53,646 nucleotides of DNA from a virus. Its lineage: Duplodnaviria; Caudoviricetes. Below the pieces are notes generated by a model. That model worked only from the letters and a program-made list of their open reading frames with translations. It had not been told where the DNA came from and did no database searches. Of this stretch, positions 1 through 53,646 are shown one piece after another. Where the stretch lies: positions 1 through 53,646 of IMG/VR virus record IMGVR_UViG_3300046707_000046; one strand, 5' to 3'. Every line of letters begins with the position of its first letter. Within the stretch, counting starts at the first letter, position 1. A program made the position numbers and the translations under genes.

Positions 1-127
1 AGCGCCAAAGAGGCCATTACATGGCGTATCCGTGGCGGACTGTCAGACGCCGATTGGGGCAAGCTCACGCTTGGAGTGAGCGCGCCGTCAATTTAGACAC
101 TGCCGGTCGGGCTAGGGGAAATCCTAG
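1..127. repeat. 127-bp terminal direct repeat (identical to 53520-53646); circular assembly overlap
   Basis: Exact match of the window start and end; the AAA ATPase ORF runs across the junction. Confidence 0.97.
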
Positions 128-181
128 CCTGGCCGAGTGTGCCTAAATCTAGCTAGGTACCAAGTGATAAGGAGAGAGTAA

Positions 182-1063
182 ATGAGTGACGAGCATCCCT
201 ATGAAGATGTTAAGGTAGCCAAGACGGGAAGCGGCCGTACATGCTACGTATCGACGTTCTACAGCATGGCGGACTTCGGTGAGGCTGCGCTGAGACGTGC
301 CAAGCGGCCGGACAATGGCGAGCTTTGGGATATCGGCCTAGCGTCGGGTAATGACGACTGGGCAGGCAATGAGTCGCTACAGCGCGTCGCAGAAATGGCC
401 ATGACCAACGGCTGGCACGGCCCACTAGATGAAACTATCGAAGTGGCCGAGGATGCCGTTCGGGCGATGGAAGCCGAGCATGAGATAGACACGTTCACTC
501 CCCGCTACGATGTAGCGGGATCGGATGTTGAAGTCGGACTGTACTGTTCTGGCGATCCTGAGCACATGGTTGATTACCCGCTGGTCAAGACAAGCCGGCT
601 AGGTAAGGTGCTAAGCCTTATCTGCTCAACCGACGCTATGGCTGGCGTAGGTTCTGACGAGTTCATGATGCGCGGGCAAGTGCTAACAGCACTAGCTATC
701 GCACTTGACCGTCTCGGCCATGCTACCGAGTTTTGGGTTGATATGGGCGCACGGTTCCAGGGTGGCGAATACCATTCACGCATCCTGGTCAAGGGCACAA
801 TGGATTCATTGGACCCGGGAATGCTGCTCATGGCCTACTGTCATCCCGGCATGCTGCGACGGTTGCAGTTCGGTTCCGAGGATGGTAACCCGGTTAGTAA
901 CTACGTCAGGAACAATCGTGGCCGTGGCAGTTCGGCTAGCGTGTTCCTTAACGGCCTGCCGGACGGTATGATCATCATACCTAACCCGGCATACGGAGAG
1001 AGCAACGCTCATGACGAGTTGGTCAGGTACCTTCGGCTCATGGGGCTAATAAGAGGCGAGTAG
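182..1063 (+). CDS. VWA-like partner of the AAA ATPase
   Basis: Directly downstream of the ATPase on the circle; YDVAG..V.VG.Y.SG.PE.M, RG..L.AL...L...G and AY.HP.MLRRL.F segments are typical of phage MoxR-associated VWA proteins; SD AAGGAG. Confidence 0.7.
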   Translation: MSDEHPYEDVKVAKTGSGRTCYVSTFYSMADFGEAALRRAKRPDNGELWDIGLASGNDDWAGNESLQRVAEMAMTNGWHGPLDETIEVAEDAVRAMEAEHEIDTFTPRYDVAGSDVEVGLYCSGDPEHMVDYPLVKTSRLGKVLSLICSTDAMAGVGSDEFMMRGQVLTALAIALDRLGHATEFWVDMGARFQGGEYHSRILVKGTMDSLDPGMLLMAYCHPGMLRRLQFGSEDGNPVSNYVRNNRGRGSSASVFLNGLPDGMIIIPNPAYGESNAHDELVRYLRLMGLIRGE

Positions 1064-1157
1064 ACAGACAAGCTAGGGTGAGCTACGGATAACCAACCGT
1101 AGCTCGCTCAGCCTGGCTAGTCAGTGACCAGGGGTAAGGATGAGAGAGGATCAAGAG

Positions 1158-1286
1158 ATGCTGAGGATACTTAGGGCATGGTTCCGTCGTGGCCGTCACG
1201 TCGCGCCGCGCAAGCACGCTGAGGTCATCATCAGGCCGTTGCAGCGTGAGCCGTTCAACGGCAATCCCGGCGGTTCGGGATGGTAG
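1158..1286 (+). CDS. Small basic hypothetical protein (42 aa)
   Basis: SD GAGAGGA; MLRILRAWFRRGRH... Confidence 0.55.
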   Translation: MLRILRAWFRRGRHVAPRKHAEVIIRPLQREPFNGNPGGSGW

Positions 1287-1414
1287 TTGACTTGCGAGCT
1301 AGACTCGCGCTGGACATTCTCTGGCAACTAGCCGCTTGGTGCGCCGAAGCGTTTCAGTGGCTGGCGAATTATTGGATGCTGTTCTTGCTATTCGATATAT
1401 TCGTGGCGCACTAG
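1280..1414 (+). CDS. Small hydrophobic (membrane) protein (44 aa)
   Basis: Overlaps the upstream stop; WLANYWMLFLLFDIFVAH. Confidence 0.45.
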   Translation: MVVDLRARLALDILWQLAAWCAEAFQWLANYWMLFLLFDIFVAH

Positions 1415-1505
1415 CTAGCTAGGCCGTCTTGGTCGGTCACGACGTAAAGTCGTGCCCGGTCATGTATGCCTAGACATGATGGCAGCAAGTGAACGGAGAG
1501 AGATT

Positions 1506-1806
1506 ATGAGCGGAATCAATATCGGCCAGCCAATCGCGGGTAACGAGGATTGGGTGGGGTACCCCGGTTATCGCAATCGCTTACGACCGGCCGGGGCTGA
1601 ACACGAAATACGCTACGGTCCTATTCAGGCTCGGCGAGTTCGGCAGTGATCGCTGGCAGATACGGAGCATCACCCTAGACGGCAAGCGGGAGGTTAACCC
1701 GCTGGTTCTCACAACCGCCAGCATAGACGAAACCTTCAACGGCGCTGAGGTCATCACCGGCGAAACCGCAAGGGAGAGCATTGTGGAGTACGTGGACGAC
1801 TTCTAG
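1506..1806 (+). pseudogene. Early gene frameshifted by the 4-bp duplication TGGG-TGGG (1551-1558)
   Basis: SD+ATG frame stops at 1649; the +1 frame is open 1510-1806 with no usable start; removing 4 bp gives a 98-aa ORF. Confidence 0.6.
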
Positions 1807-1898
1807 ACGAGTTGCATCACTTAGGGCGCTTGGCTAGTCCCTAAGTGGTGTTGCTTGCCTAAAGCAAGTGCTGTGAAAAGCGAGAGGGGAAAAACGCA

Positions 1899-2990
1899 AT
1901 GGAGGAATGCCACAATTGCGGAGCGGCGATCTACTGGGAAGATGCCAGGCAATGCCCCGAGTGCGATGCGTGGCACTGCCTTAAGGCTACGTGTGCCATG
2001 TGGCCTTTTGAATGCTGCAAATCGTGTGCTGCTATTGAGCACAAGCCGATTCCCCCGGCACCCGTTGGGGGTGACGGCGAGCCATCGCCTGGTGACTGGC
2101 CTGATGAGCCAGGCGAGTCTAGCGTCGGCAGTGACGATGGTCCGGTTACCACGCTTACGGACATAGAATTTGATGTCAGTGAGCTAGGCGAGACATCCGA
2201 GGATAACGGCTTGATGCCCGCCGGCGAAGGTGGAGCGGCAGGTCTTGATCTTGGAGACAACGCCAGCGGTGAAATGCACTCGGCTACCGGGGACGAAACC
2301 GGGACCGAGAGTGATGATGCCGAAGGTGATGGGGAATCATCATCGTCACAGGATGGCCAGCCGTCCGAAGACAGTCAGCAGGGCGACTCCGAAGACGACT
2401 ATGACGATGATGAGTCATCGTCGGATGATGATGAGTACGCCGCCGACGAGGAAACCGAATATGACGATGACATAGATAAGCTGTTTGACCAGATAGATAA
2501 GCTGTTTGACCAGCTTGAGTCTGACAGCGACGACAGCAGCAACGACGACAGCGAGACAGAGTCGGAAGATGACGATGAATCCGACGATGGCGACAACGAC
2601 GGTAACGATCCCCAGTTTGCCATGTACTACCAGCCTCACCGGATTAAGCTACCGCCTAAGCCCGAACCTAAGGCCGACGAGGATTCATCGATGAGCGATT
2701 CCGAGGTACCGCCAGAGGTACCCCCGTATGGCGAGTTCGATGATGATGACGAGCCAGCCGGGCCAGACCCGGACGTGCCCGTTATGCGTCCATTCAAGGT
2801 TCATGCCTACTTCGACATGGAAGAAGACGGCATGGCAGAATTTCTGGCAGATCAGGGCTTGCCTCCCATGCTGGTCGATTCCATCATAGAAGATGGCAAA
2901 TTCGGCAGGCATGGGGAAGTTACCCTAACCTGTCTCATTGATGCCAAGACGAGAGAGATAGTCGTAATCGACTGTGATTACCTGGATTGA
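1899..2990 (+). CDS. Very acidic protein with N-terminal Cys-rich Zn finger
   Basis: Four CxxC/Cx4C pairs, long D/E/S tract, SD GAGAGGGG; internal 21-bp tandem duplication 2472-2513 (IDKLFDQ x2). Confidence 0.85.
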   Translation: MEECHNCGAAIYWEDARQCPECDAWHCLKATCAMWPFECCKSCAAIEHKPIPPAPVGGDGEPSPGDWPDEPGESSVGSDDGPVTTLTDIEFDVSELGETSEDNGLMPAGEGGAAGLDLGDNASGEMHSATGDETGTESDDAEGDGESSSSQDGQPSEDSQQGDSEDDYDDDESSSDDDEYAADEETEYDDDIDKLFDQIDKLFDQLESDSDDSSNDDSETESEDDDESDDGDNDGNDPQFAMYYQPHRIKLPPKPEPKADEDSSMSDSEVPPEVPPYGEFDDDDEPAGPDPDVPVMRPFKVHAYFDMEEDGMAEFLADQGLPPMLVDSIIEDGKFGRHGEVTLTCLIDAKTREIVVIDCDYLD

Positions 2991-3088
2991 CCCGGTAAGG
3001 TCGGGCTTAGCATGACTAAGCCCGGTCTGGTCTGACCAATCCAACCAATCTGACTGACCAATCCGACCGACAACAAGGGAGAGTTAAC

Positions 3089-3293
3089 GTGGAGATACCC
3101 AAGTGGCTAGACCGGCTCAACCGTCACGTGTGCGGCAGGCAGCAAGATGCCGCAAGACGGCTCTATGCCTGATGAGTTCTGCACTCTGCCCCGCCGCCAC
3201 ATGGCGCAAGCCAGGCAGCATGTGAGCCCAGATTTCAGGTGGCCGCTAGCTCGCCAGGGTGCGATGCGCAACGACCGGTCGCAGACCTGCTAG
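3089..3293 (+). pseudogene. Small Cys/His protein frameshifted by the 4-bp duplication GGCA-GGCA (3134-3141)
   Basis: SD AAGGGAG+GTG frame stops at 3172; removing 4 bp gives 66 aa with a CG...FCTLPRRH...H...W motif. Confidence 0.6.
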
Positions 3294-3389
3294 CCAAGTT
3301 CAGCAGGGCTTGACGCCAGGTTTCGTGTCCGCTACGTTGGGCAGGTACGTACCCAGTCAAGCCAGTCGATCGAGAGAAGGAGCAAGGGC

Positions 3390-3764
3390 ATGACAACCAC
3401 TAAGCCAGCGGCAGACCAGGAAGTGCTGCTGATCGGCCGTGAGGATGACCAGGAGCCAGTCAACAGCGAAGACCAGGGCAGGCCGTTCGGAATGGCACTG
3501 CTGCACGCCGCGCTTGACGGCGACGTGCTCACTCTGTACGACCTGCTCATTGAACAGACCGACGATGACGTGCTCGGCGGCCTGACTCAGGCGATCGTCA
3601 TCCTCAACTCGGCGTGCCACGCGGCTTGCGACCATCGGGGACTGGATCACCGGGAACTGAGCATCAAGGCCGCTCAGCACTACGGAGAGGGCGTGCTGCG
3701 GCTGTTCGTCAAGTTCGCGGCCGAGGCCGAGACTGAGCAGCAGCCGGCACCAGACGAGCTTTAA
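3390..3764 (+). CDS. Hypothetical acidic helical protein
   Basis: SD AAGGAG, GC3-biased codons; resembles the next ORF (G.ALL.A.L.GD...L.D.L). Confidence 0.8.
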   Translation: MTTTKPAADQEVLLIGREDDQEPVNSEDQGRPFGMALLHAALDGDVLTLYDLLIEQTDDDVLGGLTQAIVILNSACHAACDHRGLDHRELSIKAAQHYGEGVLRLFVKFAAEAETEQQPAPDEL

Positions 3765-3841
3765 CCGTCTTGGTTAGACAGGGCCACGTTCCCTGTTTAG
3801 CCAAGCTGGCTAAAGGTTAGCTAGCAGAACGGAGAGAGGCA

Positions 3842-4189
3842 ATGGCAAACGATTGCGGCGGAAACCACGAAGGTCCGTGCGAGACGATCGGTGATGCACT
3901 TCTGCGGGCATGCCTTACCGGAGACAAGCGGCTGCTGTTCGACGTTCTGAGCACCTTCGAGACCGAGGAACTGCCAGCACTAGCGGAAGCCGCCGTGCTG
4001 TTCGCTTCGGGCGTGATGGCCATGATGGACGTTCGATCGGACGGCCCGGTCACGACGGCAATCCGGGCAGGCGCTGACCCGGCACTGGGCGAGCTTATCA
4101 AGTCGCTGGAAGACCTGGCAGGCGACGACCCGGCTATCGCCGGACTGCTCACGCTGCTCGCCGGGAACGATGACCCCGAAGGTTCTTAA
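3842..4189 (+). CDS. Hypothetical acidic protein, probable paralog of 3390-3764
   Basis: GDALLRACLTGDKRLLFDVL vs GMALLHAALDGDVLTLYDLL. Confidence 0.8.
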   Translation: MANDCGGNHEGPCETIGDALLRACLTGDKRLLFDVLSTFETEELPALAEAAVLFASGVMAMMDVRSDGPVTTAIRAGADPALGELIKSLEDLAGDDPAIAGLLTLLAGNDDPEGS

Positions 4190-4263
4190 CCGGCCTGGTC
4201 ATGCTAGGGGCAACTCTAGCCTGGCCAAGTCAGCTAAGAAAACGAAGGGAGAGTCAGGGAAAA

Positions 4264-4455
4264 ATGGAGTTGACCGGGCCTAACCTCAAGTACAAGTACC
4301 GGGCACACAAGCCCCGGTCCCGGTATAAGGCCGACTACATGGGCAACAGCGGCAAGAAGCGGGCAAAGCACGTTCTGCTGCCAATGGTGCCCGGCATCAA
4401 GATCAAGACCATCATCCGTCGCTACGTGACCCTAAAGGGGAAGGGAAAGAAGTAA
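4264..4455 (+). CDS. Small Lys/Arg-rich protein
   Basis: ATG after a purine-rich SD; MELTGPNLKYKYR... Confidence 0.7.
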   Translation: MELTGPNLKYKYRAHKPRSRYKADYMGNSGKKRAKHVLLPMVPGIKIKTIIRRYVTLKGKGKK

Positions 4456-4456
4456 C

Positions 4457-4723
4457 ATGGCAGCACCAAGAGCGCTAGCCAAGAAAAAGGCCAACTCGGA
4501 GCCGAGACTCCGCAAGCCCGACGCCGGGCCTGGTCGCTTCTCTGCCCGTACCCTTACCGATCCGCTTACGGGCATGGGGCTACGCAAGTCCAAGCTACGG
4601 GGCAGGCTGCACAGACTGGCCTGCCGGGTAGCGGCTAAGCCCCCCACCAAGAAGACGGCTGACGGCGATTTCAAGCATTACACGTACGCAACGCCGGGCA
4701 GCCTGAACGTCAGGGCACGCTGA
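4457..4723 (+). CDS. Small basic protein
   Basis: Abuts the upstream stop. Confidence 0.7.
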   Translation: MAAPRALAKKKANSEPRLRKPDAGPGRFSARTLTDPLTGMGLRKSKLRGRLHRLACRVAAKPPTKKTADGDFKHYTYATPGSLNVRAR

Positions 4724-4815
4724 TCTAGCAGACCGCTTGACACTCGTAACTAGCCCCTGTAGGTTACGAGTGTCGGGCAGCCCGCTAGAGCGGGAACCAA
4801 GATAGGAGCACCAAA

Positions 4816-5085
4816 ATGGACAAGACGACCGAGCAGGGAATCACGCCGACGCCGGCTACCAACACCTTCGGCCACGCCTACGGCGACTGGGTGCAGACCG
4901 ACACGGCAGCCGACTCGCTGGATGAGTTTATCGCCGGGGCGCTGGGAATCCCGGCTGAGCACGTCGGCGTCATCGCCCTGGTCATGATCGACGCCGTAGA
5001 CCCCAGCGAGGTCTACATCCTCGGCAACGTTCCGGCCGAAGACATCCCGCTGGTACTCGCTCAGGGGCTGCTCATGACGACCTGA
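4816..5085 (+). CDS. Hypothetical acidic protein
   Basis: SD AGGAG. Confidence 0.8.
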   Translation: MDKTTEQGITPTPATNTFGHAYGDWVQTDTAADSLDEFIAGALGIPAEHVGVIALVMIDAVDPSEVYILGNVPAEDIPLVLAQGLLMTT

Positions 5086-5175
5086 CGGACCTAGTTGGCC
5101 AGGGCCTAGCCTCCCTGGCCTTCTAAGCCCTGCCAGACCGATCAAGAGCAGGTAGCCAAGAGAGAGGGCATCAAG

Positions 5176-5592
5176 ATGCCAGAGAACAACGAGCTTGCCG
5201 GCAAGATCAGGGAGTACACCACCCGTGCGATGGCCACCCCTGGCCAGATCGTGGAGGAAAACTCCCTGCCGATCGCCGACGTGCTGCCGTCAGCGGCGAT
5301 GCTGCTCGGCCAGGAGCCGGATGAGCTTGATGGCTTCCTGATCATCGGCTTCCGCAAGGACGGGTCAACCCTGATGGGCGGGAACGTGGACCCGATCGGG
5401 ACCGCCGCGCTGCTGATCGAACTGGGACTTTCGATGGACCCGGAGCTTATGAGCCGGGTGCAGGGAGATGTCATGAAGTCCCTGTTCGGCAGCATGCTGG
5501 GCGACCTTGGCCCGTGTGACGACCCGACGTGTTCCGTCTGCCACGCGGACACCGCAGACGATCAGGGCGAGACGGTCACCCCGGCCAGCTAG
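5176..5592 (+). CDS. Hypothetical acidic protein with C-terminal CDDPTCSVCH motif
   Basis: SD GAGAGGG; GC3 bias. Confidence 0.8.
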   Translation: MPENNELAGKIREYTTRAMATPGQIVEENSLPIADVLPSAAMLLGQEPDELDGFLIIGFRKDGSTLMGGNVDPIGTAALLIELGLSMDPELMSRVQGDVMKSLFGSMLGDLGPCDDPTCSVCHADTADDQGETVTPAS

Positions 5593-5683
5593 ACCGGCCA
5601 GGTGGGCTAAGGGCTTAAGATCGGTCCTTAGCTCGCCTAGCCTGGCTAGACCAGGAAGGGTAAAAGGGAGAGGCAGACAGGCA

Positions 5684-6361
5684 ATGGAACCCATTCAATT
5701 TGAGGCTTGGCAGAAAATCGGCCGCTACCGGCGCAACTCGGTGGTATCCGAGAAGATCGACGGCATGAACGCCGCTGTTGGTGTCGTGGAGATCGAGCGC
5801 AGCCCCAACGGGGCGCTGCCGTTCGGCTGGGATCGCCAGCCTGCTACCCTGATCGTGACGGGGAACGGTGCGGAGACCCGCACCTTCCTGGTCTACGCTC
5901 AGTCTCGCACCAGGATCATCACCCCCGAGGCCGACAACTTCGGCTTTGCCAGGTGGGCCTACGAGAATGCGGAGACCCTGGCCGCTGACCTCGGGCCGGG
6001 CCTGCACTTCGGGGAATGGTGGGGACACGGCATCCAGCGGGGTTACGGCCAGACCGCTAAGCGGCTTAGCCTGTTCAACACGAGCAGGTGGGCCGGCAAC
6101 GAGTTCGTCACTCCGAACCTGGGCGTTGTCCCGGTCATCGGGCACGGCGCACTCTGTGACGAGCTTGTGGAAGGCAGTATCGGCCTGCTTCGCAAGCACG
6201 GATCGGTGGCCGCACCGGGGTTCATGAACCCGGAGGGCATCGTCATCTTCCACCTTGCGACGCACCACTGTTACAAGGTCACCATTGCCGGCGACGATTC
6301 GCCCAAGTCGCTCGGCCAGCACGCGGATAAGCCCAAGTTCCGCCTCGTGGACAGTGCCTAG
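5684..6361 (+). CDS. RNA ligase (Rnl2-like nucleotidyltransferase, phage type)
   Basis: Motif I EKIDG.N, QSR.R.ITP..DN.GFA.W, HFGEWWG.GIQR.Y, PEGIV. Confidence 0.85.
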   Translation: MEPIQFEAWQKIGRYRRNSVVSEKIDGMNAAVGVVEIERSPNGALPFGWDRQPATLIVTGNGAETRTFLVYAQSRTRIITPEADNFGFARWAYENAETLAADLGPGLHFGEWWGHGIQRGYGQTAKRLSLFNTSRWAGNEFVTPNLGVVPVIGHGALCDELVEGSIGLLRKHGSVAAPGFMNPEGIVIFHLATHHCYKVTIAGDDSPKSLGQHADKPKFRLVDSA

Positions 6362-6548
6362 TCTCGGCGGTAACGTCCGCTTCCCGATCACCCGGTATGT
6401 AGTCGAAAGCCGGGACGGGGACACGGGCGAGCCCTGCGAGACCTACGATGAGGCCCGTACGGTGGCATCCGACGAGGGCGGCCGGGTGCTGGGACTGGTC
6501 TACATCTTCAGTCACACGGAAGTAGTTGACGACTTCACCCGTCACTAG
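6354..6548 (+). CDS. Hypothetical protein
   Basis: GTG overlapping the ligase stop. Confidence 0.6.
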   Translation: MPSLGGNVRFPITRYVVESRDGDTGEPCETYDEARTVASDEGGRVLGLVYIFSHTEVVDDFTRH

Positions 6549-6641
6549 GTAGGATGATTCTCCTGGGAGTCAGCTTAGTCCCCAGGAGAGTCACCCCAGC
6601 TAGAAGGGGTAAAATCGAACAAAAAACTACAGGGAGTAATC

Positions 6642-6782
6642 ATGGAAAGAACGCACGCGGAGCTTGATGCCGAGCTAGTGACACGTCGTGTCAGCCGGGA
6701 GTGCGACACCGGTCAGTCACATAGGACCGGGCGAGGGTTGGACTGCGAGAACACGATGTGCCAGTGCTGGTGTCACGAGTAG
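6642..6782 (+). CDS. Small Zn-binding protein (C...H...CENTMCQCWCH)
   Basis: SD AGGGAG; 46 aa. Confidence 0.65.
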   Translation: MERTHAELDAELVTRRVSRECDTGQSHRTGRGLDCENTMCQCWCHE

Positions 6783-6793
6783 GGGTCAAAACG

Positions 6794-6892
6794 ATGCCTA
6801 GTTGGTGGGTGTGCTTAAGATGCGGACACAGGAACAAGCACAGCATGGAGGTCTGCACGAACTGTGGTCAGCCCCCGAATGCAGGTGCATAG
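6794..6892 (+). CDS. 32-aa RanBP2-type zinc-finger microprotein
   Basis: MPSWWVCLRCGHRNKHSMEVCTNCGQPPNAGA fits W-x-C-x2-C-x3-N-x6-C-x2-C; SD-like AGGGG. Confidence 0.65.
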   Translation: MPSWWVCLRCGHRNKHSMEVCTNCGQPPNAGA

Positions 6893-7089
6893 GACAGGAC
6901 GGACGACCGAAGGTGCGATACTACAGTCGGGAAGACGCCAGGATGGCCCGTAAGGCGATGAGAGGGCGGGGGGCATACCCAGGTCACCCCCTGAGAGCCT
7001 ACCGCTGCCCTGGCCATCCTGGGCTGTTCCACATAACATCCAACACAACCGATTCGGTTACCTGGTACAGAGAGAGAGGGTTGTCATGA
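6820..7089 (+). CDS. Small Zn-finger-like protein (KVRY.S...A...LRAYRCP....FHITS); start uncertain
   Basis: Motif common in actinophage small proteins. Confidence 0.6.
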   Translation: MRTQEQAQHGGLHELWSAPECRCIGQDGRPKVRYYSREDARMARKAMRGRGAYPGHPLRAYRCPGHPGLFHITSNTTDSVTWYRERGLS

Positions 7090-7346
7090 CCGCTGAGTAC
7101 GTATACCGCGTTACCTCGGAGCCCCCGCCAGGGGGAACCGCGCATCGCACTCGAAGGCTTAAGCGGACGCTTAAGACCCGGAACGCCATCGTCCAGATTC
7201 TGGCGGCCAATGAGAAGTACGGCCCGGAGTCAGCTACTAGCTGGCGACGGCCCCGGCTTGATCGCCGGGAGGTTATCACCATCGAGCGGGCACTAGTTAC
7301 CGGGTGGGAAGTAATCGACCCGAGCCAGCTTAAGGAGAGGCCATGA
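7086..7346 (+). CDS. Hypothetical protein
   Basis: ATGA coupling, SD GAGAGGG. Confidence 0.7.
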   Translation: MTAEYVYRVTSEPPPGGTAHRTRRLKRTLKTRNAIVQILAANEKYGPESATSWRRPRLDRREVITIERALVTGWEVIDPSQLKERP

Positions 7347-7828
7347 AGTACACCGAGATAGCGCCGGACTACTTCGACATGGAGCCTAAGCTCCCTGCCC
7401 TTAGGCTAAGGGCGATCCTGCGGCCCTACCGGACTATCCGGTCGCTACAGCGGGCCAACTGCAATCAGGTCAGGATGCTGGATGACCAGAGGCGCACCGT
7501 TGCGGGTTACCGTCGCAACTTCGACACGGCGGTCAAGACAATGCGAGACTCCGAGCTAAGGGTATCCGAGCTTGGGGCTGAGCTACAGGCAGAACGCCAG
7601 GCAACCGAAGACCTGGCCGCGCACGCGGCCGGGATGCGGGAGCAAATCTGCAACCAGAAGGCCATCATCAAGCTACTGCACGCTAACGACGGGGAGGGCT
7701 ATTCGGCCGGTCTTCATCAGGGCCACCATGACGCCATGAACGACATGCTCGGCCCTTGTCCCGAGTGCGGATCATCAGCCCCGTTGTGGCCACACGACGG
7801 GGATTGCCCAAATAGCAGGAGAGGCTAG
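7343..7828 (+). CDS. Coiled-coil protein with C-terminal CPEC...H..DC
   Basis: SD AAGGAG; heptad-rich middle. Confidence 0.75.
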   Translation: MKYTEIAPDYFDMEPKLPALRLRAILRPYRTIRSLQRANCNQVRMLDDQRRTVAGYRRNFDTAVKTMRDSELRVSELGAELQAERQATEDLAAHAAGMREQICNQKAIIKLLHANDGEGYSAGLHQGHHDAMNDMLGPCPECGSSAPLWPHDGDCPNSRRG

Positions 7829-7831
7829 GCC

Positions 7832-8173
7832 ATGAACCGAAAGATCACGGCAGCAGTAGCTGCTACCGTTCTGCTGATTGCAGGGTGCGGTACGGTTACC
7901 GCCAGCCCTGCCCACGCAACCATCACGAGCAGACCGCCAGCCGTAACGTGCCAGGGATCGGCGGTCACCCAGTACACGGCAACCGGGCACTGGTCGATGC
8001 ACACGTTCCTGCGGCGGCATCACAGCGACGTGTCAACCATGCTCGACTACACCATTCACTGTGCCAGGGGCTGGCCTCCCGGCTTCGCTGCCTACCTGAA
8101 CAAGCAGAACTGGCGGCTGTTCGTGCCCGCCGGCGTGAAGTTCTGGGATATACAGCCGCCGCCATCGTCCTAA
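7832..8173 (+). CDS. Putative lipoprotein, possibly with a degenerate LysM-like domain
   Basis: Signal peptide with lipobox LIAGC. Confidence 0.65.
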   Translation: MNRKITAAVAATVLLIAGCGTVTASPAHATITSRPPAVTCQGSAVTQYTATGHWSMHTFLRRHHSDVSTMLDYTIHCARGWPPGFAAYLNKQNWRLFVPAGVKFWDIQPPPSS

Positions 8174-8263
8174 CAGATTTAGCCGGCCCCGTCTGGTATT
8201 GACGGGGCTGGCCATGTCGGCTAGGATAAAGGCAACCAAGCAAGCGAAAGGGGAGTATGGACG

Positions 8264-8467
8264 ATGAGGGAGATAACGCGGGAGACCTTCCGCGATGACA
8301 AAGACCCGGAAGGCAACTGGCGGGAAGGCACCGCTAAGGCTCAAGCCGAGCTTACCCGTAAGATCGTGATGGCAAGAGCCAAAAGGCAGTTCGAGAAGGG
8401 CACCTTCAAGGTGCAGGTCAAGCGCATGTCACCACACGTGTATGCGGTCATCCTCTGGGAAAAGTGA
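8264..8467 (+). CDS. Hypothetical protein
   Basis: SD GGGGAG. Confidence 0.7.
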   Translation: MREITRETFRDDKDPEGNWREGTAKAQAELTRKIVMARAKRQFEKGTFKVQVKRMSPHVYAVILWEK

Positions 8468-8477
8468 GGTAAGCCAG

Positions 8478-8756
8478 ATGGTGCTTAAGAAGATCAAGGG
8501 CCGCTACGCAAGCGGCGGGGTCTACAAGGGCGGCGAGATTGATCCGGTCAAGGTCAACACCGAAATCGCCAAGCAGCAAAAGAAGCACGACCAGGACGTG
8601 CAGAAGCGTGCCATGAAGGAAGCTGCGGCTAAGGGTGACGAGGTTATCGCCCTGGCCAGGAAGCACCACCCAGGCGACGCTAAGGCACTCGCCGGGGCCA
8701 AGAAGATCAAGGCCGGCATGATCAGGCAGGCCAAGAGAAACAACCCGATCAAGTAA
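8478..8756 (+). CDS. Lys/Ala-rich basic protein
   Basis: SD GAGGT; MVLKKIKG... Confidence 0.7.
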   Translation: MVLKKIKGRYASGGVYKGGEIDPVKVNTEIAKQQKKHDQDVQKRAMKEAAAKGDEVIALARKHHPGDAKALAGAKKIKAGMIRQAKRNNPIK

Positions 8757-8917
8757 TGGGCTGGCCTAAGGGCAAGAAGCGTCCCAAGGGATTCGGGGCG
8801 ACGGTGAGCAAGGGCCTGAAGCAGTGTAAGTGCAGCGTCCTGGCACTTCCCTGCCGGCTTTGCAGGCATTGCGCCAAGAATCGCGGGCGCGGGTGCTTGT
8901 GCAAGGGTGACAAGTAA
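8756..8917 (+). CDS. Small basic Cys-rich protein (53 aa)
   Basis: TAATG coupling; MGWPKGKKRPK...CKC...CRLCRHC...CLC. Confidence 0.6.
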   Translation: MGWPKGKKRPKGFGATVSKGLKQCKCSVLALPCRLCRHCAKNRGRGCLCKGDK

Positions 8918-8924
8918 GAGAGAC

Positions 8925-8958
8925 AGGCCCCCGCCCTAACCCGGCGGGGGTCTTTTTT
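8925..8958 (+). terminator. Intrinsic terminator at the convergence of the two arms
   Basis: AGGCCCCCGCC-loop-GGCGGGGGTCT followed by a T-run. Confidence 0.85.
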
Positions 8959-8964
8959 GCGTTG

Positions 8965-9044
8965 TGGAGCAGTCCGGGATCGAACCGGAATCCGTAAGGC
9001 CCAGCCTAAGCCAGACCTTACGTCGAAAACCAGCATTCTGCCCC
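8965..9044 (-). ncRNA. Mini-tmRNA: tRNA-like domain only, no tag ORF or pseudoknots
   Basis: GGGGCAG AATGCTGGTTTTCGA CGTAAGGTCTGGC TTAG GCTGGGCCTTACG GAT TCCGG TTCGATC CCGGA CTGCTCC A: Ala acceptor stem with G3:U70, stemless D-loop ending TTCGA, helix 2a, GA(T) linker, T arm. Confidence 0.85.
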
Positions 9045-9238
9045 TACTCGATACTCAGGCCATCCTTGGAGCACCAGGCACATTCCAGGTAGACATAAAC
9101 CACCTTTCGTGAGCCCTTAAACGGCTTGTCGCTGACGCGACGGTGGCTCATCAGACCCGCGTCGATATAGCGGGTCTTCCTACGCCGCTCCATTGGCTTG
9201 TGCGTCCCGTCTGGCGATTTTGAGCAACTTCCTCTCAC
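9044..9238 (-). CDS. Small basic Zn-ribbon protein
   Basis: C.KSPDG.H ... ECAWC. Confidence 0.6.
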   Translation of the reverse strand: MRGSCSKSPDGTHKPMERRRKTRYIDAGLMSHRRVSDKPFKGSRKVVYVYLECAWCSKDGLSIE

Positions 9239-9590
9239 GGGGGCATTCCTCCTTCGGAAACTGATGGCACGTGCATCCTACCGAGTAATTTACACCATCC
9301 CCGCTGATAAGGCAAGCGTTCCCGTAGCCTACCGGAGCGTACGACGTATAGCCCGGATCGACCATCGGCCAGGCGATGTCAAGGTAATCTTGTGCTGCCG
9401 CTGTTCCTAGCGGCCAGTAAGCGGCCTTGTCCGCATGGAAAGGAATGGTGTTGAAAGTAAAGGCAGGTATCCCGGTAGCAGTAAGTACCGAATCCACGGC
9501 GCTCTGAAATTCGGATAGGAAAGAGGACTTTGCAGGCAGCCCGTTAGGCTGCAAACTGATTATTTTTTTGGGACGCCGCTTACGGCTCAA
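9180..9590 (-). CDS. Hypothetical protein with C-terminal CTCH...C
   Basis: ORF in operon; overlaps the sigma gene stop. Confidence 0.55.
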   Translation of the reverse strand: MSRKRRPKKIISLQPNGLPAKSSFLSEFQSAVDSVLTATGIPAFTFNTIPFHADKAAYWPLGTAAAQDYLDIAWPMVDPGYTSYAPVGYGNACLISGDGVNYSVGCTCHQFPKEECPRERKLLKIARRDAQANGAA

Positions 9591-10351
9591 TTTAGCCCCC
9601 TGAGTGCCCGTTGCCGGGATATGCTGGGCTGGCCAGCTACACCCGACACCGGGTTGGTCCCGACACGATCCGTCCGACCCCCAACCGGGGCGGTCTGGTA
9701 TTCCATGTCACGGCGACGCCAGGGGTTATCCCCGCCAAGCTCCCGCTGAAGGGAACGTACCGCCTTGTGAACCCTGATCTTCAGGGCGTTAAGCGTAAGC
9801 CCCATCGAGCTAGCAATCTGGTTGCGGGTAAACCGGGAGTCGGAGTCATCACCCTGCGGAGCAGCGTAGTACGTCTCGATAACCGCCCGCTCGTGCCTCT
9901 TGATCTTCCCCATCGCCAGGCTGATGTCAGTCATCATCGCCAGGTAGTCCCCAGACTCGCTGAGAAGCCCGCTGCGGCCCCGGACCCTGCCCTTGGGTGG
10001 TTCGGCTACCACCCCGCCGTCCAGGTACGCAGGGAGCAGCAGGCGAAGGAGGCCCATCGTATAGAACTGCTCGTCATCGACCGCGTAGCCTTCGGCCGCC
10101 GCCTTCTCGGCCCGCTGCTGCCGCTCGTCATCCTTGCAGGCCCGCCAGCCAGCCCGGCGTACGGCGTTGAAAAGGATGTCAAGCTGGCCTTCGGCAAGCA
10201 GCCCCTCAAGGTTCTCAGCCTGGGTCAGGGCACCGGCCCACATTTCCTGGGCGAGGTCTTCGGTTCCGATACGGCTGTAGCCACGGTGCAACTGCGTGGC
10301 TATCCGGGGAATGACCGAGCTAAGGTGCTCGGTAAGAGCAGGGCTAAGCAT
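9587..10351 (-). CDS. Phage sigma-factor-like protein
   Basis: Region 2-like EDLAQEMW, region 4 HTH (QIASSMGLTLNALKIRVHKAVRSL), C-terminal LGG.NPW as in actinophage sigma-like proteins. Confidence 0.8.
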   Translation of the reverse strand: MLSPALTEHLSSVIPRIATQLHRGYSRIGTEDLAQEMWAGALTQAENLEGLLAEGQLDILFNAVRRAGWRACKDDERQQRAEKAAAEGYAVDDEQFYTMGLLRLLLPAYLDGGVVAEPPKGRVRGRSGLLSESGDYLAMMTDISLAMGKIKRHERAVIETYYAAPQGDDSDSRFTRNQIASSMGLTLNALKIRVHKAVRSLQRELGGDNPWRRRDMEYQTAPVGGRTDRVGTNPVSGVAGQPSISRQRALRGLN

Positions 10352-10718
10352 CTGTACCACCCCCGGGATAGCGCAGGGCCGGGGCTTCATCCGGGTTGGG
10401 CAGTTCCGCGTGCTCCATGCCGACGATAAGCCAGTTGAAGGTAGCAGTCTTAAGCTCCCAGTCACCGTCAGCCTGGACCCATTCAGGACTGCCGTCTTCT
10501 ATGGGTTCGCCTTCGGGACCGGCGAACATGGTAAACTCGGCCCATGCCAGGTCGGTTGCGCACAGATGAATGTTGGCCTCGGAAACCGTGTTGACCTGGT
10601 TGCCCGTGCGGGCATTCCTGATCCTGAATCCCCAGCCCGGAATTGCGTTGCTGGTCTTGACATCAGGCCAGATCAGTATTGCCTCGCCTGTGAATTCCTC
10701 TGGTCTTACCTTGGACAT
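10344..10718 (-). CDS. Hypothetical protein
   Basis: SD AAGGA; coupled to the sigma gene. Confidence 0.7.
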   Translation of the reverse strand: MSKVRPEEFTGEAILIWPDVKTSNAIPGWGFRIRNARTGNQVNTVSEANIHLCATDLAWAEFTMFAGPEGEPIEDGSPEWVQADGDWELKTATFNWLIVGMEHAELPNPDEAPALRYPGGGTDA

Positions 10719-10748
10719 CGCCTTAATTCCTTTCAGTCGGTAATTTTT

Positions 10749-11420
10749 TTAGAGCCCGGCAGCCCGGCGAACTTCGGCAGGGCCATGCTGCAAGTAGGTA
10801 TCCGTAGCGTCCTTGCATGCGAGGGTAATGATCTCGGCTGTGTCGATATCCTTAGCCAGGCGCTTAGCAAGCTCAAGTCCTGGCCGTCGCCCGGTATTCG
10901 CATCGGGCTCGTCATTGTCCCTGAAGATCAGCACGCGCTTGTAACCCCGGAACATCAGCGACCATTCCGGGTGCTTGTGCCAGGTATCAACACCCGGGAT
11001 GCCTACCGAGGGGATGCCGCACAGTGACGTAAGGATCATGGCGTCAAACTCGCCTTCGCAGATGCCCACGTACCCCGCATGGTCCGCTCGCTCAAGGGCA
11101 AGGGTGTTATAGAGCCTGCTTTCCCCGGCTGCCTGAAGATACCTTGAGTGCTTGCAGGAAGGTTCGCAGTTGTGCGGCTGCCTGACCTTGATAGCACACA
11201 CCCCGCCCCGGAGGGTCAGGTACGGAATGGATATCATGCCGGCATAGTCAGCATAACCGCTGACGCTATCTGTTACCATGCCAAGCTTGTACTCGACCAC
11301 CATGTCCGTTGTTACCCCGCGTCCATGCAGGTAGCTTACTACGGGGGACGTAATCGCCTGGTGAAAAGTCTCCGTAGCTGTGTCCAGTGATCTCCTGAAC
11401 TCGTCGCTTAGCCTCAGCAA
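10749..11420 (-). CDS. DNA primase, TOPRIM part
   Basis: YLHGRG, ISIPYLT, ICEGEFDA, VGIPG, DNDE..G. Confidence 0.9.
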   Translation of the reverse strand: MLRLSDEFRRSLDTATETFHQAITSPVVSYLHGRGVTTDMVVEYKLGMVTDSVSGYADYAGMISIPYLTLRGGVCAIKVRQPHNCEPSCKHSRYLQAAGESRLYNTLALERADHAGYVGICEGEFDAMILTSLCGIPSVGIPGVDTWHKHPEWSLMFRGYKRVLIFRDNDEPDANTGRRPGLELAKRLAKDIDTAEIITLACKDATDTYLQHGPAEVRRAAGL

Positions 11421-11667
11421 AGCCGACTCCCTCCGCGAATTGAACTACCGAGTAGGCATCTCCTGCTAGCGGGTCACCGTGCTCATTGCAGCAGACAAAG
11501 CACTTGAAGGCCCCTTCCTCTATGTTGACCGAGGCGCTAGCCCGCCTGTCGTCATGGAAAGCGCACCGTACGGGCCGCCAGCCCCCCCATCCGGGGAGGC
11601 CAGCGAACCCGTAGTGCTCCAAGACCGGAGCTATCGGCGGCTTAGAGGTACTGTCCGAAATGTCCAT
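11266..11667 (-). CDS. DNA primase, CHC2 zinc-finger part
   Basis: VLEHYG...CAFHDDRRASASVN...FKCFVC...GDAY. Confidence 0.85.
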   Translation of the reverse strand: MDISDSTSKPPIAPVLEHYGFAGLPGWGGWRPVRCAFHDDRRASASVNIEEGAFKCFVCCNEHGDPLAGDAYSVVQFAEGVGFAEAKRRVQEITGHSYGDFSPGDYVPRSKLPAWTRGNNGHGGRVQAWHGNR

Positions 11668-12121
11668 CGTCTTCAGACTTGCCCTCGTCTTCCGCGTCTC
11701 CTGCTGATGCCTTAGCTGCTGCTGCTTGCATGCGCTGGCGTTGCAGCGAGGCCACGACGGCACGCAAGGCTGCCGTGCTGGCCGGGTCGGGACGCCTCGG
11801 GCCGGCTTCCCCGCCGAAGACGGGAGAGGCGGGCATGCTCTGTGCAGCACGACCAGCGGCGGCGTGCTTGTGCAGTTGCATGGCACCCTCGGGCTCGGCC
11901 CTCAGGTTAGCCAGAATCACCTTGAACAGGTAACGGATCATCACGAGCCCGCCATAGGCGGCCAGCCCTGTTCCGATGGTCCCGGAGGGCAGCGGTACAG
12001 CTAGCCCGATCAGGGCAACCATGACCACGATCTGGATAGCCTCGGCTACCATGAAGACGACCGGGAACGCGGATAGCTTGAGCCCTATGCTGACGTACTT
12101 CTTAACCTTCTTGATGTTCAT
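11642..12121 (-). CDS. Membrane protein
   Basis: Two hydrophobic segments; SD GGAGG. Confidence 0.7.
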   Translation of the reverse strand: MNIKKVKKYVSIGLKLSAFPVVFMVAEAIQIVVMVALIGLAVPLPSGTIGTGLAAYGGLVMIRYLFKVILANLRAEPEGAMQLHKHAAAGRAAQSMPASPVFGGEAGPRRPDPASTAALRAVVASLQRQRMQAAAAKASAGDAEDEGKSEDDGHFGQYL

Positions 12122-12493
12122 CTATCTATCTCCCTCCGATGAAGACCAGGAAGCATAGGCTGCCGCCAGGTCGTCATCATCATCCTGCGGGGGTTCTGGC
12201 TGGGCAACCCTCGGGTCAGCCAGGTAGGTAAAGATGTCGTTGTAGTTCAGGGGCTGGCCGTTGGCCACGCGGGCTCCCTCGAAGCGCCAGCTCCGCTTAC
12301 TGCCATCCTTGCTGGCGATCAAGTCCCACCTGGCAAAGAAGGGAAGGGCGTCACCATCTCCCGGCCTGTTGTACCTTACCACGAGGCTAGTATGCCGGTG
12401 ATCCCACCCGAGACGTTCGGCTTCATCAAGAAGCTTGCGAATCCTGGGAGGAACCGGGGCATCTAGCTCCGAGGTAAGCTCGTCGGGAGTCAT
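12122..12493 (-). CDS. Hypothetical protein
   Basis: Operon-embedded ORF. Confidence 0.7.
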   Translation of the reverse strand: MTPDELTSELDAPVPPRIRKLLDEAERLGWDHRHTSLVVRYNRPGDGDALPFFARWDLIASKDGSKRSWRFEGARVANGQPLNYNDIFTYLADPRVAQPEPPQDDDDDLAAAYASWSSSEGDR

Positions 12494-12495
12494 GG

Positions 12496-12618
12496 TTACT
12501 TCTTGAACATCTCTACTATCTTCTCGGCAGCCAGGCCGAGAAGGAAGGCGATCAGGAGGTAACCCACCGGCAGGTGGATGTGCAGGTGAGTAGTTGCGAC
12601 AGCGGCGTAGGTGTGCAT
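12496..12618 (-). CDS. Small membrane peptide (40 aa)
   Basis: TAATG coupling; YLLIAFLLGLAA. Confidence 0.55.
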   Translation of the reverse strand: MHTYAAVATTHLHIHLPVGYLLIAFLLGLAAEKIVEMFKK

Positions 12619-12989
12619 TACTTGCTCCTAGGGATCATGACCTGCCCGTTGCTTGGATCAAAAGGACGCCCCTTAGCTCCCCCTTGGGCACGCCTGGCCG
12701 GGACGGTCATGCCGCCCCATACCCCGTAGGGTTCATCCCAGCCGTACTCAAGACACTGAAACCTGACCGGGCATGAACCGCACACCCGCATCTGCTGCTC
12801 GTACTTCCGCAAGCCCCGGCCGGGGATCATGAGGTCGTACCCGTGCTCTGCCAGCACATCAGGCTGAGCGCAAGCCGCCGAAGCCATCCAGCCTGGCAGC
12901 GGGTACAGGAATTCCATGTCCACAATCGGGACTCTCGGACGGGGAGCCATGCCGGCTTCCTCCTGATCGCAGGGCACCTGGTCTCTCAT
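12618..12989 (-). CDS. whiB: WhiB-family transcription factor
   Basis: W...AAC...C.SCPVR.QCLEYG....YGVWGG. Confidence 0.9.
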   Translation of the reverse strand: MRDQVPCDQEEAGMAPRPRVPIVDMEFLYPLPGWMASAACAQPDVLAEHGYDLMIPGRGLRKYEQQMRVCGSCPVRFQCLEYGWDEPYGVWGGMTVPARRAQGGAKGRPFDPSNGQVMIPRSK

Positions 12990-12991
12990 GC

Positions 12992-13699
12992 CTAAGAAGC
13001 TACCAGCGGATTCCAGCCCTTGTCAAGAGCCATTCTCACCTGAAGCCCGATGAACTCCCCGAAGATGGGAGGCACCGCCTCTGAGCAGCCAGCTTCCGTC
13101 ATCCACGGCGTGCCCATCAGGGCGTTCCTCACGTCCACAGGAACGCCGTAACCGTGCTTCTTGTAGAACCACCCTGGTACACCATGACCCAGCACTGGCA
13201 TGGCAGCGCGCTTGTGGGCCTCGTGCAGGGGCACCCAGATGGGCATGTTGGACTCGAACAGGCGACGACGGTACAACGCGAAGTCCGTACCCTGGTACTC
13301 GATGTGCATGTCGAACATGCAACCGCATAGCTCAACGGGATCACGGAGCCTAGCTCCGGGCACGTTCTCGATGACGTAGGGCTTGCCCGTGCGCCTGAGT
13401 GCGTACTGGACTCCGGGCACAAGGTTAGGGTGCTTGTGCTTGTTGACCTTGACGACCGCCTGGCTGGCATGCTGGCAGGGCGGGCTGGCAATAATAAGGT
13501 CAGCATCATTCCCAAACTTCTTGAGCCCTTCCTGCCAGTCCATCTGATGCCCCTCGAAGGAATCAGGGTAGCGCTTCAGGGCAGACTCCGACGTGTCAAT
13601 CCCTATCACACGCCGGAACCCCGCCCGGAAGTACCCGAGTGAGAGGGCACCCTGACCGCAGAACAGGTCAAGCACCGTTAGCTGGTCGTTAGTCTTCAC
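12992..13699 (-). CDS. DNA cytosine-5 methyltransferase-like (short phage type)
   Basis: LDLFCG.G, ASPPCQ, YVIENVPGA, CGCMF, EAVPP. Confidence 0.85.
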   Translation of the reverse strand: MKTNDQLTVLDLFCGQGALSLGYFRAGFRRVIGIDTSESALKRYPDSFEGHQMDWQEGLKKFGNDADLIIASPPCQHASQAVVKVNKHKHPNLVPGVQYALRRTGKPYVIENVPGARLRDPVELCGCMFDMHIEYQGTDFALYRRRLFESNMPIWVPLHEAHKRAAMPVLGHGVPGWFYKKHGYGVPVDVRNALMGTPWMTEAGCSEAVPPIFGEFIGLQVRMALDKGWNPLVAS

Positions 13700-13712
13700 C
13701 TTAACCTGCCCC

Positions 13713-13950
13713 TTAGACTATGTGGACGTAATGGCCCCTGCCGAGCCATCTGCGCCCGCCGTTCTCGTAACTCCCGTAGTGCTGGCGTATCTGAAACGGG
13801 GCACCGCTGGCCGTGCGGGCGGGCGTTGATACGGGATACGGTCAGGCCGTGATGATCCTTGACCGCGTTCTTAACGGCACTCAGGAGGGTGACCATCTCC
13901 TGAAGATCGGCTACCGACAGGCCCTTACTAGGGTTGATCTGGGTACCCAT
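13713..13950 (-). pseudogene. Small gene frameshifted by the 4-bp duplication GCCC-GCCC (13817-13824)
   Basis: After INAR the annotated frame switches to rare codons (TTA, CGA, CTA), while the +1 frame reads TASGAPFQIRQHYGSYENGGRRWLGRGHYVHIV* with normal GC3. Confidence 0.55.
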
Positions 13951-14021
13951 ACCTTTTCATCTCCCGTTTTTGTGGTAACCACAGTGTTCAGCACCCCTCC
14001 AGGCCGAGGAAGATGTGATTG

Positions 14022-14050
14022 ATCAGATGCCGTGGCTTGGTGGTTGTCAA
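14022..14050 (-). promoter_or_regulatory. Possible internal promoter
   Basis: TTGACA-N17-TCTGAT in an intergenic gap. Confidence 0.35.
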
Positions 14051-14097
14051 GGTTAATCCCTTCCCTTGTTGGTTACGTTGCTTAGTTTAGCACGCCG

Positions 14098-14448
14098 CTA
14101 GGCGGCGGGCCACCTCTCCCACTGGCCGTTTCGCCTTACCTCTATCAGGAGGTTAGCCGGGTCAAGACTGCGCTCCACCCTCTCGGAGGGGTCAGGGGGC
14201 ACGTCAAGAACCCTCTTGTTAAGCCATATCCTGAACTTCGGGGTCTCTGACATGCGTCGGAAGGCCGCCCTCTTGTTCTCTAGCTGAGAGCGGCTATCCC
14301 GTGCCTCGCCTACCGCCCCGGACTCAGGGTGAATGATACGTACCCCGGTGTCCCTCTTGTTCTGGTTTGACCCGCCCTTGCCCCCGGCACGGAAGGTTTG
14401 CACGATGCAATCCTTGATCGTGACCGAGAACAAGCGCGTCCGTGGCAT
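14098..14448 (-). CDS. Peptide chain release factor (RF-1 domain, ArfB/PrfH-like) with GGQ replaced by GGS
   Basis: FRAGGKGGSNQNKRDTGVRIIH..SG......SRSQLENKRAAF. Confidence 0.9.
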   Translation of the reverse strand: MPRTRLFSVTIKDCIVQTFRAGGKGGSNQNKRDTGVRIIHPESGAVGEARDSRSQLENKRAAFRRMSETPKFRIWLNKRVLDVPPDPSERVERSLDPANLLIEVRRNGQWERWPAA

Positions 14449-14454
14449 GGCTGG

Positions 14455-14634
14455 TTACTTCTCCTTCTTGGCGGGGCACTTGCTCTTTCCGCAGCGGTGC
14501 GGGCCGGCGTGATCCTCATCCTGTCCGCAGCGGTGCAGCGTGCCCTTGTCTTTGAGGCCGTACTTGTGGCCCGTCCGGGGATACACCCGCCCGTCGAACC
14601 ACCTGAAATTACAGTTCTTTGTACCGAATGACAT
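14455..14634 (-). CDS. Small Cys/His-rich protein
   Basis: MSFGTKNC...HRC...H.G.HRC. Confidence 0.55.
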   Translation of the reverse strand: MSFGTKNCNFRWFDGRVYPRTGHKYGLKDKGTLHRCGQDEDHAGPHRCGKSKCPAKKEK

Positions 14635-14635
14635 C

Positions 14636-14986
14636 TTAGACGCACCCTCCGCTCTTGATGTACCTGATGGCACCCTCAAGAATCTCCACAGCATGGTCCT
14701 TGCCCTTACTGGACTCCCTGCATATCCAGCCTAGCAGGTGCAGGTTGCACTTCTTGCATAGTAGGCCCCGCCAGCAGACCTTGCAACCCCTCTGGCAATG
14801 GTCGTGATCGTGATCAAATGCGAAGTTTGTCTTGCCGTGAGGTGAGCGGCAGATCGCGCAGCATCCACCTTGCTTAGCTAGCTGCCGGTCGTAGTCTTCC
14901 TGGGTGATGCCGTGACGAGCCAGGGTAGCACGACGGGAAGCCGCCCGTCTCTTAGCAGCGGCTTCCCTCTGAATCCTAGTCGGCAC
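14636..14986 (-). CDS. Recombination endonuclease VII
   Basis: HGIT..DY......QGG.CAIC.......DHDH.....RGLLC..CN. Confidence 0.9.
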   Translation of the reverse strand: MPTRIQREAAAKRRAASRRATLARHGITQEDYDRQLAKQGGCCAICRSPHGKTNFAFDHDHDHCQRGCKVCWRGLLCKKCNLHLLGWICRESSKGKDHAVEILEGAIRYIKSGGCV

Positions 14987-15920
14987 CGAGGACCGATCCT
15001 CCCGTCTTGTGCGGGCAATCGCACTCACCTGGCAGGTTGTTCTGCCGGCAGGCCCAGTGCAGGAAGTCCCGGCGGGCAGCCAGGAGCTTCCATGACCTGG
15101 CATAGTCCGGGCTTGCCTGGATCATGTCGTTAAGCTTGTTAGCTTCCAGGCAGGAGCCGCAAAGTGTCATCGCTTTATCCAGTTGTCGCCAGGAATCGGA
15201 CCTCGGATGTTGCGCCCGGCTATGTCCCTCGGGTAGTGCGTCCTGATGCACAGCACGCAAGCTATCCTGATGTGCCGCGTGAACGAGCGGTACGTGGTAT
15301 CGAAGGTCTTACCGCAAAGTTCACACTTGCCGCTGCTGCTCATGGCCGGTTAGCCCTCCGGGATAGCCGGGCCTGACGGTTCTTAGCCCGGCGCTTAGCT
15401 ATGACAGCCTTCGGAACGGTTCCCTCATAGAGGGGCCGACCGAGCAGCCCGTTGTCAACCGACCGGCTGAGGATAAAGAGCATCCCCACCGCTGCTGGCA
15501 GGTCTGCCAGGGCTAGGACGGCCTCGGCAGACGGCCCGGCGTCCTGCGGCATCTCTTGCATCTTTCACCTCCTGAGCACACCAGGAGCTTGCCGTCCATC
15601 TTGTAGGTGTGAGGGTTGAACTTCTTGTGCTCGCACTTGGCGACACGACCCCTGCCCTTGCAGTCAGGGCACTTGATGCCCGCTGGGGTAAGGCCCATCT
15701 GGGGTACCTCCTTCTTTCATCTACCCCCCACGGTAGCCGGCGCGGGGGTTCCCGTCAAGCCCTAGTTAGCACGGATTGCCTCTACGCGGGGGCACTTCCT
15801 GCACTCCCGGTAGATAGCTACTATCCCGTTACGCTTGATAGTCCGCTTGCGCCAGGAGTGACGACAGGTCTCGCGCGTGGGGCCATCTCCACGTCCTGAG
15901 CATATCTTCGGCGTGAGCAT
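14976..15920 (-). other. Cluster of about five small Cys-rich hypothetical ORFs
   Basis: Tightly coupled short ORFs with CxxC motifs (e.g. 15166-15343, 15340-15561, 15513-15698). Confidence 0.55.
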
Positions 15921-16314
15921 CCCTGCCCGGTCCCCCTCTGTTACCTTCGGTGTAGATGCGGAAGGGAATCTCTGCCTCCCACGCACGGGTGACGCAATCG
16001 GTCGCTCCCGGTGATCCGTCATGAATAAACGCCACGCACAGATCAGGCTTAGCGTTGCTAACCATGTTCTGATTGCGAATGAACCCGGCAGGCTTACCGT
16101 ACACTTCCCACCACGCCGGCCAGCATTCAGCTTCGGGAGTGAATCGTGTAAGCGACCACTCGTAGGAGAACTGATCGACTCCCTTGGGTTGTCTCGTCCT
16201 GGGGTCGTAGCCGCAGACAAGCGTGAAGGGTTCCGCCGCGTATAGATCATTCAGGACTTCATGAACGAAGTTAGCATCCATCCAGGTGCGGCTGCCTGTT
16301 ACCAGAATCTTCAT
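15829..16314 (-). CDS. SLOG-family (YspA/DUF2493-like) protein
   Basis: KILVTGSR.W, KG.D, W..YGK.AG.IRN..MV, CVAF....SPG. Confidence 0.85.
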   Translation of the reverse strand: MKILVTGSRTWMDANFVHEVLNDLYAAEPFTLVCGYDPRTRQPKGVDQFSYEWSLTRFTPEAECWPAWWEVYGKPAGFIRNQNMVSNAKPDLCVAFIHDGSPGATDCVTRAWEAEIPFRIYTEGNRGGPGRDAHAEDMLRTWRWPHARDLSSLLAQADYQA

Positions 16315-16316
16315 CT

Positions 16317-16789
16317 CTACCACCATCTGTAAGGGCACTTCTTGCACTGATGCCTAAACAAGTGGTCCCATCTGCGCTTGCACACATGCAGATGATCCGC
16401 CTTGCCGTCGTCAGCCTTGCTCGGGCACGTTCTCATCTCTGGCCTCCCTTTGCCAGGCCCGCTGCTCGCGGGCTCTCTGACCACGACGCCCGATCTTCTT
16501 AGGGCCGGGGCGTCTTCCTTGCTTGATACCGGGGTCATGACCACGGCAGCACCACGTGAGGTCATGGTCACTGCGGGCCTTGCCAAGCATCCTGGTCACT
16601 GCCCAGTTCCTCCCAATCTCCCAGGTAGACCGTTCTCTTAACTACCCTGCCAGGGGAGCTTAGCGCGTCCAGCACCCCGTTGGCCAGTCTCTCGTCTTCG
16701 TAGGTTACGGTGGGCGGGGAAAGTACGGGCTCGAAGATCAGCCCGTACTCAACCCTGACCGCCATCTCCACCCACTCGATCTCAGGCAC
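16317..16789 (-). other. Three small hypothetical ORFs (16317-16436, 16411-16599, 16568-16789)
   Basis: Overlapping start/stop arrangement. Confidence 0.5.
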
Positions 16790-16792
16790 TAG

Positions 16793-17656
16793 CTAGTCCT
16801 TGTAAGACTCCACCTGGCTGCCTGACCAGACCTGAAGCGGGGCGGGGGCAGGCGGGGGAGGCGGAATCGGGGTCCACCACATGTCTTCCTCGATCCTCAT
16901 CCTGCTCATGTCAGCCCAGAAAGTAAGCGGGTGCTCTGCCCCCGCATCGGTCGGACCCTCGGTGTTCTTGACGATCGCTATCTTGTACTCAGCGTTGTAC
17001 GCATTGTAAGCGACGGACAGGATCACCCTCGGGTACTGGCTGACCTTACCGAGGATAGCCGTTCTCCTGGCCGGCTCGGTCGAAATAAGGTCGGTAGTGT
17101 GAGCGCATGCCAGCATGGCACACTGTGATTCCCTGGCTATCCGGTCAAGCTCAAGCGTGAGTGACTTGAGCATGGCCCACTCATTCTCGTAGGCACTGGC
17201 CTGGTTTCCCAGGTTGTCGATCAGCACCACGTCGGGGGGGAGGCCATAGCGCTGCTCGTAGGCTTGCATCTCCCGCTCAACAGCCTCCGGGTCCGGGGCA
17301 TGGAACACTACCCGGATGTTGGAAAGCTTCTGTGCCAGCAGGTCAGCATAACCTTCCCCTTCCCCGTCTTCAATTCGCTTCTTGATGACCAGGTATTCCT
17401 CCCCGGTAAGGATGGAGAGGAACCGGCAGCTAGCCGTTAGCTCGTTAGTGTCCAGCAGGAACAGCAGGCTGGGCACGTTCCACTTGGCTACCATGTTGAA
17501 GGCCAGGGTTGACTTGCCGGAAGTAGCAGGCCCGACGATGAGGCTAAGCTGGGACCGGCATATGTCACACCCTGCATCATGAAGGCGGGAGTAGACAACG
17601 GGCAGGGGGAGCCCTGCGGCTCCCCTCTTGTCTAGCGCCTGGGCCAGGCTAAGCAC
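16793..17656 (-). CDS. DnaB-like (RecA-fold) replicative helicase
   Basis: Walker A GPATSGKS, VVLIDNL, GKVSQ.P..IL, VKN..GP.D. Confidence 0.85.
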   Translation of the reverse strand: MLSLAQALDKRGAAGLPLPVVYSRLHDAGCDICRSQLSLIVGPATSGKSTLAFNMVAKWNVPSLLFLLDTNELTASCRFLSILTGEEYLVIKKRIEDGEGEGYADLLAQKLSNIRVVFHAPDPEAVEREMQAYEQRYGLPPDVVLIDNLGNQASAYENEWAMLKSLTLELDRIARESQCAMLACAHTTDLISTEPARRTAILGKVSQYPRVILSVAYNAYNAEYKIAIVKNTEGPTDAGAEHPLTFWADMSRMRIEEDMWWTPIPPPPPAPAPLQVWSGSQVESYKD

Positions 17657-17859
17657 TAATCAACCTCGGCCTGGAGAATCTTGTTGTATGTGACTGTCCC
17701 GATCGAGTTGACCAGTGCATGGTAAATGCACGTGAGATCACGAGGTTCCTTGCGCGTGTCCGAGCTAATGCAATTAGCGAGCCAGGCCACCTGTTCCTCG
17801 GTCATCCCGAGAAGGTCGAAGGTCGGCTGGACGGGCGGATTTCTCTTGACTGTGACCAT
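17656..17859 (-). CDS. Hypothetical protein
   Basis: SD AGGGAG; MVTVKRNP... Confidence 0.6.
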   Translation of the reverse strand: MVTVKRNPPVQPTFDLLGMTEEQVAWLANCISSDTRKEPRDLTCIYHALVNSIGTVTYNKILQAEVD

Positions 17860-17860
17860 C

Positions 17861-18028
17861 TTAGAACTCCCTGATAATGGCCTCACGGCCGATGTAGTAA
17901 CCAAGAACCTTAACGGCATCCTTGCCGAGTGCCCATCTTGCGATGGGCGCGGCCTGGGCAACCTTTCCCTTGTCGTCAACGGCCAGGCCGAAGGTGGCAA
18001 AGGAAAGGCTGACCCAGAACCAGCGCAT
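17861..18028 (-). CDS. Hypothetical protein (MRWFWVSLSFATFGLAV...AAPIARW)
   Basis: Fills the operon gap; 55 aa. Confidence 0.6.
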   Translation of the reverse strand: MRWFWVSLSFATFGLAVDDKGKVAQAAPIARWALGKDAVKVLGYYIGREAIIREF

Positions 18029-18036
18029 CAGGCCCG

Positions 18037-18585
18037 CTACTTAACCCAGGTCACGTCGTGCTTGGTGCCACGCGGGGCGTTCTGGCAGAACCAGCCCTTC
18101 CACGCGGGAGGGCTGGACTTCTGATCGACCTTGAATATCGTGGGACCGCCGCAGGTCGGGCAGGAGGGTGCCAGGGCAGCCGGAAGCTGCTGGTTCTGCT
18201 GCTGCCACTGCGGAGGCGCGGGAGGCGCGGACGACGACGACGACGGGTAGTTTCCTACCCCGGTGCCAGGCTGGGCACCAGGACCAGGCGTGACCATCCC
18301 GTTCCCCGGCTCTGAGAGCCCCTGTGCCGTGGCAACAGCCCCGGCAGTATCCGGGGCAGGGGTTGCACCCAGAATCGCGGCACCGGCAGCCTCAGGGCTT
18401 CCTGAGACTACTGCCTGGAAACGCTGGGCTGCGACCCTGACCGCGATGTCCAGCCCGACATCGGTAACGGCCTTGATCTGCTCCACCATCTCGGCTGCCG
18501 TCTCTGCGTACAGCACGATCCAGGGAGCCTCGTAGCCCGGCCCGGCCTTAAGGGTGGCGCTAAGCTTGTGGGTGCTATCTGACAC
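18037..18585 (-). CDS. Putative ssDNA-binding/recombination accessory protein
   Basis: TLK.G.GYEAPWIV, Pro/Ala linker, C-terminal C..C...WKGWFC; typical position between Cas4-like nuclease and helicase. Confidence 0.6.
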   Translation of the reverse strand: MSDSTHKLSATLKAGPGYEAPWIVLYAETAAEMVEQIKAVTDVGLDIAVRVAAQRFQAVVSGSPEAAGAAILGATPAPDTAGAVATAQGLSEPGNGMVTPGPGAQPGTGVGNYPSSSSSAPPAPPQWQQQNQQLPAALAPSCPTCGGPTIFKVDQKSSPPAWKGWFCQNAPRGTKHDVTWVK

Positions 18586-18591
18586 TTTCTG

Positions 18592-18807
18592 TTACTTCCT
18601 TCCTGATGGGTTGATAACCCGGAACGTCTCTGACTGGTAATCGTGGTAGTCGAACAGCCCCCCGCCTACCTTGCGGGTAACGCCGCCCTTCACCTTAACG
18701 CGGCTGCCGTCGTACCGCACCCTGAAGCCACGGTACAGCACCTTCACCACGGTTCCCCTGACCTCGGGGTTGCACTTCAGTTCCAGCACTGTTCCTGGGT
18801 GATACAT
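18592..18807 (-). CDS. Small basic beta-rich protein
   Basis: MYHPGTVLELK... Confidence 0.6.
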   Translation of the reverse strand: MYHPGTVLELKCNPEVRGTVVKVLYRGFRVRYDGSRVKVKGGVTRKVGGGLFDYHDYQSETFRVINPSGRK

Positions 18808-18811
18808 GGGC

Positions 18812-19492
18812 TTAGCCAGCCTTCCCGTAGTGCGGATGATCCGGGTCCAGCAAATGGGCCTCAAGGCCGCCGTAGGCAGCGCAAGCCCGGTTGACACCGC
18901 ACATCCCGCACATACTGGACAGGTGGGGCATGTAGATACCGGCTTCGTCTGCCTTCTCAAGCAGGTCAAACTGCCTGGTGTACCAGGCTACCGAGAACTC
19001 GGGATCGGACAAGTCCACCGGCTCAGTGACATACCTGACGTTATCGTTCTTCTGATTCCTGATGCCCCGGCCCATGAAGTAAGCGCCGAACCTGGGACGG
19101 ATGCCGTAGGCTATCTCTATGCCGCTGGCGTAGATGCCTAGCTGGCTGTGTTCCTCGGGACGGTGACCGCCCGACTTCACGTCAAGGATGAGCAGGGCAG
19201 ACCCGGCGACATGCACCTGGTCGATGACCATCTGCACCTCGTGGTGCCCGAAGTTAACGTTAAGCGCTAGCTCAACAGCAGGCCGTCCATCGGGGGTCGT
19301 CCAGACCCGGACATCGGGCTGGCTGTTGTACCAGTCGATGTAAGCTTGAACCTGCTTAGGGCCATTTGCCCGCCACCATGCTTCATCCTGCTTGGGCTTG
19401 AAGCCGGCGGTACGCCAGCGGTCCCTCGGCCAGCCCGAGTCTAGTTCCTCGGTGACGATGGCCTCATCAAGGATCGAGTCGAAGCTATCCAC
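18812..19492 (-). CDS. Cas4/RecB-like PD-(D/E)XK exonuclease, C-terminal part
   Basis: EAWW...GP..V..YI.W, P.VEL, IDQV, ILDVKSG, QLGIYA, C..C.V...C. Confidence 0.88.
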   Translation of the reverse strand: MDSFDSILDEAIVTEELDSGWPRDRWRTAGFKPKQDEAWWRANGPKQVQAYIDWYNSQPDVRVWTTPDGRPAVELALNVNFGHHEVQMVIDQVHVAGSALLILDVKSGGHRPEEHSQLGIYASGIEIAYGIRPRFGAYFMGRGIRNQKNDNVRYVTEPVDLSDPEFSVAWYTRQFDLLEKADEAGIYMPHLSSMCGMCGVNRACAAYGGLEAHLLDPDHPHYGKAG

Positions 19493-19763
19493 GGGGAATC
19501 CGGCCCGCCTTGACATCAAGGAATCTCCGGGGCACTAGTCCCTTAGAACGCAGCCACCGGAAGGCGATTCTGCGCCAGTGCTTACCAGCCCCCCCACAGC
19601 GTTCTTCCTCCGATCCGTCATGGTAGCCGAGAGCCCTTACCTCGCCAAGGATCTCTTTCACCTTGTGCTTGCGTTCCTTCTCGTCGGCTATCTGGACAGC
19701 CGCCATTACCTGGGGGTAAGCCTCATTCACGGTCAGGCCGAAGGGGCTGCTGCTGCTACTCAT
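19485..19763 (-). CDS. Hypothetical protein inserted between the nuclease halves
   Basis: Coupled ORF. Confidence 0.65.
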   Translation of the reverse strand: MSSSSSPFGLTVNEAYPQVMAAVQIADEKERKHKVKEILGEVRALGYHDGSEEERCGGAGKHWRRIAFRWLRSKGLVPRRFLDVKAGRIPRG

Positions 19764-20076
19764 CTTCGGTCACGGCCTTAGACGCTGCCTTATCGGCAGC
19801 CAGGCGGGACACCTCACGATGATCCCGTTCCAGTATGCCCTTGCAGGACGGGCACAACATGACCTCGTGCTTGCCGGGCAAGGGCTTAAGCCCTGCGATG
19901 GGCGGCTCCGGGCCTTCGTACCCGCACCACGGGCAGTCTTCCCACCATGCGTCGATCCCGTCTTCGAGCATCCCGGCCGCGACGGTTGCCAGGTAGCTGT
20001 ACTTGACCTTGGACTTGGGAGGCTCGCCGGGTGTGAGCACGGCGTCTCCGAAGCTGACTTCAATGGGCTTAGGCAT
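19756..20076 (-). CDS. Zn-finger protein (CPWC...CPSC) inserted between the nuclease halves
   Basis: SD GGAGG; coupled ORF. Confidence 0.7.
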   Translation of the reverse strand: MPKPIEVSFGDAVLTPGEPPKSKVKYSYLATVAAGMLEDGIDAWWEDCPWCGYEGPEPPIAGLKPLPGKHEVMLCPSCKGILERDHREVSRLAADKAASKAVTEDE

Positions 20077-20275
20077 TGCTGTTTTCCTCCGCGTGCCTGA
20101 CCAGCAGCCAGGCTTCGATACCCGAATGAACTGCCTTGCCCCCGGCGTTCCACCAGCCGGGGATAGATGAGATGCCCAGCCGGCGCTGCAACTGGAACCG
20201 CTTACCGCAGCCGGTAATCTGGCTTAGCTGGCTGTAAGACCTGCGGTGCCTGTCAGTTACCGCTGGCTGTGTCAC
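20069..20275 (-). CDS. Cas4/RecB-like exonuclease, N-terminal part
   Basis: RSYSQLS....CG.RF.L.R.......P.WW..GG.AVH..IE. Confidence 0.85.
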   Translation of the reverse strand: MTQPAVTDRHRRSYSQLSQITGCGKRFQLQRRLGISSIPGWWNAGGKAVHSGIEAWLLVRHAEENSNA

Positions 20276-21432
20276 TTATCCTCCGAATCGATCGTTGAAA
20301 GGAAGTCGTTCACGGCCTTGAAAGCCTTGGTGCTGCTGTCTAGCTGCTTGCCAAGCTGGAAAAAGGATGCCTTCACCTGCTCGGTTGCCCTTGCTACGTC
20401 ATCAAGTGCTACGTCATCAAGTATCGCAGCCTGAACGGTCGGGTCTTGCATGTACTCTACAAGAGTACCAGTCCAGAGCAGGGACGGCAACCCGCAACCG
20501 CAAGAGCAGTTGCAGCACGGGCACTTGGCACAGTGCCGGCTCTGGTCGTCCGTATCCTCAGCGAACCAGCAGCGCTCGCAGCAGGATGGCGGGGGCGTCA
20601 TGATCCGGCCGTAGATGGTGTTACTCCGGGCGATGGTGACGATTACCCCGTTGGCGGTCCAGTGGTAGCAGAAGCCGGGCTCTGAGTAGCACAGCTTGCA
20701 CTGCCAGGGGGGAGGCTTAGGGTCGTGATCAAGGCTGTTCTGCGGCCCGGCGCAAACACGAGGGTGATGCGTGCCCTCCTTCTCGCTCCACTTGCCGTCG
20801 TGGCACTTGAAGATTTCCTCATTGCACATCAGGCAGGAAGACATTATCCTGGGCTCAACTATCATTTCAAGGTTAGCGTGAGCCTTGGCAGCGTGCGGAT
20901 CGCCCTTTACGTCAGTGAAGACCGTTAGCCCCCTTAGCTCCTGTGTTAGCTGCTGTAGGCCCGCGTAACCCGGAGGTTCCACGTTGGGATTCCACGTGTA
21001 GCTCGTGACAGGAGGCGGGAAATCAGACTGAGGGTACTTGGGGGTACTTTGGGAAGGCCGGGCCGGAATCTTGGGCTTGGGGGCACTGTTGGCACCCTTC
21101 GTCGCCGGATGGTGCCGACGGTCGGGAGACTTGACGCACGTCCAGTCGGGCCTGCCGGGCTCGCTCTTGCTGGTGTGCTCGCGCTGCCAGCGACCTTGCC
21201 GTTCCTCGATCAGGCGTGTGCAGTAACGGCACTTGGTGCCGGGGGTCATGGCCATCTTGGGTGGCGTCCTATCTACAACGTGATCGCTGTTAGTGACCGG
21301 GCAATACCAGTCAAGATAGCCGGGCTTCGGGGGCTTGGCAACCCACTTCGGATTTTCCCACCATGTGCGGTGAACGAACCGCAACCTAGCCTCGCAGCAT
21401 ACACATCTGTCAATGTCATGCACTCCGACCAC
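20272..21432 (-). CDS. Multi-Zn-finger Cys/His-rich protein
   Basis: Three CxxC...W...C...H(xP) repeats plus further Cys clusters. Confidence 0.75.
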   Translation of the reverse strand: MVGVHDIDRCVCCEARLRFVHRTWWENPKWVAKPPKPGYLDWYCPVTNSDHVVDRTPPKMAMTPGTKCRYCTRLIEERQGRWQREHTSKSEPGRPDWTCVKSPDRRHHPATKGANSAPKPKIPARPSQSTPKYPQSDFPPPVTSYTWNPNVEPPGYAGLQQLTQELRGLTVFTDVKGDPHAAKAHANLEMIVEPRIMSSCLMCNEEIFKCHDGKWSEKEGTHHPRVCAGPQNSLDHDPKPPPWQCKLCYSEPGFCYHWTANGVIVTIARSNTIYGRIMTPPPSCCERCWFAEDTDDQSRHCAKCPCCNCSCGCGLPSLLWTGTLVEYMQDPTVQAAILDDVALDDVARATEQVKASFFQLGKQLDSSTKAFKAVNDFLSTIDSEDK

Positions 21433-21497
21433 CTAGAGCACCAGGAGGACCGTGATCCTCTTTGTTTTGCCATCGGGCGGGAATTAGCAGTTACCCT

Positions 21498-21563
21498 ATA
21501 GTAGTTATATAGTAGTAGTTAGTAGTTAGTATAGTAGTTATATAGTAGTAGTTAGTAGTTAGT
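21498..21563. repeat. Two exact 33-bp tandem AT-rich repeats; candidate replication origin
   Basis: ATAGTAGTTATATAGTAGTAGTTAGTAGTTAGT x2, no C on the + strand. Confidence 0.9.
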
Positions 21564-21622
21564 TAGGTGCCCTCCGGGCACCGGGCACACCCTCCCTTTG
21601 GTCGGGCACCGGGCCTGTTCCG

Positions 21623-21650
21623 ATCCTACCGCGCTCGTCAAGTTCCGCAA
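21623..21650 (-). promoter_or_regulatory. Putative promoter of the replication block
   Basis: TTGCGG-N16-TAGGAT just downstream of a terminator. Confidence 0.4.
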
Positions 21651-21661
21651 CCCCCAACTGC

Positions 21662-21686
21662 AAAAACCCCCGCCGCGAGGCGGGGG
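21662..21686 (-). terminator. Intrinsic terminator ending the late operon
   Basis: ACCCCCGCC-TCGC-GGCGGGGGT-TTTT on the minus strand. Confidence 0.85.
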
Positions 21687-21720
21687 TGCAGGTAGGTAGC
21701 CCGATCTGTCTGTCTGTCTG

Positions 21721-22185
21721 CTACTTGGAGATCAGGGCGTGGACGTACTGGGAAGCCTCCCAGTCGCTATGGGATGCTGTGTGTGCTCCCGCTGCTCCAC
21801 GGTGATGCCATGCACACAGCCACCGGAAGTTAACGTCCGACTCCACCCATGCCCCGACGCTGGTAGCGTCGGAGATGCCGGGAAAGTCCTTTTCCAGGGC
21901 CGACAGGTCGATGCCGTTCTGAAGGCTGAACTCGACGTGTGCATGGTGCAGCTCAAGACCTGGCTGCTGCTGACCCGGCCCGGCCGGCGCGGGACACGGG
22001 TTCATCTGGGCGTCCCGGCAGTCCTGATAGCCGATCCGTTCCCCGATGTAACAGCGGGCCGTAGCACGATGCGTCTTGTGGTAGTGGTTGAAATCCACAT
22101 AGTGCGGGTCCGCAGTGCGGGCCGGGTGAGGCGGGAAGTGCATGATGTAGTGATGAGATTCCGCCTGAGTGTGTGCAAGTACCAT
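21721..22185 (-). CDS. HNH-like His/Cys protein
   Basis: C.I....LELHH.HVE...N..WLC..HHRG. Confidence 0.6.
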   Translation of the reverse strand: MVLAHTQAESHHYIMHFPPHPARTADPHYVDFNHYHKTHRATARCYIGERIGYQDCRDAQMNPCPAPAGPGQQQPGLELHHAHVEFSLQNGIDLSALEKDFPGISDATSVGAWVESDVNFRWLCAWHHRGAAGAHTASHSDWEASQYVHALISK

Positions 22186-22355
22186 CTTTCTGCATCTCCC
22201 TAAGGTCTGACCTTAGCTCCTAGCTAAGGAATGTTGTTATTTTTTATTAAAGTACAGTTTGGGAACTTCGGGAGCTAAGCAAGGCTAAAGCCCCCCAGCA
22301 GCTCACTCATACCACTGAGGGGCTCTAGCCCCGGCTGAGGGATCGGCAGCCGGGC

Positions 22356-22592
22356 TTACCGAACCGAACGCTGGGCGGTGCGCTGCTGGCGTGCCTCGCG
22401 GCGGGCGGCCTTAACTCCCAGGCCGGCGGCGAGTGCGTGGAGTAGGGCGACGGCGGCGGAAACGATCCCCAGCAGTTCGGTCGTGGTCACGTTGTGGAAG
22501 CCGAGCTTGACTCCCACGAGAATTGCAATCGAGAGCAGCCCGGCCAGGAGCGACGGGTACTGCTTGAAAACCTTCTCGATGTAGGTAAGCAT
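22356..22592 (-). CDS. Holin-like two-TM protein
   Basis: Two hydrophobic helices with a basic tail, in the lysis region; SD AAGGGG. Confidence 0.6.
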   Translation of the reverse strand: MLTYIEKVFKQYPSLLAGLLSIAILVGVKLGFHNVTTTELLGIVSAAVALLHALAAGLGVKAARREARQQRTAQRSVR

Positions 22593-22606
22593 GTGATGAT
22601 CCCCTT

Positions 22607-23440
22607 CTAGGACTGTGAATCGGAGTTGATGACGGACAGGGAATTGATGGTGGCGGTATCCTGGGAGTCCCAGGCATACTGTGCGTTCCAGAAACTGATG
22701 AAGGTCAGGCAATTGGTTTCCTTCGCCCAGGCGTAGGCCGCCTTGAACCAGTCGGCCCTTACCTGACCCGGAAAGGCCGAGTTGGTCTCGAAGATGGCGA
22801 ACACTGCGTTTGGCTCGACCGACCGCACCTGCTCCACGTCAGGGCCGAACACGCCCGCCGGCGTGGTTGCCTGATTGTCCTGGTAGCCATCCAGGGCGTA
22901 GAAATCCAGCCCTGACACGATCCACTGTGAGAGCGGGTAGTGCTTGCTCTTTGGGTTGGCGGTGTAACTGCCGACGTTCTGGCCGAACTTGGCACCAGCG
23001 GGGGCGTTGGCCTTGAAGATGGCCCGTGCGTTGTGAATAGCACTGATAACCTGAACGGGCGTGTACGGATAGCGCTGAGCCTCGTACTCCCCGTCGATTG
23101 TCACCAGCGCACCATTGGGAACCTGCCGGAAGTAGGCCGCTAGCTCAGCGTCGTACTTACCCGACGCAGTTCCAGCCACATCCTTGATGGCCAGGTTAAC
23201 TGTCGGGCAGGTAACTCCGAGGGGTTCCCCTGACCAGGCCGCCGGGATTCCTGACTGGTATCCGCGATAAGCCATCAGGGGCAGGGGGCTAACTGCACCC
23301 GCTACGTCGGCGTAGCCTCCGTGATTGGCCCCGACAACGACGGGAACCGGGGGAACGTATGTCAGGGTAAGGTAGACCTTGCTGGTATGCCCGGCATTGT
23401 CCAGCAATGTACCCTGGAACCTAAGCGTCTGGTCAGGCAC
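22607..23440 (-). CDS. Glycoside hydrolase, GH26-like TIM barrel
   Basis: SGKYDA.L..YF, V..DGE.E, LDFYALDGY, FAIFETN. Confidence 0.65.
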   Translation of the reverse strand: MPDQTLRFQGTLLDNAGHTSKVYLTLTYVPPVPVVVGANHGGYADVAGAVSPLPLMAYRGYQSGIPAAWSGEPLGVTCPTVNLAIKDVAGTASGKYDAELAAYFRQVPNGALVTIDGEYEAQRYPYTPVQVISAIHNARAIFKANAPAGAKFGQNVGSYTANPKSKHYPLSQWIVSGLDFYALDGYQDNQATTPAGVFGPDVEQVRSVEPNAVFAIFETNSAFPGQVRADWFKAAYAWAKETNCLTFISFWNAQYAWDSQDTATINSLSVINSDSQS

Positions 23441-23598
23441 TACTTCATCCCTCTCTTGTTTCGCTTGTGCCGTTGCCCCTTGCCGGGGACGTTGTTCTTG
23501 TTAAGCCTCTTACGGCACGGCCGGCATATGTCACCGGGCTTCTTAACCTGCCGCAGGCAGCAGATGTCACACTGCGGCGCATGTGATGGGGCGGGCAT
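23440..23598 (-). CDS. Small basic Zn-finger peptide (CDICC...ICRPC)
   Basis: 1-bp stop/start overlaps on both sides. Confidence 0.55.
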   Translation of the reverse strand: MPAPSHAPQCDICCLRQVKKPGDICRPCRKRLNKNNVPGKGQRHKRNKRGMK

Positions 23599-24287
23599 TA
23601 GGCGACGCCTCCTACCTGCATGACCCCGCTGGCGTCTACCAGGTGGCCGTTTACGGTAAGAGTACCAGTGATCTCGTACCTGGTGACACCCGCTGGCGGG
23701 TTCCTGATCTTGTGCGCCCGGAGGACGATCTCGTCCCTCTGGTTAGAGCGCACATGCGCGGGTGGCTGGTCCGGGCAACTGTGCCCTCCCCATGCGGCCC
23801 CGCCCATGTAATGGGCAGCGTAACCACGTCCGGTGATCCTCGTAGCCACCTGAAGCGGGAACCCTGCGAAGCCGGAAAGGAACTCGAACACCAGCGCGCT
23901 AGATGTTAGCTGGGCATCGGTCAGGGGGTTGTCGGGCTTGCCGTTGTCGGCATGCTCGATTCCGTACCAGATCGGATTTGCTGCGGGGAAAGCATGCCAG
24001 GCCATCCACCCCTGCCCGATGGGACCGAACTGATGAACATCTCCGTTCTGAGCGATTCCGAAGTTGGCTGACGCATTGAAACCGGAAGTGTTGAACAGCT
24101 TGATGCACTCGGGGAGGTTGCACACCATCGTGTGCATGATGACGCCCTGCATGGGGCCGGTGCCGTTAAGCGTGCCGTTAACGCACGGGAACGGGTCGTT
24201 GTAGGACCACTTGATTCCACCACCGTAAAGCTTGCCGGTGGGCTTGGCAAGGGCTAGAGGCTTAGGCGGGTTGTTCGGGTTCCACAT
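23598..24287 (-). CDS. Endolysin, N-acetylmuramoyl-L-alanine amidase (Amidase_2)
   Basis: IMHT, SANF.I...G...Q, AWHA, GIEH, H...GGHSCP. Confidence 0.88.
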   Translation of the reverse strand: MWNPNNPPKPLALAKPTGKLYGGGIKWSYNDPFPCVNGTLNGTGPMQGVIMHTMVCNLPECIKLFNTSGFNASANFGIAQNGDVHQFGPIGQGWMAWHAFPAANPIWYGIEHADNGKPDNPLTDAQLTSSALVFEFLSGFAGFPLQVATRITGRGYAAHYMGGAAWGGHSCPDQPPAHVRSNQRDEIVLRAHKIRNPPAGVTRYEITGTLTVNGHLVDASGVMQVGGVA

Positions 24288-24501
24288 CGTCCTTGGTCCT
24301 TTCTAGCTCCGCTAGATGAGCTACGTAATGCTTATGCAGCCATCTTACCAGGTTACGCCCTATCTTGTGCCGTGCGAACCAGGCAGTTGCAAGGGTTATC
24401 GCACCGCATGGGATGATCGCCCAGACGTTCCCCCACACAAACCCGTAGGGCCATGCAAAGTAGACGTAGAGGACGTGCCAGGCGATCAGGTACCACACCA
24501 T
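24262..24501 (-). CDS. Small membrane protein
   Basis: Aromatic and hydrophobic segments; coupled. Confidence 0.65.
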   Translation of the reverse strand: MVWYLIAWHVLYVYFAWPYGFVWGNVWAIIPCGAITLATAWFARHKIGRNLVRWLHKHYVAHLAELERTKDDVEPEQPA

Positions 24502-25610
24502 TAGTTCAGGCCGAACACCCGGTGCCAGAGCCTGGCAAACCAGTTGATGAAGTCGTCCAGCCAGTTAGGCGGGGGCTGTGGCGGTGCCGGGGGCACCGGG
24601 GCCGGAGGGGTAACTGGCCCTGGCTTGCCGGTAAGCAGGCTAAGGTCTTCGCTTAGCTGCTGAAAGTTGAAGCCCTCGACGGGGGTAACCCCGTGGGAGT
24701 CGATAAAGTCCTGGGTAATGATGACCCATGCTTCCTCGACGTACCGGGACAGGAACTCCATTGACACAGGCTGGGCCTTGCCCCACGTGATGACCGTTCC
24801 GGGGTTAGGTGCGCTCTCATCCCAAGCCTGAAGCGGGATGGCGTGACCGCCTGCGATCGGTGAGCCCGGCACGTAGGTCCATGCACCATCACCGTTGAAC
24901 TGATCGATTGCCGACTGAGGGCAGTTGATGCCGAGGTAGACGGTACCGAAGATTTCCAGGGTCTGCCGCAGGTTTTCCTCGGTCCACGACTTAAGCTCGG
25001 CGAAGGCCACGATCTTGTGCCCGCCGATGCCCTTAACTCGCCAGTAGTCCAGAACGTCCTGAATGACCGCCCCGTTGTCGGTGCCAGGATCGCCTGGGAC
25101 ATATCCGCCAGTGGCCATGTAGAGTGCCAGAACGTCGTTGTCCGAGACTTCGGCTTCCTGCGACCCGTACGCCGTCCATGACATGACCTCATGGCCTGCA
25201 CATGCTGCCGTACAGTCGCCTAGCTGGTCGTTAAGATACATCGGCCAGCTACCCACCTTGCCGGCATAGTCGATCACCGGGGCGGGAGCCGGGAGGCTTC
25301 CGAATTCCACGAAGTCGTGAACGCTCAGCCTCGGGGCTGCCCACTCTGGGTATGGCCGCCTACGGCCTAGCTTACCTGATGTTGCCATGTCTTCAGTGAT
25401 CCCTCCGTTGATGAGTGACAATCCGCGCCTGGCAGGGCCTAGACCGCCTCCGCCGTGAAGCGGCAGCTTCCTGACCTTCAGGTGCCTTGAATGGCGGGGC
25501 TTCTTGCCCCTGCGCTTAGGCTTAACCTTACCAGGCTTAGCAGGCCCGAGGCCACCACCACCATGCAGCGGGGTGGGGCCGGTCTTAGGAGGATGCTGCG
25601 GCTTGTGCAT
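24501..25610 (-). CDS. Papain-like cysteine peptidase; start at 25610 or 25388
   Basis: MYLNDQLGDCT.A...H, GGHAI, ITWG, Y.EEAW. Confidence 0.8.
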   Translation of the reverse strand: MHKPQHPPKTGPTPLHGGGGLGPAKPGKVKPKRRGKKPRHSRHLKVRKLPLHGGGGLGPARRGLSLINGGITEDMATSGKLGRRRPYPEWAAPRLSVHDFVEFGSLPAPAPVIDYAGKVGSWPMYLNDQLGDCTAACAGHEVMSWTAYGSQEAEVSDNDVLALYMATGGYVPGDPGTDNGAVIQDVLDYWRVKGIGGHKIVAFAELKSWTEENLRQTLEIFGTVYLGINCPQSAIDQFNGDGAWTYVPGSPIAGGHAIPLQAWDESAPNPGTVITWGKAQPVSMEFLSRYVEEAWVIITQDFIDSHGVTPVEGFNFQQLSEDLSLLTGKPGPVTPPAPVPPAPPQPPPNWLDDFINWFARLWHRVFGLN

Positions 25611-26169
25611 TGTTGAACTTCCACCAGTCACCAGGCGTGCAAAGCTCGGCACCCGATGGCCGGCCGGAAATCGGGCTGGCAAGCCCGAGCCGGTCGTAGG
25701 TCCAGGCTGCCAGTGACGAGCAGACTACGTGACCCGGCCTTGGGCCTCCCTGGTTCCAGCCCCACCAGTCGTCTATCAGTTCCGCAAGCTCCCCGGCCCG
25801 GAAGGAAACGAAGGCATCGGCGGCTATCCCGCCGATCCAGTCGTACCCGACGCCGAGCAGACCTTCCGCAGTCTTCGCTATAGCGGCCCTCTGCGGCTCT
25901 GTACGGGCCTGTGAGGCGTTAGAATTGTTCCACCTAGTATGGATGTGGGGGTCAGCCAGGTACTTGTCTGTGGTCACCCAGCCGACACCGCCGGGGCGTC
26001 CCTCGATGCCCCACCATATGCCGTCCTTGTCCTGGTGATGAGCGATGAGCACGTGATCCACGTGATGAGCCTGGCCGGCCATCAGCTCACCGAGGTCAAT
26101 GAACGGAGCCCAGACCGTGTGCGTGTTGACGGTCAGTACGTCCCCGACGCCTATCCTAGCTATTGTCAT
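25585..26169 (-). CDS. Permuted papain-like NlpC/P60 (YiiX/YebB-like) protein
   Basis: GD.L, H, IEG.PGGV, G..YDW, VCSSL....Y, TPGD. Confidence 0.75.
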   Translation of the reverse strand: MTIARIGVGDVLTVNTHTVWAPFIDLGELMAGQAHHVDHVLIAHHQDKDGIWWGIEGRPGGVGWVTTDKYLADPHIHTRWNNSNASQARTEPQRAAIAKTAEGLLGVGYDWIGGIAADAFVSFRAGELAELIDDWWGWNQGGPRPGHVVCSSLAAWTYDRLGLASPISGRPSGAELCTPGDWWKFNNAQAAASS

Positions 26170-26560
26170 GATCTCTCCAAAGTTCCTCGACCCTGACCTT
26201 CAGTTCCTCTATGTCGTGCTGAAATCGCTCCCGCTGAGGGGTTATCTCCGCGTTGTGCTCAGCGAGCTGGACTTCAATCCTGGTTATAGCATCCTTAAGA
26301 GATGTGCCTCCGTTATGAAGGGTCTCGCTCTTGATGACTGCTATCTCTGATTTTAGACCGGAAAGGGATTCCATGACACCCGGAACAGGCTCAACCCCAG
26401 GTCTTCCTGGTCTTCCTGACCAGTCATCAAACAAGTCTGACAAGCGCTTGTGAAGTGCCCGGACCCCCTTGCCGAACCAGACAAGCAGGGTACCGACAAG
26501 CCCGAGGACGGCTACGGTGGCTATGATCGCCTCTGAAGTTACAAGTGATGGTGCAGACAT
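26156..26560 (-). CDS. Membrane-anchored coiled-coil protein
   Basis: N-terminal TM, DW.G.P.RPGV...PGVME, NGG.SLKD.I.RIE motif seen in actinophage late genes. Confidence 0.75.
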   Translation of the reverse strand: MSAPSLVTSEAIIATVAVLGLVGTLLVWFGKGVRALHKRLSDLFDDWSGRPGRPGVEPVPGVMESLSGLKSEIAVIKSETLHNGGTSLKDAITRIEVQLAEHNAEITPQRERFQHDIEELKVRVEELWRDHDNS

Positions 26561-26562
26561 TC

Positions 26563-27114
26563 CTACTCGCTCATGAAGATGATTTCCATAGCGGAAGCCG
26601 CGTTGATGCCCGTGCTCGAAGTGTTCAGTGCCCCGCCTGAGCCCTGGAACGCGAAGGGCTGGACGCTATCCACTCCCGCGAACATGAACACAGGGGCCGC
26701 TACCTGGACCGCCCACGTAAGCGTGGACGCTATCGGATACTTCTGGCCGCCTATCTGGAAAAGCCCGGTGTCATAATTGATGAGAGCGGTTGCCATCTTG
26801 CCTGCACCTGTACCGCCAGTGCCGAAGTAGGTCACGACGACCAGGTGAATCCCGGTCTGCTGTGCCGTGTACTTGTTAGATGCCCCGCTTGTCCAGCCAG
26901 AGTAGGTATCCTCAACTACCGTGTCAAGGGTAAGGACCGTGTTAGTCCCGGTGGGTATGGACTGCGGAGCCGTGCTGTTCTGCCAGGCCCTGAAGATCGG
27001 CCGCTTCGTCAGGTAGGTAATGTCGTCACGTATCCTGGCATTGAAGTCCGCCGGCTGAGGGGCTGATCCTGCTATCCAGAGCGGGAGGGGCAGGGGAGGG
27101 GCGTTAACGGGCAC
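26563..27114 (-). CDS. Minor tail protein (C1q/TNF-like beta domain)
   Basis: W.AG......FN...RD; Q.I..G..T.L..D; paralogous to the upstream gene. Confidence 0.7.
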   Translation of the reverse strand: MPVNAPPLPLPLWIAGSAPQPADFNARIRDDITYLTKRPIFRAWQNSTAPQSIPTGTNTVLTLDTVVEDTYSGWTSGASNKYTAQQTGIHLVVVTYFGTGGTGAGKMATALINYDTGLFQIGGQKYPIASTLTWAVQVAAPVFMFAGVDSVQPFAFQGSGGALNTSSTGINAASAMEIIFMSE

Positions 27115-27115
27115 C

Positions 27116-28234
27116 TTAGCCTCCTATCCAGAGGGTTATCAGGCGCACGTCGCCGGTTCCCGGTGCAGTGGACAGGTTCCCGCCCGAATTCTGCCTTCCG
27201 TAAAGCTGCAACGTGTCCCCGGCCGTGAACCTGATGATCCGTGACCCTGACAGCGCCGTGTTATTCTGCCCGGCGGCTGCGGCCAGCAGCCAGTTAGCCG
27301 GGGTACCGCTAAGGTTAGCCCTTACCTCTGTCACGTAACTTGCCGCCGCCCCGTTAGACCAGGACACGTTAGCGGCTACGAAGTAGGCACCCGACACGGG
27401 AGCGGTCCACGTGTCAGTTCCCTGGTTGTATGCCCCGTAATTGTCAATGCCGACAGTCGGTACCAGTCCGACAATGTGGGTGTCAACGCCAGTAGCTATG
27501 CCCGCCTGGGAGTTGTCCTGAATCGCTCGCATGTACGGGACGTAAGACAGGAAGTTGAGCGAGTTGAATATCTCAACGTTGAATGAGCCCTGCCCCGCAG
27601 CGTTAGCTGCAAAGTCGGTACACAAATCATTGAGTGCCCATGTGCGAGGGTTAGGCACAGCTAGCGGGGCTACTCCCCCGACGCCATTAGGAAGTGCCAC
27701 CCACTGCAAGTACAGGTAAGGCTGCCGGAAGGTGTCATTCTCAAGAACGATGGCACCCCCTGAATTCTGGAAGGCGCTGAGGGTTACGTACTGACCTCCG
27801 CTTAGGCTGATCAGGTCGATATCCATCGGCGTAGCGTTACCGCCGGTGGTACTCGGTATCTTCGACCCTACGGCGTTGATCGTTCCATTCTGGTTGAACT
27901 GGCAGATGAAGTTACTGGCAGACGCCGTGATGTAAGGTATCTCGCCGATGGCCAGGTAGATACCGCCGCAGTTAGAGGGCACCGTCCAGCGATTGAGGGC
28001 AGAGTCATTCATGCCCTGGTAGTTGTCAATGAATATGGTGTCAAGAACAACGTCAGTGTTGGTGGTGTTAGGTATGGATTGCGCAGTAGTTCCCTGAGCA
28101 CCCCAGAAAGCAGGAGGCTGGGAGAGGAACCCTACCGTCTGCTGTAGCTGGTCGTTAAGATCGGTAGCGAAGACGTGCTTACTGGGTCGCAGCGGCCAGG
28201 CCAGGGGGTTCGGCCTTACGGGCGGGAGGGGCAT
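27116..28234 (-). CDS. Minor tail protein with two C1q-like repeats
   Basis: Duplicated QSI...DT..DNY...WT.P..G.Y units. Confidence 0.7.
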   Translation of the reverse strand: MPLPPVRPNPLAWPLRPSKHVFATDLNDQLQQTVGFLSQPPAFWGAQGTTAQSIPNTTNTDVVLDTIFIDNYQGMNDSALNRWTVPSNCGGIYLAIGEIPYITASASNFICQFNQNGTINAVGSKIPSTTGGNATPMDIDLISLSGGQYVTLSAFQNSGGAIVLENDTFRQPYLYLQWVALPNGVGGVAPLAVPNPRTWALNDLCTDFAANAAGQGSFNVEIFNSLNFLSYVPYMRAIQDNSQAGIATGVDTHIVGLVPTVGIDNYGAYNQGTDTWTAPVSGAYFVAANVSWSNGAAASYVTEVRANLSGTPANWLLAAAAGQNNTALSGSRIIRFTAGDTLQLYGRQNSGGNLSTAPGTGDVRLITLWIGG

Positions 28235-28240
28235 CTCTGT

Positions 28241-31200
28241 CTACCAGCCTAGCGAGTTAGGCCCGAGCAGGCCGAACAAGGGATCGTCAAGCGTTAGCAC
28301 GGGGTTAAGTATCGGTCCTAGTGAGTAGGTGCAGGATGCAACGTCCTGGGTGATGGTCGGCTCTACCTTCAGGATAACGAAGCTCTGGACAATGGGCGTG
28401 GCACCGGGTGCGTTACGGGCGAAGGAAACAACGTCCCCGACATCGATCCTTAGCACCATCTCCCAGGAGTCCGGGTTGGATGCCATGTCAATGTTCATCG
28501 TCTCCACCCTGAAGGCTGGCTGCTTGTAGGCATTCAGCACCCAGTTGGCATTGTCGATCAGGTCAAGCGGGGGGTTGGTATTGTTGTCGTAGATGATGCG
28601 GCTGTAGGTGCGGGCGTAATACTGCTGCTTGCTGGCCGGGTCAATCACCCTTGCGAAAGCCTGGTCTACGTTCCTGGTAACCTGAACGTCGTTGTAGAGA
28701 TGCGTAACGTCGTAGTTTATGGAAACGTCCGATTCGTACGCCACGGCATTTCCGGTGGAGCTTAGCCATGTACGGCTTACGACGAGAAGCGTGGTAGCCG
28801 GCGGGGTTCCTGCGAACTGCACGATCATGGCAGCCTGGGTCGCGGTAGCAGGGGCGGTGCCGGTAAGGGCGAAGGGCAGCGGGGTCACTGGCGGCAGGAT
28901 GTACTGCTGGCTCGTGGTCGAACTGATAAGTGCCCCGCCAGCGGTGTACCAGTTGATCACCATCTGGAACTGGGTCCAGCCCTGAGGGGAATAAGCCCAG
29001 GTGTTCATGGTGTAAGGGTTGCCCGTAGTTACGGGTATCGTAAGTTCGGAAATGGCACCGGGACTAGCATGTGTTCCATCGGGGGTTATCAGCAGGCTTC
29101 CCGTACCCGGTATGAAGCTCCATGTAGACGATCCCTGTCCGATGGTAGCAGAATTCTGGGCAGTCCACGGAGAGACGGACGGGAAGGTACCGTTCTTGTT
29201 CAGCGGGATGAAGTTGTCAGAGAACAAGCCCCGTGAACCGCCATCGTACAGGCTATCCCGTCCGTGAAACATGAACACGCCATTGCGGTCTACGTAAATC
29301 TGACCGTTCTCGGTGAGGGCAATGTCCATAGCAGCCTGGTCTGCCTGGGTTCCGCTGGCTCCGAGGGAGCCGTTAGGGTGCTGAGGACCGAAGGAGCCGA
29401 ACAGGCCGAAGGCACCTGCTATCCCGCCCGAGCCGTAACCAAGCCCGCTGCCCATGTAATTAAGAGCCTGGGTGGGGCTGTTACCCGCGTATATCGCCTG
29501 CGGCTTACCCCACTTGCAGTATTCAAGGATGCGTTGCATCCTGACACCAGTGGTCTCACCGGCAAACCCGGTAGAGCCTGACAGGAAGTGCGCCTGGATT
29601 CTCTCTGGGTCAATGGCAGAGGTGTCATAGATTGCGACACCAGAGTAGTACCCGTTACCGAATGCGAACCCGCTGGTAGAGTATGCGAACCGGCTTGTCT
29701 GCCCGTTTATCTCGAACAGCTTGGGCTGCGTCCTGATAAGGGTCCAGCTACCGCTTGCCCACAGGGCACCGTCGAAGTAGTAAGCGTACGTAGTAGATGT
29801 CATCACGAGGAAGTGGTGATGCCACAGGCCGTCTATCAGCCCTCCTAGAGAGGCAGAAGGCCCGATGTTAACGAAGTGCTGGGTACCGCCTGAATCCCAG
29901 TAGCTCATGGAGGCAGGGGCACTCGGGCTGCCTGTGGTAAGGTTAACGATCTGCCCGCCAGTGCGAGGCGTGTCTCCCTCGATCGCAAACACTGTCTGCA
30001 CGGGGAACGAAGTTCCCTGTACCTGTGCCCAGAACTCAACGCACATTCCGTTAGCTGCTATGTTGGGCAGGTTGCCGTTGTAGCTGCGCAGCACGTTGCC
30101 CTTGTTGAACCCGGTGGTACCGCTTTTAACCCCCCAGACGGTATCCAGGGTACCGTTAAGGGTGTTAGTGGACCCGGTTGTCGGCAGGCTGTTCCCGAAG
30201 GATGCACCGACGCCACCCTGCCGCCCCGCAACCTGGTCAAGCGTATCGAACGAACGCCCGGAGATGTTAGAGGCGAATGGCGAGCCAGAAGCGTCACCTA
30301 GCGGCCAAAGGTCCAGCGGGTTGTCGTAAAGCTGTTCCTGTACCATGCAATTCTGAAGCTGAATCTGCGGCAGTCTGGCAAACTCATCCGAGCATTGCGC
30401 CTGGACAATACCGTACTGATCCTCGTAGGTTTCCGGCAGGTACTCGAAGTGGCCGTTAAAGAACTGGTAGGTACGCCCCTGCCAGGTAAGCAGCAGCCTG
30501 ATCGGGGTAATGAGCTTAACGTTGGGGTAGTACGGACCCGAGGCATTGAACGGGTTGAATGCCCCATCGTGGTTGTCTAGCTCGATGGTGTAGTCGGAAG
30601 CGGTCTGCTGGTCTAGCTCAAACTCCCGTCCGCGTTCACCCTTGACACCAAGGAACCTGGTCGTTATATCCGTCCATGCGAAGTACCCGTTAAGGCTCCC
30701 GGGAAGCACGCCGAAAGCTGCCTGGCACTGGATAAGGGGGAGATTAGCGTTATACGGGTTGACGGGGTTGCCGCCTGCCTGGGCAACGGATATGAGGACA
30801 CCTGACCATGCTCCGCTCACCCCGCCGTTAAAGGTGATGCTCTGCGGACCCGCTGAGGCGTTCAGGAATGCGGAGCCACCGAAGGTGGGGTTGAAACTGG
30901 TGTCTGTAGAGTTGCCCGTGGCCTGAGCTATCGTGGTCCAGCCGGCGGTGCTTGTGGTAACGAATCCTGAGGATGCCTGCTGGGTCGCAGCGGCCAGGAT
31001 GAAGTCAGCCGTCGTGGTGGTGGTGGAGAGCGTCAGGGAGCTTGCGCTGCCGTTCGTGTTGGCCGCCGTGACATCAAGGACATAGCCCGCCTGAAGGCCG
31101 GTTACCTCTATCACGGTGAAGATCGGGTTGCGCAGGAAGCCGCTGCTAGAGAAGCTTACGGTAGTAAGACCAGGTGCCGTCGCACCGCCCGGCAGAGGGG

Positions 31201-31522
31201 TTGCTATCGCATTCTGAACGAGCAATATAGCAGTCCGCACGCTGCTGCCCAGACTGGTCGTGCAGAGCACTGGCTGCCAGAAATTGTGGGCATCGTCAGC
31301 AGCCCAGACAACAACGCCAGGGTCTTCTGTTACGTCCCACTGGGCTATTGCGAAAAGCCAGTTACCAGCAGTGTTCCCTATCTGAATCTGGCTGGTCCCG
31401 TTTACGTAGCCATCAGAGTTTCTTGTCCACGTGTTAACTACGTTACCGGGAGCGGGTGCTCCGGGGCTGCCGCCAGCGCCCGGAGAACCGAAGGGTGCCC
31501 CGAATGGATTGGGGAAGGGCAT
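28241..31522 (-). CDS. Large minor tail/baseplate protein with LamG-like and CBM-like domains
   Basis: WTDIT, RGR..ELD, LDN.DG.F.P.N..GPYYP, DG.WHH, N.V.VTR, LDD...G.L..N.LGW. Confidence 0.8.
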   Translation of the reverse strand: MPFPNPFGAPFGSPGAGGSPGAPAPGNVVNTWTRNSDGYVNGTSQIQIGNTAGNWLFAIAQWDVTEDPGVVVWAADDAHNFWQPVLCTTSLGSSVRTAILLVQNAIATPLPGGATAPGLTTVSFSSSGFLRNPIFTVIEVTGLQAGYVLDVTAANTNGSASSLTLSTTTTTADFILAAATQQASSGFVTTSTAGWTTIAQATGNSTDTSFNPTFGGSAFLNASAGPQSITFNGGVSGAWSGVLISVAQAGGNPVNPYNANLPLIQCQAAFGVLPGSLNGYFAWTDITTRFLGVKGERGREFELDQQTASDYTIELDNHDGAFNPFNASGPYYPNVKLITPIRLLLTWQGRTYQFFNGHFEYLPETYEDQYGIVQAQCSDEFARLPQIQLQNCMVQEQLYDNPLDLWPLGDASGSPFASNISGRSFDTLDQVAGRQGGVGASFGNSLPTTGSTNTLNGTLDTVWGVKSGTTGFNKGNVLRSYNGNLPNIAANGMCVEFWAQVQGTSFPVQTVFAIEGDTPRTGGQIVNLTTGSPSAPASMSYWDSGGTQHFVNIGPSASLGGLIDGLWHHHFLVMTSTTYAYYFDGALWASGSWTLIRTQPKLFEINGQTSRFAYSTSGFAFGNGYYSGVAIYDTSAIDPERIQAHFLSGSTGFAGETTGVRMQRILEYCKWGKPQAIYAGNSPTQALNYMGSGLGYGSGGIAGAFGLFGSFGPQHPNGSLGASGTQADQAAMDIALTENGQIYVDRNGVFMFHGRDSLYDGGSRGLFSDNFIPLNKNGTFPSVSPWTAQNSATIGQGSSTWSFIPGTGSLLITPDGTHASPGAISELTIPVTTGNPYTMNTWAYSPQGWTQFQMVINWYTAGGALISSTTSQQYILPPVTPLPFALTGTAPATATQAAMIVQFAGTPPATTLLVVSRTWLSSTGNAVAYESDVSINYDVTHLYNDVQVTRNVDQAFARVIDPASKQQYYARTYSRIIYDNNTNPPLDLIDNANWVLNAYKQPAFRVETMNIDMASNPDSWEMVLRIDVGDVVSFARNAPGATPIVQSFVILKVEPTITQDVASCTYSLGPILNPVLTLDDPLFGLLGPNSLGW

Positions 31523-32887
31523 TTACGGAACCGTGATGGCAGTTGCGTTAACGGTAAACTTACCCTGGCCGATAGTCAGCGTGTCGGTAGTCGGGTTAGC
31601 CGGGGCGACCGAGCAGCCGATCAGGGTAACGGCGGCGGAGGCGTTAAGGTTGATGGTAACCGCGTTACCCCCGGTCTGGGCAAGGTACTGCTCAAGCAGG
31701 GTGTTGCTGCTGTTCACGTCCAGGTTGATGTCATCAAAGGCACCCTTGCCTGTCCCGCCGTTACGTCCGCAGTTCCTCATGATGGTCTGAACGCACCCGG
31801 TGGTGGCAGTAGCATTCTTCTTGAATGCGAACAGGTGATTGCCCCATGTATTGGTCGTCAAGTCCCATGCAAAACAGGAATCGATTACCGTTCCCTGGCA
31901 AGACTCGAACAGCATGAACCCGCCGTTAGGAGACTGGTTCGTTATGTTGACAAACTGGTTGTTCTTGAGGCCGGTACCGCTTGAGCCGTTGTATGCCAGG
32001 TGCATAGCGTAGTTCGTTCCGTCTGGCTGCACGTTGAACTGGCGGATGTTGGCCCACCTGTTATTGTTGATGTTAGGTGCAGAGCAGGTAAGAATCCATG
32101 CTTCGATAGTGCGGGAAGCGCCCGTGTACCATTCGTAGTTACGCTCGAAGGCACATTCGACTAGCTGCACGAGGGCTGCGCCATTCCAGATTGCCTTAGA
32201 TGGGTTATTCTGTGTCATCCGGCAGTCGTGCAGGTAGAACCTGGACAGGTTGGCACCCGAGAAGATGTGGCCCCCGCCTACCTGGGACTTGAACTGGATA
32301 TGATCTATCTCTGCCGAGTCGCTTAGCGTCGCGGGGTTCATGTTCATCAGGTCGCTGACGGCGTTCTGTATGACACTGGCAGAGTAGGTGCTGCCCGTGA
32401 TCCTGCCGGACCAGTTGGCAGGCAACGTAATAGCGCTAGAGGTCTTGTAGGTACCAGCGGGAATGTAGACAACGCCGTTACCGGCCGTGTTAAGGGCCGT
32501 CTGGATCGCGGTCGTAGAGTCCAGCGTACCAGTCGGGTCCGCGTTGTAAGGGAAGGCCAGGATGTTTACCCAGTCATGGCCACCATCGTAGAAGTCCCTG
32601 GCAGCCGGGCCGTGAACAACGCTAGCGCCGTTCGAGTGCGCCGGGGCGTTGCTGTTGTCATCCCCACGGATTGAGTTTGCGTACGTGAACGGGCCAGCCC
32701 CGGTAGCGGCCTGGGTGATGGTGACGACTTCCGAGTTGTTCGTGTTCCACTCGATGATCAGCGTGAACGGGAACTTCGCCGGGAACCCGGTGATCGAGTT
32801 AACGATGATGCTCGCAGTGCTGCCCGAGGCAACGGAACCCAGTGCCCCGCCTAGCGTGGTCTGCACTGCACTAGATGAGTAGAACAA
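31523..32887 (-). CDS. Tail-associated beta-helix (pectate-lyase-3-like) depolymerase
   Basis: ADPTG..DST.AIQ.AL......VYIPAGTY followed by Asn-rich beta-helix coils. Confidence 0.8.
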   Translation of the reverse strand: MFYSSSAVQTTLGGALGSVASGSTASIIVNSITGFPAKFPFTLIIEWNTNNSEVVTITQAATGAGPFTYANSIRGDDNSNAPAHSNGASVVHGPAARDFYDGGHDWVNILAFPYNADPTGTLDSTTAIQTALNTAGNGVVYIPAGTYKTSSAITLPANWSGRITGSTYSASVIQNAVSDLMNMNPATLSDSAEIDHIQFKSQVGGGHIFSGANLSRFYLHDCRMTQNNPSKAIWNGAALVQLVECAFERNYEWYTGASRTIEAWILTCSAPNINNNRWANIRQFNVQPDGTNYAMHLAYNGSSGTGLKNNQFVNITNQSPNGGFMLFESCQGTVIDSCFAWDLTTNTWGNHLFAFKKNATATTGCVQTIMRNCGRNGGTGKGAFDDINLDVNSSNTLLEQYLAQTGGNAVTINLNASAAVTLIGCSVAPANPTTDTLTIGQGKFTVNATAITVP

Positions 32888-32895
32888 GAGCTTCC

Positions 32896-35163
32896 TTATC
32901 TCGTGGTTCTCGAAAGGCCATTAGTGCCAGACAGCTTCTGACGCCTTACTGCCCGGCGTTGAACTGACTGGTAGACTTCCTTGCCGTCAATGTAGATGTG
33001 GTTCTGGATGACAGCCGGGGCGTGGCTTACTATGACGGTAGAGGATGAGCTAGGGCCTGTGGTTGGCATCCCGGAGGGACGGAACTGCGAGGCCCCGCCC
33101 GTGAACTGGCTTGCCCCGTTAACAATCTTGGGGCCACCACCCGGTGCAGGCTGGCCAATCTGGCTGTAAATCTGGATGAGGTGCAACGTGACGGTCTTGT
33201 TGCGGAGGGAGTTAAGCTGAGCCTGAAGGTCTCGTATGGCCTGCCTGACCGCACTCGACTGGCTATGCAGTCCCCTGAGAACCCCTATCTCGGCCTGGAT
33301 GACACCGGCAGCCTGACGGTAGGAGTGCGTTGACTGCAAGGTGCTGTTAGACAGCGCGATAGTGTCAGACAGGGAAGTCGCAAGTGCAGCCTGGGAGGCA
33401 CGCTGAGCAACGGTGCTAAGCCCGACCTGGCCATTGGATGCCTTAATTGCCGTAGCAAGGGCGATGTTGTCGTTCTTCCACTGCACCTGTGCCTGAAGGG
33501 TGCTGGCGAACGGCGCAAGCAGGTCGTTGAACGCATTGGCCAGGCCCTGAAGCTGGCTGGCCAGCCCGAGAGACGCATTGGCGGCTTGCTGCATGTCGAA
33601 CGTCATCGCGGTCAGCGGGTTGTTAGCCGCCTTCATGGCGGCTACATAGCTGGCAATGGCTGCGCGCTGGGTAGAGTTGAAAACGCCCTTGCCTATGGTA
33701 TTGAGCAGGCCGAGCGCCTTCGCCACCTGGTACGCCTGGGCCTGGGTAAGGCCGAAGGTACGTTCTAGGTATCTGAAGTTAGCATTGAGGGTCTGAACGT
33801 GCTGCTGCGCGTCCTGGATAGCCTGGCCGGCTGCCTGGAATGCGCCTTCAGCCTGACGGCCGGATATCTTTCCGGCGTTGGCGGCGTGCAGTTGGGCGTT
33901 CTCGTAGTTTCTGAGATCGCCTATCAGTTTCTGATATCCGGCGATGTTCGCCCCGACCGCATGGTCCTGGGCAGTCAGGCTGGCCACCATCTGATCAGCC
34001 GGGGTCTTGATGCTGTTAGCGGCGATAACAAAAGCGGCGATAGCAATACCGAGCCCGGTGAATGCGCCAATCGCGATGAGAATGCCGGCGCCGAGCCCGG
34101 TCAGGAGCTGGAGAAACGACATTATGCGGCTGCCGCCGGTAATCGCCGCCCATGCGGCCGACGCCTTCGCGGCGTCCATGATGGCCTGTCCTAGCTTTAT
34201 GAACCATCCCACCAGCGCGCTTTTCTGGAGGAAGGTGAACGCGTGGTAAGCGCTGAGCGTCAGCAGCGCGAGGCGGGCGAGCGTCGGGTTGGCATTGTTA
34301 AGTGCTACGAGAGCGTGCGCAACCATGCCGATGCCGCTTAGAGCCCACAGGCCGAGGAAGTTGAAGTTGTGCGCCAGGGAAACGAGGGCATTGCCCAGTC
34401 GTCCTACCGTGGTAAGCAGGGCGGACAGGTCTTGTCCGACGACACCCGATGACGATCCTATGAGACGCTGCCACTCGGGCGAGTTAAGGGAACTCTTAAC
34501 CTGGGCAGCGAACTTCATGAACGCGAAAGCAGCCTGGTTGGTAACTCCGCCGGCTTGCTTCATGTGAGACGTTATGGTGCTTAGCAGGCTATCGTAAACA
34601 GCCAGTACCTGCACGTCGTGGCTTTTCATGCTGTTGATGAAGTTGTAGGTGTTAAGGGCGGCTACCTGCTGAGCGCCGCTGAAGGACGACCATGCCTTGC
34701 CAAGATTGGAGATGTTCGAGAAGACAGGCCCGAGGGTGCCTGAAACGGCAGCACCGAACGCTATGATACCGATGGTATCAGCAATGACCTGAGCACCGAA
34801 TACCATGACAAGATTGTGAACGACCTTCAGCCACTGGGTGGCCGTAAGTCCCCAGAATCCCCAGCCCGCCCGGCCCTGATTGGTTGCGGTCGTGACTGTC
34901 TGAACAGCGGCTATGGTCGCGGCAGCACCCTGCACGTTGAACTTGATCGGGATGGTGTCACCAGACAACGCCGCTGATAGCTGACGGGCATAGGTACGGG
35001 CACGAGCCAGGGATCGGGTGTCGATATCGAACTTAATCGGGATATCCCCGCCCATATCGCGGAGTTCCTTCATGGCCGTCTTAGCTTCAGCTATGGCCCT
35101 TAGCAGCCCGGCGGCATCGCCGGTCAGCTCCGTTACGACGGGGGGAAGGTACTCGCCTGCCAC
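32896..35163 (-). CDS. Tape measure protein
   Basis: Ala/Gln-rich helical protein with TM segments; EYLPPVV..L.GD start; position. Confidence 0.88.
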   Translation of the reverse strand: MAGEYLPPVVTELTGDAAGLLRAIAEAKTAMKELRDMGGDIPIKFDIDTRSLARARTYARQLSAALSGDTIPIKFNVQGAAATIAAVQTVTTATNQGRAGWGFWGLTATQWLKVVHNLVMVFGAQVIADTIGIIAFGAAVSGTLGPVFSNISNLGKAWSSFSGAQQVAALNTYNFINSMKSHDVQVLAVYDSLLSTITSHMKQAGGVTNQAAFAFMKFAAQVKSSLNSPEWQRLIGSSSGVVGQDLSALLTTVGRLGNALVSLAHNFNFLGLWALSGIGMVAHALVALNNANPTLARLALLTLSAYHAFTFLQKSALVGWFIKLGQAIMDAAKASAAWAAITGGSRIMSFLQLLTGLGAGILIAIGAFTGLGIAIAAFVIAANSIKTPADQMVASLTAQDHAVGANIAGYQKLIGDLRNYENAQLHAANAGKISGRQAEGAFQAAGQAIQDAQQHVQTLNANFRYLERTFGLTQAQAYQVAKALGLLNTIGKGVFNSTQRAAIASYVAAMKAANNPLTAMTFDMQQAANASLGLASQLQGLANAFNDLLAPFASTLQAQVQWKNDNIALATAIKASNGQVGLSTVAQRASQAALATSLSDTIALSNSTLQSTHSYRQAAGVIQAEIGVLRGLHSQSSAVRQAIRDLQAQLNSLRNKTVTLHLIQIYSQIGQPAPGGGPKIVNGASQFTGGASQFRPSGMPTTGPSSSSTVIVSHAPAVIQNHIYIDGKEVYQSVQRRAVRRQKLSGTNGLSRTTR

Positions 35164-35164
35164 C

Positions 35165-35653
35165 TTAGCCAGTCACTTCCTGAATCACCCTTGCAAGATG
35201 CTCGTAATAGATGGCGGTCAACTGCCCGGAATCGACAACCCTGTTAGTTGCCGGCTTGTGGTACGGCCTGGCAGGCAGGTCAACCAGCTTGCGGTACCAC
35301 TTGCCGCCCTCGTTCGTCCACTTCATGTGGGTATGCCCGTGCATCTCCCCGCCCATTTCCTGCTCACGGGCGTAGTCGGCAGTCGGCCCTACCAGGGCAC
35401 CGTCTTCTGCTGGCGTGACAAGGTACGAGCCTCCCAGGTCTCCCGAGATGGCCCCAGGCGGTGTTCCCGGTGGTGATCCGCTGTACGTTCCGGCACCGTG
35501 GGCATGCTCACCTAGCAGATCGATGGCAACCTTAGCTATTTCCTCGCCGCCGTCCATGCCGGCCTCGACAAGCATGTCAGGTATCAGCCTGGCAAAAAGA
35601 GACATGGCGACCTGCCAGTCACCATCATCTACGGTTATCCCTATGCCTGCCAT
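35165..35653 (-). CDS. HK97 gp10-like tail completion/neck protein
   Basis: S.PG.PP..ISG.L..S, VGPT..YAR.QE.GG, LPARPY..PA. Confidence 0.75.
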   Translation of the reverse strand: MAGIGITVDDGDWQVAMSLFARLIPDMLVEAGMDGGEEIAKVAIDLLGEHAHGAGTYSGSPPGTPPGAISGDLGGSYLVTPAEDGALVGPTADYAREQEMGGEMHGHTHMKWTNEGGKWYRKLVDLPARPYHKPATNRVVDSGQLTAIYYEHLARVIQEVTG

Positions 35654-35925
35654 TAGTTCCGGCTGCGCCTTCCGAATTTCCTTGACCGACGCTCAGCGTC
35701 TGCCTGCTCACGTTCCTGGTTTGTCCTTAGCTGATCATCTATGGCAGCCAGGATCGGCAGTATCCAGCCCTCTGCCTGGATCGTCAGGTTGTCCACCTGG
35801 TCAGGTGTCCATCCCAGACGGTGAGCAAAAAGGGCATAACGGTACTGTTCCCACGGAACCGCGTTGCGGTCATAGGAACCGCCAGCCAGGAAACGCTTAA
35901 GCTGGACTAGGCCGTTGTAGGGTCC
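35653..35925 (-). CDS. Tail assembly chaperone -1 frameshift extension
   Basis: -1 frame open 35952-35653 without a suitable start; FAHRLGWTPDQVDNL; shift site GAC CCT AC. Confidence 0.75.
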   Translation of the reverse strand, partial: GPYNGLVQLKRFLAGGSYDRNAVPWEQYRYALFAHRLGWTPDQVDNLTIQAEGWILPILAAIDDQLRTNQEREQADAERRSRKFGRRSRN

Positions 35926-36299
35926 GAGCCACGCTCGCCAGGACCGCCGCCATCACGGATGAGCTTCATGTGCTCATCCACCACGGAACGAAGCTCCCGT
36001 GCCTGAGGAATGGTCAGGAGGTCCAGGCTTCCGGCCTTCTCGGGCTGGTCTCCCTTGGCGGGAACATACGGGTTCTTGGACGGGACCGGCAGGCCGGGGA
36101 AGGACCAGTCCTGAATGACCCTGGTAAGCAGGGCGTCCCTGATCTTGTCCTCGTAGTCACCGCTGACGATAGCCTGCCCGTCATCAGTGATCCTCATGGA
36201 GGTAACCCGGTTAAGGGCCTTCCGGTCGAAATCCCGGAGGTCTTCGACCGGGGTGATGTCAACCCACTGGCCATCTGCCAGTTCGATGCGCTTAAGCAT
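35907..36299 (-). CDS. Tail assembly chaperone (short form)
   Basis: Follows the major tail gene; I.DWS, ends ...DPTTA*. Confidence 0.8.
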   Translation of the reverse strand: MLKRIELADGQWVDITPVEDLRDFDRKALNRVTSMRITDDGQAIVSGDYEDKIRDALLTRVIQDWSFPGLPVPSKNPYVPAKGDQPEKAGSLDLLTIPQARELRSVVDEHMKLIRDGGGPGERGSDPTTA

Positions 36300-36318
36300 G
36301 CGTGATCCCTCTTGTTGC

Positions 36319-37542
36319 TTAGTAGGTCGGAACTGCGTTCACCAGGATAACGGACCCAGGCGACATTCCGCCCGACCCGCCAGCATTGGTGGTGTTCATG
36401 ACGCCCTTGAAGTTAACGTCATACGTGATTTCCTCGTTGGACTGAAGCTTAACGGTGTCATAAGCTGCCACCTGGCAGTTCATGGTGACGCTAAGCAGGT
36501 TAGCCCCCGCTAGGCCGTTGGAGATCACGATCTGAACCTGCGGCTGGGTGTTGTTCAGCATGTTCAGCATCGGCTGCTCGCTCTGGGCAAGCTCGGTGAA
36601 CTTGCCGACGATCTCGATCCCGTTCCGGGCGATGACATAGGGGGTCTGCTGCCCTGAGGCGGTCCAGTACCCCTTCAGTGCCCGCTGGATGGTGTAGTTA
36701 GCGGAAACCACATCGTTGATCAGGGTACCACCTGAAGCCGGGCCGGCAATACCGACCTTAGCCTCCCATACAGCCTGCGCTGCGGAAGTGTTCAGGGTGT
36801 TAGTCGGCGTAACGCCGGCAATTGCCCCGATAAACGACATGCCCTTAGTCGCCTGCATGAAAAGCTGCTGAGCGTCCAGGGCAAGTTCGATCTCGCTAGC
36901 ACACCAGTAGGCATACTGCCTGGCACCAGTGGAAGCCGGGATACCCGAGTGGAAGGTCATGGTGTGCGTGATCGGCTGGCCATTGCCAGAGTTAAGCAGC
37001 GAGAACGTGTGGGTAAACGGTGCTGCTACAACTGTCGCAGCCGGGGTGCCAGAGTGAGCAAACCTGATCGGGTTGTTAGCCCAGGTTGCGTTAGACCCCG
37101 CGAGGTTGGTGAACTGGACGACCTCAGCGGTTGCTCCTGATCCGATCTGGACGATTGAGCTTGACGTGTAACCGGCGGCGCTTGTAAGCGTCCCCGTGGT
37201 AGCGCCAACCGCAAGCGGGGCGGTGAAGGTAGTTGCGCTAGTCGGAGTTGACCCGGTAGCCGAGTAGTCACCGAAGATGTTGAACAGGTAATGGCCGAGA
37301 GTGTCGATGAACACGGGTCCGTTGAAGTCAAGCTCAGCCGACTCTGTTCCGATGATGACGCCGTACGTAGTTCCCATCATTCCACGCAGGGCCTTGTCGA
37401 TAAGGAAGACCGGCTTCTCATCCGGGTCCGCCTTCTCAACGGGGATCGTGACCGTGGGCGCTACGATGATGCCAGCGACAAGCTCACGAGCGACCCCGAG
37501 CCATTCTAGTGCTTCGGGGAAAACGATTGAGGTAACTGGCAC
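36319..37542 (-). CDS. Major tail protein
   Basis: LGVARE...G, D..LRG.M, FTHTFS, V.L.N...TY; position. Confidence 0.85.
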   Translation of the reverse strand: MPVTSIVFPEALEWLGVARELVAGIIVAPTVTIPVEKADPDEKPVFLIDKALRGMMGTTYGVIIGTESAELDFNGPVFIDTLGHYLFNIFGDYSATGSTPTSATTFTAPLAVGATTGTLTSAAGYTSSSIVQIGSGATAEVVQFTNLAGSNATWANNPIRFAHSGTPAATVVAAPFTHTFSLLNSGNGQPITHTMTFHSGIPASTGARQYAYWCASEIELALDAQQLFMQATKGMSFIGAIAGVTPTNTLNTSAAQAVWEAKVGIAGPASGGTLINDVVSANYTIQRALKGYWTASGQQTPYVIARNGIEIVGKFTELAQSEQPMLNMLNNTQPQVQIVISNGLAGANLLSVTMNCQVAAYDTVKLQSNEEITYDVNFKGVMNTTNAGGSGGMSPGSVILVNAVPTY

Positions 37543-37734
37543 TTACTTAGTCTCTCTCTTGGGATTCTTAGGCGGAACAAGTGCCCAGTTGCCGGGCGGG
37601 GGCTGGCGGTCTGCGAAGACAACTTCGTCTCCCGGGTTTGCTACCAGATTGGTAAACTCGCCCTCGGAGGGGAAGTCGGCCAGGCGCGGGTAGAAAACCT
37701 GCGTCTCGCCATCGAAACGATAAGTTGATGACAC
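37543..37734 (-). CDS. Small hypothetical virion-region protein
   Basis: Coupled ORF. Confidence 0.6.
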   Translation of the reverse strand: MSSTYRFDGETQVFYPRLADFPSEGEFTNLVANPGDEVVFADRQPPPGNWALVPPKNPKRETK

Positions 37735-37806
37735 TAGTGCTTCCCCTTAAACGGGCAGATTCTTGCTGGCAGCCCGCATGTCCAGCAGATGAGGCTTAGC
37801 CTTAGC

Positions 37807-38352
37807 CTAAGCAACTATCATCACCTGAACCTCGAACTGTATCTGGGCATGCGTGGTGGTAATCTCAGCCGCCGTAAGCTCTGAAGGCGGCACGTCGGTC
37901 CTGATCCCGAACCTGCTTTCTCCTGCCTGGTAGCAGATTCCCCCCAGCGAAGGGTCTAGCTGGAGGTAGTCGTTGATGGCCTCGCAGATGCCGTTTACGT
38001 CCGACTCGGCATCTTCGGCGTAAGCCTTATGTGCCAGGTGGTAGACGTGCAGAGTTATCCTGTAGGTAAGCTTGCGCCTGCCAGACCCGGCAGGTATGCA
38101 GTACCTTACGTTTGTGGTCTGCCTGGCCTCGACTGTCACGTAGGAACCCATGCCGCGTCCTGCCGCCTGGCCGAGCACGAAATCGTTATCGTTAACGCGC
38201 TTGGACTGGTGGGTTCGCACGACCGTCAGGCCGACGGCCGACAATGCCGCTGGCGTGGCTCCGCGCCATGACCGGCTATTCTGGTCAAAGGAAGTCCCGC
38301 CAAGGTAGCTGGCTACGCCCGCCTGGACTATCTCACGGGTCGTAGTTGTCAT
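37807..38352 (-). CDS. Tail terminator-like protein
   Basis: L..DP.LGG....AGE; position. Confidence 0.7.
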   Translation of the reverse strand: MTTTTREIVQAGVASYLGGTSFDQNSRSWRGATPAALSAVGLTVVRTHQSKRVNDNDFVLGQAAGRGMGSYVTVEARQTTNVRYCIPAGSGRRKLTYRITLHVYHLAHKAYAEDAESDVNGICEAINDYLQLDPSLGGICYQAGESRFGIRTDVPPSELTAAEITTTHAQIQFEVQVMIVA

Positions 38353-38354
38353 GC

Positions 38355-39332
38355 CTACCGCACCCGGCGGTAAGGCTCTAGCAACTCGTAAGCATGGTCA
38401 ACAAGACCCGCGCTAGCCCCTCCGCTGCCCGAGCGCTTCATGGCCGGGCCGTAGGGCTCGTCTGCAAACGGCTCATCAGAGGCGACATCCTGCTTCTGCA
38501 TGAGAGCTACCGCGAAGTCTATAACGGCCTGATGAACAGCCGCCGGCATCTCAGAGACGAGAACCTGCCCCGCCGCTCCTGAGCCAACTGTATGCTTCAG
38601 GGCGATAGCCCCAACGATGGGCACGTTGGATGACCCGTTTGAGTAGCCAGAGGCTACCTGCACGGCTTCCTCCCCGCCCGTGCTGCCTGCCGGGTTCAGC
38701 GGGTCGTATATTCGCAGCACCGAACCGGGTAGCGTCCCGAAAAGGGTCACAGGCGGCCCTAGGATGCCCGTAGGGTTCACAACGTTGATGGAGGTATCAG
38801 TAGGGTTGGCCGTCGCGCTCAGGACCGTAGAGACGTAACCAGCGACGTACTGAACCTGAACGTACATGTAGGTCTGGCCGCTGGCCGGGACGGAGCCGAA
38901 CTCAAGCGTCCCCCGGAAGCTTCCCCGCAAGGGGAGCATGGACACGACTATTCCCCGCTGGTCCTCAACCCAGACCTGGGTAAGGTCCGTCAGAACCTGC
39001 ATGTTCTTGAAGTCAGTTCCGAACGCCAGGCCGGTAACCTGCCTGACCGGGATTGCGGACTGGTGCATGTATGCCTGTCCGCTGCGGTCTACCCTGACCC
39101 TAAGCTGCTCGAACTCCGTATGAGCCCCAAGCTGCTGACCGCACCAGTTGTCAGCCCAGGTTGACGCTCTTAGCAGGACGTTGTAAAGCTCGGCATCCTG
39201 CTGTGCCTGGTTACCGCTCTCGATCAGGTTGTTTGTATCGAGCCAGGTCGGGGATGCACGAAACTCTGCGACCGATACATACGGTGCCTGTAGCTCGGTG
39301 TAAGGGGTCGGCGCGGTTACCGGGGTGGTCAA
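38355..39332 (-). CDS. Head-to-tail adaptor
   Basis: PYVS..EF, L.RAS..D..C, Y.AGY, P.AV.QA, A..LL.PYRRVR. Confidence 0.8.
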   Translation of the reverse strand: MTTPVTAPTPYTELQAPYVSVAEFRASPTWLDTNNLIESGNQAQQDAELYNVLLRASTWADNWCGQQLGAHTEFEQLRVRVDRSGQAYMHQSAIPVRQVTGLAFGTDFKNMQVLTDLTQVWVEDQRGIVVSMLPLRGSFRGTLEFGSVPASGQTYMYVQVQYVAGYVSTVLSATANPTDTSINVVNPTGILGPPVTLFGTLPGSVLRIYDPLNPAGSTGGEEAVQVASGYSNGSSNVPIVGAIALKHTVGSGAAGQVLVSEMPAAVHQAVIDFAVALMQKQDVASDEPFADEPYGPAMKRSGSGGASAGLVDHAYELLEPYRRVR

Positions 39333-39340
39333 GCTAAGCC

Positions 39341-39634
39341 TTAGCGGGTGTAGGTACCGTCAGCACAGCCGGCAGACTCAGCGTCATCAGGCCAGCCAAG
39401 CGGGAAATGAACGGAGCACAAGCCGCCCGACCAGTCTGCTTCATGTACGGGAACGTTGTCCCCGTCCACTGCGGCAAAACGCTTAGCCTGGCTAGCGCTC
39501 GCGGGAGCAGCGTGAACCGAGCAGAACTCCGTATCGAGCACTCTCGGACGGGCACAGCGGTTACCTGCCTTCGTGGTTGCGACACACTGCTGGTCCTCAG
39601 GGATACCCTCGACGGTCGTCGTCGGCTCTGGCAT
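39341..39634 (-). CDS. Small Zn-finger protein (C.A.TK.G.RC.......FC..H)
   Basis: Motif; SD GAGAAGG. Confidence 0.7.
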   Translation of the reverse strand: MPEPTTTVEGIPEDQQCVATTKAGNRCARPRVLDTEFCSVHAAPASASQAKRFAAVDGDNVPVHEADWSGGLCSVHFPLGWPDDAESAGCADGTYTR

Positions 39635-39635
39635 C

Positions 39636-39905
39636 TTAACCTTCTCTTACGCAATCCGCGTTGCAGCGGTTGCAGTTAACGAACCAGCTACCGAAACCGC
39701 ATGCGGTACATCGGTAGCCGATCCTGCGGCTTGTTGGTCCTTGCAGGCTACGATAGGAACCACCGTATTGCACGGTGGCCTTAGCGTCACCTGGTGACAT
39801 CTTGAAGATTCCGTCTCTTGCCCGGTATCTCTCACCTGACAGGCCGTCTATCTCGATGCAACCCTTAGCGGGGCTAACTACATCTACAGTGTCACCGATG
39901 GGCAT
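39636..39905 (-). CDS. Small Zn-ribbon protein
   Basis: C..CGFGSW...C.RC; SD GGAGG. Confidence 0.75.
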   Translation of the reverse strand: MPIGDTVDVVSPAKGCIEIDGLSGERYRARDGIFKMSPGDAKATVQYGGSYRSLQGPTSRRIGYRCTACGFGSWFVNCNRCNADCVREG

Positions 39906-39936
39906 TCGGGCGATCCCTCCCGTAGCTTGAGCTTGG

Positions 39937-40233
39937 CTAGATGGTCACGCCGAAGTACACCAGGCCGCGCCCGGTGTCAACCGAGTTGGCCGGGTTGCCG
40001 GCGATACATCCGTTGGTGACCAGGGTTGCCAGGGCGGTAGCGAAGTCGGCCTGGCTGATGAGGGTAGCAGGGGTAACCTGCTCGATAGCCCCCCGGCCAG
40101 TGGACACGTTGTTGTTGCCAATATCCACGACGGCACTAGCGGACGAACCCTGTGCCTTGGTGTACTTGGTGGTCGGGTTGGCTGCCTGAGTAAAACCGTT
40201 GCCGGTCAGGGAGCCGCCAGTGGGACGTGCCAT
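39937..40233 (-). CDS. Putative head decoration protein
   Basis: Gly/Thr/Ala-rich, after the capsid gene; paralogous to 40234-40575 (PT.G.LT..G.TQ, S.ADF......L...G). Confidence 0.6.
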   Translation of the reverse strand: MARPTGGSLTGNGFTQAANPTTKYTKAQGSSASAVVDIGNNNVSTGRGAIEQVTPATLISQADFATALATLVTNGCIAGNPANSVDTGRGLVYFGVTI

Positions 40234-40575
40234 TTAAAGGCTCATTCCGAACGACTGAAGGCCGCTCTGTGCTAGGAGGTTGACTGGGATAGTAGGTGCG
40301 GGGATCGGGTTCCCGGTGACGATTCCGGCCCCGTCATTTCCGCCGATTCCACGGAAGAAACCGGGGATTCCGAGGGACGCGAGGCTGTTGACAACGCTGT
40401 CGAAGTCGGCAGCCGAAACATCGCCGGTCGGAGTGACTGTCAGGCTAGACCCTGAGGCACCCTGAGCGATGCTGAACGTGACCACGGCAGTACCGAAGGT
40501 CTTGTTCCATACGCCAGTGGTACCGACCTGGGTGTAACCCGCTGTGGTAAGAGCACCTGAAGTAGGGGCGGTCAT
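40234..40575 (-). CDS. Putative head decoration protein
   Basis: MTAPTSGALTTAGYTQ...; see paralog. Confidence 0.6.
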   Translation of the reverse strand: MTAPTSGALTTAGYTQVGTTGVWNKTFGTAVVTFSIAQGASGSSLTVTPTGDVSAADFDSVVNSLASLGIPGFFRGIGGNDGAGIVTGNPIPAPTIPVNLLAQSGLQSFGMSL

Positions 40576-40577
40576 TG

Positions 40578-40946
40578 TTACCTTCCCAGGAGAGTTAGGG
40601 AGAAGTTCGGGTAAGAGGGGGTTGTCCCGGTAACGGTCCAGCGAAGCTGAATCGTAGCGGGAGCACATGTAAACAGGGTGCCCGCCGCATTCAGGCCGAA
40701 TGAGGTAAACACATTCCCTGCTACCGTGGTCAGCGAGAACCCCGCAGGCAGGGTAACGAGCGGGGTTAGCGAGTTTCCGTACTGGTCAAAGCCGTCTACG
40801 ACCACGGCCAGAGTCGGAGTGGTACCCGTTGGGGTACCCGTTACTAGCGACAACCAGAAATTCTGCACGTCACTAACGCCGAGGGGGCCGGTGCTTCCCG
40901 AGGCGGTTACGGCTACGACCGGCTCCGGTGCGTAAATGAGTCTCAA
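40578..40946 (-). CDS. Beta-sandwich virion protein
   Basis: GTTPTL.V, LRWTV.GTTPS. Confidence 0.6.
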   Translation of the reverse strand: MRLIYAPEPVVAVTASGSTGPLGVSDVQNFWLSLVTGTPTGTTPTLAVVVDGFDQYGNSLTPLVTLPAGFSLTTVAGNVFTSFGLNAAGTLFTCAPATIQLRWTVTGTTPSYPNFSLTLLGR

Positions 40947-40970
40947 GATTTCACTTCCTGGCTGGTGCGA

Positions 40971-41002
40971 CGAGCCCCCGCCCTTAATGGGGCGGGAGCC
41001 CG
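40971..41002 (-). terminator. GC-rich hairpin after the capsid gene
   Basis: CCCGCCC-loop-GGGCGGG; no clear U-tract. Confidence 0.4.
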
Positions 41003-41013
41003 TCACGCTTGGG

Positions 41014-42777
41014 TTACTGAAGGCCCAGAAGGGCTGCGGACCACTTCGGCGCGTAGTGAATCATGGTGCCGAACCAGTAGGTGGACATGTCGTAGGTGAA
41101 CTGGATTTGAGGCCAGTCAACCGACATGTAGTCCTGAACAGCGGTGACAACGGCGGTCTCGCCGATGTTGCTGTCAGGAATTGGCAGGGTGCGCGAGTTG
41201 ATGAACGCCGCGCCAGCCGGCATGTACGGGTGAACCCGGAGGTCCACGATCCGCGAAGTCGGGCTGGACTCGTTCACGATGCCCGTAGCCATTCCGCCGA
41301 CGACCATGTTGCTTTCGGCGTTCATGTCCAGGGTGATGCGGTAAGCCGCAGCACCATTGGTAGCCGACCGCATGAAGTCGGTGATCTGCCGGCGCTGCGG
41401 AGCAGCCACCCACAGTTCCTCCGGGTCAGCATACACGTTGGCGTACAGTCCTGCGAAGGCGTCCTGGAACGGCTGGTCTCCGATGTTCGTTCCACCAGTG
41501 GTGAAGATCGACTTACCGGGGTACAGCGCGTTCATCCGGGCGAAGTAACCAGCGTTAGCCGGGTTGCTCAGCACGGTAAGGTAGCCGTCGTAGGCGTTGG
41601 CGTTGAAGCTTGAGTCAGCGTTGGGGCCAGACGGGAAGGCTGCCCCGCCAGCTACCAGGGCGCTAAGGGTGATCTTAGTACCCGTGGCATCGTTGGGAAT
41701 GAAGACTCCCTGAAGGGTTTCCGAACCGGCAGGCCCGACGTACAGCGAGTAGTTCAGTCCGCCGACAGGCTCCGAGGTCAGGGTAACCACGATGTTCTGT
41801 CCCAGCGTGACCACGAGGGCCGCCGACAGGGTAACCGGGGCGGTCTGGGCGGGGGCGACCCCGCCTGAGCTGTTAGCGGTGATCTTCACGCCGTAGGTAG
41901 CTGCCGGGATGGTTGCACCCGAACCCGACGCGACTACAGAGCCGGCGGGAGCCGAGACGGGACCGGAGTAACCGGAACCGCTTGCACCACGTCCCCACAG
42001 AAGCGCCTTTTCCTCGCCCAGCAGATGGGACCACAGGAGGGCCATCTGGCTAAGCTGCCGGGTATCCTCGAAGCCAAGGTTAGCGAACTGCGCCTTCCAG
42101 GTAACGAGGTCCGAGAGCGACATTTCCATGTAATTCGCGGTGTGGATGTCCATCGCGTAGCTGATCTTCTGACCACGCCGCAGGGTCAGCGACCCGAACG
42201 CGGGGGTGCCAGAGTCAGACTCAGACGAGAAGAACGGGGTCTGGTCGGAGATTCCGCCCATGCCCGTGTTGGTGTAGCCGAGAATCCGGCGGTACTCACG
42301 AGCGGTACCCTGTCCGCGCTGACGTGCGATCTGGTTACGCAGCGGGGTGAACCTCGGGACCAGAATCTTAGCTGGTGCCTCAAGGTCGTAGGGGTGCAGG
42401 TTTCCGGGAGACGTGGTAGTCAAGTCCTTGCCCAGTTCACCGGCAAGCTCGCGGAGAGCAGCCAGTTCCTCCTGAACGGCGTTCATCTGATCAGGAGCAA
42501 GACCCTTCAGCAGGGAATTCTCACCCTGAGAAGCGTTATACCGCTCAGCCAGCCGGGCTAGCTTAACGGCCTTGTCGGCCTGTCCAGGGCCAGCGCCCTT
42601 GACGATTCCGACTCTCTCGGTCCCGGCAGCCTTAGCTTCCTTAGCCGAGATGAAGCCATCAGTCCCGGCGTCATGCCGGTCGATGGACTTCTGAAGCGCG
42701 TCACGCAGCGCTCCCAGCCTCTGTGCTCGTTCCTCGACGCTTGTAGCATCAAGGAACATTTCCTTGGTGTCTGGCAT
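41014..42777 (-). CDS. Major capsid protein (SU10-like, with internal insertion)
   Basis: YDLEAPAK.L.P..TPLRN.I.R..G.G, EEK.LL, VHPYMP.G, VQDYM..DWP, YAP.W. Confidence 0.9.
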   Translation of the reverse strand: MPDTKEMFLDATSVEERAQRLGALRDALQKSIDRHDAGTDGFISAKEAKAAGTERVGIVKGAGPGQADKAVKLARLAERYNASQGENSLLKGLAPDQMNAVQEELAALRELAGELGKDLTTTSPGNLHPYDLEAPAKILVPRFTPLRNQIARQRGQGTAREYRRILGYTNTGMGGISDQTPFFSSESDSGTPAFGSLTLRRGQKISYAMDIHTANYMEMSLSDLVTWKAQFANLGFEDTRQLSQMALLWSHLLGEEKALLWGRGASGSGYSGPVSAPAGSVVASGSGATIPAATYGVKITANSSGGVAPAQTAPVTLSAALVVTLGQNIVVTLTSEPVGGLNYSLYVGPAGSETLQGVFIPNDATGTKITLSALVAGGAAFPSGPNADSSFNANAYDGYLTVLSNPANAGYFARMNALYPGKSIFTTGGTNIGDQPFQDAFAGLYANVYADPEELWVAAPQRRQITDFMRSATNGAAAYRITLDMNAESNMVVGGMATGIVNESSPTSRIVDLRVHPYMPAGAAFINSRTLPIPDSNIGETAVVTAVQDYMSVDWPQIQFTYDMSTYWFGTMIHYAPKWSAALLGLQ

Positions 42778-42798
42778 TTTAGCCTATTCCTCTTTCGG

Positions 42799-43854
42799 TT
42801 ACAGGGCTGCGGCATCCAGGCGAGCCTGGACCGCCTCGGCCTTGTAGAAGTTGACTAGATCGGGTTCGCGGACTGTATCCGCAAGACGCTCGGCACGAGC
42901 GGCCTTGGAAAGCAGTTCATCGCGGGTTCGCACTGCGCGTGCAGCGGGCGGGGCGGTAATAGCCGGCCCACCAGGAATGGCTGTATTCAGCACCTTTGCC
43001 ATGTCTCCCTGGATGCTCTCAATAGCAGTCCACACGGGAGCGATAGCCTCTGTGATTACGGCCTTCAGCACATCTTGCTGTGCCTTGGAAACGACGGTTT
43101 CACCGTTGGGGTCACCAGCGGTCGGCTCGTCTTCGCCGTCTGCGGTCTCTGGGTCTTCCGCAGAAGTCTTGGGGTCTTCGGTCGCGCCTGGACCGTAACC
43201 GTCCATCTGAGTAGGAACGCTCTTAGCGGCCTCTCCTGCAAGTGGGTTTCCCACTCCTAGCTCCTTAGCTCTCTTAGCGATAAGACGCTTTGCTGCGGCT
43301 ACATCGCCATGCCCGGAGCGGGCAAGAATGGCAGCCCGTCGCAGGGCGTCAGCGTCAGGGATCGGGTATGATCCATCCGGCAGAGCATGGCCTTGTGCGG
43401 CCAGGCTCTTTCTGTCAGCAGACGAGAACTTCCGGTGAGCCTTGATAAAGACCTCGTAGACTTCCTTAGCGAAGTCATCCTGAGCCTTCTGCACGGTACC
43501 GTCGTCTTCGTCGCCCCACATCTCCCGGTCACGGAAGCACCGGACTAGTGAAGCTATCTCGCTGAGAAGCTGGATATCGTAAGCCTCATCCCATGAGCCG
43601 ATCTTCATCTCGGCTGCTTCGCTCTGGATAAGACCTGCCAGCAGTTGCAGGATACTCTCCGCACCATCGATATCTGGCTTCTCGTCTATGCCGCCGGCAG
43701 GGTTAACTGCCTTGGAGACATCAATCGACTTCATGAACAGGACGGGGATACCGCTAGCAGGAAGTCCAACCTGATCGATCCGGGTAGGGTTAATGTCGTC
43801 AAGCTCAGTGATCGAAGGATCAAGCTCGACTGAAATCTGCTTGCTAACGGGCAC
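42799..43854 (-). CDS. Scaffolding protein with DUF6582-like domain
   Basis: R..LA..G.ALPDGSYPI...L..A...G.G......I.KRA.ELG; acidic linker; PGGP. Confidence 0.75.
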   Translation of the reverse strand: MPVSKQISVELDPSITELDDINPTRIDQVGLPASGIPVLFMKSIDVSKAVNPAGGIDEKPDIDGAESILQLLAGLIQSEAAEMKIGSWDEAYDIQLLSEIASLVRCFRDREMWGDEDDGTVQKAQDDFAKEVYEVFIKAHRKFSSADRKSLAAQGHALPDGSYPIPDADALRRAAILARSGHGDVAAAKRLIAKRAKELGVGNPLAGEAAKSVPTQMDGYGPGATEDPKTSAEDPETADGEDEPTAGDPNGETVVSKAQQDVLKAVITEAIAPVWTAIESIQGDMAKVLNTAIPGGPAITAPPAARAVRTRDELLSKAARAERLADTVREPDLVNFYKAEAVQARLDAAAL

Positions 43855-43855
43855 C

Positions 43856-44359
43856 TTAATTCCTCAGGCTCATGATGGTTTCGGCATCGGGGGTCTTGCG
43901 GGTGGCCTTGCCCTGCATTGACACGCCCGTCGCCGTGCCGTTCTTGAAGTTGTCCCACGCTGATTCGTCCCAGACGATGCCAACGAGCCAGTCACCCTTG
44001 GTTATGGTGTACTCGGCCCCGTTAGCCGCCTTGACTACCTGATCGCCGAAGCGCCAGATATAGGACTCTACGACCTGGCCTGCTCCGTCTGTTCCGCTTT
44101 CATGCCACTGCCCCACGACAGGTGAGTCGGCCAGGTAACGCCAGGCGGCCTTTTCCACCGCTTCCACGCTGGCAAAGTCACGATGCCCGTCTCGGGCCAT
44201 CGCCACGTCCGGCTTGTTAACCGGATATGCCACGGTAAGGGTGTACCGCTGCTCAGCCTGTTCTTTGACGACAAGGCCAGCTAGCCCCTGGCCGTCCCAG
44301 ACCTCTCGGGGGTCAGCGTCTTCAACGCTGATCCGCAGCTTAATTACCGTCTCTGGCAA
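43856..44359 (-). CDS. XkdF-like capsid maturation protease
   Basis: EQRYTL.VAY, DGH.D, EKAAW, H, VVESYI, KGDW, W...K.G...G.S.QG. Confidence 0.8.
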   Translation of the reverse strand: MPETVIKLRISVEDADPREVWDGQGLAGLVVKEQAEQRYTLTVAYPVNKPDVAMARDGHRDFASVEAVEKAAWRYLADSPVVGQWHESGTDGAGQVVESYIWRFGDQVVKAANGAEYTITKGDWLVGIVWDESAWDNFKNGTATGVSMQGKATRKTPDAETIMSLRN

Positions 44360-44360
44360 G

Positions 44361-44849
44361 TTACTCTGTCTCTCCTACTAGGATGCACTCGCAATACGGG
44401 TGCTGTGGCGGGTCGATAGCCCCTGTCGGGTAGGGGTTACCGTAGAACCGGGGTGGTGCTTCCGAGTTTTCTATGCACAAGGCACAGGGCACCGGACTCG
44501 TAGTCTCCCAGTGGAAGGTAGTTATACCTGCCTTCCGGTACATCGCCACCCGCCCGGCGTTGTACGCACGCGATATCTCGGTTACCGCGATCATCAGAGC
44601 CCTGTTAGCTATCGGCTTAGACACTGAGAGTATCTGGTTCACCCAGCCGGGGCCGAGGGCTTCGAGCAGCGTCGTCAGCCCGAACGGGTTATCAGATGCG
44701 ATACCAAGGATATCGGCAATATCCTCTACGCCCAGATCGTAGGCTCTTGCCCACAGGTTGACCAGGACTCGCCAGAGCTTGTCCTTGTCGCCTAGTGCTG
44801 CCGCTATCCTAGACTCGAATAGGGCGACCAGGGCGCTTTTGGGTCCGCA
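44361..44849 (-). CDS. MuF-like minor head protein, probably made as a -1 frameshift fusion to the portal
   Basis: RA.MIA.TEI.RA, W......C..C..N, PPQHP.C.C; frame open from 44849 with no start until 44642. Confidence 0.8.
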   Translation of the reverse strand, partial: CGPKSALVALFESRIAAALGDKDKLWRVLVNLWARAYDLGVEDIADILGIASDNPFGLTTLLEALGPGWVNQILSVSKPIANRALMIAVTEISRAYNAGRVAMYRKAGITTFHWETTSPVPCALCIENSEAPPRFYGNPYPTGAIDPPQHPYCECILVGETE

Positions 44850-46708
44850 TCACCCTTAGCGAACTCTACGTTTCCCTGGTCGATCAGGTCCGGGGCCAAG
44901 TCCTTAGCAAGGTCTGCGGTCACCATCTCGAACCTGAATGGACGGGCTGCACCGGGGTTACGCTTGTCCCACTTCCGGTATGCCCTGATCTCATCCGCTA
45001 TATCCTTAGCGGCAGCCCCCGTCTGGGGGCTAGTGGACTTGACCGGGCGTCGCTGTGTCGGTGACACCGGCTGCCCTTCCGGGTCGGTGTTGACCTTCTC
45101 GCTGGCGGGCTCGATCATTACCCCGGCTGGTGCGAGCTTAGACGCACCGTCAAGGAACACTACGCCACGGGCGGTCTGCTCGTGAAGCATATCCGCCTCA
45201 GGTACGCCGACAGGCGGCATTCCCGCACGGACTCGTGCTTCATTGATGGTCATCCGGCCAGACTTAACCCGGTTCTCATCTACGCTATCAGCGGACGCCT
45301 CATCCTCGTCATCCATCCCGAGGAAGGCAAATTCAAGGTCAGGCGACATTTGAAGCTGCGTGCGGCTTATCATGGTAAGGAACTTGCTGAACCACCGGGT
45401 GTCCGGCAGGAGGCCCTTACGGAATTGGATATCCTGCTGTCCCTCATGGTAACCGCTGGAACCAAGGCCACCCTGTTCCGTGAAGCCAAGCTCAGTCACA
45501 GTCAGCCCGAAGTGCATTGCCACAAGCTTGATCAGGTGAAGATCGTAGTCGGCCTTGTAGCGTTCCTCGATCGCGTGGTTTTCCTGAAGCTCAAAGCCGG
45601 GGGGCATGAACTGCTGGCGGTACCTTTCGGCAGTCTGACCGCCGTAACGGTCATTGTACTGCCTCTCCATCTCAAGAATCTGCCGGGCGCTAAAAGGCGA
45701 ATTCTCGGGTACCTTAACCCAGCCTCGTGCTGCCGTGCCCTGCGTGTACTCCGAGAGCATCCACTCAAACCGCTTGTTGTAAAGCAGCCCGTCAAGCAGC
45801 GCCTGCTCTGTCGGCCCGAACCCGTAAGGGTTATGCAGCCGGGGAACACGACGCCGGTATACTAGCTGTGTTGACTGTAGCCCGCCAGGTACCGTCTGCT
45901 GGCCAGTCTTCGGGTCGGTAAGATAGTCAGCCTGAAACTCGCCACGGGGGAAACCGTACAGAATTTGCTGGTAGGCAACGGAAGGCGGTTCCGGCCGGCT
46001 GCCCTGCTCGTCAAGGATCGGCTTGATAGTCGATCCGTCTATGAGCATCAGGTCCAGCAGTTCCCCGCCGTAGGTGCGCCGGGGGTAGATTGCGATGGCG
46101 TCGAAAACAAGCTGTTCCTCAAGGGCAATCGAAATCCACTCCTGAAAGTCCCTTCCGTTCCGGCGGTCGGGATTCTCCCAGAAATCGGTGCAGCGCTTGA
46201 TCTCGTCCTTGTACTGCACGCGAAGCCGGGCTTCGATGTCCTCCTTAGAGGTGCCTGCTTCCCTCGCCTGCTGCTCCGCAGCCTCGGGGCTTACCCTGAT
46301 AACCCAGTCAAGGGTGCTAAGCTCCTGCTTCTTAACTTCGATGCAAGCACGGAACAGCGGAGTCTCGGAGGTTGACCTGAGGGTATCCCAGCCGACCAGG
46401 CGGTCAGAGAAGTACCGGAGGTTGTTACTGACCGGGTACTGGTACTGACGTGGGTCAGGAAGGCCGCTATCAGGCCGTGGGCGGTCTAGCGGCTCGATCC
46501 CGAGAGGATGCCCCGGCCCGAAGGCGTCAAGCCATTCCTCGGGGCGTAGCAGCGGAGACCCGTTAAAGTCCAGGTCAACATCCCTGCCGCTCGCCCTGAC
46601 CATGAGGTTGACCAGTTGAGAAGCATCCTTGCCTCCCATTGGAGCGGCATTGCGTGCCTTCTCAAGTTCCTCAAGCTCGGCCAGGCGCTTGCGGGATAGC
46701 CATGCCAT
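44804..46708 (-). CDS. Portal protein
   Basis: FGPG.PL, PR.YQY....N, IDG.TI, AYQQI..G.P, YG..P.E, G..TINE.R...G.PP. Confidence 0.92.
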   Translation of the reverse strand: MAWLSRKRLAELEELEKARNAAPMGGKDASQLVNLMVRASGRDVDLDFNGSPLLRPEEWLDAFGPGHPLGIEPLDRPRPDSGLPDPRQYQYPVSNNLRYFSDRLVGWDTLRSTSETPLFRACIEVKKQELSTLDWVIRVSPEAAEQQAREAGTSKEDIEARLRVQYKDEIKRCTDFWENPDRRNGRDFQEWISIALEEQLVFDAIAIYPRRTYGGELLDLMLIDGSTIKPILDEQGSRPEPPSVAYQQILYGFPRGEFQADYLTDPKTGQQTVPGGLQSTQLVYRRRVPRLHNPYGFGPTEQALLDGLLYNKRFEWMLSEYTQGTAARGWVKVPENSPFSARQILEMERQYNDRYGGQTAERYRQQFMPPGFELQENHAIEERYKADYDLHLIKLVAMHFGLTVTELGFTEQGGLGSSGYHEGQQDIQFRKGLLPDTRWFSKFLTMISRTQLQMSPDLEFAFLGMDDEDEASADSVDENRVKSGRMTINEARVRAGMPPVGVPEADMLHEQTARGVVFLDGASKLAPAGVMIEPASEKVNTDPEGQPVSPTQRRPVKSTSPQTGAAAKDIADEIRAYRKWDKRNPGAARPFRFEMVTADLAKDLAPDLIDQGNVEFAKGDADPKAPWSPYSSLG

Positions 46709-46711
46709 GTT

Positions 46712-48142
46712 CTAGTAGCGTCCCGTCTTAATTAGATCGAACCATTCTTCGGCCACCGAGATTCCGGGTGGCGTGTAGAAGGCGAGTAGCAGCGCATCTG
46801 CGTTATCTGGCGAGCGGCCGGCCCGCTTCCTGATCTCGTCCTTTGGCTCAACCTGTATCCGTCCTCGTAGGTCATGCTTGTACCGTGGCTCAAGCAATTG
46901 TGCAATGGTTGCGTCCGCATTTTCCATGCGGGACAGGTCCATGATGCGTGCCTCAGCAGCGAGCCTGCCTACCTCCCACCAAATCTGGGATCGGAGGTTG
47001 TAGTACATGTTAGGGTCTGAAGCCCTCTCGGACACCGATACCGCTATGATGTCCGCGTTATGCGCTCCCCGGTCACGCAGGTTACGCAATTCTCCCACAA
47101 GCCCGGCCCCGATGCCTATTGCATCGACCTTGACTCTCGTTGCGCCACTCTGGTTGATAGCAGCCAGCACAAGACGGGAGATAGTCTCCGGGCGGTCTGA
47201 GCGCTCCCGCCATTCACGGCCCGCGATTATCCCGCGTCGTTCCCTGATGACGGTTTCGTCCCCGCCGCCGCCTACGTCAACGCCAAGCTCGACCGGCAGC
47301 ATTTCCTTCTGGGTACGCGGGGCAGGTATACCGCAAGCGTACAAGTCGCTCATGCGGACGACAGACCACGGGTGATCTGTCGGGAACTCCCCGAGAACCT
47401 TCGAGATGTACAGCGGATTGTCTATACCCCACTCTGCGGCCCTCTCGTCGGCCCATGACACGGGCGTCAGGACTTCACGCAGGTAGTCAGGTACAGGCTC
47501 ACCCGTAAAGTTCGGGGAGTCGAAGCAGCTTATCTTGAAGGACTTCCAGCCGGGTGCGCCCTGGCACAGCCGCCTGAAGTGGCTGTTAGGGTCATCGGGG
47601 TTCCCGATTGCCAGAATCCGGCAGTGCTGCCCTGTCGTAACGGTTTCGACGGCAGTCCAGAGACCTGAGGGGATTCCGCATGCTTCGTCAAGAACGACGA
47701 GAACGAAGCGGCGATGCCATCCCTGAAACGCCGACTGTGAGTAGTCGGGGGGCTTGCGGCCCATGCCGACAATCCTATCGCCGATCAGCCACCTGTCTGT
47801 CCGCTGCACGATGCCCCGGAGGTTAGCCTTAGAGTGCAGGCCCCTGATTTCCTCCCAGAGGATGCCGTGGACCTGATCCTGTGAGGGTGCAGTTGAGATG
47901 ACGATCGTGTCATCGGGCGGGTGAGTGTCGATCCACCACGCCGCGAGAACGGCAGCAAGGAAGCTCTTTCCCAGGCCGTGGGCAGACTGGACGGCTGTAT
48001 GCCCGTGCTCGGATACCGACCTGGCTATATCCCGCTGGATAGACCAGAGATGGACCCCTGCCCGTTCCAGTGCCCACTGAACGGGGTCATTGTTCATCTG
48101 CTCGTCTTCAAAGATACGAGCAAGCGCCTCGTAAGCTCCCAT
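46712..48142 (-). CDS. terL: Terminase large subunit
   Basis: SAHGLGKS, VVLDEA, IGNP, V.GEFP, GVDV..GGDET, VD.IG.G, SPD.ADAL. Confidence 0.95.
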   Translation of the reverse strand: MGAYEALARIFEDEQMNNDPVQWALERAGVHLWSIQRDIARSVSEHGHTAVQSAHGLGKSFLAAVLAAWWIDTHPPDDTIVISTAPSQDQVHGILWEEIRGLHSKANLRGIVQRTDRWLIGDRIVGMGRKPPDYSQSAFQGWHRRFVLVVLDEACGIPSGLWTAVETVTTGQHCRILAIGNPDDPNSHFRRLCQGAPGWKSFKISCFDSPNFTGEPVPDYLREVLTPVSWADERAAEWGIDNPLYISKVLGEFPTDHPWSVVRMSDLYACGIPAPRTQKEMLPVELGVDVGGGGDETVIRERRGIIAGREWRERSDRPETISRLVLAAINQSGATRVKVDAIGIGAGLVGELRNLRDRGAHNADIIAVSVSERASDPNMYYNLRSQIWWEVGRLAAEARIMDLSRMENADATIAQLLEPRYKHDLRGRIQVEPKDEIRKRAGRSPDNADALLLAFYTPPGISVAEEWFDLIKTGRY

Positions 48143-48813
48143 TACTTAACCTTGGGCGCTTCAAGCTCTCGCAGAACCTCGGGTACTACCCTGATGCTAA
48201 GCTTCCGCTGTTCCGGCGACAGTTCCAGCCGGCGCAGGATTTCCCTGATGCCCTCGGCTATGAGTATAAGCTCTGCCTCGCGGATACGGGTCTGGCGCTC
48301 TGCGATGCCAAGACGGGTAATCGTCTCGTAAATCTTCAGGCAGCGCTCAGCCGAACGCTCCCACAGGGCGATCTCAGCCCGAAGCTGCTCGCCCGCCCGG
48401 TGCTCGTACCGGACTTCATCGGCCATCAGCAACTGGTCCATCATACTGCGGTAGACCTCACGGTAGGCCGTAGCCTCACTGGCCAGCCGCATAAGCTCGT
48501 CCAGCGGGTCGTCTATATCAGGGATGCCCTGCTTGTTCAGGAACCTCTGGGCTTCCGCACGCTGACGTGCCTCTGAGAGGCGCTGAGCGGCCTTCTGCCT
48601 GACCTGGGGAGCGGCGGCACCGTGGGTATGGCACACGTTCGTCCCGCTGTCTGCGTAGCGCCCGCAGCGCTTGCCTGACCCGTCCTTCCAGTGGGCCGTG
48701 CAACGCCGTGGATCATCCTCAGCAAGTGCTACCTTGGTCCCGCTGTTACCGGGACGCCCCACACTGCCAGGGCTGACGACAAGACGGTCTGCCGGGTTCC
48801 TGGCAAGTGTCAA
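48142..48813 (-). CDS. terS: Terminase small subunit
   Basis: C.A....G.RC.......VC..HG...PQV; upstream of terL. Confidence 0.75.
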   Translation of the reverse strand: MTLARNPADRLVVSPGSVGRPGNSGTKVALAEDDPRRCTAHWKDGSGKRCGRYADSGTNVCHTHGAAAPQVRQKAAQRLSEARQRAEAQRFLNKQGIPDIDDPLDELMRLASEATAYREVYRSMMDQLLMADEVRYEHRAGEQLRAEIALWERSAERCLKIYETITRLGIAERQTRIREAELILIAEGIREILRRLELSPEQRKLSIRVVPEVLRELEAPKVK

Positions 48814-48825
48814 AGTGATCCCTCA

Positions 48826-48909
48826 CTAGTAGCGGAGCATGAGAATGAACAGGACGAAAAAGACTGCTACTGACACCGCGCTGAGTATCAGGCCGTCGTA
48901 GAAGGTCAC
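48826..48909 (-). CDS. 27-aa membrane peptide
   Basis: TAGTG coupling; LILSAVSVAVFFVLFILML. Confidence 0.5.
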   Translation of the reverse strand: MTFYDGLILSAVSVAVFFVLFILMLRY

Positions 48910-49493
48910 TAGCCCTTGACCACCCGGAAAAACATGGTAGGAGACCAGCCTGCGTAGGTCCACCTGTGCCAGCCAACGTTAGTTCCTGGCTCCTGGGCTC
49001 CGTACGTCATCCACTTGCCCGCGACGATCTCAACATGCCCCGAGCCGAAAAACGCCAGGTCACCCTTACGGGCCTGGCCATGCGTCTCTGGCCGCAGCAG
49101 GTCGCTTGCCAGCATGTCATACGTTGTCCTGGGAAGACTGACGCCCGCATGGTCATAGGAGACCATGACTAGTCCTGAGCAGTCGTAACTAGCCGGCCCG
49201 GTACCGCCCCATACGTAAGGCTTTCCTAGCTGGGTCTTAGCCCACCTGTAGGCCCGTAGTCTCATGGGGGCCGGAGGGGGAAGGCCGTGGCCGGAGTTAA
49301 GCACAGAGCTTATTTCGACCGCCTGCTTACGGAAAGCTGGCACAGTGACCTCTTGCGTAACAGCAGATGACACAAGAGACATGGCCCCCGTGGGTGAGGC
49401 CACGGAGGCGGCCGGGGAGATAATGAGCAGGCCGGCTGCAAGCAGAGGGACTGCTACTGCACCGGCAATCCGGTGCCACAGGCGAGGGAACAT
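48909..49493 (-). CDS. Secreted NlpC/P60 peptidoglycan peptidase
   Basis: Signal peptide; LGKPYVWGG.GP..YDCSGL, LPRT, GDL.FF..GHV. Confidence 0.92.
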   Translation of the reverse strand: MFPRLWHRIAGAVAVPLLAAGLLIISPAASVASPTGAMSLVSSAVTQEVTVPAFRKQAVEISSVLNSGHGLPPPAPMRLRAYRWAKTQLGKPYVWGGTGPASYDCSGLVMVSYDHAGVSLPRTTYDMLASDLLRPETHGQARKGDLAFFGSGHVEIVAGKWMTYGAQEPGTNVGWHRWTYAGWSPTMFFRVVKG

Positions 49494-49515
49494 TGCTGTC
49501 CATTCGTCAGGAGGG

Positions 49516-49588
49516 CTCCGGTTGCTGGGCTCGAACCAGCGACCCTCCGCTTAACGGGCGGACGCTCTGCCGACTGAGCTAAACCGGA
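49516..49588 (-). tRNA. tRNA-Asn(GTT), C at position 33
   Basis: Cloverleaf TCCGGTT/AACCGGA, loop CCGTTAA, TTCGAGC, G73. Confidence 0.9.
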
Positions 49589-49646
49589 CTGTTTTGCAAA
49601 GGCTTTCACTAGTCTCAGGATGACACCTACCCTTGCGGAGACCTCG

Positions 49647-49719
49647 CTCCCCCGGGTGGACTCGAACCACCAGTCTCCGGTTCCAGAGACCGGCGGCCTG
49701 CCAATTGGCCTACGGGGGA
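49647..49719 (-). tRNA. tRNA-Gln(CTG)
   Basis: TCCCCCG/CGGGGGA, loop CTCTGGA, TTCGAGT. Confidence 0.92.
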
Positions 49720-49786
49720 AACGATCTTTATGCAGTCTTGCTGGGCCGAGGGTAAAACTGAACCATGCCAGATATCACCCCCGCCG

Positions 49787-49860
49787 TGGAGCCGGCAGGA
49801 CTTGAACCTGCGACCGACTGGTTGCAAACCAGTTGCACTATCCAACTGTGCTACGGCCCC
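49787..49860 (-). tRNA. tRNA-Ala(TGC)
   Basis: GGGGCCG/CGGCTCC with G3:U70, loop TTTGCAA. Confidence 0.95.
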
Positions 49861-49883
49861 ATATGGGTAAGCAAATAAGCAGC

Positions 49884-50062
49884 GGGCGAGGGGATTAATA
49901 GAATAGCACCGGCTGGCCTCGCCGGTGCCTAATCGGGTGCCCCTTCATTTGGTCCTGCCGGACATCAGCCGTCAGGCCCGCCTTAATTGGGGAGGGTGAC
50001 CAGACTTTCACTGGCTTATGCAAGGTCCACGGCCTTGCGCTTCGTTTACTTCCGCCTCGCCC
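49884..50062 (-). ncRNA. Unknown structured RNA between tRNA-fMet and tRNA-Ala
   Basis: Terminal stem GGGCGAGG/CCTCGCCC enclosing hairpins GCAAGG/CCTTGC, GCCAG/CTGGT and GCACCGGC/GCCGGTGC. Confidence 0.55.
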
Positions 50063-50066
50063 TCAG

Positions 50067-50140
50067 TAGCGGTGGTGGGATTTGAACCCACGGCCTACGG
50101 GTTATGAGCCCGCCGAGCTACCGAACTGCTCCACACCGCG
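50067..50140 (-). tRNA. Initiator tRNA-fMet(CAT)
   Basis: C1:U72 mismatch, GGG/CCC anticodon stem, loop CTCATAA. Confidence 0.93.
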
Positions 50141-50171
50141 TCGTTTTCATTCTTCGTAATACCTAACTAAG

Positions 50172-50242
50172 AGCCCGACACCGGACTCGAACCGATATAG
50201 CCAGCTTGGAAGGCTGGCGTCCTGCCATTGAACGAGTCGGGC
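50172..50242 (-). tRNA. tRNA-Gly(TCC)
   Basis: GCCCGAC/GTCGGGC, loop CTTCCAA, U73. Confidence 0.93.
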
Positions 50243-50248
50243 GCAGTC

Positions 50249-50391
50249 GGCTAGCCGGTAGCCCTACACGGCCCCCATGTTAGCGGGGAACCCGCCTTTG
50301 TTATCCCTTAACCGTAGTGGATGCACCCACCAGCGGCTGCCCTGCGTCTCACCCGGAGGGGGTGACGCCTGCCTCGGGTTTCCAGCTAGCC
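50249..50391 (-). ncRNA. Unknown structured RNA upstream of tRNA-Gly
   Basis: 10-bp terminal stem GGCTAGCTGG/CCGGCTAGCC enclosing three hairpins. Confidence 0.5.
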
Positions 50392-51287
50392 TGAGCGGCG
50401 AAGCCGCTGTCAATCAAAGATGCCCTTCGGGCATCCGCCACGGGTAGCGGGTAACCGGGGGAGAACCGGCCTGATCCAGTAACAGCTCAACCCGTGGATA
50501 CTAACCAGGGGTACTACTACTATACGCGAGCCCCTCAAGGGCTCGCTTTACTACTAGTAACTAACTACCCCCACTATATATATAGAGGAAACCTTACCCA
50601 AACGTTTCTCACTTTTTCCATGATTTTTTAGACATAGCCCCTGACCTGGGGTTCTACCTGAAAAAAGTTTTGGGCTCCTGTCCCTATCAAGATCAAAAAC
50701 CAGTGTCAGATGGTCCAGTATAAATTTTGCGGTTGGGTAGCCGGAATTCCCCACCATCCCGGCCGGCAAACGCCGGCAACTGCCCTGGTCACCACCACCC
50801 CCGGCCGATGGCAAGCCCCTGACCATGCCCTTAGCCGGAGGCTAAGAACCCTTAGGTAGTTAGCCTTGCTAACCACTTGGTGGGGGGTAGGGGATGGTTG
50901 CCCGGCCCGTGGGCCGGATGATGGGAGACACCTACCTCCCCACATCCCATGCCAGCACCACGCCAGCCCGAGAGGCAGGCAAGACCAAGCCAGGCCATGC
51001 CCTGAACGGGGCTGAGAAGCCCCTACGGGCGGATACCCCTGGCTACCCCACCCCCGTACCCTAAGAAGCAAGCCAGGGGCTTAGAAGGCATCTGAGAGCT
51101 GCACTGGCACGGGGTATCACGACACGCATGTTTACCAGGGCATACCGGGCACTCGCAGGGGATTCCCTACTTGACCGCAGGTTAACTAGGAGGGGATTAT
51201 CGTTAGCAAAGCTAACGACCTAAGAACTTTCTTACCTAGCCTGACCTGGGCAAACACGGTTAGCCGTAAGTTACTCGCCAGTACAGT

Positions 51288-51316
51288 TTGACAAGGTTCA
51301 GCCTCTACGGCAATGT
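51288..51316 (+). promoter_or_regulatory. Putative early sigma70-type promoter
   Basis: TTGACA-N17-CAATGT upstream of the whole rightward block. Confidence 0.65.
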
Positions 51317-51399
51317 TGTGCATGTTCCACCGTACGACAACAGCAAGACAGGCCAGCTAGGCTAGCTAGCAAGAGCGGCTAGGCGGACTGAATGCCAAT

Positions 51400-51420
51400 C
51401 GTTACTTGTCAACTGAATAG
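51400..51420 (+). promoter_or_regulatory. rrn boxA-like antitermination motif
   Basis: CGTTACTTGTCAACTGAATAG resembles the actinobacterial rrn leader motif (T/C)GTTGTTTGAGAACTCAATAG; ~85 nt after the promoter. Confidence 0.55.
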
Positions 51421-51575
51421 TCATCCCGAGCAAGGTCGGGAAGCATAGGTGAGCTAGCTAACGTTCACATGTGCGAGCGGACGGCGGACGTATCCAATCG
51501 TTGCTAAGTAACTCGTACTCGAAACCGGCTTACACGTGCGAGTGTCCTGAAACGTAACAGTGCGGACCTAAAGAC

Positions 51576-51899
51576 TCTCTCTCACTTCTCACAAGTGACT
51601 GCCAGCCGTAAGACTGGCGGTTGCTTAGGGAGCATGGGAACCGATGGATGCCTAGCGCATGGGTAACGCTGTAAGCCGCTAGGCGCGACCTGGGAAAGCC
51701 ACTACAGCCCGTTAGCGGGTGCTATGAACAGCGTGGATAGGTAACGTCGGAAGGGTAAGCCGGCGTCATCCGGCTACGTGGCTGAAAAGACGTAAACCGG
51801 AACGATTCGTGATCGTTAAGGATACTCACCAAATTGCCAGTAGCAAACCTGTCTGTCCCATGCTTCCTAAGTGGTCATTCACCGTGAGGAATAGGGAGA
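51576..51899 (+). ncRNA. Large structured leader RNA of unknown family
   Basis: 16-bp closing stem 51624-51639/51856-51871, several internal hairpins and long-range pairings, no credible ORF. Confidence 0.65.
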
Positions 51900-51907
51900 A
51901 ACAACGC

Positions 51908-52126
51908 ATGATGTATTTCGTTATAACGTTTAAGAACAATGGCTACGGCTCACAGAAAACAGTCATGCGGCAGACAAGGCATGAGAGCAACGTCTTTCGC
52001 AACACTGTTGAGGTGCTTACCTCCGAAGGATTCAAGGCGGTTGATACTCTGCCTGATTTCGACTGCCAGCCGCTCAGCGTGCCGACCATGACTCAGCTAT
52101 CAGCACTCGGAGTACGGTTCGCATGA
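51908..52126 (+). CDS. Hypothetical first early protein
   Basis: SD AGGGAG, then ATG; open frame of 72 aa. Confidence 0.65.
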   Translation: MMYFVITFKNNGYGSQKTVMRQTRHESNVFRNTVEVLTSEGFKAVDTLPDFDCQPLSVPTMTQLSALGVRFA

Positions 52127-52263
52127 TCGGTCACCTGATAACCGGCGGATGCCTGCCGGTGATCATGCAATACGCTCACTGTGCAATCCGTCACTGCCTG
52201 CCGCATAGCGGCGGCCGGAACTACTGGGTTGCCTATCTGATCTACGTAGGGCACATTCGCTAG
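52123..52263 (+). CDS. Small hypothetical protein (46 aa)
   Basis: ATGA overlap with the upstream stop. Confidence 0.45.
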   Translation: MIGHLITGGCLPVIMQYAHCAIRHCLPHSGGRNYWVAYLIYVGHIR

Positions 52264-52394
52264 CGCGTTGCGGGAGACAGGTCGTCAGTCAGTCAGATAC
52301 CTGTCTGCCGTTGCTTGCTAGGGTAACGGCAAGTGCTAAGTGTCCGGGTAAGCAAAACCGGACAAATCCTGTGAGAGGGAGAGGGAACGGGCAA

Positions 52395-53615
52395 ATGTCA
52401 GAAATACTGATCAAGCATAACAGTAGGACTACACGCCAGCCGTGCAAGCGTTGCAAGACGTTTGGGCAGGATGGACTTTACTGGGCACATGACCAGTCAC
52501 GCCCTGACGACACGTGCAAGGAATGCACGGATCGGGAGGGTTACACGGTCAATGGTGCTTTTGTCCTGACTGAGAAGGCAACGGGCAAGCGGCACACTTG
52601 CTTGCCCAAGCCTGGCACCAACCCAAGCGAGCCGATCTACGAACCGGTGACAACGCCGGCAGGCAACGCGGATGCTGCAACCAAGCTGGCTGAACTACTG
52701 GCCAGCCTGGCACCAACCGTAGACATGACCGCAATCATTGCTCAGGTTGACTCAGTGGTGAATGCGCGCATGACAGAGGTAGTAACAGCTATCGATGCCA
52801 AGTTCGCTCCACTGACAATCGAGATCAAGCAACATGACAAGCAGTCGGTTACGATCACCGGCGCTCACAAGATGCTGCCGAAGGTTCTGGCAGTTCTGAA
52901 CGCGCCGGGTATCCGTAAGCATGTCATGCTGGTAGGTCCGGCTGGCAGTGGCAAGTCAACCCTTGCGCAACACGTCTCAGAAGCGTTGCAGGTCACGCTG
53001 TATGAGATTGCGCTTGGGCCGACTATGGCCGAGTCACGGGTGATCGGCTATAAGGATGCCAACGGTAACACGGTGGCAACCTTTGTCCGTGAATGGGCCG
53101 AGAATGGCGGCATCTTGCACCTTGACGAGTTTGATGCCGGTAATCCGGGTGTCCTGACAGTGTTCAACTCGCTGTTGTCCAACGGGCACTTTGGCTTCCC
53201 GGACAAGATGATCAAGCTGCACCCGGATTGCTACGTGATAGCTTCACTCAACACGTACGGCCGGGGAGCCGACCGGACCTATAAGGGCAGGCAGGCTCTA
53301 GATGAGGCTACCCTTAACCGATTCGTCAAGATTCCGATCTACTATGATGATGCGGTTGAGGAATCGCTTTGCCTGGCAACGGGCATGAGCCAGTCAAAGG
53401 TTACCGCTGTGCTGACCTACGTACGTCAGCTTAGGGCTAAGGCGGAAGCCGACCGGCTGCCGGTGATCATGGGAGTTCGGGAGTCCGAGGGTCTGTGCTC
53501 ACTGGTCATGGCCGGACTAAGCGCCAAAGAGGCCATTACATGGCGTATCCGTGGCGGACTGTCAGACGCCGATTGGGGCAAGCTCACGCTTGGAGTGAGC
53601 GCGCCGTCAATTTAG
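52395..53615 (+). CDS. MoxR/CobS-like AAA+ ATPase with N-terminal Cys-rich Zn-binding segment
   Basis: Walker A GPAGSGKS, Walker B LHLDEFD, N..GRGAD..Y.GR.ALD.A..NRF; ATG at 52395 follows the SD-like GAGAGGGAGAGGG. Confidence 0.9.
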   Translation: MSEILIKHNSRTTRQPCKRCKTFGQDGLYWAHDQSRPDDTCKECTDREGYTVNGAFVLTEKATGKRHTCLPKPGTNPSEPIYEPVTTPAGNADAATKLAELLASLAPTVDMTAIIAQVDSVVNARMTEVVTAIDAKFAPLTIEIKQHDKQSVTITGAHKMLPKVLAVLNAPGIRKHVMLVGPAGSGKSTLAQHVSEALQVTLYEIALGPTMAESRVIGYKDANGNTVATFVREWAENGGILHLDEFDAGNPGVLTVFNSLLSNGHFGFPDKMIKLHPDCYVIASLNTYGRGADRTYKGRQALDEATLNRFVKIPIYYDDAVEESLCLATGMSQSKVTAVLTYVRQLRAKAEADRLPVIMGVRESEGLCSLVMAGLSAKEAITWRIRGGLSDADWGKLTLGVSAPSI

Positions 53616-53646
53616 ACACTGCCGGTCGGGCTAGGGGAAATCCTAG
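53520..53646. repeat. Second copy of the 127-bp terminal overlap
   Basis: Identical to 1-127. Confidence 0.97.

What the first reader, a model, noticed from the sequence alone, without database searches (positions are those of the whole stretch)
5684..14448. Candidate phage ribosome-rescue / translation-repair system: mini-tmRNA + GGS release factor + RNA ligase + tRNAs
A tmRNA without a tag ORF supplies no stop codon, so it would leave peptidyl-Ala-RNA in the P site needing a codon-independent hydrolase. The same leftward transcription block encodes an ArfB-like factor that could do this. The genome also carries an Rnl2-like ligase (tRNA repair) and five tRNAs including fMet and Ala. This is an unusually large translation kit for a 53-kb phage. 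The parts are seen in the sequence; their functional coupling, for example to counter host mRNA/tRNA-cleaving toxins without proteolytic tagging of phage proteins, is inference.
Basis: inference. Interest (0 to 1): 0.82.

Follow-up and report, generated by a model that had tools for sequence, protein, structure and literature searches.

The report
Phage mini-tmRNA and release-factor kit
A soil phage carries a tag-less copy of the bacterial ribosome-rescue RNA, a bare release-factor domain with an altered catalytic motif, an RNA ligase and five tRNAs; all are real, but other phages suggest they are separate add-ons, not one machine.

Summary
All four parts exist. The mini-tmRNA lies at 8962-9044 (-): Rfam tmRNA, 48.7 bits, tRNA-like domain only, G3:U70, no tag frame. 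A 116-aa RF-1-domain protein at 14098-14448 (-) reads GGS where relatives read GGQ. A PF09414 RNA ligase lies at 5684-6361 (+). Five tRNAs lie at 49.5-50.2 kb, outside the given coordinates.

The proposed coupling, a tag-less tmRNA that needs the phage's own hydrolase, is not borne out.
- Only 1 of 51 other mini-tmRNA-bearing phage records has an RF-1 gene.
- The one complete true relative (terminase 71% identical) keeps a mini-tmRNA-like RNA and the ligase but has no RF-1 gene.
- Of 81 RF-1-bearing records, 16 carry full-length tmRNAs and 6 carry minis. ARAGORN read a tag with a stop codon in 12 of the 18 full-length phage tmRNAs checked.
- No phage record encodes SmpB (0 of 47).

Best reading: these are independent modules of the known actinophage translation and repair kit. 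The mini-tmRNA is a DS6A-type, alanine-chargeable competitor for host SmpB and stalled ribosomes.

GGS is a rare natural variant: 3 of the top 120 homologues. One contig from a run of another study also shows it.

Earlier notes of this scan report the same combination on other phage DNA, with the same verdict.

The parts
5684..6361 (+). RNA ligase (adenylyltransferase domain, 225 aa; KxDG motif EKIDG). Divergent: not shown to be Rnl2 proper.
   Evidence: PF09414 30.4 bits against cut-off 27. PHROG 548 'RNA ligase' E 8.7e-21. No NCBIfam match and no PDB sequence match. An orthologue 48% identical is present in relative G131.
8925..8953 (.). Hairpin terminator between the convergent rightward and leftward gene blocks, 8 nt downstream of the mini-tmRNA.
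   Evidence: 11-pair stem followed by TTTTTGCGTT on the + strand. The same hairpin is read on the - strand just after 8962. No promoter-like site in 8300-9700 (0 found).
8962..9044 (-). Mini-tmRNA: tRNA-like domain only (7-bp acceptor stem with G3:U70, tmRNA-type D-loop region UGGUUUUCGAC, 13-bp P2 hairpin with UUAG loop, T arm, A73). No resume codon, tag frame or pseudoknots. CCA is not encoded.
   Evidence: Rfam RF00023 48.7 bits, E 5.8e-17. Fold z -4.0. Sequence read. Same build as 70 other phage minis.
14098..14448 (-). Stand-alone release-factor catalytic domain (RF-1 domain, 116 aa) with GGS in place of GGQ. No codon-reading domains and no basic ArfB-type tail.
   Evidence: PF00472 E 7.8e-13. 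Homologues 50-65% identical in actinophages. GGS in 3 of the top 120, GGQ in 117. AlphaFold2 pLDDT 86.8. Nearest solved relatives are domain 3 of RF1/RF2.
49514..50242 (-). Cluster of five tRNA genes: Asn(GUU) 49514-49588, Gln(CUG) 49646-49719, Ala(UGC) 49786-49860, Met(CAU, initiator-like) 50066-50140, Gly(UCC) 50171-50242.
   Evidence: ARAGORN. Rfam RF00005 at 56.6-70.3 bits.

Best explanation
The window is a complete 53.6-kb genome with direct terminal repeats, from a soil phage that is probably an actinophage. It carries four separable translation-related modules, not one two-step machine.

(1) Mini-tmRNA. It is a DS6A-type, CDS-less tmRNA. Inferred: it is transcribed at the 3' end of the leftward operon, cut out and given CCA like a tRNA, charged with alanine by host AlaRS (G3:U70, A73), and bound by host SmpB, since the phage has none. 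It then competes with host tmRNA for SmpB and for stalled ribosomes. Nascent chains therefore escape the degradation tag and get at most one alanine. The dead-end complex is resolved by host routes such as ArfB, or drop-off plus Pth.

(2) The 116-aa protein. It belongs to a phage family of bare release-factor catalytic domains that travels with tRNA arrays, tmRNAs and RNA ligases. Inferred: it releases peptides from stalled ribosomes independently of codons. Here it reads GGS, so its activity is probably weakened or altered.

(3) and (4) The ligase and the five tRNAs. They fit the known phage counter-measures against host nucleases that cut tRNA or mRNA.

Shown: the parts, their family membership and the co-occurrence pattern. 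Inferred: every biochemical step.
For: The parts are real.

The mini belongs to a large family. Across 71 unique sequences the acceptor stem and T stem are canonical in 71 of 71 at every pair. Three to five pair types occur at acceptor pairs 4-7. G3:U70 is present in 71 of 71; G3 was never demanded by a search pattern.

DS6A has the same 83-nt form. Its form is reported to inhibit endogenous tmRNA in E. coli (PMC11915505 passage; PMC4131195 passage citing Mao 2009).

No SmpB gene is present: 0 of 1 in the own genome and 0 of 46 other phage records.

Independence of the modules:
- RF-1 genes occur in 1 of 51 mini-bearing records: DS6A 0 of 1, 0 of 11, 1 of 38, relative G131 0 of 1.
- Among those at least 90% complete, or complete genomes, the count is 1 of 16.
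- G131 (terminase 71% identical) has a mini-like RNA and the ligase but no RF-1 gene.
- Of 81 RF-1 records, 16 have full tmRNAs, 6 have minis and 59 have neither.
- ARAGORN finds tags ending in a stop codon in 12 of 18 full-length phage tmRNAs.
- No conserved same-strand neighbour of the RF-1 gene: the next cluster occurs in 10 of 85 loci.

Literature: RF-1, Pth and tmRNA genes in mycobacterial and phage tRNA arrays (PMC5966550 passages). Phage tRNAs plus RNA ligases plus peptidyl-tRNA hydrolases as counter-defence (PMC7824862 passages).
Against: RF-1 carriers are far richer in tmRNA-type genes than chance would give: 22 of 81, and 18 of the 31 complete ones. IMG/VR holds 2.9 million contigs, with 249 RF-1 relatives and at least 120 pattern hits. 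A functional link between rescue RNA and hydrolase is therefore not excluded, and I ran no lineage- or size-matched control.

Six RF-1 records do carry minis. In one of them (G019) the mini lies 5.5 kb downstream of the RF-1 gene on the same strand, as in the window.

Many records are fragments, and several RF-1 proviruses are near-copies of each other.

The invariant G3:U70 argues that charging matters. A pure SmpB sponge would not need it: per PMC4131195, inhibition was seen 'whether or not chargeable'.

No expression, charging or SmpB-binding data exist for this RNA. The host is unknown.
Confidence: 0.6

Rival explanations
1. One reading: a two-step tag-free rescue pathway. Ala-mini-tmRNA with host SmpB takes the nascent chain on a non-stop ribosome. 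Because there is no tag frame or stop codon, the phage's GGS release-factor domain hydrolyses peptidyl-Ala-RNA independently of codons. The ligase and tRNAs repair or replace cleaved tRNAs.
For: Both genes lie on the - strand 5 kb apart, with no promoter-like site near the mini. G3:U70 is invariant in the mini family, so entry into the ribosome as an alanyl-RNA is plausible. Six of 81 RF-1 records also carry minis, G019 with the same spacing and order. The analogous problem is discussed for CDS-less mitochondrial tmRNAs (PMC11915505 passage).
Against: RF-1 genes occur in only 1 of 51 mini-bearing records. The only complete relative has the mini-like RNA without RF-1. RF-1 genes go more often with full-length tmRNAs (16 records against 6), and ARAGORN read a stop codon in 12 of the 18 full-length phage tmRNAs checked. 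The protein has no ArfB-type tail to sense an empty mRNA channel: ArfB model 18.1 bits against cut-off 100, and residues 69-116 have a net charge of about +2 (read). Its catalytic Gln is replaced. GGQ mutations are described as lowering efficiency or relaxing nucleophile choice (PMC9589212 passage).
Confidence: 0.15
2. A double shut-off of host ribosome rescue. The mini-tmRNA only titrates SmpB. The GGS protein is a catalytically crippled A-site binder that blocks host rescue or release factors, so both act as inhibitors rather than rescuers.
For: A TLD-only RNA inhibits tmRNA in E. coli (PMC4131195 and PMC11915505 passages). GGQ changes are lethal in RF1/RF2 (PMC9589212 passage). A 'GGS-mutant' release factor was crystallised on the ribosome (title of PDB 9mtr only). 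GGS occurs in two further homologues about 60% identical to this one, with all other invariant residues kept.
Against: A phage needs working ribosomes, and jamming stalled ones gains it little. 117 of the 120 closest homologues and 81 of 81 IMG/VR relatives keep GGQ, so the family's normal job is probably catalytic. Invariant G3:U70 suggests that the mini is charged and used, not merely bound. The activity of GGS was not found in any paper I could read.
Confidence: 0.1
3. Relics. The mini-tmRNA is a decayed tmRNA or an attachment-site remnant, and the GGS gene is a dying release-factor fragment. Neither has a function.
For: The mini lacks the A-rich inner hairpin that most family members have and lacks encoded CCA. 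GGS removes the catalytic Gln. The RF-1 gene is missing from the nearest relative.
Against: The mini has perfect 7-bp acceptor and 5-bp T stems, near-consensus tmRNA D-loop and T-loop sequence and E 5.8e-17. Both halves of the tRNA-like domain are present, unlike an attP remnant, and no integrase was found among the ORFs scanned. The GGS protein is an intact ORF that keeps all 13 family-invariant residues and folds confidently. Both regions are covered by contigs from 4 of 4 other metagenome runs.
Confidence: 0.05

Closest known systems
CDS-less ('TLD only') tmRNA of Mycobacterium phage DS6A (JN698994, 28478-28560; Hudson, Lau and Williams 2014, PMC4131195; tmRNA database 2025, PMC11915505)
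   Same: 83 nt. Acceptor stem with G3:U70, tmRNA-type D-loop region, P2 closed by a short hairpin, T arm, A73, no encoded CCA, no tag frame. The phage also carries an RNA ligase (RtcB in DS6A) and no SmpB.
   Different: The sequence differs outside the conserved tmRNA blocks (pairwise alignment). The window's P2 is a plain 13-bp helix with a UUAG loop, while DS6A and most family members have an A-rich bulge plus a CCGCAYGCGG-type inner hairpin. DS6A has no RF-1-domain gene.
'RF-1 (domain) peptide chain release factor' of mycobacteriophages (e.g. Nanosmite gp140, ScottMcG gp204, WXIN) and of Mycobacterium tRNA array units (PMC5966550)
   Same: The same protein of about 115 aa, 50-62% identical over 93-95% of its length. 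It is found in phages with tRNAs, tmRNA and RNA ligases.
   Different: Those proteins read GGQ and the window reads GGS. Those phages mostly carry full-length, tag-encoding tmRNAs and many tRNAs in genomes of 78-160 kb. The window has a mini-tmRNA and 5 tRNAs in 53.6 kb.
ArfB (YaeJ) / ICT1 ribosome rescue factors
   Same: A release-factor catalytic domain without codon-reading domains, so codon-independent peptidyl-tRNA hydrolysis is the expected activity.
   Different: There is no linker plus basic C-terminal helix. The ArfB NCBIfam model scores 18.1 bits against a cut-off of 100. The family profile matches ArfB chains at only E 3e-4, against 1e-15 to 1e-17 for RF1/mtRF1 domain 3. Not a member.
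PrfH-RtcB rescue-and-repair pair of bacteria (PMC6514570 passages read; PMC9304027 seen only as a search listing)
   Same: A release-factor homologue occurs together with an RNA ligase: 17 of 31 complete RF-1 phage records have RtcB or a PF09414 ligase.
   Different: They are not operonic here: 7.7 kb apart on opposite strands. The PrfH model scores 43.2 bits against a cut-off of 166.65. The protein has no PrfH-type decoding domain. The ligase here is ATP-type, not RtcB.
CDS-less mitochondrial and plastid tmRNAs (Rfam RF02544; PMC11915505)
   Same: tmRNA reduced to the tRNA-like part, which works with an SmpB encoded elsewhere, leaving open how the ribosome is released.
   Different: Those are organellar and mostly permuted two-piece forms. 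This one is a one-piece phage gene.

Membership tests
Standard tmRNA (Rfam RF00023) | tRNA-like domain: paired 5' and 3' ends, G3:U70, T arm, tmRNA-type D-loop | tested here: met
   48.7 bits against gathering 47, E 5.8e-17. Structure and sequence read.
Standard tmRNA (Rfam RF00023) | mRNA-like domain with resume codon, tag reading frame and stop codon, plus pseudoknots | tested here: not met
   303 model positions are replaced by 9 nt. ARAGORN finds no tmRNA or tag. The whole RNA is 83 nt.
CDS-less / TLD-only tmRNA (DS6A type) | About 75-86 nt: acceptor stem with G3:U70, A73, UGGU..UCGAC region, P2 closed by a hairpin, T arm, no reading frame | tested here: met
   Same build as DS6A and as 70 other unique phage sequences. 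The window differs only in having a plain P2 hairpin.
CDS-less / TLD-only tmRNA (DS6A type) | Binds SmpB, is alanylated, and interferes with host trans-translation | not testable with these tools
   Literature statement for the DS6A form only. No RNA run holds this DNA.
ArfB (YaeJ) | GGQ catalytic domain | tested here: inconclusive
   The domain is present (PF00472) but the motif is GGS.
ArfB (YaeJ) | Flexible linker plus basic C-terminal helix that enters the empty mRNA channel; equivalog model score | tested here: not met
   NCBIfam NF006718 scores 18.1 bits against cut-off 100, matching residues 8-39 only. The C-terminal part is modelled as three short helices plus a beta-hairpin and is not basic (sequence).
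PrfH | Catalytic domain plus PrfH-type decoding domain; equivalog score; rtcB neighbour | tested here: not met
   TIGR03072 scores 43.2 bits against 166.65. The protein is only 116 aa. No RtcB gene lies beside it.
Phage stand-alone RF-1-domain proteins (PF00472 only, about 110-130 aa) | Single RF-1 domain of this length with the family's invariant residues | tested here: met
   1128 homologues at E<=1e-3. All 13 invariant columns of the 120-sequence alignment are kept in the window's protein.
Phage stand-alone RF-1-domain proteins (PF00472 only, about 110-130 aa) | GGQ motif | tested here: not met
   GGS here. GGQ in 117 of the top 120 homologues and in 81 of 81 IMG/VR relatives, though one of the three search patterns demanded GGQ.
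Rnl2-type RNA ligase | Nucleotidyltransferase domain with KxDG lysine; Pfam RNA_ligase | tested here: met
   PF09414 30.4 bits against 27. EKIDG is seen in the translation. PHROG 548.
Rnl2-type RNA ligase | Rnl2 C-terminal domain and closeness to characterised Rnl2 enzymes | tested here: inconclusive
   No PDB sequence match at E<=1 and no NCBIfam model. Only profile positions 4-91 of 171 are matched. PMC7824862 notes actinophage ligases outside Rnl1/Rnl2.

The most novel reading that the evidence does not exclude
In this phage, the Ala-charged mini-tmRNA and the GGS release-factor domain act in sequence as a tag-free rescue route. The RNA, with host SmpB, takes the nascent chain. The GGS domain then clears peptidyl-Ala-RNA from a ribosome that has no codon to read. 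Its Gln-to-Ser change may tune it to this unusual substrate, or to a nucleophile other than water. The six other phages with both genes would then use the same route with GGQ.
Probability: 0.12. Interest if true: 0.75.

Novelty: new variant of a known kind. Interest (0 to 1): 0.42.

Why it matters
Phages that meddle with ribosome rescue are little studied.

TLD-only tmRNAs turn out to be common in phage DNA, and standard finders miss them. ARAGORN called 0 of 9 here. The curated tmRNA database names one phage example, DS6A, and lists 9 standard-form tmRNAs without a CDS in all.

Knowing that the mini-tmRNA works without a phage-encoded release factor narrows its mechanism to an interplay with host SmpB, AlaRS and host release routes.

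The natural GGQ-to-GGS change, in an otherwise conserved release-factor domain, is a ready-made probe of what the catalytic glutamine does.

If the coupled pathway were real, it would be a new way to finish trans-translation without a stop codon. The same question is open for CDS-less organellar tmRNAs.

Tried and rejected
Searches that found nothing:
- Near and distant DNA searches of the 'phages' collection, with the region and with the mini, gave no match.
- Portal homologues in 'phages' are only 23-31% identical.
- The portal found nothing in 5 RF-1-bearing records of similar size, so those are not relatives of this phage.

A genome-contig scan with P0012 found only two GGQ relatives. Whether GGS goes with minis elsewhere is therefore untested.

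Tree of the 120 homologues: only the quick tree finished. It needs 2 changes for GGS, and a single origin is not excluded.

Expression: no RNA holder is listed for this DNA.

Read laying: the table of differing letters was cut off before 8962, so I could not read natural variants inside the mini or most of the RF-1 gene.

WhiB as a marker for an actinophage control set: only 1 homologue was found, so no lineage-matched baseline was made.

Papers:
- Searches for the activity of GGS release factors led nowhere. Most 'GGS' hits I opened were journal DOIs or software names.
- Mao 2009 and Shaw and Green 2007 are not held. I cite them only through PMC4131195 and PMC9589212.
- Apart from the DS6A form, I found no paper describing phage TLD-only tmRNAs as a family, or their relation to RF-1 genes.
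- Supplementary tables of PMC5966550 and PMC11915505 were not seen and may list more.

Ideas rejected:
- attP remnant: both halves of the tRNA-like domain are present, and no integrase was found among the ORFs scanned.
- A phage-encoded SmpB: none found.
- A conserved partner gene next to the RF-1 gene: none found.

Full report
WHAT IS THERE. The window is a whole virus record of 53,646 bases with direct terminal repeats, rated 100% complete. It has about 60% G+C.

In Rfam's permissive mode on 4500-15500, the tmRNA family RF00023 matches 8962-9044 on the minus strand. The score is 48.7 bits (gathering 47), E 5.8e-17. The match runs from model position 1 to 374, but 303 model positions are replaced by 9 nt. 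Only the tRNA-like domain (TLD) is present.

The RNA folds into a 7-bp acceptor stem, a 13-bp hairpin with a UUAG loop and a 5-bp T arm. The energy is -38.9 kcal/mol, z -4.0, and 0 of 200 shuffles are as stable. The sequence shows G3:U70 and discriminator A, followed by CAA rather than CCA. A hairpin terminator at 8925-8953 follows, shared with the converging rightward genes.

ARAGORN does not call this RNA. The default Rfam 'gathering' run over the whole window missed it as well.

The ORF at 14098-14448 (-) is a 116-aa RF-1-domain protein: PF00472, 48.8 bits against a cut-off of 35. It reads RAGGKGGSNQNK, with Ser encoded by TCA. TCA is two changes away from a Gln codon (my reading of the code).

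The ORF at 5684-6361 (+) is a 225-aa RNA ligase: PF09414 at 30.4 bits against 27, and PHROG 548 at E 8.7e-21, with an EKIDG motif.

Five tRNAs (Asn, Gln, Ala, initiator-like Met, Gly) lie at 49514-50242 (-), far outside the stated coordinates.

The tRNAs lie elsewhere. The ligase is on the other strand. 'ArfB-like' is true only of the architecture.

Contigs from 4 of 4 other soil or rhizosphere metagenome runs, all from different studies, cover the region. One contig of run X5 spans 13966-14420 with no difference, so the GGS codon is not an artefact of one assembly.

THE MINI-tmRNA HAS A KNOWN PRECEDENT AND A LARGE FAMILY. Hudson, Lau and Williams (PMC4131195, passages read) list mycobacteriophage DS6A as 'TLD only'. 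They note that a similar molecule strongly inhibits tmRNA, perhaps by titrating SmpB, citing Mao 2009, which I could not read. The 2025 tmRNA database paper (PMC11915505, passages read) repeats that the DS6A form inhibits endogenous tmRNA in E. coli. It counts 79 phage tmRNA sequences and only 9 'standard, no CDS' sequences in all.

I found the DS6A RNA at 28478-28560. It is also 83 nt and scores 43.2 bits.

Two exact-pattern scans of IMG/VR found many more.
- The first gave 22 stretches, about 8 of them clear minis.
These gave 60 unique sequences of 75-86 nt.

I pooled 71 unique sequences: the window, DS6A, 4 from the first scan, 5 from RF-1-bearing records and 60 from the second scan. Across these, all seven acceptor pairs and all five T-stem pairs are canonical in 71 of 71. 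Three to five pair types occur at acceptor positions 4-7, and up to six occur in P2.

G3:U70 is present in 71 of 71. The patterns forced U70 in 65 of these sequences, but G3 was never forced. In my script the 5' end of the 60 was chosen as the best-pairing offset among 14.

Most members carry an A-rich bulge and a small CCGCAYGCGG-type hairpin inside P2. The window's copy has a plain hairpin instead.

ARAGORN called 0 of 9 minis that I gave it.

THE RELEASE-FACTOR DOMAIN BELONGS TO A PHAGE FAMILY. tblastn found relatives in 252 phage records, 205 of them Mycobacterium phages annotated 'RF-1 peptide chain release factor'. The large protein collection holds 1128 homologues at E<=1e-3.

A profile of the top 120 matches domain 3 of RF1/mtRF1 at E 1e-15 to 2e-17. 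It matches PrfH at 1e-13, C12orf65 at 8e-8 and ArfB only at 3e-4. Foldseek on a confident model (pLDDT 86.8) gives the same ranking.

The NCBIfam ArfB model scores 18.1 bits against a cut-off of 100. The PrfH model scores 43.2 against 166.65. After the catalytic domain come three short helices and a beta-hairpin, not a basic tail. The protein is therefore not ArfB and not PrfH.

GGQ is kept in 117 of the top 120 homologues. GGS occurs in 3: this protein, P0012 and P0026. All 81 IMG/VR relatives read GGQ, though one of the three search patterns demanded it.

On a quick tree the two other GGS proteins are sisters and the window's protein sits elsewhere. A single origin is not excluded. The window's protein keeps all 13 family-invariant residues.

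What GGS does to catalysis I could not find. One paper summarises that GGQ mutations are lethal in RF1/RF2 and, in vitro, lower efficiency or admit other nucleophiles (PMC9589212 passage). A PDB entry title names a 'GGS-mutant' release factor on the ribosome (9mtr, title only).

THE CO-OCCURRENCE TEST.

Starting from minis, RF-1 genes were found in:
- 0 of 1 (DS6A);
- 0 of 11 records from the first pattern, and 0 of the 5 at least 90% complete;
- 1 of 38 records of 15 kb or more from the second pattern, and 1 of the 9 complete. I searched 38 of the 80 listed loci and left out the contigs under 15 kb.

Starting from RF-1 genes (81 IMG/VR records):
- 16 have a full-length tmRNA, 6 have an 82-84-nt mini, and 59 have neither.
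- Among the 31 at least 90% complete, the counts are 12, 6 and 13.
- Several of the proviruses with full tmRNAs are near-copies of each other.

ARAGORN read tag frames ending in a stop codon in 12 of the 18 full-length phage tmRNAs I gave it. Those phages do not lack a stop codon, yet they carry the RF-1 gene.

In named phages, Nanosmite and ScottMcG have RF-1 plus a full tmRNA, and WXIN has RF-1 alone.

The RF-1 gene has no conserved same-strand neighbour. The largest other cluster is seen in 10 of 85 loci.

No record encodes SmpB: 0 of 1 for the own genome and 0 of 46 others. Every phage tmRNA, long or short, must therefore use host SmpB.

THE NEAREST RELATIVE. The large terminase finds five IMG/VR relatives at 68-75% identity. 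Only one of them, G131 (56,119 bases), is complete.

G131 has an 84-nt TLD-only tmRNA-like RNA with G3:U70 and ACCA. It scores 40.6 bits, below the gathering score but the best family at that place. It lies beside tRNA-like genes upstream of the terminase. G131 also has a ligase orthologue 48% identical. It has no RF-1 gene.

Within this lineage, therefore, the small RNA and the ligase persist, and the release-factor domain is an extra.

THE LIGASE. RtcB or a PF09414 ligase is present in 17 of the 31 complete RF-1 records (RtcB in 11, PF09414 in 10). It is present in 4 of 14 complete mini-only records.

The window's ligase has no NCBIfam or PDB sequence match, so 'Rnl2-like' is not established. 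Iyer et al. (PMC7824862, passages) note actinophage ligases outside Rnl1/Rnl2.

In two related strains the ligase region is far more divergent than the rest of the region.

HOW IT MOST LIKELY WORKS. Shown: the parts, their families and their distribution. Everything that follows is inferred.

The mini is probably released from the end of the leftward transcript by tRNA-processing enzymes. It then receives CCA, is alanylated (invariant G3:U70 and A73) and binds host SmpB. It competes with host tmRNA, so stalled nascent chains are not tagged for degradation.

I cannot tell whether it acts mainly as an SmpB sponge or enters ribosomes and takes the chain. The strict conservation of the alanine identity pair favours entry.

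Because 50 of 51 other mini-bearing records lack an RF-1 gene, clearance of any peptidyl-Ala-RNA must normally rely on host routes.

The RF-1-domain protein is most simply a codon-independent peptidyl-tRNA hydrolase. It belongs to the kit of tRNAs, tmRNA, Pth and RNA ligases already described for mycobacterial tRNA arrays (PMC5966550 passages) and for large phages (PMC7824862). A Mycolicibacterium contig shows the RF-1 gene wedged between tRNAs, next to a full tmRNA and a GOLLD RNA.

Cooperation between the two parts in this phage remains possible. I put it at about 0.12-0.15.

NOVELTY AND LIMITS. Each part is of a known kind. The combination of RF-1, tmRNA and tRNAs is in print, and the TLD-only form is in print for DS6A.

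New here are the GGS variant, the pairing of a mini with the RF-1 domain in a small 53.6-kb genome, and the negative co-occurrence result.

Earlier notes of this scan report minis in many other genomes, and the same 'mini + GGQ factor + ligase' idea on other phages with the same verdict. I saw them after my own tests. They are not independent evidence.

Limits:
- There is no size- or lineage-matched control for the enrichment of tmRNA genes among RF-1 carriers.
- Many records are fragments.
- The host is unknown. Soil origin, WhiB and actinophage homologues suggest Actinomycetota.
- There are no expression data.
- The contexts of the other two GGS genes could not be read.

Noticed in passing
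IMG/VR loci L149-L225 (e.g. L155:1579-1657), also L011, L013, L014, L018, L020, L024, L026, L129-L143: TLD-only tmRNAs form a large phage RNA family. Most members share an A-rich bulge plus a small CCGCAYGCGG-type hairpin inside helix P2, whose role is unknown. The window's copy lacks it. Many copies sit inside tRNA arrays. ARAGORN calls none of them.
   Followed up: partly
window 1-53646 (Rfam runs): The default Rfam 'gathering' run on the whole window did not report the mini-tmRNA. The permissive run on 11 kb scored it 48.7 bits, above the family's gathering score of 47. Routine annotation would therefore miss it.
   Followed up: yes
L274:3800-10450 (Mycolicibacterium palauense contig): A tRNA array of about 20 tRNAs holds a full-length tmRNA (104.7 bits), a GOLLD RNA (162 bits) and a GGQ RF-1-domain gene squeezed between two tRNAs.
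   Followed up: no
L271:1322-1783 (relative G131): The mini-like RNA of the nearest relative lies between a tRNA-Met with a shortened acceptor match and a tRNA-like gene that ARAGORN reports with a 2-nt 'anticodon'. This is an odd little cluster of tRNA mimics just upstream of the terminase.
   Followed up: no
window 5724-6252: In contigs of runs X2 and X4 the RNA-ligase gene is much more divergent than its surroundings: 48 differing letters in 266, and several skipped stretches. From 7251 to 14500 the same contigs differ by 1-2%. The ligase may be a swapped cassette.
   Followed up: no
window 8920: Strains in runs X2 and X4 carry a 12-nt insertion just beyond the terminator that follows the mini-tmRNA. 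Run X3 has contig ends with a variant terminator sequence there.
   Followed up: no
window 10749-11886: The primase appears as two overlapping ORFs in different frames: a CHC2 zinc ribbon at 11266-11886 and a Toprim domain at 10749-11420. This may be a frameshift or a split gene.
   Followed up: no

What the first reader, a model, noticed from the sequence alone, without database searches (positions are those of the whole stretch)
8965..9044. 80-nt mini-tmRNA: intact tRNA-like domain with the whole mRNA-like domain replaced by a tetraloop hairpin
Seen: the minus strand reads GGGGCAG-AATGCTGGTTTTCGA-[CGTAAGGTCTGGC TTAG GCTGGGCCTTACG]-GAT-TCCGG TTCGATC CCGGA-CTGCTCC-A. Known: this is the tmRNA TLD layout (E. 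coli GGGGCUG AUUCUGGAUUCGA C...G GAC, T-arm, CAGCUCC A). It has the AlaRS determinants G3:U70 and A73, a stemless D-loop and the SmpB-binding elbow. Here helix 2 is a closed 13-bp hairpin, so the roughly 270 nt of pseudoknots and tag ORF are absent. The A6:U pair covaries relative to the usual U6:A, which argues for selection on structure. It is the last element of the leftward operon: G1 is the G of the upstream TAG stop and a terminator follows. CCA is not encoded, as for the five tRNAs. Inference: it is either an SmpB/EF-Tu decoy that blocks host trans-translation, or a tag-free rescue RNA that takes the stalled peptide onto Ala without marking it for degradation. TLD-only tmRNAs are known to me from jakobid mitochondria and engineered constructs, not from phages.
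Basis: partly seen in the sequence, partly recalled or inferred. Interest (0 to 1): 0.92.

Follow-up and report, generated by a model that had tools for sequence, protein, structure and literature searches.

The report
Phage mini-tmRNA, tRNA-like domain only
A soil phage carries an 80-base gene for only the alanine-accepting, tRNA-like end of the bacterial ribosome-rescue RNA (tmRNA); one such phage RNA was already published, so this is a new and somewhat atypical member of a known kind that probably diverts the host's rescue-and-tagging system.

Summary
Window 8965-9044 (- strand) reads and folds as described: a 7-bp acceptor stem with G3:U70 and A73, a stemless D region, a closed 13-bp hairpin and a T arm. 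Rfam's tmRNA model aligns end to end with 303 core positions deleted (40.2 and 48.7 bits; cut-off 47). The tRNA model and ARAGORN find nothing.

It is not the first phage case. Mycobacteriophage DS6A has a published 'TLD only' tmRNA (PMC4131195, PMC11915505). Of those 120 loci, 107 had a perfect acceptor stem, G3:U70 and A73, none of which the pattern asked for. A covariance model built without the window scores it 55.6 bits, against 60.9 for DS6A and 32.8 for the phage's own tRNA-Ala. Covariation across the family is very strong.

Independent soil and rhizosphere assemblies reproduce the 80-nt form, so it is not a collapsed ssrA gene.

This scan's earlier notes already describe the family on other DNA.

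Function is inferred: an Ala-charged, SmpB-binding competitor of host tmRNA.

Points specific to this phage:
- an unusual uninterrupted helix;
- G1 shares a base with the stop codon of a probable upstream gene;
- the phage encodes a small RF-1-domain protein (GGS in place of GGQ), and four of its five nearest homologues sit in phages that carry full-length tmRNA.

Verdict: new member of a known kind.

The parts
8965..9044 (-). Gene for an 80-nt TLD-only tmRNA (mini-tmRNA), from G1 at 9044 to discriminator A73 at 8965
   Evidence: Sequence; fold; Rfam tmRNA 40.2 and 48.7 bits; family model R1 55.6 bits, E 8e-12
9038..9044 (-). Acceptor stem 5' strand GGGGCAG; G3 at 9042 pairs with U70
   Evidence: G3:U70 in 78 of 78 distinct family rows
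9023..9037 (-). Stemless D region AAUGCUGGUUUUCGA (15 nt), matching the tmRNA consensus cuGGaUU.CGA printed by cmscan
   Evidence: alignment; a length of 15 nt occurs in 1 of 78 family rows, the usual range being 11-14
8993..9022 (-). Closed helix 2: an uninterrupted 13-bp stem with a UUAG tetraloop, in place of the about 300-nt mRNA-like domain and pseudoknots
   Evidence: 303 model positions deleted; an uninterrupted helix of 10 bp or more occurs in 2 of 78 family rows
8973..8989 (-). T arm UCCGG-UUCGAUC-CCGGA
   Evidence: T-stem pairs 100% paired in the family, 4 of 5 with compensatory changes
8965..8972 (-). Acceptor 3' strand CUGCUCC plus discriminator A73; CCA is not encoded (next bases are CAA)
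   Evidence: A73 in 107 of 107 family loci, CCA encoded in 43 of 107
9044..9238 (-). Upstream 64-aa ORF, probably a real gene; its TAG stop (9046-9044) shares its last base with G1 of the RNA, so there is no intergenic space or room for a promoter
   Evidence: ORF list; GC3 0.69 and GC2 0.49 as in known genes, only in this frame; GAAGGAGGA 9 nt before the GTG start; of 3 strain variants, 1 synonymous, 1 K-to-R, 1 T-to-K; no sigma-70-like promoter in 8600-9700
8925..8953 (.). 11-bp G+C-rich hairpin between the converging gene sets. It is a canonical terminator for the + strand (T-run at 8954-8963). On the - strand it has only a weak T/C tail, and lies 11 nt after A73
14098..14448 (-). Candidate partner, not shown to act with the RNA: a 116-aa stand-alone RF-1 (GGQ-type) domain protein that reads GGS at the catalytic motif, on the same strand 5 kb upstream
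   Evidence: PF00472 48.8 bits against cut-off 35; alignments to release factors put S where they have Q; 4 of the 5 nearest homologues lie in phages with full-length tmRNA

Best explanation
Identity (about 0.9): this is a genuine gene for a tmRNA reduced to its tRNA-like domain. It belongs to the phage family whose published example is the 'TLD only' tmRNA of mycobacteriophage DS6A.

How it is made (inferred): it is transcribed as the last element of the leftward gene set, directly behind a small gene. RNase P would cut it free at G1. The 3' end would be trimmed and the host CCA-adding enzyme would add CCA.

How it works (inferred):
1. Host AlaRS charges it with alanine through G3:U70 and A73.
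2. It binds host SmpB and EF-Tu, since the phage encodes no SmpB.
3. It then competes with host tmRNA for SmpB and for stalled ribosomes.
4. It has no resume codon, tag frame or stop codon, so the outcome is that the SsrA degradation tag is not added. This could happen through SmpB titration alone, or because the nascent chain is passed to Ala-TLD and then needs codon-independent release.

Shown here: sequence, fold, family membership, covariation and genuine presence in independent assemblies.
Inferred: processing, charging, SmpB binding and the effect on the host.
For: Fit to models:
- The Rfam tmRNA model aligns end to end with the core deleted, at 40.2 and 48.7 bits.
- The tRNA model and ARAGORN find nothing.
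- Model R1, built from 72 unique IMG/VR sequences and excluding the window, DS6A and L030, scores DS6A 60.9, the window 55.6 (E 8e-12), L030 39.0 and the window's tRNA-Ala 32.8 bits.

Family:
- 107 of 120 pattern loci have a 7/7 acceptor stem at a fixed offset. All 107 have G3:U70 and A73. None of these features was in the search pattern.
- On 78 distinct rows, 97.8% of cells pair, against 42-54% with slid partners. 12 of 19 pairs show compensatory changes. The covariation score is 0.699, against at most 0.099 in slid controls.

Assembly: a 53.8-kb contig (X2) and a 24.3-kb contig (X3) from other studies span 8500-9600 with 12 substitutions and one 12-bp insertion. None of these lies in 8965-9044, and there is no extra sequence where an mRNA-like domain would sit.

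Phage content: no SmpB, no tyrosine integrase and no serine recombinase.

Literature (passages read): PMC4131195 says the DS6A sequence is little more than the TLD. It adds that a similar molecule, chargeable or not, strongly inhibits tmRNA, perhaps by titrating SmpB. PMC11915505 says the DS6A form inhibits endogenous tmRNA when expressed in E. coli.
Against: - No expression, processing, charging or binding data exist for this RNA.
- The primary paper on inhibition (Mao et al. 2009) is not held, so that result is known only through two citing papers.
- The window's RNA is atypical for the family. It lacks the A-rich internal loop (consensus UAAAACC) that most members and DS6A have in helix 2. 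It has GGAU where 64 of 78 rows have GGAC, and it is among the lowest-scoring members. Its binding properties could therefore differ.
- The cmscan score of 40.2 is below Rfam's gathering score of 47.
- Zero substitutions in 80 nt of the strain variant is not significant: about 0.9 would be expected at the flanking rate of 12 in 1101 (my arithmetic).
- The phage also encodes an RF-1-domain protein whose relatives accompany full-length phage tmRNAs. That fits a pro-rescue role at least as well as a pure decoy.
Confidence: 0.55

Rival explanations
1. Productive tag-free rescue module. Ala-TLD with host SmpB accepts the stalled peptide, and the phage's own small RF-1-domain protein (14098-14448, GGS) hydrolyses peptidyl-Ala-TLD without a codon. 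Ribosomes are freed and phage proteins escape the degradation tag. This shares its first steps with the best explanation and differs in outcome: rescue rather than blockade.
For: - The phage encodes a 116-aa stand-alone RF-1 domain on the same strand 5 kb upstream (PF00472, 48.8 bits).
- Its full-length homologues are essentially all in mycobacteriophages: 252 of 50,697 GenBank phage records match, 205 of them Mycobacterium phages.
- 4 of the 5 nearest homologue-bearing phages carry a full-length tmRNA gene at 73-111 bits.
- PMC5966550 (passages read) notes RF-1, Pth and tmRNA genes together in mycobacterial and mycobacteriophage tRNA arrays.
- PMC11915505 argues that CDS-less organellar tmRNAs still help cells cope with incomplete mRNAs.
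Against: - 0 of 65 mini-TLD-bearing records searched, DS6A included, encode an RF-1 domain. This is 0 of 16 among records at least 90% complete. 44 of the 109 records were not searched. The family as a whole has no such partner.
- No neighbouring protein is conserved: the largest neighbour cluster covers 10 of 85 non-redundant loci and does not include the window.
- The window's protein has GGS where all 5 homologues keep GGQ, so its hydrolase activity is uncertain.
- The five sampled phages represent few independent lineages and are tRNA-rich phages that carry many translation genes. The co-occurrence may therefore be indirect.
- Full-length tmRNAs bring their own stop codon and need no such factor.
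Confidence: 0.25
2. Inert relic. A full-length phage tmRNA lost its mRNA-like domain by deletion, and the stub is no longer used.
For: - Related actinophages carry full-length tmRNAs together with the same RF-1-domain protein.
- The window's helix 2 differs from the family norm.
- The RF-1 partner has lost its Gln.
- The TLD ends are about equally similar to all actinophage tmRNAs compared: 16-19 of 24 at the 5' end and 19-23 of 29 at the 3' end.
Against: - Every element needed for a folded, chargeable TLD is intact. The deletion product would also have to close by chance into a perfect 13-bp tetraloop hairpin.
- The same 80-nt design recurs in at least 107 loci with strong covariation. That shows selection on the design, though not on this particular copy.
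Confidence: 0.08
3. Integration-site remnant. A piece of host ssrA carried as an attP core, or picked up by imprecise excision.
For: tmRNA genes are common integration sites, and ssrA fragments occur in prophages (passage in PMC9004378).
Against: - An attP core carries only the 3' part of ssrA. Here both the 5' and 3' halves are present and joined by a designed hairpin.
- The complete 53.6-kb genome has terminal repeats. It has no tyrosine integrase and no serine recombinase.
Confidence: 0.02
4. Aberrant tRNA, chance structure, or assembly collapse of a full-length ssrA.
For: ARAGORN and Rfam at gathering threshold do not call it.
Against: - No tRNA-model match at E<=10, and there is no anticodon arm.
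- 0 of 200 shuffles fold as well.
- Two long contigs from other studies give the same 80 nt with no insertion.
Confidence: 0.02

Closest known systems
'TLD only' / 'Standard, no CDS' tmRNA of Mycobacterium phage DS6A (tmRNA Website tmID 11587; PMC4131195, PMC11915505; JN698994 28478-28557)
   Same: - Both are 80 nt and phage-borne, and both probably have actinobacterial hosts.
- Both have a GGGG-start acceptor stem with G3:U70 and A73, a stemless D region, a closed helix 2 and a T arm.
- Neither encodes CCA.
- Both match the same family model: DS6A 60.9 bits, window 55.6 bits.
- ARAGORN calls neither one, and the DS6A element is unannotated in its GenBank record.
   Different: - DS6A keeps the family's A-rich internal loop and a small apical hairpin in helix 2. 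The window has an uninterrupted 13-bp helix.
- The window has GGAU before the T stem, and DS6A has GCAC there.
- DS6A has no RF-1-domain gene, and the window's phage has one.
- The phages are unrelated at the DNA level.
Full-length phage tmRNAs (mycobacteriophages Bxz1, Catera, Rizal, ScottMcG, Wildcat and others; PMC4131195)
   Same: - The same tRNA-like domain consensus.
- Actinophage setting.
- The genomes also carry the same small RF-1-domain protein family.
   Different: Those RNAs are 353-437 nt and match the whole Rfam model at 73-111 bits. ARAGORN reads a tag frame in the one full-length phage tmRNA I ran it on, G009. The window's RNA has no mRNA-like domain at all.
Mitochondrial (jakobid-type) and plastid CDS-less tmRNAs (Rfam RF02544 mt-tmRNA; PMC11915505)
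   Same: The same idea: a tmRNA reduced to its tRNA-like part, with no tag frame.
   Different: No match to RF02544 at E<=10. Those are organellar and permuted or derived forms, whereas the window's RNA follows the standard bacterial TLD consensus.
Engineered TLD-only tmRNA fragments (Mao et al. 2009, as cited in PMC4131195 and PMC11915505)
   Same: A TLD without the mRNA-like domain. Reported to inhibit endogenous tmRNA in E. coli whether or not it can be charged, perhaps by titrating SmpB.
   Different: Those are laboratory constructs or heterologous expression. The primary paper could not be read.
smpB-ssrA overlap in Carsonella (PMC4131195)
   Same: A gene overlaps the 5' end of a tmRNA gene, so maturation of the RNA would cut the mRNA and make it a non-stop substrate (passage read). 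Here the TAG of ORF 9044-9238 shares its G with G1.
   Different: In Carsonella the overlapping gene is smpB itself, and the RNA is a full tmRNA. Here the upstream gene is a 64-aa protein of unknown function.

Membership tests
tmRNA (Rfam RF00023, standard one-piece) | tRNA-like domain: 7-bp acceptor stem with G3:U70, discriminator A73, stemless D region and T arm matching the consensus | tested here: met
   cmscan alignment over model positions 1-374; fold
tmRNA (Rfam RF00023, standard one-piece) | Score at or above Rfam's gathering score (47 bits) | tested here: inconclusive
   40.2 bits in cmscan; 48.7 bits in the own-genome search
tmRNA (Rfam RF00023, standard one-piece) | mRNA-like domain with resume codon, tag reading frame and stop codon, plus pseudoknots | tested here: not met
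   303 model positions are replaced by 9 nt in the alignment. Only a 30-nt hairpin lies between the D region and the T arm. ARAGORN finds no tmRNA
Phage TLD-only tmRNA (DS6A type; 'Standard, no CDS') | About 60-86 nt: a TLD with helix 2 closed into a hairpin and no coding part, in a phage genome | tested here: met
   80 nt in a complete virus genome with terminal repeats; family lengths 59-86 nt, mode 79-80
Phage TLD-only tmRNA (DS6A type; 'Standard, no CDS') | Significant match to a family covariance model built without the candidate, above ordinary tRNA-Ala | tested here: met
   R1: window 55.6 bits (E 8e-12), DS6A 60.9, own tRNA-Ala 32.8
Phage TLD-only tmRNA (DS6A type; 'Standard, no CDS') | Invariant G1:C72, G2:C71, G3:U70 and A73 (alanine identity set) | tested here: met
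   Present in the window; 78 of 78 distinct rows for each of the three pairs; A73 in 107 of 107 loci
Phage TLD-only tmRNA (DS6A type; 'Standard, no CDS') | A-rich internal loop (consensus UAAAACC) and small apical hairpin within helix 2. This is typical of the family rather than strictly defining | tested here: not met
   The window has an uninterrupted 13-bp helix. 9 of 78 rows are uninterrupted, and only 2 of 78 have an uninterrupted helix of 10 bp or more
Phage TLD-only tmRNA (DS6A type; 'Standard, no CDS') | Alanylation by AlaRS, SmpB and EF-Tu binding, inhibition of tmRNA tagging | not testable with these tools
   Known only for a similar molecule, through statements in PMC4131195 and PMC11915505
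tRNA (Rfam RF00005) | Cloverleaf with D stem and anticodon arm; match to the tRNA model | tested here: not met
   No match at E<=10, while the 5 real tRNAs score 56.6-70.3 bits; ARAGORN makes no call
mt-tmRNA (Rfam RF02544) | Match to the mitochondrial TLD-only model | tested here: not met
   No match at E<=10
attP core / ssrA 3' fragment of a temperate phage | Only the 3' part of ssrA is present, and an integrase is encoded in the genome | tested here: not met
   Both halves of the TLD are present; no PF00589 match and no PF00239 match

The most novel reading that the evidence does not exclude
This phage runs a self-contained, tag-free ribosome-rescue circuit. RNase P releases the mini-tmRNA from the end of the leftward transcript. 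That cut removes the last base of the upstream gene's stop codon, creating a non-stop mRNA. Ala-TLD with host SmpB takes over the stalled chain. The phage's own RF-1-domain protein, with Ser in place of the universal Gln, hydrolyses peptidyl-Ala-TLD without a codon. The mini-tmRNA would then be half of a two-gene replacement for trans-translation rather than a mere decoy.
Probability: 0.12. Interest if true: 0.75.

Novelty: new member of a known kind. Interest (0 to 1): 0.42.

Why it matters
TLD-only tmRNAs are in print for one phage (DS6A), and only 9 'Standard, no CDS' sequences are counted in the 2025 tmRNA database. Here a single capped IMG/VR scan returned 107 loci (82 unique sequences) with the same design. 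ARAGORN overlapped only 6 of 110 of them with any call, so phage annotation misses this class as a matter of routine.

This example extends the class to an uncultured soil and rhizosphere phage, probably an actinophage. It shows that helix 2 can be a plain 13-bp hairpin. That helps define the minimal RNA that selection keeps, and gives a natural test of what SmpB and AlaRS need.

Two features make this phage a good system for deciding whether such RNAs block ribosome rescue or carry out a tag-free form of it. It pairs the RNA with a small RF-1-domain protein whose relatives travel with full-length phage tmRNAs. Its RNA also overlaps the stop codon of the gene in front.

Tried and rejected
Close relatives:
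- blastn of the region and of the element against GenBank phages found nothing useful.
- A first, over-specific IMG/VR pattern found nothing.
- Primase-based relatives are at most 38% identical. They gave no syntenic copy, but they did turn up L030.

Conserved partner gene: all-against-all BLAST of ORFs within 3 kb of 85 non-redundant elements found no family-wide neighbour.

RF-1 partner across the family: 0 of 65 records.

Other phage genes: no Pth and no SmpB.

Parent tmRNA: the TLD ends are about equally similar to all actinophage tmRNAs compared, so no parent can be named.

Promoter: no sigma-70-like site in 8600-9700. Phage-specific or actinobacterial promoters are not covered by that scan.

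Expression: no RNA holder was listed among the public runs. This says nothing about expression.

Strain conservation: zero changes in the element against 12 in 1101 bases is not significant (my arithmetic).

Host: inferred only from a WhiB gene, terminase relatives in Arthrobacter, Streptomyces and Microbacterium phages at 36-45% identity, the RF-1 homologues in mycobacteriophages and tRNA genes without CCA. I ran no spacer or prophage match, and left the genome contigs and metagenome scans unused.

Literature:
- Mao et al. 2009 is not held.
- Searches for 'mini-tmRNA', 'TLD-only', 'tmRNA-like' and 'CDS-less tmRNA' found no paper describing a phage family beyond DS6A. Nor did the searches for tmRNA with phage, tRNA-like domain or SmpB terms.
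- Subscription journals and supplementary tables (for example Table S2 of PMC11915505, which lists the 9 'no CDS' sequences) could not be seen and may hold more.

I ran no structure or complex prediction, because the question concerns an RNA.
Full report
1. What is there

The window is a complete IMG/VR virus genome of 53,646 bp with direct terminal repeats. The minimum-free-energy fold gives exactly these helices (-38.9 kcal/mol, z = -4.0, 0 of 200 shuffles as stable).

ARAGORN finds five tRNAs elsewhere in the window (Asn, Gln, Ala, Met, Gly at 49514-50242) and nothing here. Rfam at gathering threshold reports only those five tRNAs. A permissive scan of 8900-9110 aligns the tmRNA model RF00023 from position 1 to 374 with 303 core positions deleted, at 40.2 bits. 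The own-genome search gives the same place 48.7 bits, above the cut-off of 47, and gives the phage's tRNA-Ala only 31.1 bits. The tRNA model RF00005 does not match the element at E<=10. The mitochondrial TLD-only model RF02544 does not match either.

2. It is not an artefact or an integration scar

Public runs from soil and rhizosphere metagenomes hold this DNA. I laid contigs of four runs that are not the likely source. A 53.8-kb contig (X2) and a 24.3-kb contig (X3) cover 8500-9600 in one piece. They differ from the window by 12 substitutions and a 12-bp insertion behind 8920. Nothing differs inside 8965-9044, and nothing is inserted where an mRNA-like domain would be. A collapsed full-length ssrA is therefore excluded. 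The lack of substitutions in the element is not itself significant, since about 0.9 would be expected.

The genome has no tyrosine integrase, no serine recombinase and no SmpB. Both halves of the TLD are present, so an attP core or an excision remnant does not fit.

3. It belongs to a large phage family with a published member

Hudson, Lau and Williams (PMC4131195; passages read) list 'Mycobacterium phage DS6A (TLD only)'. They write that the DS6A sequence is little more than the TLD. They add that a similar molecule, chargeable or not, strongly inhibits tmRNA, perhaps by titrating SmpB, citing Mao et al. 2009. The 2025 tmRNA database paper (PMC11915505; passages read) counts 9 'Standard, no CDS' sequences. 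It says the DS6A form inhibits endogenous tmRNA in E. coli. The primary paper is not held.

The DS6A element lies at JN698994 28478-28557, between gp33 and gp34, and is not annotated.

I then scanned IMG/VR for GGGGNNG, a short gap, TTCGAC, 15-45 nt, GGTTCGANNCC. Of the 120 loci, 107 have a 7/7 acceptor stem at a fixed offset after the T arm. All 107 have G3:U70 and A73. 43 of the 107 encode CCA. There are 82 unique sequences of 59-86 nt, with a mode of 79-80. None of the 3' features was in the pattern. The other 13 loci lack the stem and look like chance matches.

A covariance model R1 was built from 72 unique sequences of 75-82 nt, without the window, DS6A or L030. With filters off it scores DS6A 60.9 bits, the window 55.6 bits (E 8e-12), L030 39.0 bits and the window's tRNA-Ala 32.8 bits. 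The next-best window hit scores 16.7 bits.

On the model-guided alignment of 99 matches (78 distinct rows), I counted pairs under a structure with the full acceptor stem, helix 2a and the T arm. 97.8% of cells pair, against 42-54% when partners are slid. 12 of 19 pairs show compensatory changes. The covariation score is 0.699, against at most 0.099 in slid controls. Two caveats apply: the alignment is fitted to the model, and the pattern fixed G1-G4, G7 and part of the T arm.

The pair at positions 6:67 is U:A in 48 rows, C:G in 15, A:U in 11 and G:C in 2. The window's A6:U67 is therefore a genuine covariant.

A further, divergent example turned up by chance in an unrelated AT-rich phage (L030:1501-1572). 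It has a GGGACUG acceptor stem with G3:U70, encodes CCA and appears to have its own promoter.

The earlier notes of this scan describe the same family on other genomes and name DS6A as the precedent. I checked both points myself.

4. How this copy differs from the family

Most members, and DS6A, have a 6-7-bp helix 2a, an A-rich internal loop (consensus UAAAACC) and a small apical hairpin. The window has an uninterrupted 13-bp helix. 9 of 78 rows are uninterrupted, and only 2 of 78 have an uninterrupted helix of 10 bp or more. It has GGAU before the T stem, which occurs in 4 of 78 rows, while GGAC occurs in 64 of 78. Its D region of 15 nt is found in 1 of 78 rows. It scores near the bottom of the family. 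It is a member, but an atypical one.

5. Setting in the genome

Genes from about 49.5 kb down to 9044 run leftward, and genes from 182 to 8917 run rightward. The element is the last feature of the leftward set.

The ORF directly in front (9044-9238, 64 aa) is probably a real gene. It has the codon-position G+C pattern of the phage's known genes, in that frame only. It has GAAGGAGGA 9 nt before its GTG start. Its three strain variants are one synonymous change, one Lys-to-Arg and one Thr-to-Lys. Its TAG ends on base 9044, which is G1 of the RNA.

There is therefore no room for a promoter, and none of sigma-70 type lies in 8600-9700. I infer that the RNA is co-transcribed and released by RNase P. 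Cleavage at G1 would remove the last base of the stop codon and leave a non-stop mRNA. PMC4131195 discusses the same situation for smpB-ssrA in Carsonella. This is an inference and was not tested.

Eleven bases after A73 comes an 11-bp G+C-rich hairpin (8925-8953). Its T-run lies on the + strand side, so it is a canonical terminator for the converging genes and at best a weak one for the leftward transcript.

Neither the element nor any of the five tRNAs encodes CCA.

A WhiB regulator (12618-12989) points to an actinobacterial host in soil. So do the terminase relatives in Arthrobacter, Streptomyces and Microbacterium phages at 36-45% identity. No direct host link was made.

6. Function

Nothing here measures function. 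The RNA keeps the set needed for alanine charging (G1:C72, G2:C71, G3:U70, A73). It also keeps the D/T-loop consensus that tmRNA uses; the role of that consensus in SmpB binding is established knowledge that I recall, not something tested here. The phage brings no SmpB, so the RNA must work with the host's. Together with the published inhibition by a similar molecule, the most likely mechanism is competition with host tmRNA for SmpB and for stalled ribosomes. The result would be that the degradation tag is not added.

Whether it stops at titration or also accepts the peptide is open. ORF 14098-14448(-) is a 116-aa stand-alone RF-1 domain (PF00472, 48.8 bits against cut-off 35) that reads GGS where release factors have GGQ.

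I tested the proposed link in both directions:
- Against it: 0 of 65 mini-TLD-bearing records, DS6A included, encode an RF-1 domain. This is 0 of 16 among records at least 90% complete, and 44 of the 109 records were not searched. No neighbouring protein is conserved across 85 non-redundant loci. The phage has no Pth.
- For it: the protein has homologues in 252 of 50,697 GenBank phage records, 205 of them Mycobacterium phages, mostly Bxz1-type. Of the five nearest that I fetched, four carry a full-length tmRNA (Nanosmite, EniyanLRS, prophiT49-2 and ScottMcG, at 73-111 bits). WXIN has none.

All five homologues keep GGQ. PMC5966550 already notes RF-1, Pth and tmRNA genes together in mycobacterial tRNA arrays.

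So in actinophages this small protein travels with tmRNA-type genes, and in this phage the mini-TLD fills that place. However, the lineages are few and all are tRNA-rich. The family as a whole has no such partner, and the Ser substitution makes activity uncertain. I therefore keep the rescue module as the main rival (0.25) to the competitor/decoy reading (0.55). I put identity as a TLD-only tmRNA at about 0.9.

7. Novelty and score

The kind is known from DS6A and from engineered TLDs. Its breadth in phages is not in print in the library I could search. This scan has already reported that breadth on other DNA. This copy adds an atypical helix 2, a stop-codon overlap and the RF-1(GGS) pairing. 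I rate it a new member of a known kind, with interest 0.42.

Noticed in passing
window 14098-14448 (-): A 116-aa stand-alone RF-1 domain protein with GGS in place of the universal GGQ. It has homologues in 252 of 50,697 GenBank phage records, 205 of them mycobacteriophages. The 5 nearest homologues keep GGQ, and 4 of those 5 phages carry a full-length tmRNA.
   Followed up: partly
window 9044-9046 (-): The TAG stop of the probable 64-aa gene 9044-9238 shares its G with G1 of the RNA. RNase P processing would leave the mRNA without a complete stop codon, as discussed for smpB-ssrA in Carsonella.
   Followed up: partly
L030:1501-1572 (+) (G008:C1:29627-29701): A divergent mini-TLD of about 72-75 nt in an unrelated AT-rich phage. 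It has a GGGACUG acceptor stem with G3:U70, encodes CCA, and has TTGACA and TATAAT-like hexamers just upstream. It scores 35.7 bits on Rfam tmRNA and 39.0 bits on R1, and ARAGORN makes no call.
   Followed up: partly
L036:1479-1558 (JN698994 28478-28557): The published DS6A TLD-only tmRNA carries no feature in its GenBank record. It lies between gp33 and gp34 (DNA pol III).
   Followed up: yes
L046, L078, L113, L114 (family loci): ARAGORN calls a tmRNA of about 320-430 nt whose 3' end coincides with the mini element. These could be real longer forms or ARAGORN artefacts. In L112 and L136 it calls the element tRNA-Glu.
   Followed up: no
window 12618-12989 (-), 5507-6361 (+), 14636-15103 (-): A WhiB-family regulator (PF02467, 45.8 bits), an RNA ligase (PF09414, 29.5 bits, just over the cut-off) and an endonuclease VII. 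WhiB points to an actinobacterial host. The ligase, the tRNAs and the RF-1 domain together form an RNA- and translation-related gene set.
   Followed up: partly
window 10749-11886 (-): The primase is split over two overlapping ORFs: a CHC2 zinc finger in 11266-11886 and a Toprim domain in 10749-11420. This may be two genes or a frameshift.
   Followed up: no
window 8920-8934: Strain variants in two other studies carry a 12-bp insertion (AGAGAGATAGAC) behind 8920 and two substitutions in the 5' arm of the terminator hairpin (8927 G>A, 8934 C>T).
   Followed up: no
L029:1501-1847 (G009, 163-kb phage): A distant primase relative carries a full-length tmRNA (89 bits) inside a large tRNA cluster. 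ARAGORN reads its tag as DNDIVAEAEAVLASAALATV.
   Followed up: no

What the first reader, a model, noticed from the sequence alone, without database searches (positions are those of the whole stretch)
14098..14448. Stand-alone release-factor domain with GGQ changed to GGS
Seen: codons GGC GGG TCA AAC CAG AAC give GKGGSNQNKRDTGVR, where class-I release factors, ArfB and PrfH have GGQ. The rest of the domain (R.IH..SG, SRSQ..NK..A) is intact and there is no stop-codon recognition domain. Known: GGQ positions the hydrolytic water and its Gln is methylated by PrmC; small substitutions can keep partial activity. CAG/CAA to TCA needs at least two base changes, so a single read error is unlikely. Inference: a methylation-independent rescue factor, or a catalytically damped A-site blocker.
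Basis: partly seen in the sequence, partly recalled or inferred. Interest (0 to 1): 0.72.

Follow-up and report, generated by a model that had tools for sequence, protein, structure and literature searches.

The report
Phage mini release factor with GGS
An uncultured soil phage carries a small, intact copy of the peptide-releasing domain of bacterial release factors in which the normally invariant glutamine of the GGQ motif is a serine, a rare but recurring natural variant whose activity has never been tested.

Summary
Window 14098-14448 (minus strand) encodes a 116-aa protein with GGKGGSNQNK; the Ser codon is TCA. It is a Pfam RF-1 domain and a member of phage family PHROG 3122. It has no codon-reading domain and no ArfB-type tail. 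The window is a complete 53.6-kb phage genome with terminal repeats.

The Ser is not an error or a singleton. Contigs from four other soil and rhizosphere runs, each from a different study, cover the codon unchanged. A second allele (I74V) also has GGS.

Every other conserved position is kept: 1 deviation in 34 conserved columns. Among 271 family proteins the position is Q in 255, S in 14 and T in 2, and nothing else. The two glycines are invariant. A single origin of all non-Q forms is rejected (AU p 0.007). A shared origin with the two nearest GGS proteins is not rejected.

My best reading (about 0.5) is a still-functional, methylation-independent variant of an untested phage peptidyl-tRNA-hydrolase-like factor. 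A damped PTC binder and a near-neutral change remain open.

The family is catalogued, so this is a new variant of a known kind. Earlier notes of this scan describe other phage mini release-factor domains on other DNA, some lacking GGQ entirely.

The parts
14098..14448 (-). Gene for the 116-aa stand-alone release-factor domain protein (ATG at 14448-14446, stop at 14100-14098)
   Evidence: ORF list. PF00472 at 48.8 bits. PHROG 3122 at E 2.4e-39. Same protein on 4 contigs, plus an I74V allele.
14245..14424 (-). RF-1 / GGQ-type domain core (residues 9-68): strand, catalytic loop, two strands, start of the long helix
   Evidence: Pfam match. Same place found by the genome search. AF2 model with pLDDT 87. 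Residues 5-85 superpose on domain 3 of mtRF1 (Z 8.0), PrfH (7.4) and RF1 (7.3).
14371..14376 (-). Codons of Gly25 and Gly26 (GGC GGG), the two glycines of the motif
   Evidence: Invariant in 271 of 271 family proteins, including all 16 without Gln.
14368..14370 (-). Ser27 codon TCA in place of the Gln codon of GGQ
   Evidence: Unchanged in contigs of 4 of 4 other runs. The family column is Q 255, S 14, T 2.
14101..14241 (-). Family-specific C-terminal module (residues 70-116): two helices and a beta-hairpin, with conserved F72, W75, E103, G108 and W110. It is not an ArfB-like basic tail.
   Evidence: AF2 secondary structure. Conserved columns. No structural match beyond residue 85. By my own count of the printed sequence its net charge is about +2.
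14461..14466 (-). Possible Shine-Dalgarno AAGGAG, 12 nt before the ATG, inside the end of the upstream ORF (whose stop TAA is at 14455-14457)
   Evidence: Read from the sequence. Not tested.

Best explanation
This is a real, expressed-looking early-region gene of an uncultured phage, probably one that infects actinobacteria. It encodes a member of the phage-specific mini release-factor family (PHROG 3122): release-factor domain 3 plus a family-specific C-terminal helix-hairpin module.

The Gln-to-Ser change in the catalytic loop is a fixed, selectively tolerated substitution. It is one instance of a recurring Ser/Thr replacement in this family.

The most likely mechanism is inferred, not shown. 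The protein would still insert its Gly-Gly-X loop into the peptidyl-transferase centre of a ribosome, or a large subunit, that carries peptidyl-tRNA, and promote ester hydrolysis. It would use the glycine-dependent backbone geometry and the main-chain NH of residue 27, with the small hydroxyl side chain replacing the Gln side chain. It therefore cannot be, and need not be, N5-methylated by PrmC. How the family finds its ribosomal substrate without codon-reading domains or an ArfB tail is unknown. I assign that role to the conserved C-terminal module.
For: SHOWN:
- The gene is intact and sits in an operon-like array.
- It deviates from the family consensus at only 1 of 34 columns conserved at 80% or more. 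The median for the 255 GGQ members is 2.
- G25 and G26 are invariant in 271 of 271 proteins, including all 16 non-Gln members.
- The only replacements seen are Ser (14) and Thr (2). None of the residues one base change away from a Gln codon (K, E, P, R, L, H) occurs.
- Ser persists over divergence. P0012 and P0026 are 73% identical and both GGS. P0184 and P0274 are both GGS. P0171, P0272 and P0273 all carry GGSGKD. Seven representatives of 50%-identity clusters carry the GGSGKDTSN loop.
- A single origin of all 16 is rejected (delta lnL 107.9, p-AU 0.007). The careful tree needs 12 changes, well-supported branches force at least 4, and 0 of 200 bootstrap trees show one origin.
- The natural population keeps TCA while varying elsewhere in the gene by two third-position changes and one conservative change.
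- An engineered GGS mutant of RF1 has been crystallised in the A site of the 70S ribosome (title of PDB 9MTR).

FROM PAPERS (passages read):
- The main-chain amide of the Gln is the group implicated in catalysis. Q-to-P abolishes release, Q-to-E keeps reasonable activity, and the side chain packs around and selects the water (PMC4691834).
- A 2026 paper summarises the 2025 model. In it the release factor reorients the A76 2'-OH, and the methylated Gln mainly helps binding and positioning (PMC13672221, discussion passage).
Against: - No activity, binding or expression data exist for any member of this family. My searches found none.
- The introduction of PMC5995542 states that GGQ-to-GGA mutations inhibit release, so loss of the side chain can be costly in RF1 and RF2.
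- The isolated GGQ domain of YaeJ neither binds ribosomes nor hydrolyses (PMC3950681), and this family has no known anchoring element.
- Conservation of GG and of the rest of the domain is also what a pure PTC binder would need.
- All 37 IMG/VR loci with the same loop context and 14 of 14 full-length prophage-like copies in GTDB genomes (that search pattern favoured Q) are GGQ. Ser is therefore the exception, and Gln is clearly preferred.
- The trees rest on about 114 columns and are poorly resolved. A common origin of the window's GGS with P0012 and P0026 is not rejected (p-AU 0.195).
- picks candidates by shared words with a GGS query and may over-sample GGS relatives.
Confidence: 0.5

Rival explanations
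1. Catalytically damped or dead PTC/A-site binder. The Ser variant still docks in the peptidyl-transferase centre but hydrolyses slowly or not at all. It would act as a brake or protector of stalled, or of all, host ribosomes rather than as a rescue enzyme.
For: The Gln is otherwise universally conserved in release factors. GGA mutants are reported to inhibit release (PMC5995542 introduction). Catalytically impaired release-factor mutants stay bound to ribosomes (same paper). Earlier notes of this scan describe other phage mini release-factor domains that have lost GGQ altogether, so non-catalytic use of this fold by phages is plausible. A binder would also keep the conserved fold and the GG motif.
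Against: In this family the loop is otherwise untouched. Replacements are restricted to Ser and Thr rather than spread over many residues, which is not what release of catalytic constraint predicts. The GG pair, whose unusual backbone geometry is tied to catalysis in the literature (PMC4691834 passage), is invariant in all 16 non-Gln members. Neither point is decisive.
Confidence: 0.25
2. Near-neutral or slightly deleterious drift in an accessory gene. The factor is dispensable or works well below its maximum, so Q-to-S was fixed by chance or hitch-hiking in this phage lineage and carries no special functional meaning.
For: GGS is rare: 0 of 37 other IMG/VR loci with this loop context, and 0 matches to the GGKGG[S-like]NQNK pattern in the three collections, with own and near records hidden. 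The window lineage's nearest non-self relatives are only 65% identical or less, so its age is unknown. The gene has no conserved neighbour in 45 loci, as expected for an accessory gene.
Against: Reaching TCA from CAG or CAA needs 2-3 base changes through Pro, stop or similar intermediates. The replacement is always Ser or Thr, in several lineages. Ser is kept across 27% divergence and more. The rest of the protein is more consensus-like than the median GGQ member.
Confidence: 0.2
3. Sequencing or assembly error, or a decaying pseudogene.
For: Nothing beyond the rarity of the motif.
Against: Contigs of 4 of 4 other runs, from 4 studies, carry the same codon. Two alleles on five contigs carry it. 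The frame is intact, and only 1 of 34 conserved columns deviates.
Confidence: 0.02

Closest known systems
Domain 3 (GGQ / RF-1 domain, PF00472) of bacterial and mitochondrial class I release factors RF1, RF2 and mtRF1
   Same: Best sequence and fold match. The family profile hits mtRF1 at E 2e-17 and RF1 at 1e-15. Residues 5-85 superpose with Z 7.3-8.0. The loop context G-x-G-G-X, RxxH, SG and RSQxxNK is shared.
   Different: There are no domains 1, 2 or 4 and no PxT or SPF codon reader. NCBIfam scores are 40-47 bits against cut-offs of 370-423. Gln is replaced by Ser. The protein has its own C-terminal helix-hairpin module.
ArfB (YaeJ) / ICT1 codon-independent rescue factors
   Same: A small stand-alone GGQ-type domain that works without reading a codon.
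   Different: Only a weak match: profile E 3e-4 over 25 residues, NF006718 at 18 bits against a cut-off of 100, and fold Z 5.0. There is no inserted helix and no basic C-terminal tail. That tail is what binds ArfB to the empty mRNA channel and is required for activity (PMC3950681).
PrfH (with RtcB2) and mtRF-R / C12orf65 (with MTRES1)
   Same: Reduced release-factor-like proteins that act on damaged or split ribosomes. Their matches are intermediate: PrfH at E 1e-13 and Z 7.4, C12orf65 at E 7e-8 and Z 6.5.
   Different: TIGR03072 scores 43 bits against a cut-off of 167. The phage has no RtcB. No conserved partner gene appears in 45 loci. Both known factors keep GGQ.
Engineered RF1 GGS mutant on the Thermus thermophilus 70S ribosome (PDB 9MTR; a GGD mutant is 9MTQ)
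   Same: The same tripeptide, GGS, in the same domain, placed in the A site and PTC. This is a ready structural frame for the natural variant (entry titles).
   Different: It is a laboratory mutant of a full-length release factor. The paper (Aleksandrova et al. 2025, Science) is not held here, so I do not know its activity.
Phage mini release-factor domains, including those that lack GGQ, noted earlier in this scan
   Same: Phage-encoded stand-alone copies of release-factor domain 3, functionally untested. The tblastn also lists 16 Acinetobacter phage records.
   Different: Several of those notes describe shorter proteins (76-83 aa) in which the whole GGQ loop is replaced. Here the loop is intact except for Q-to-S, and the protein carries an extra C-terminal module. 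I did not examine those proteins myself.

Membership tests
Pfam RF-1 (PF00472) domain | Score over the gathering threshold of the RF-1 model | tested here: met
   48.8 bits against 35, E 7.8e-13, residues 9-68. 47.9 bits on the DNA.
PHROG 3122 (phage 'RF-1 domain peptide chain release factor') | Full-length match to the family profile | tested here: met
   E 2.4e-39, residues 3-110 on profile positions 21-127 of 136. 52-62% identity to annotated mycobacteriophage proteins.
Release-factor peptidyl-hydrolase domains in general | Gly-Gly-Gln tripeptide in the catalytic loop | tested here: not met
   The loop reads GGS, with codon TCA. The two Gly are present.
Class I release factors RF1 / RF2 | Codon-recognition domains (PCRF, PxT or SPF motif) and a full-length equivalog score | tested here: not met
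   The protein is 116 aa. Only domain-3 positions match. TIGR00020 scores 46.8 against 370, NF001859 43.8 against 400, TIGR00019 40.1 against 423.
ArfB / YaeJ / ICT1 | Equivalog score, and a basic C-terminal tail that enters the mRNA channel | tested here: not met
   NF006718 scores 18.1 bits against 100, with no stretch passing. The C-terminal 47 residues are predicted as two helices and a hairpin, with net charge about +2 by my own count.
ArfB-like function (peptidyl-tRNA hydrolysis on stalled ribosomes) | Hydrolytic release of nascent chains from non-stop complexes | not testable with these tools
   This needs biochemistry. No published test of this phage family was found.
PrfH | Equivalog score and an adjacent RtcB | tested here: not met
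   TIGR03072 scores 43.2 against 166.65. PF01139 (RtcB) has 0 matches in the complete phage genome.
PrmC substrate (N5-methyl-Gln) | A Gln at the GGQ position to accept the methyl group | tested here: not met
   Residue 27 is Ser. The phage has no PrmC-like gene; the only hit is the SAM-binding region of its DNA methylase, at 14.2 bits against a cut-off of 199.

The most novel reading that the evidence does not exclude
Ser or Thr at the GGQ position is an adaptive replacement, acquired more than once, that yields the first natural release-factor-type domains that stay catalytic without the Gln. That would make phage mini release factors independent of host PrmC and SAM, or insensitive to something that targets the Gln. 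These proteins would then be a natural test of what the Gln side chain really contributes to peptide release. A bolder and less likely version is that the hydroxyl itself acts as the acceptor.
Probability: 0.3. Interest if true: 0.72.

Novelty: new variant of a known kind. Interest (0 to 1): 0.5.

Why it matters
The Gln of GGQ is described as universally conserved and is methylated in all domains of life, yet its chemical role is still debated. The debate covers the backbone NH against the side chain, water selection, and the 2025 proposal that the tRNA 2'-OH is the nucleophile.

Here a phage protein family keeps Gly-Gly and the whole domain but swaps Gln for Ser or Thr, and for nothing else, in more than one lineage. 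That gives ready-made natural variants for that question. It also points to a large phage family of about 115-aa release-factor domains, annotated as 'release factor' in more than 200 mycobacteriophage genomes, whose function and mode of ribosome binding have not been tested.

If the GGS form is active, database rules that treat GGQ as obligatory would need softening. If it is inactive, phages would be using PTC-binding decoys.

Tried and rejected
- **Sequencing error:** rejected (contigs only, no raw reads were available for these runs).
- **RNA evidence:** The look-up of sequencing runs listed no RNA holder, so nothing can be said about expression.
- **Conserved partner gene:** all-against-all comparison of same-strand ORFs within 2.5 kb in 45 loci found none. 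The two largest extra clusters were overlapping alternative-frame ORFs of GC-rich DNA. A SLOG/DprA-like gene lies upstream in only 5 loci.
- **PrfH-RtcB and phage PrmC ideas:** no RtcB and no PrmC in the phage.
- **More GGS DNA:** the pattern GGKGG[S/T/C/W/R]NQNK gave 0 matches in viral, genome and metagenome collections (own and near records are hidden). I therefore could not compare Ser codons between lineages or compute dN/dS.
- **The search for related loci in IMG/VR:** gave only 3 distant loci.
- **Phylogeny caveats:**
  - The first AU tests were run against a 'quick' tree whose free search was worse than the constrained ones, so they are uninformative (p 0.237, 0.926, 0.677).
  - The AU test on all 271 rows did not finish in two 300-s calls.
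  - The final tests used 63 of the 271 rows: the 16 non-Gln rows, the 4 nearest GGQ rows of each, and 15 random rows. Loop columns (window residues 24-35) were removed.
  - A script error was corrected.
- **Literature:**
  - All 'GGS' hits I opened were DOIs of the journal Genes Genet. Syst., linkers, or the name of an R package.
  - Shaw & Green 2007, Seit-Nebi 2001 and Aleksandrova 2025 are not held. What I say about the first two beyond quoted passages is recalled.
  - The plant PrfB3 example is recalled and not used as evidence.
  - Supplementary files were not consulted.
- **Fold searches:** they did not match residues 86-116 to anything. I did not fold that part alone, so I make no claim of a new fold.
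- **First submission:** one search was returned for a missing confidence field. This report is the same text with that field added.

Full report
**What is there**

The window is a complete virus record of 53,646 bp with direct terminal repeats. Its GC content is 59.4%. It carries a WhiB-family gene, which points to an actinobacterial host, although its portal protein is at most 31% identical to that of any cultured phage.

On the minus strand, 14098-14448 is a 116-aa ORF. It starts 6 nt after the stop of the upstream ORF and has AAGGAG 12 nt before the ATG. Its neighbours are early or replication genes: a DnaB-like helicase, a SLOG/YspA-like protein, endonuclease VII, a small Cys/His-rich ORF, then the release-factor-like gene, a small ORF, a C5 DNA methylase and WhiB.

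SRSQLENKRAA. Ser27 is encoded by TCA.

**Is the Ser real?**

Yes. The exact protein is on record on 4 contigs, and a second allele (I74V) on a 53,833-bp contig also has GGS.

Twenty-four soil or rhizosphere runs hold at least part of the stretch. I laid the contigs of four of them, from four different studies and excluding the possible source run. All four cover 14368-14370 without any other letter. They differ at 14229 (I74V), and at 14257 and 14269, which by position are the third bases of codons 64 and 60. These are assembled contigs, not raw reads.

In 18 long ORFs of this phage 92% of Gln codons are CAG, so the likely ancestral codon differs from TCA at all three positions.

**What family?**

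- Pfam RF-1 is met at 48.8 bits against a cut-off of 35, over residues 9-68.
- PHROG 3122 matches end to end at E 2.4e-39.
- tblastn finds the family in 252 phage records, 205 of them Mycobacterium phages, where it is annotated 'RF-1 peptide chain release factor'. The best identity is 62%.
- A profile of 121 members finds RF1 and mtRF1 (E 1e-15 to 2e-17), PrfH (1e-13), C12orf65 (7e-8) and ArfB only marginally (3e-4) among solved structures.
- The NCBIfam equivalogs for RF1, RF2, PrfH and ArfB are all far below cut-off.
- The AF2 model (pLDDT 87) superposes residues 5-85 on release-factor domain 3: mtRF1 Z 8.0, PrfH 7.4, RF1 7.3, mtRF-R 6.5, YaeJ 5.0 (see also Foldseek).
- Residues 86-116, together with the helix from residue 70, form a family-conserved helix-helix-hairpin module (F72, W75, E103, G108, W110) with no structural match.

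So this is neither a class I release factor, ArfB nor PrfH. It is a phage-specific mini release-factor family. The ESM Atlas also places it in virus-only RF-1 clusters. Full-length copies occur as apparent prophage genes in genomes of several phyla, for example Mycolicibacterium palauense and Cellulomonas denverensis. No conserved neighbour was found in 45 loci, and the phage has no RtcB or PrmC.

**How unusual is GGS within the family?**

- Four of 4 cultured-phage homologs aligned have GGQ.
- All 37 other IMG/VR loci with the GG-X-NQNKRDTG context have Q.
- All 14 full-length copies in GTDB genomes have Q, although one of the three search patterns there required Q.
- The specific GGKGG[S-like]NQNK pattern has no match in any of the three collections, with own and near records hidden.
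- In the big protein sets Ser is not unique. In an alignment of 271 family proteins the column is Q 255, S 14, T 2. These are the 120 best word-based hits, the second allele, and the 150 best representatives of 50%-identity clusters from an exhaustive profile search.
- The less biased sample is the 150 representatives, with 12 non-Gln members (10 S, 2 T).
- The Ser forms come in two flavours. Some have an otherwise normal loop: GGKGGSNQNK in the window, P0012, P0026, P0149 and P0184, and GGPGGSKQNK in P0170. The others form a subfamily with a remodelled loop, GGxGGSGKDTSNTG (seven representatives).
- No other residue occurs, including none reachable from CAA or CAG by a single base change. Gly25 and Gly26 are invariant in all 271.
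- The window protein deviates from the consensus at 1 of 34 conserved columns, while the median GGQ member deviates at 2.
- Ser is inherited over real divergence: P0012 and P0026 at 73% identity, P0184 and P0274, and P0171, P0272 and P0273.

**One origin or several?**

The alignment has only about 114 usable columns once the loop is removed, so resolution is poor.

- A quick tree of all 271 rows needs 12 changes, and well-supported branches force at least 5.
- A careful tree of a 63-row subset needs 12 changes. Well-supported branches force at least 4, none of 200 bootstrap trees has a single origin, and three non-Gln rows have well-supported GGQ sisters.
- The AU test rejects all 16 as one clade (delta lnL 107.9, p 0.007).
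- It does not reject a clade of the window pair with P0012 and P0026 (delta lnL 21.9, p 0.195).
- Earlier AU tests against a poorly searched tree were uninformative.

I therefore claim more than one origin of Ser/Thr in the family, but not that the window's Ser arose independently of its nearest GGS relatives.

**Mechanism**

Passages read in PMC4691834 make four points:
- The two glycines adopt a backbone conformation that no other residue allows.
- The main-chain amide of the Gln is the group positioned for catalysis.
- Q-to-P abolishes release and Q-to-E keeps reasonable activity.
- The side chain packs the pocket and selects water, and methylation improves this.

A 2026 paper summarises the 2025 structural work. 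In that model release-factor binding reorients the A76 2'-OH as the nucleophile, with the methylated Gln helping affinity and positioning (PMC13672221, discussion passage). A GGS mutant of RF1 has been crystallised in the A site (PDB 9MTR title), but I could not read its paper.

Against an easy reading, the introduction of PMC5995542 lists GGA among mutations that inhibit release. The isolated GGQ domain of YaeJ neither binds ribosomes nor hydrolyses (PMC3950681).

Putting this together with the conservation pattern, I think the most likely reading is a still-active, methylation-independent variant (about 0.5). A damped PTC binder (0.25) and a near-neutral change in an accessory gene (0.2) are the rivals, and error or pseudogene is at about 0.02. 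What the whole family does in infection, and how it reaches the ribosome, are inferred only. Possibilities are rescue of ribosomes stalled by mRNA decay or by host nucleases, or action on split 50S complexes.

**Novelty**

The family is catalogued and widely annotated, so the gene itself is not new. I found no paper on a phage-encoded GGQ-domain protein or on natural GGS or GGT variants in the searches. The one paper that mentions the mycobacteriophage 'RF-1 domain' gene only notes it beside tRNA arrays (PMC5966550, passages). A 2019 survey states that the widespread bacterial versions retain the catalytic Gln (PMC6514570, passage).

Earlier notes of this scan on other genomes describe phage mini release-factor domains, several of which have lost GGQ entirely, and a 114-aa GGQ domain next to a macrodomain. 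I did not test those notes.

The restricted, recurrent Q-to-S/T replacement is the new element here, so this is a new variant of a known kind, of moderate interest.

Noticed in passing
window 13998-13999: Contigs of two other runs (X2, X4) match up to this point, about 100 bp downstream of the release-factor-like gene, and then continue with unrelated sequence. The same loose-end consensus appears in both runs. This looks like a mosaic junction between phage relatives. Small indels also occur at 13815 (4 bases absent in all four runs), 13953, 13966 and 14062.
   Followed up: no
window 49514-50242 (-): A cluster of five tRNA genes: Asn-GTT, Gln-CTG, Ala-TGC, Met-CAT and Gly-TCC. A published survey notes RF-1-domain genes beside tRNA arrays in mycobacterial elements (PMC5966550), but here the two are 35 kb apart.
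   Followed up: partly
window 14455-14694 (-): The small ORF directly upstream of the release-factor-like gene is rich in Cys and His (it probably starts at the internal MSFGTKNC...). It has no Pfam or PHROG match and may be a small zinc-binding protein.
   Followed up: no
window 15829-16347 (-): A SLOG/YspA-like ('DprA-like', 'GTP-binding domain' PHROG 289) gene lies upstream. A homolog lies about 1.7 kb upstream of the release-factor-like gene in 5 of 45 loci, including Mycobacterium phage Nanosmite.
   Followed up: partly
proteins P0131, P0171, P0173, P0181, P0189, P0205, P0236 (not in the window): A subfamily of the same phage family has a fully remodelled catalytic loop, GGxGGSGKDTSN(T/N)G. 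Several members carry long Cys-rich C-terminal extensions (up to 187 aa). It may be a functionally distinct branch.
   Followed up: partly
L059 (genome contigs): A full-length family member (38% identity, GGQ) sits on a 3.2-kb contig binned to a Candidatus Iainarchaeum archaeon MAG. This is either a mis-binned phage contig or a virus of a DPANN archaeon carrying a bacterial-type release-factor domain.
   Followed up: no
window 12992-13699 (-): A C5 cytosine DNA methylase (PPCQ motif) also gives weak hits to small SAM-methyltransferase models, including a 14-bit hit to the PrmC model. I judged it an ordinary DNA methylase, not a release-factor methylase.
   Followed up: yes

Follow-up and report, generated by a model that had tools for sequence, protein, structure and literature searches.

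A long-range stem upstream of the first rightward gene of an uncultured soil phage as a possible cis-acting leader stalk

Introduction

RNase III sites in phage early RNA include the intercistronic sites of the T7 early region and the site in the lambda N leader, and these sites are local hairpins. The locus described here resembles them in that long double-stranded RNA would form within the first early cistron or immediately 5' of it, in that a series of hairpins punctuates the early operon, and in that the stalk adjoins or includes a ribosome-binding site. It differs in that its arms lie 216 nt apart, whereas the known sites are local. A second parallel comes from rRNA operons, in which the sequences bordering 16S and 23S rRNA pair into stalks that RNase III cuts. 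More generally, a closing stalk joins the 5' and 3' ends of excised stable RNAs such as rRNA and tRNA precursors. The flanks at the present locus likewise pair over a long range around a potentially releasable segment, but the 216 nt that they enclose belong to no known family and have no fold signal of their own.

Two published accounts describe GOLLD and ROOL as large, ornate RNAs that often occur in phages beside tRNAs (10.1101/2024.12.08.627333; PMC5737381). The present element is similar in that it lies in a phage intergenic region without an ORF that borders a five-tRNA array. It differs from GOLLD and ROOL in giving no covariance-model match at E <= 10, in having an interior that is not detectably structured, and in lying on the strand opposite to the tRNAs, 1.3 kb away. 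It is also much smaller than either RNA. At the DNA level, invertons and MITEs are short segments between inverted repeats, an arrangement shared here by segments of 248 and 374 bp with inverted repeats of 16 and 23 nt, respectively, and common terminal hexamers. Unlike invertons, these segments are found in a genome with no recombinase gene, and a second orientation was not seen in the contigs of four sequencing runs. Unlike MITEs, they are present in a single copy in the genome and have no clear target-site duplication.

A first-pass annotation of the DNA had proposed that 51576-51899 forms a large, probably pseudoknotted RNA. That observation is partly confirmed: the closing stem and the pairing over a Shine-Dalgarno (SD) sequence hold, and the ornate interior does not. 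We tentatively suggest that the element may instead be a cis-acting leader stalk, serving as an RNase III-type processing site, as an occluder of the ribosome-binding site of the 72-aa ORF downstream, or as both; of the readings considered here this is the likeliest, although no more than a possible one. The leader would belong to the rightward, presumably early, operon and would be made as one plus-strand RNA. Its core would be a long-range stem of 16-21 bp (51619-39/51856-76), flanked by two 7-bp outer helices that would join a pyrimidine tract to the SD region of the first gene, with a small hairpin between. The stalk, at ~30-35 bp, would loop out 216 nt without demonstrable structure of their own. 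We infer that cleavage or unwinding of this single transcript would detach the first cistron from its leader and expose the SD, with a regulatory effect. The element would then be of the same kind as the ~13 hairpins among the downstream early genes, but with a large loop.

Genome and setting of the element

The window (the whole stretch of DNA analysed, 53,646 nt) is an entire IMG/VR record and represents a complete, circularly assembled soil phage genome of ~53.5 kb, with a 127-nt terminal overlap. The leftward genes encode structural and packaging proteins, among which the portal and the large terminase were confirmed. This set is followed by an NlpC/P60 gene, for whose product the sole named relative among the 120 matches listed comes from a Streptosporangiaceae bacterium, and then by five tRNAs on the minus strand (49514-50242), located by an Rfam scan of the whole window. 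The rightward set starts with the 72-aa ORF (51908-52126, plus strand), continues with an AAA_5/CobS-like ATPase (52395-53615, plus strand), which is the second rightward gene named, and runs onward across the record junction. Between the two sets lie 1665 nt without a convincing ORF (50243-51907), or 3% of the genome. The divergent promoters must be within this region. The element occupies the right end of the region.

No ORF of at least 40 aa was found inside the element in an ORF search, and no minus-strand gene lies to its right. The 72-aa ORF downstream looks like a real gene, on the evidence of its SD, AGGGAGA, and of strain substitutions at 51931, 51937 and 51961 that all fall on third codon positions (3/3 by our own arithmetic). 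The earlier description of a non-coding stretch directly upstream of a real plus-strand gene is thus borne out. The ORF has no match in Pfam or PHROG.

Resolvase (PF00239) and tyrosine recombinase (PF00589) domains were absent from all six frames of the complete genome, in a search that matched them in 12 of 14 and 14 of 14 control genomes, respectively. With no recombinase domain of the tyrosine or serine type, a temperate lifestyle is improbable for this phage. One terminase relative, L083, is classed as a provirus.

The closing stem

All 20 strings quoted in the first-pass annotation are present where it placed them, save GTGAGGA, which starts at 51884. The 16-bp stem that it reported (51624-39/51856-71) is present and consists of 15 Watson-Crick pairs and one G.U pair on the plus strand. 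Four basal G.U pairs and one G-C pair extend it to 21 uninterrupted pairs, with a 5' arm at 51619-51639 and a 3' arm at 51856-51876 in a helix search. The claim of many G:U pairs, which had been read as a sign of selection on the RNA, is not supported: the stem has five, four of which make up the weak basal run. Taking about two turns of double-stranded RNA (~20 bp or more) as the length criterion for an RNase III stalk, the 21 uninterrupted pairs, five of them G.U (four basal), fall within that range, and the outer helices add 14 bp.

Folding predictions agree on this helix. The 16-bp core has a mean predicted pair probability of 0.91-0.97 in eight of eight transcript contexts, whatever the 5' end, and the stem is kept in both the MFE and the centroid folds of a 1341-nt transcript, in support of a cis-acting stalk. 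The closing duplex is also more stable on the plus strand (-33.2 kcal/mol) than on the minus strand (-25.5 kcal/mol), where the uninterrupted pairing falls from 21 to 9 plus 6.

Whether such a helix is exceptional depends on the comparison made. With helices scored at 3 for GC, 2 for AU and 1 for GU pairs, the score of the stem, 46, is the highest of any long-range helix of the genome on both strands, which favours the stalk. When the 1665-nt intergenic region was dinucleotide-shuffled 300 times, a score of 46 was never reached and a score of 39 was reached five times. Counting against the stalk, shuffling of the whole genome, with one strand examined each time, gave 46 or more in five of 120 cases. 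The stem thus stands out clearly from its region but only marginally from the genome. When Watson-Crick pairs alone are counted, it ranks second among long-range repeats genome-wide, with a score that is reached by three of 300 region shuffles and by 36 of 80 genome shuffles.

These counts bear on the rival that survives best, namely that the complementarity is accidental or neutral, an inverted repeat that arose by chance or is no longer functional, with nothing acting on it. The genome shuffles lend it weight on both scores, and three results given below point the same way: the interior is at chance level, two to five of 54 control windows have similar fold z-scores, and conservation went undetected beyond strain variants in the collections searched. 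The region shuffles oppose it on both scores. It is also at odds with the fact that the genome's two top-ranking long-range repeats share this intergenic region, which is 3% of the whole, and with the outer helices, which lengthen the stalk. We consider a chance or neutral complementarity doubtful, although a serious contender.

Outer helices and the Shine-Dalgarno sequence

In the MFE fold, a pyrimidine tract (51576-51592, plus strand) supplies the 5' strands of two 7-bp outer helices, 51576-82/51893-99 and 51586-92/51884-90. The 3' strands (51884-51899, plus strand), located as strings and by pair probability, include the SD of the 72-aa ORF, AGGGAGA (51893-99). The predicted pair probability is 0.81-0.98 in six of six contexts, these being the transcript contexts that hold the pyrimidine tract, and the earlier claim that outer pairing can cover this SD stands as a prediction. 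The outer duplexes come to -18.1 kcal/mol on the plus strand versus -14.9 kcal/mol on the minus strand. A local hairpin (51597-51622, plus strand) separates them from the closing stem; its stem has 9 bp, its loop contains GUAA, and its energy is -14.4 kcal/mol; its z of -3.78 is inflated because its boundaries were chosen at helix ends.

The SD core is predicted to be paired at ~1.0, and the mean over positions -15 to -6 is 0.70. Values of at least 0.70 are also predicted at three of 15 other plus-strand genes; in these models, predicted SD pairing is not distinctive of this leader. In the 1341-nt fold, the SD pairs instead with another tract far upstream, a result that counts against the proposed stalk.

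The enclosed segment and the fold of the whole element

The first-pass annotation had filled the stem with several internal helices and two crossing pairings, and had named folding no more stable than that of dinucleotide shuffles as grounds for giving up the large pseudoknotted RNA. The enclosed 216 nt (51640-51855, plus strand) fold no better than such shuffles: z is -0.70 on the plus strand, a fold equalled or bettered by 51 of 200 shuffles, and -0.18 on the minus strand. Windows of 150 nt along the element give z from +0.86 to -1.3. Two interior sub-domains cut at predicted helix ends have z of -2.9 and -3.5. In an unbiased best-window control, 82 of 145 shuffled interiors had a 120-nt window as good as the best real one, and 73 of 150 did so at 75 nt; the sub-domain values are thus an effect of picking boundaries, since shuffles do equally well. 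Given the interior z and this control, the internal helices and both crossing pairings are at chance level. About 1-6 complementarities of 6-7 bp are expected by chance in 216 nt (our own arithmetic). Moreover, the proposed crossing pairing 51666-72/51728-34 appears in the MFE fold as a nested helix that competes with CCTAGCG/CGCTAGG.

The element as a whole does fold more stably than its shuffles, with z of -3.88 on the plus strand and -2.86 on the minus strand for a 335-nt version and of -3.14 and -3.22, respectively, for a 256-nt version. This signal is gone without the stem, which means that it is not carried by the interior. Two features of the whole-element values speak against a cis-acting stalk. 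They are about equal on the minus strand, and they are not rare in this genome: 54 evenly spaced windows of 335 nt elsewhere have a mean z of -1.15, with z <= -3 in five of 54 and z <= -3.9 in two of 54.

A novel large pseudoknotted RNA is thus not supported by any test made here. The main value of the analysis is negative, in that the pseudoknotted picture depends on helices that random sequence of equal composition supplies just as readily; a new RNA class should be proposed again only on the strength of RNA data or covariation.

Searches for known families and homologues

Rfam covers raiA, ROOL, GOLLD, OLE, group I and II introns and Ms1. At the gathering score, cmscan found only the five tRNAs in the whole window, so the element could not be assigned to a known RNA family. 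A search of 50200-52450 with Rfam 15 at E <= 10 gave four weak matches (a partial tRNA, snoZ168, Chloroflexi-1 and IRES_c-myc), none of them within 51576-51899.

Nucleotide searches returned no usable homologue from phage records (blastn 'distant', 51100-52400), from plasmids (blastn 'distant', 50243-51907), from IMG/VR (exact 24-mer) or from species genome contigs (exact 20-mer). Neighbouring proteins were used as anchors for related loci. The AAA ATPase as a single query found no usable homologue in IMG/VR; an 11-sequence AAA alignment found 218 relatives there, of which 80 were kept (<=52% identity in the best segment), and comparison of the intergenic region with these 80 loci by blastn and nhmmer gave nothing at E <= 1. 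The large terminase identified five loci in IMG/VR at 68-75% identity, with nucleotide matches of <=25 nt at E >= 0.31, and a comparable long ORF-free region was absent from the two of these loci examined; in species genome contigs the terminase had no match. In JGI metagenome contigs, the AAA alignment found five loci at 31-48% identity. The best nucleotide match in these JGI loci, of 41 nt (E 0.026), was taken as chance. The 72-aa ORF had no match in IMG/VR, and in a protein collection it matched only two clusters, both from strain-level genomes.

The early region as a whole is without close relatives. The closest complete relative has no counterpart of the AAA ATPase, and in the collections searched no relative exceeds ~40% protein identity apart from one intermediate relative, P0002, whose AAA ATPase is 64% identical. 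Taken together, the searches of phage records, plasmids, IMG/VR, JGI contigs and species genomes, and of loci related through the ATPase, terminase or first rightward ORF, brought up strain variants of the element and no other homologue, which counts against the stalk.

A covariance model was built from the element entered twice, with an RNAalifold structure. Its self-match scored 319.7 bits, and no element besides itself was found in 17 related loci and five related phage records. The next match (23.8 bits, E 1.3e-4) was a 42-nt hairpin in locus L004, from a distant phage with an ATPase 39% identical. This simple hairpin lies upstream of a gene (3457-3498) and has GGGAGCA/TGCTTCC in common with the element, with the G.U at the same position. 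As a candidate homologue it was set aside as chance, since the degenerate motif occurs in just six IMG/VR contigs, at or below a rough chance estimate, and in no other locus examined.

These searches and the folding results bear jointly on the possibility that the element is a stand-alone structured RNA of ~250-320 nt (a decoy, ribozyme or antiterminator) that is released at the closing stem and acts in trans. An end-joining stalk is typical of excised stable RNAs, the stem is very stable in silico, the region is non-coding, and it borders a tRNA array, a setting known for large phage RNAs. Against it, the stability of the interior is not beyond chance, Rfam has no match within the element at E <= 10, the covariance model recovers only itself among the 17 loci and five phage records, and the tRNAs are on the other strand. 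A released, trans-acting RNA is thus an unlikely explanation.

A neighbouring long-range repeat

Another long-range inverted repeat (50851-51224) occurs in the intergenic region, with arms of 23 nt at 50851-73 and 51202-24, two mismatches and 328 nt enclosed. Counting Watson-Crick pairs, it is the top long-range repeat of the genome, reached by none of 300 region shuffles and none of 80 genome shuffles. The minus strand forms the stronger duplex (-37.5 kcal/mol, versus -30.8 kcal/mol for the plus strand), and one of the repeat's mismatches pairs on neither strand. It is unlikely that the two best Watson-Crick repeats lie within 3% of the genome by accident. Their opposite strand preferences would fit two outward-facing leaders, a pattern that rests on one wobble pair in each.

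An explanation at the level of DNA would treat both repeats alike: the repeat-flanked segments of 374 and 248 bp, each starting with CTTAGG and ending with CCTAAG, would act as promoter cassettes that can invert, be insertions of the MITE type, or bind proteins in an origin or packaging region. The neighbouring repeat speaks for this explanation, in that it is significant on Watson-Crick pairs alone (the 0/80 genome shuffles above), contains a mismatch that neither RNA strand could pair, and has an outward-pointing promoter-like site (51171-51200) just within its right arm; the terminal hexamers common to both repeats also fit. The closing stem suits it less, because the mismatch in 51624-39/51856-71 is a G.U pair on the plus strand. 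Inversion would call for a recombinase, and neither PF00239 nor PF00589 occurs in the six frames; no strand-switch joint was found in the contigs of four runs, which weighs little, as contigs drop rare forms. Insertion would leave copies or duplicated target sites, and the element is single-copy in the genome and absent from the 80 AAA, five terminase and five metagenome loci, with a target-site duplication of <=2 bp (the flanks share TG alone). A DNA-level role is therefore quite improbable. As a genome-wide motif, CTTAGG/CCTAAG was rejected at just 15 and 14 copies. A duplication relating the element to 52061-52307, suggested by three short direct repeats, was also rejected, with an alignment score of 29 compared with a mean of 24 for shuffles (sd 3.6, max 33).

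A bolder reading would make the 1.67-kb divergent control region a pair of stalk-closed RNA modules, the minus-favoured 50851-51224 facing the tRNAs and the plus-favoured 51619-51876 facing the early genes, each excised at its stalk to yield a stable phage RNA that would belong to an undescribed family and act in trans as infection begins. We think it improbable that the region works in this way.

A minus-strand role, as part of a leftward transcript into the tRNA array, is very improbable: the similar minus-strand z-scores (-3.22 for 256 nt, -2.86 for 335 nt), the greater stability of the neighbouring repeat on that strand and a weak minus-strand promoter-like site (51846-51819) are outweighed by the loss of 7.7 kcal/mol from the closing duplex as its G.U becomes an A-C mismatch, by the fall in uninterrupted pairs from 21 to 9 plus 6, by the lack of the right arm in a leftward transcript from 51846, and by the absence of any minus-strand gene farther right.

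Hairpins and promoter-like sites

The proposed leader stalk has possible counterparts farther along the rightward genes. Thirteen long hairpins lie between these genes (92-8224 and 52255-52330), with stems of 15-30 pairs that in many cases have CTAG or CTTAG at their base. The plus strand is the more stable in 10 of 13, and the summed energies are -419.6 kcal/mol for the plus strand versus -370.2 kcal/mol for the minus strand, which supports the cis-acting stalk. The covariance model of the element gives weak, stem-only matches to two of these early hairpins, at 1815-1850 (E 0.058) and 105-134 (E 0.32).

Promoter-like sites point both ways. On the plus strand, those scoring 9/12 occur only at 51171-51200 and 51288-51317, both upstream of the element, which favours the stalk. 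In a comparison with shuffles, one promoter-like site was found where 1.1 were expected, which counts against the stalk. A T7-like RNA polymerase was considered for ACTATAG-like repeats and rejected, as a scan of ten large proteins gave no match to an RNA polymerase family.

If the element is a processing or translation-control site, it would be another case of phages shaping their early mRNAs, in this instance in an uncultured soil phage without close relatives. Such a stalk, if real, would be useful for annotation and unsurprising.

Strain variation

At least part of the window's sequence is present in 21 soil or rhizosphere DNA runs, six of which contain at least half of the words sampled; none of the runs listed is recorded as RNA. 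In the contigs of four runs there is no difference across 51362-51930, and strain variants show zero changes inside the element, while the rest of the region is variable, with differences at 50481-50625 (hypervariable and AT-rich), 50745, 50801/2, 51049-55 and 51358/61. This pattern favours the cis-acting stalk. Its strength varies between runs: by our own estimate, the lack of variation has p ~0.04-0.09 for run X3, and run X7 hardly varies anywhere on the right-hand side, even in coding sequence. The invariance of 51362-51930 is therefore to be taken as weak evidence of constraint on the sequence.

Several of the variable sites merit comment in their own right. At 50745, all four runs have C where the window has A; the window letter is thus a minority allele or an assembly error. 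The patch at 50481-50625 is made up of ACTACTA-type repeats and a GC hairpin, with 16-18 differences in the X7 and X10 contigs. It shares a 12-mer with a ~33-nt tandem repeat at 21490-21570 (minus strand), upstream of leftward genes, and the window 50500-50649 has a fold z of -6.2 on the plus strand. The patch may be a promoter or an origin. Within the first rightward gene, contigs from runs X3 and X10 have the C-terminal part of the 72-aa ORF (51991-52102) swapped for 98 other letters, which looks like a small variable cassette. A variant of the ORF on a 53,833-nt contig encodes 68 aa and is 75% identical to the 72-aa product.
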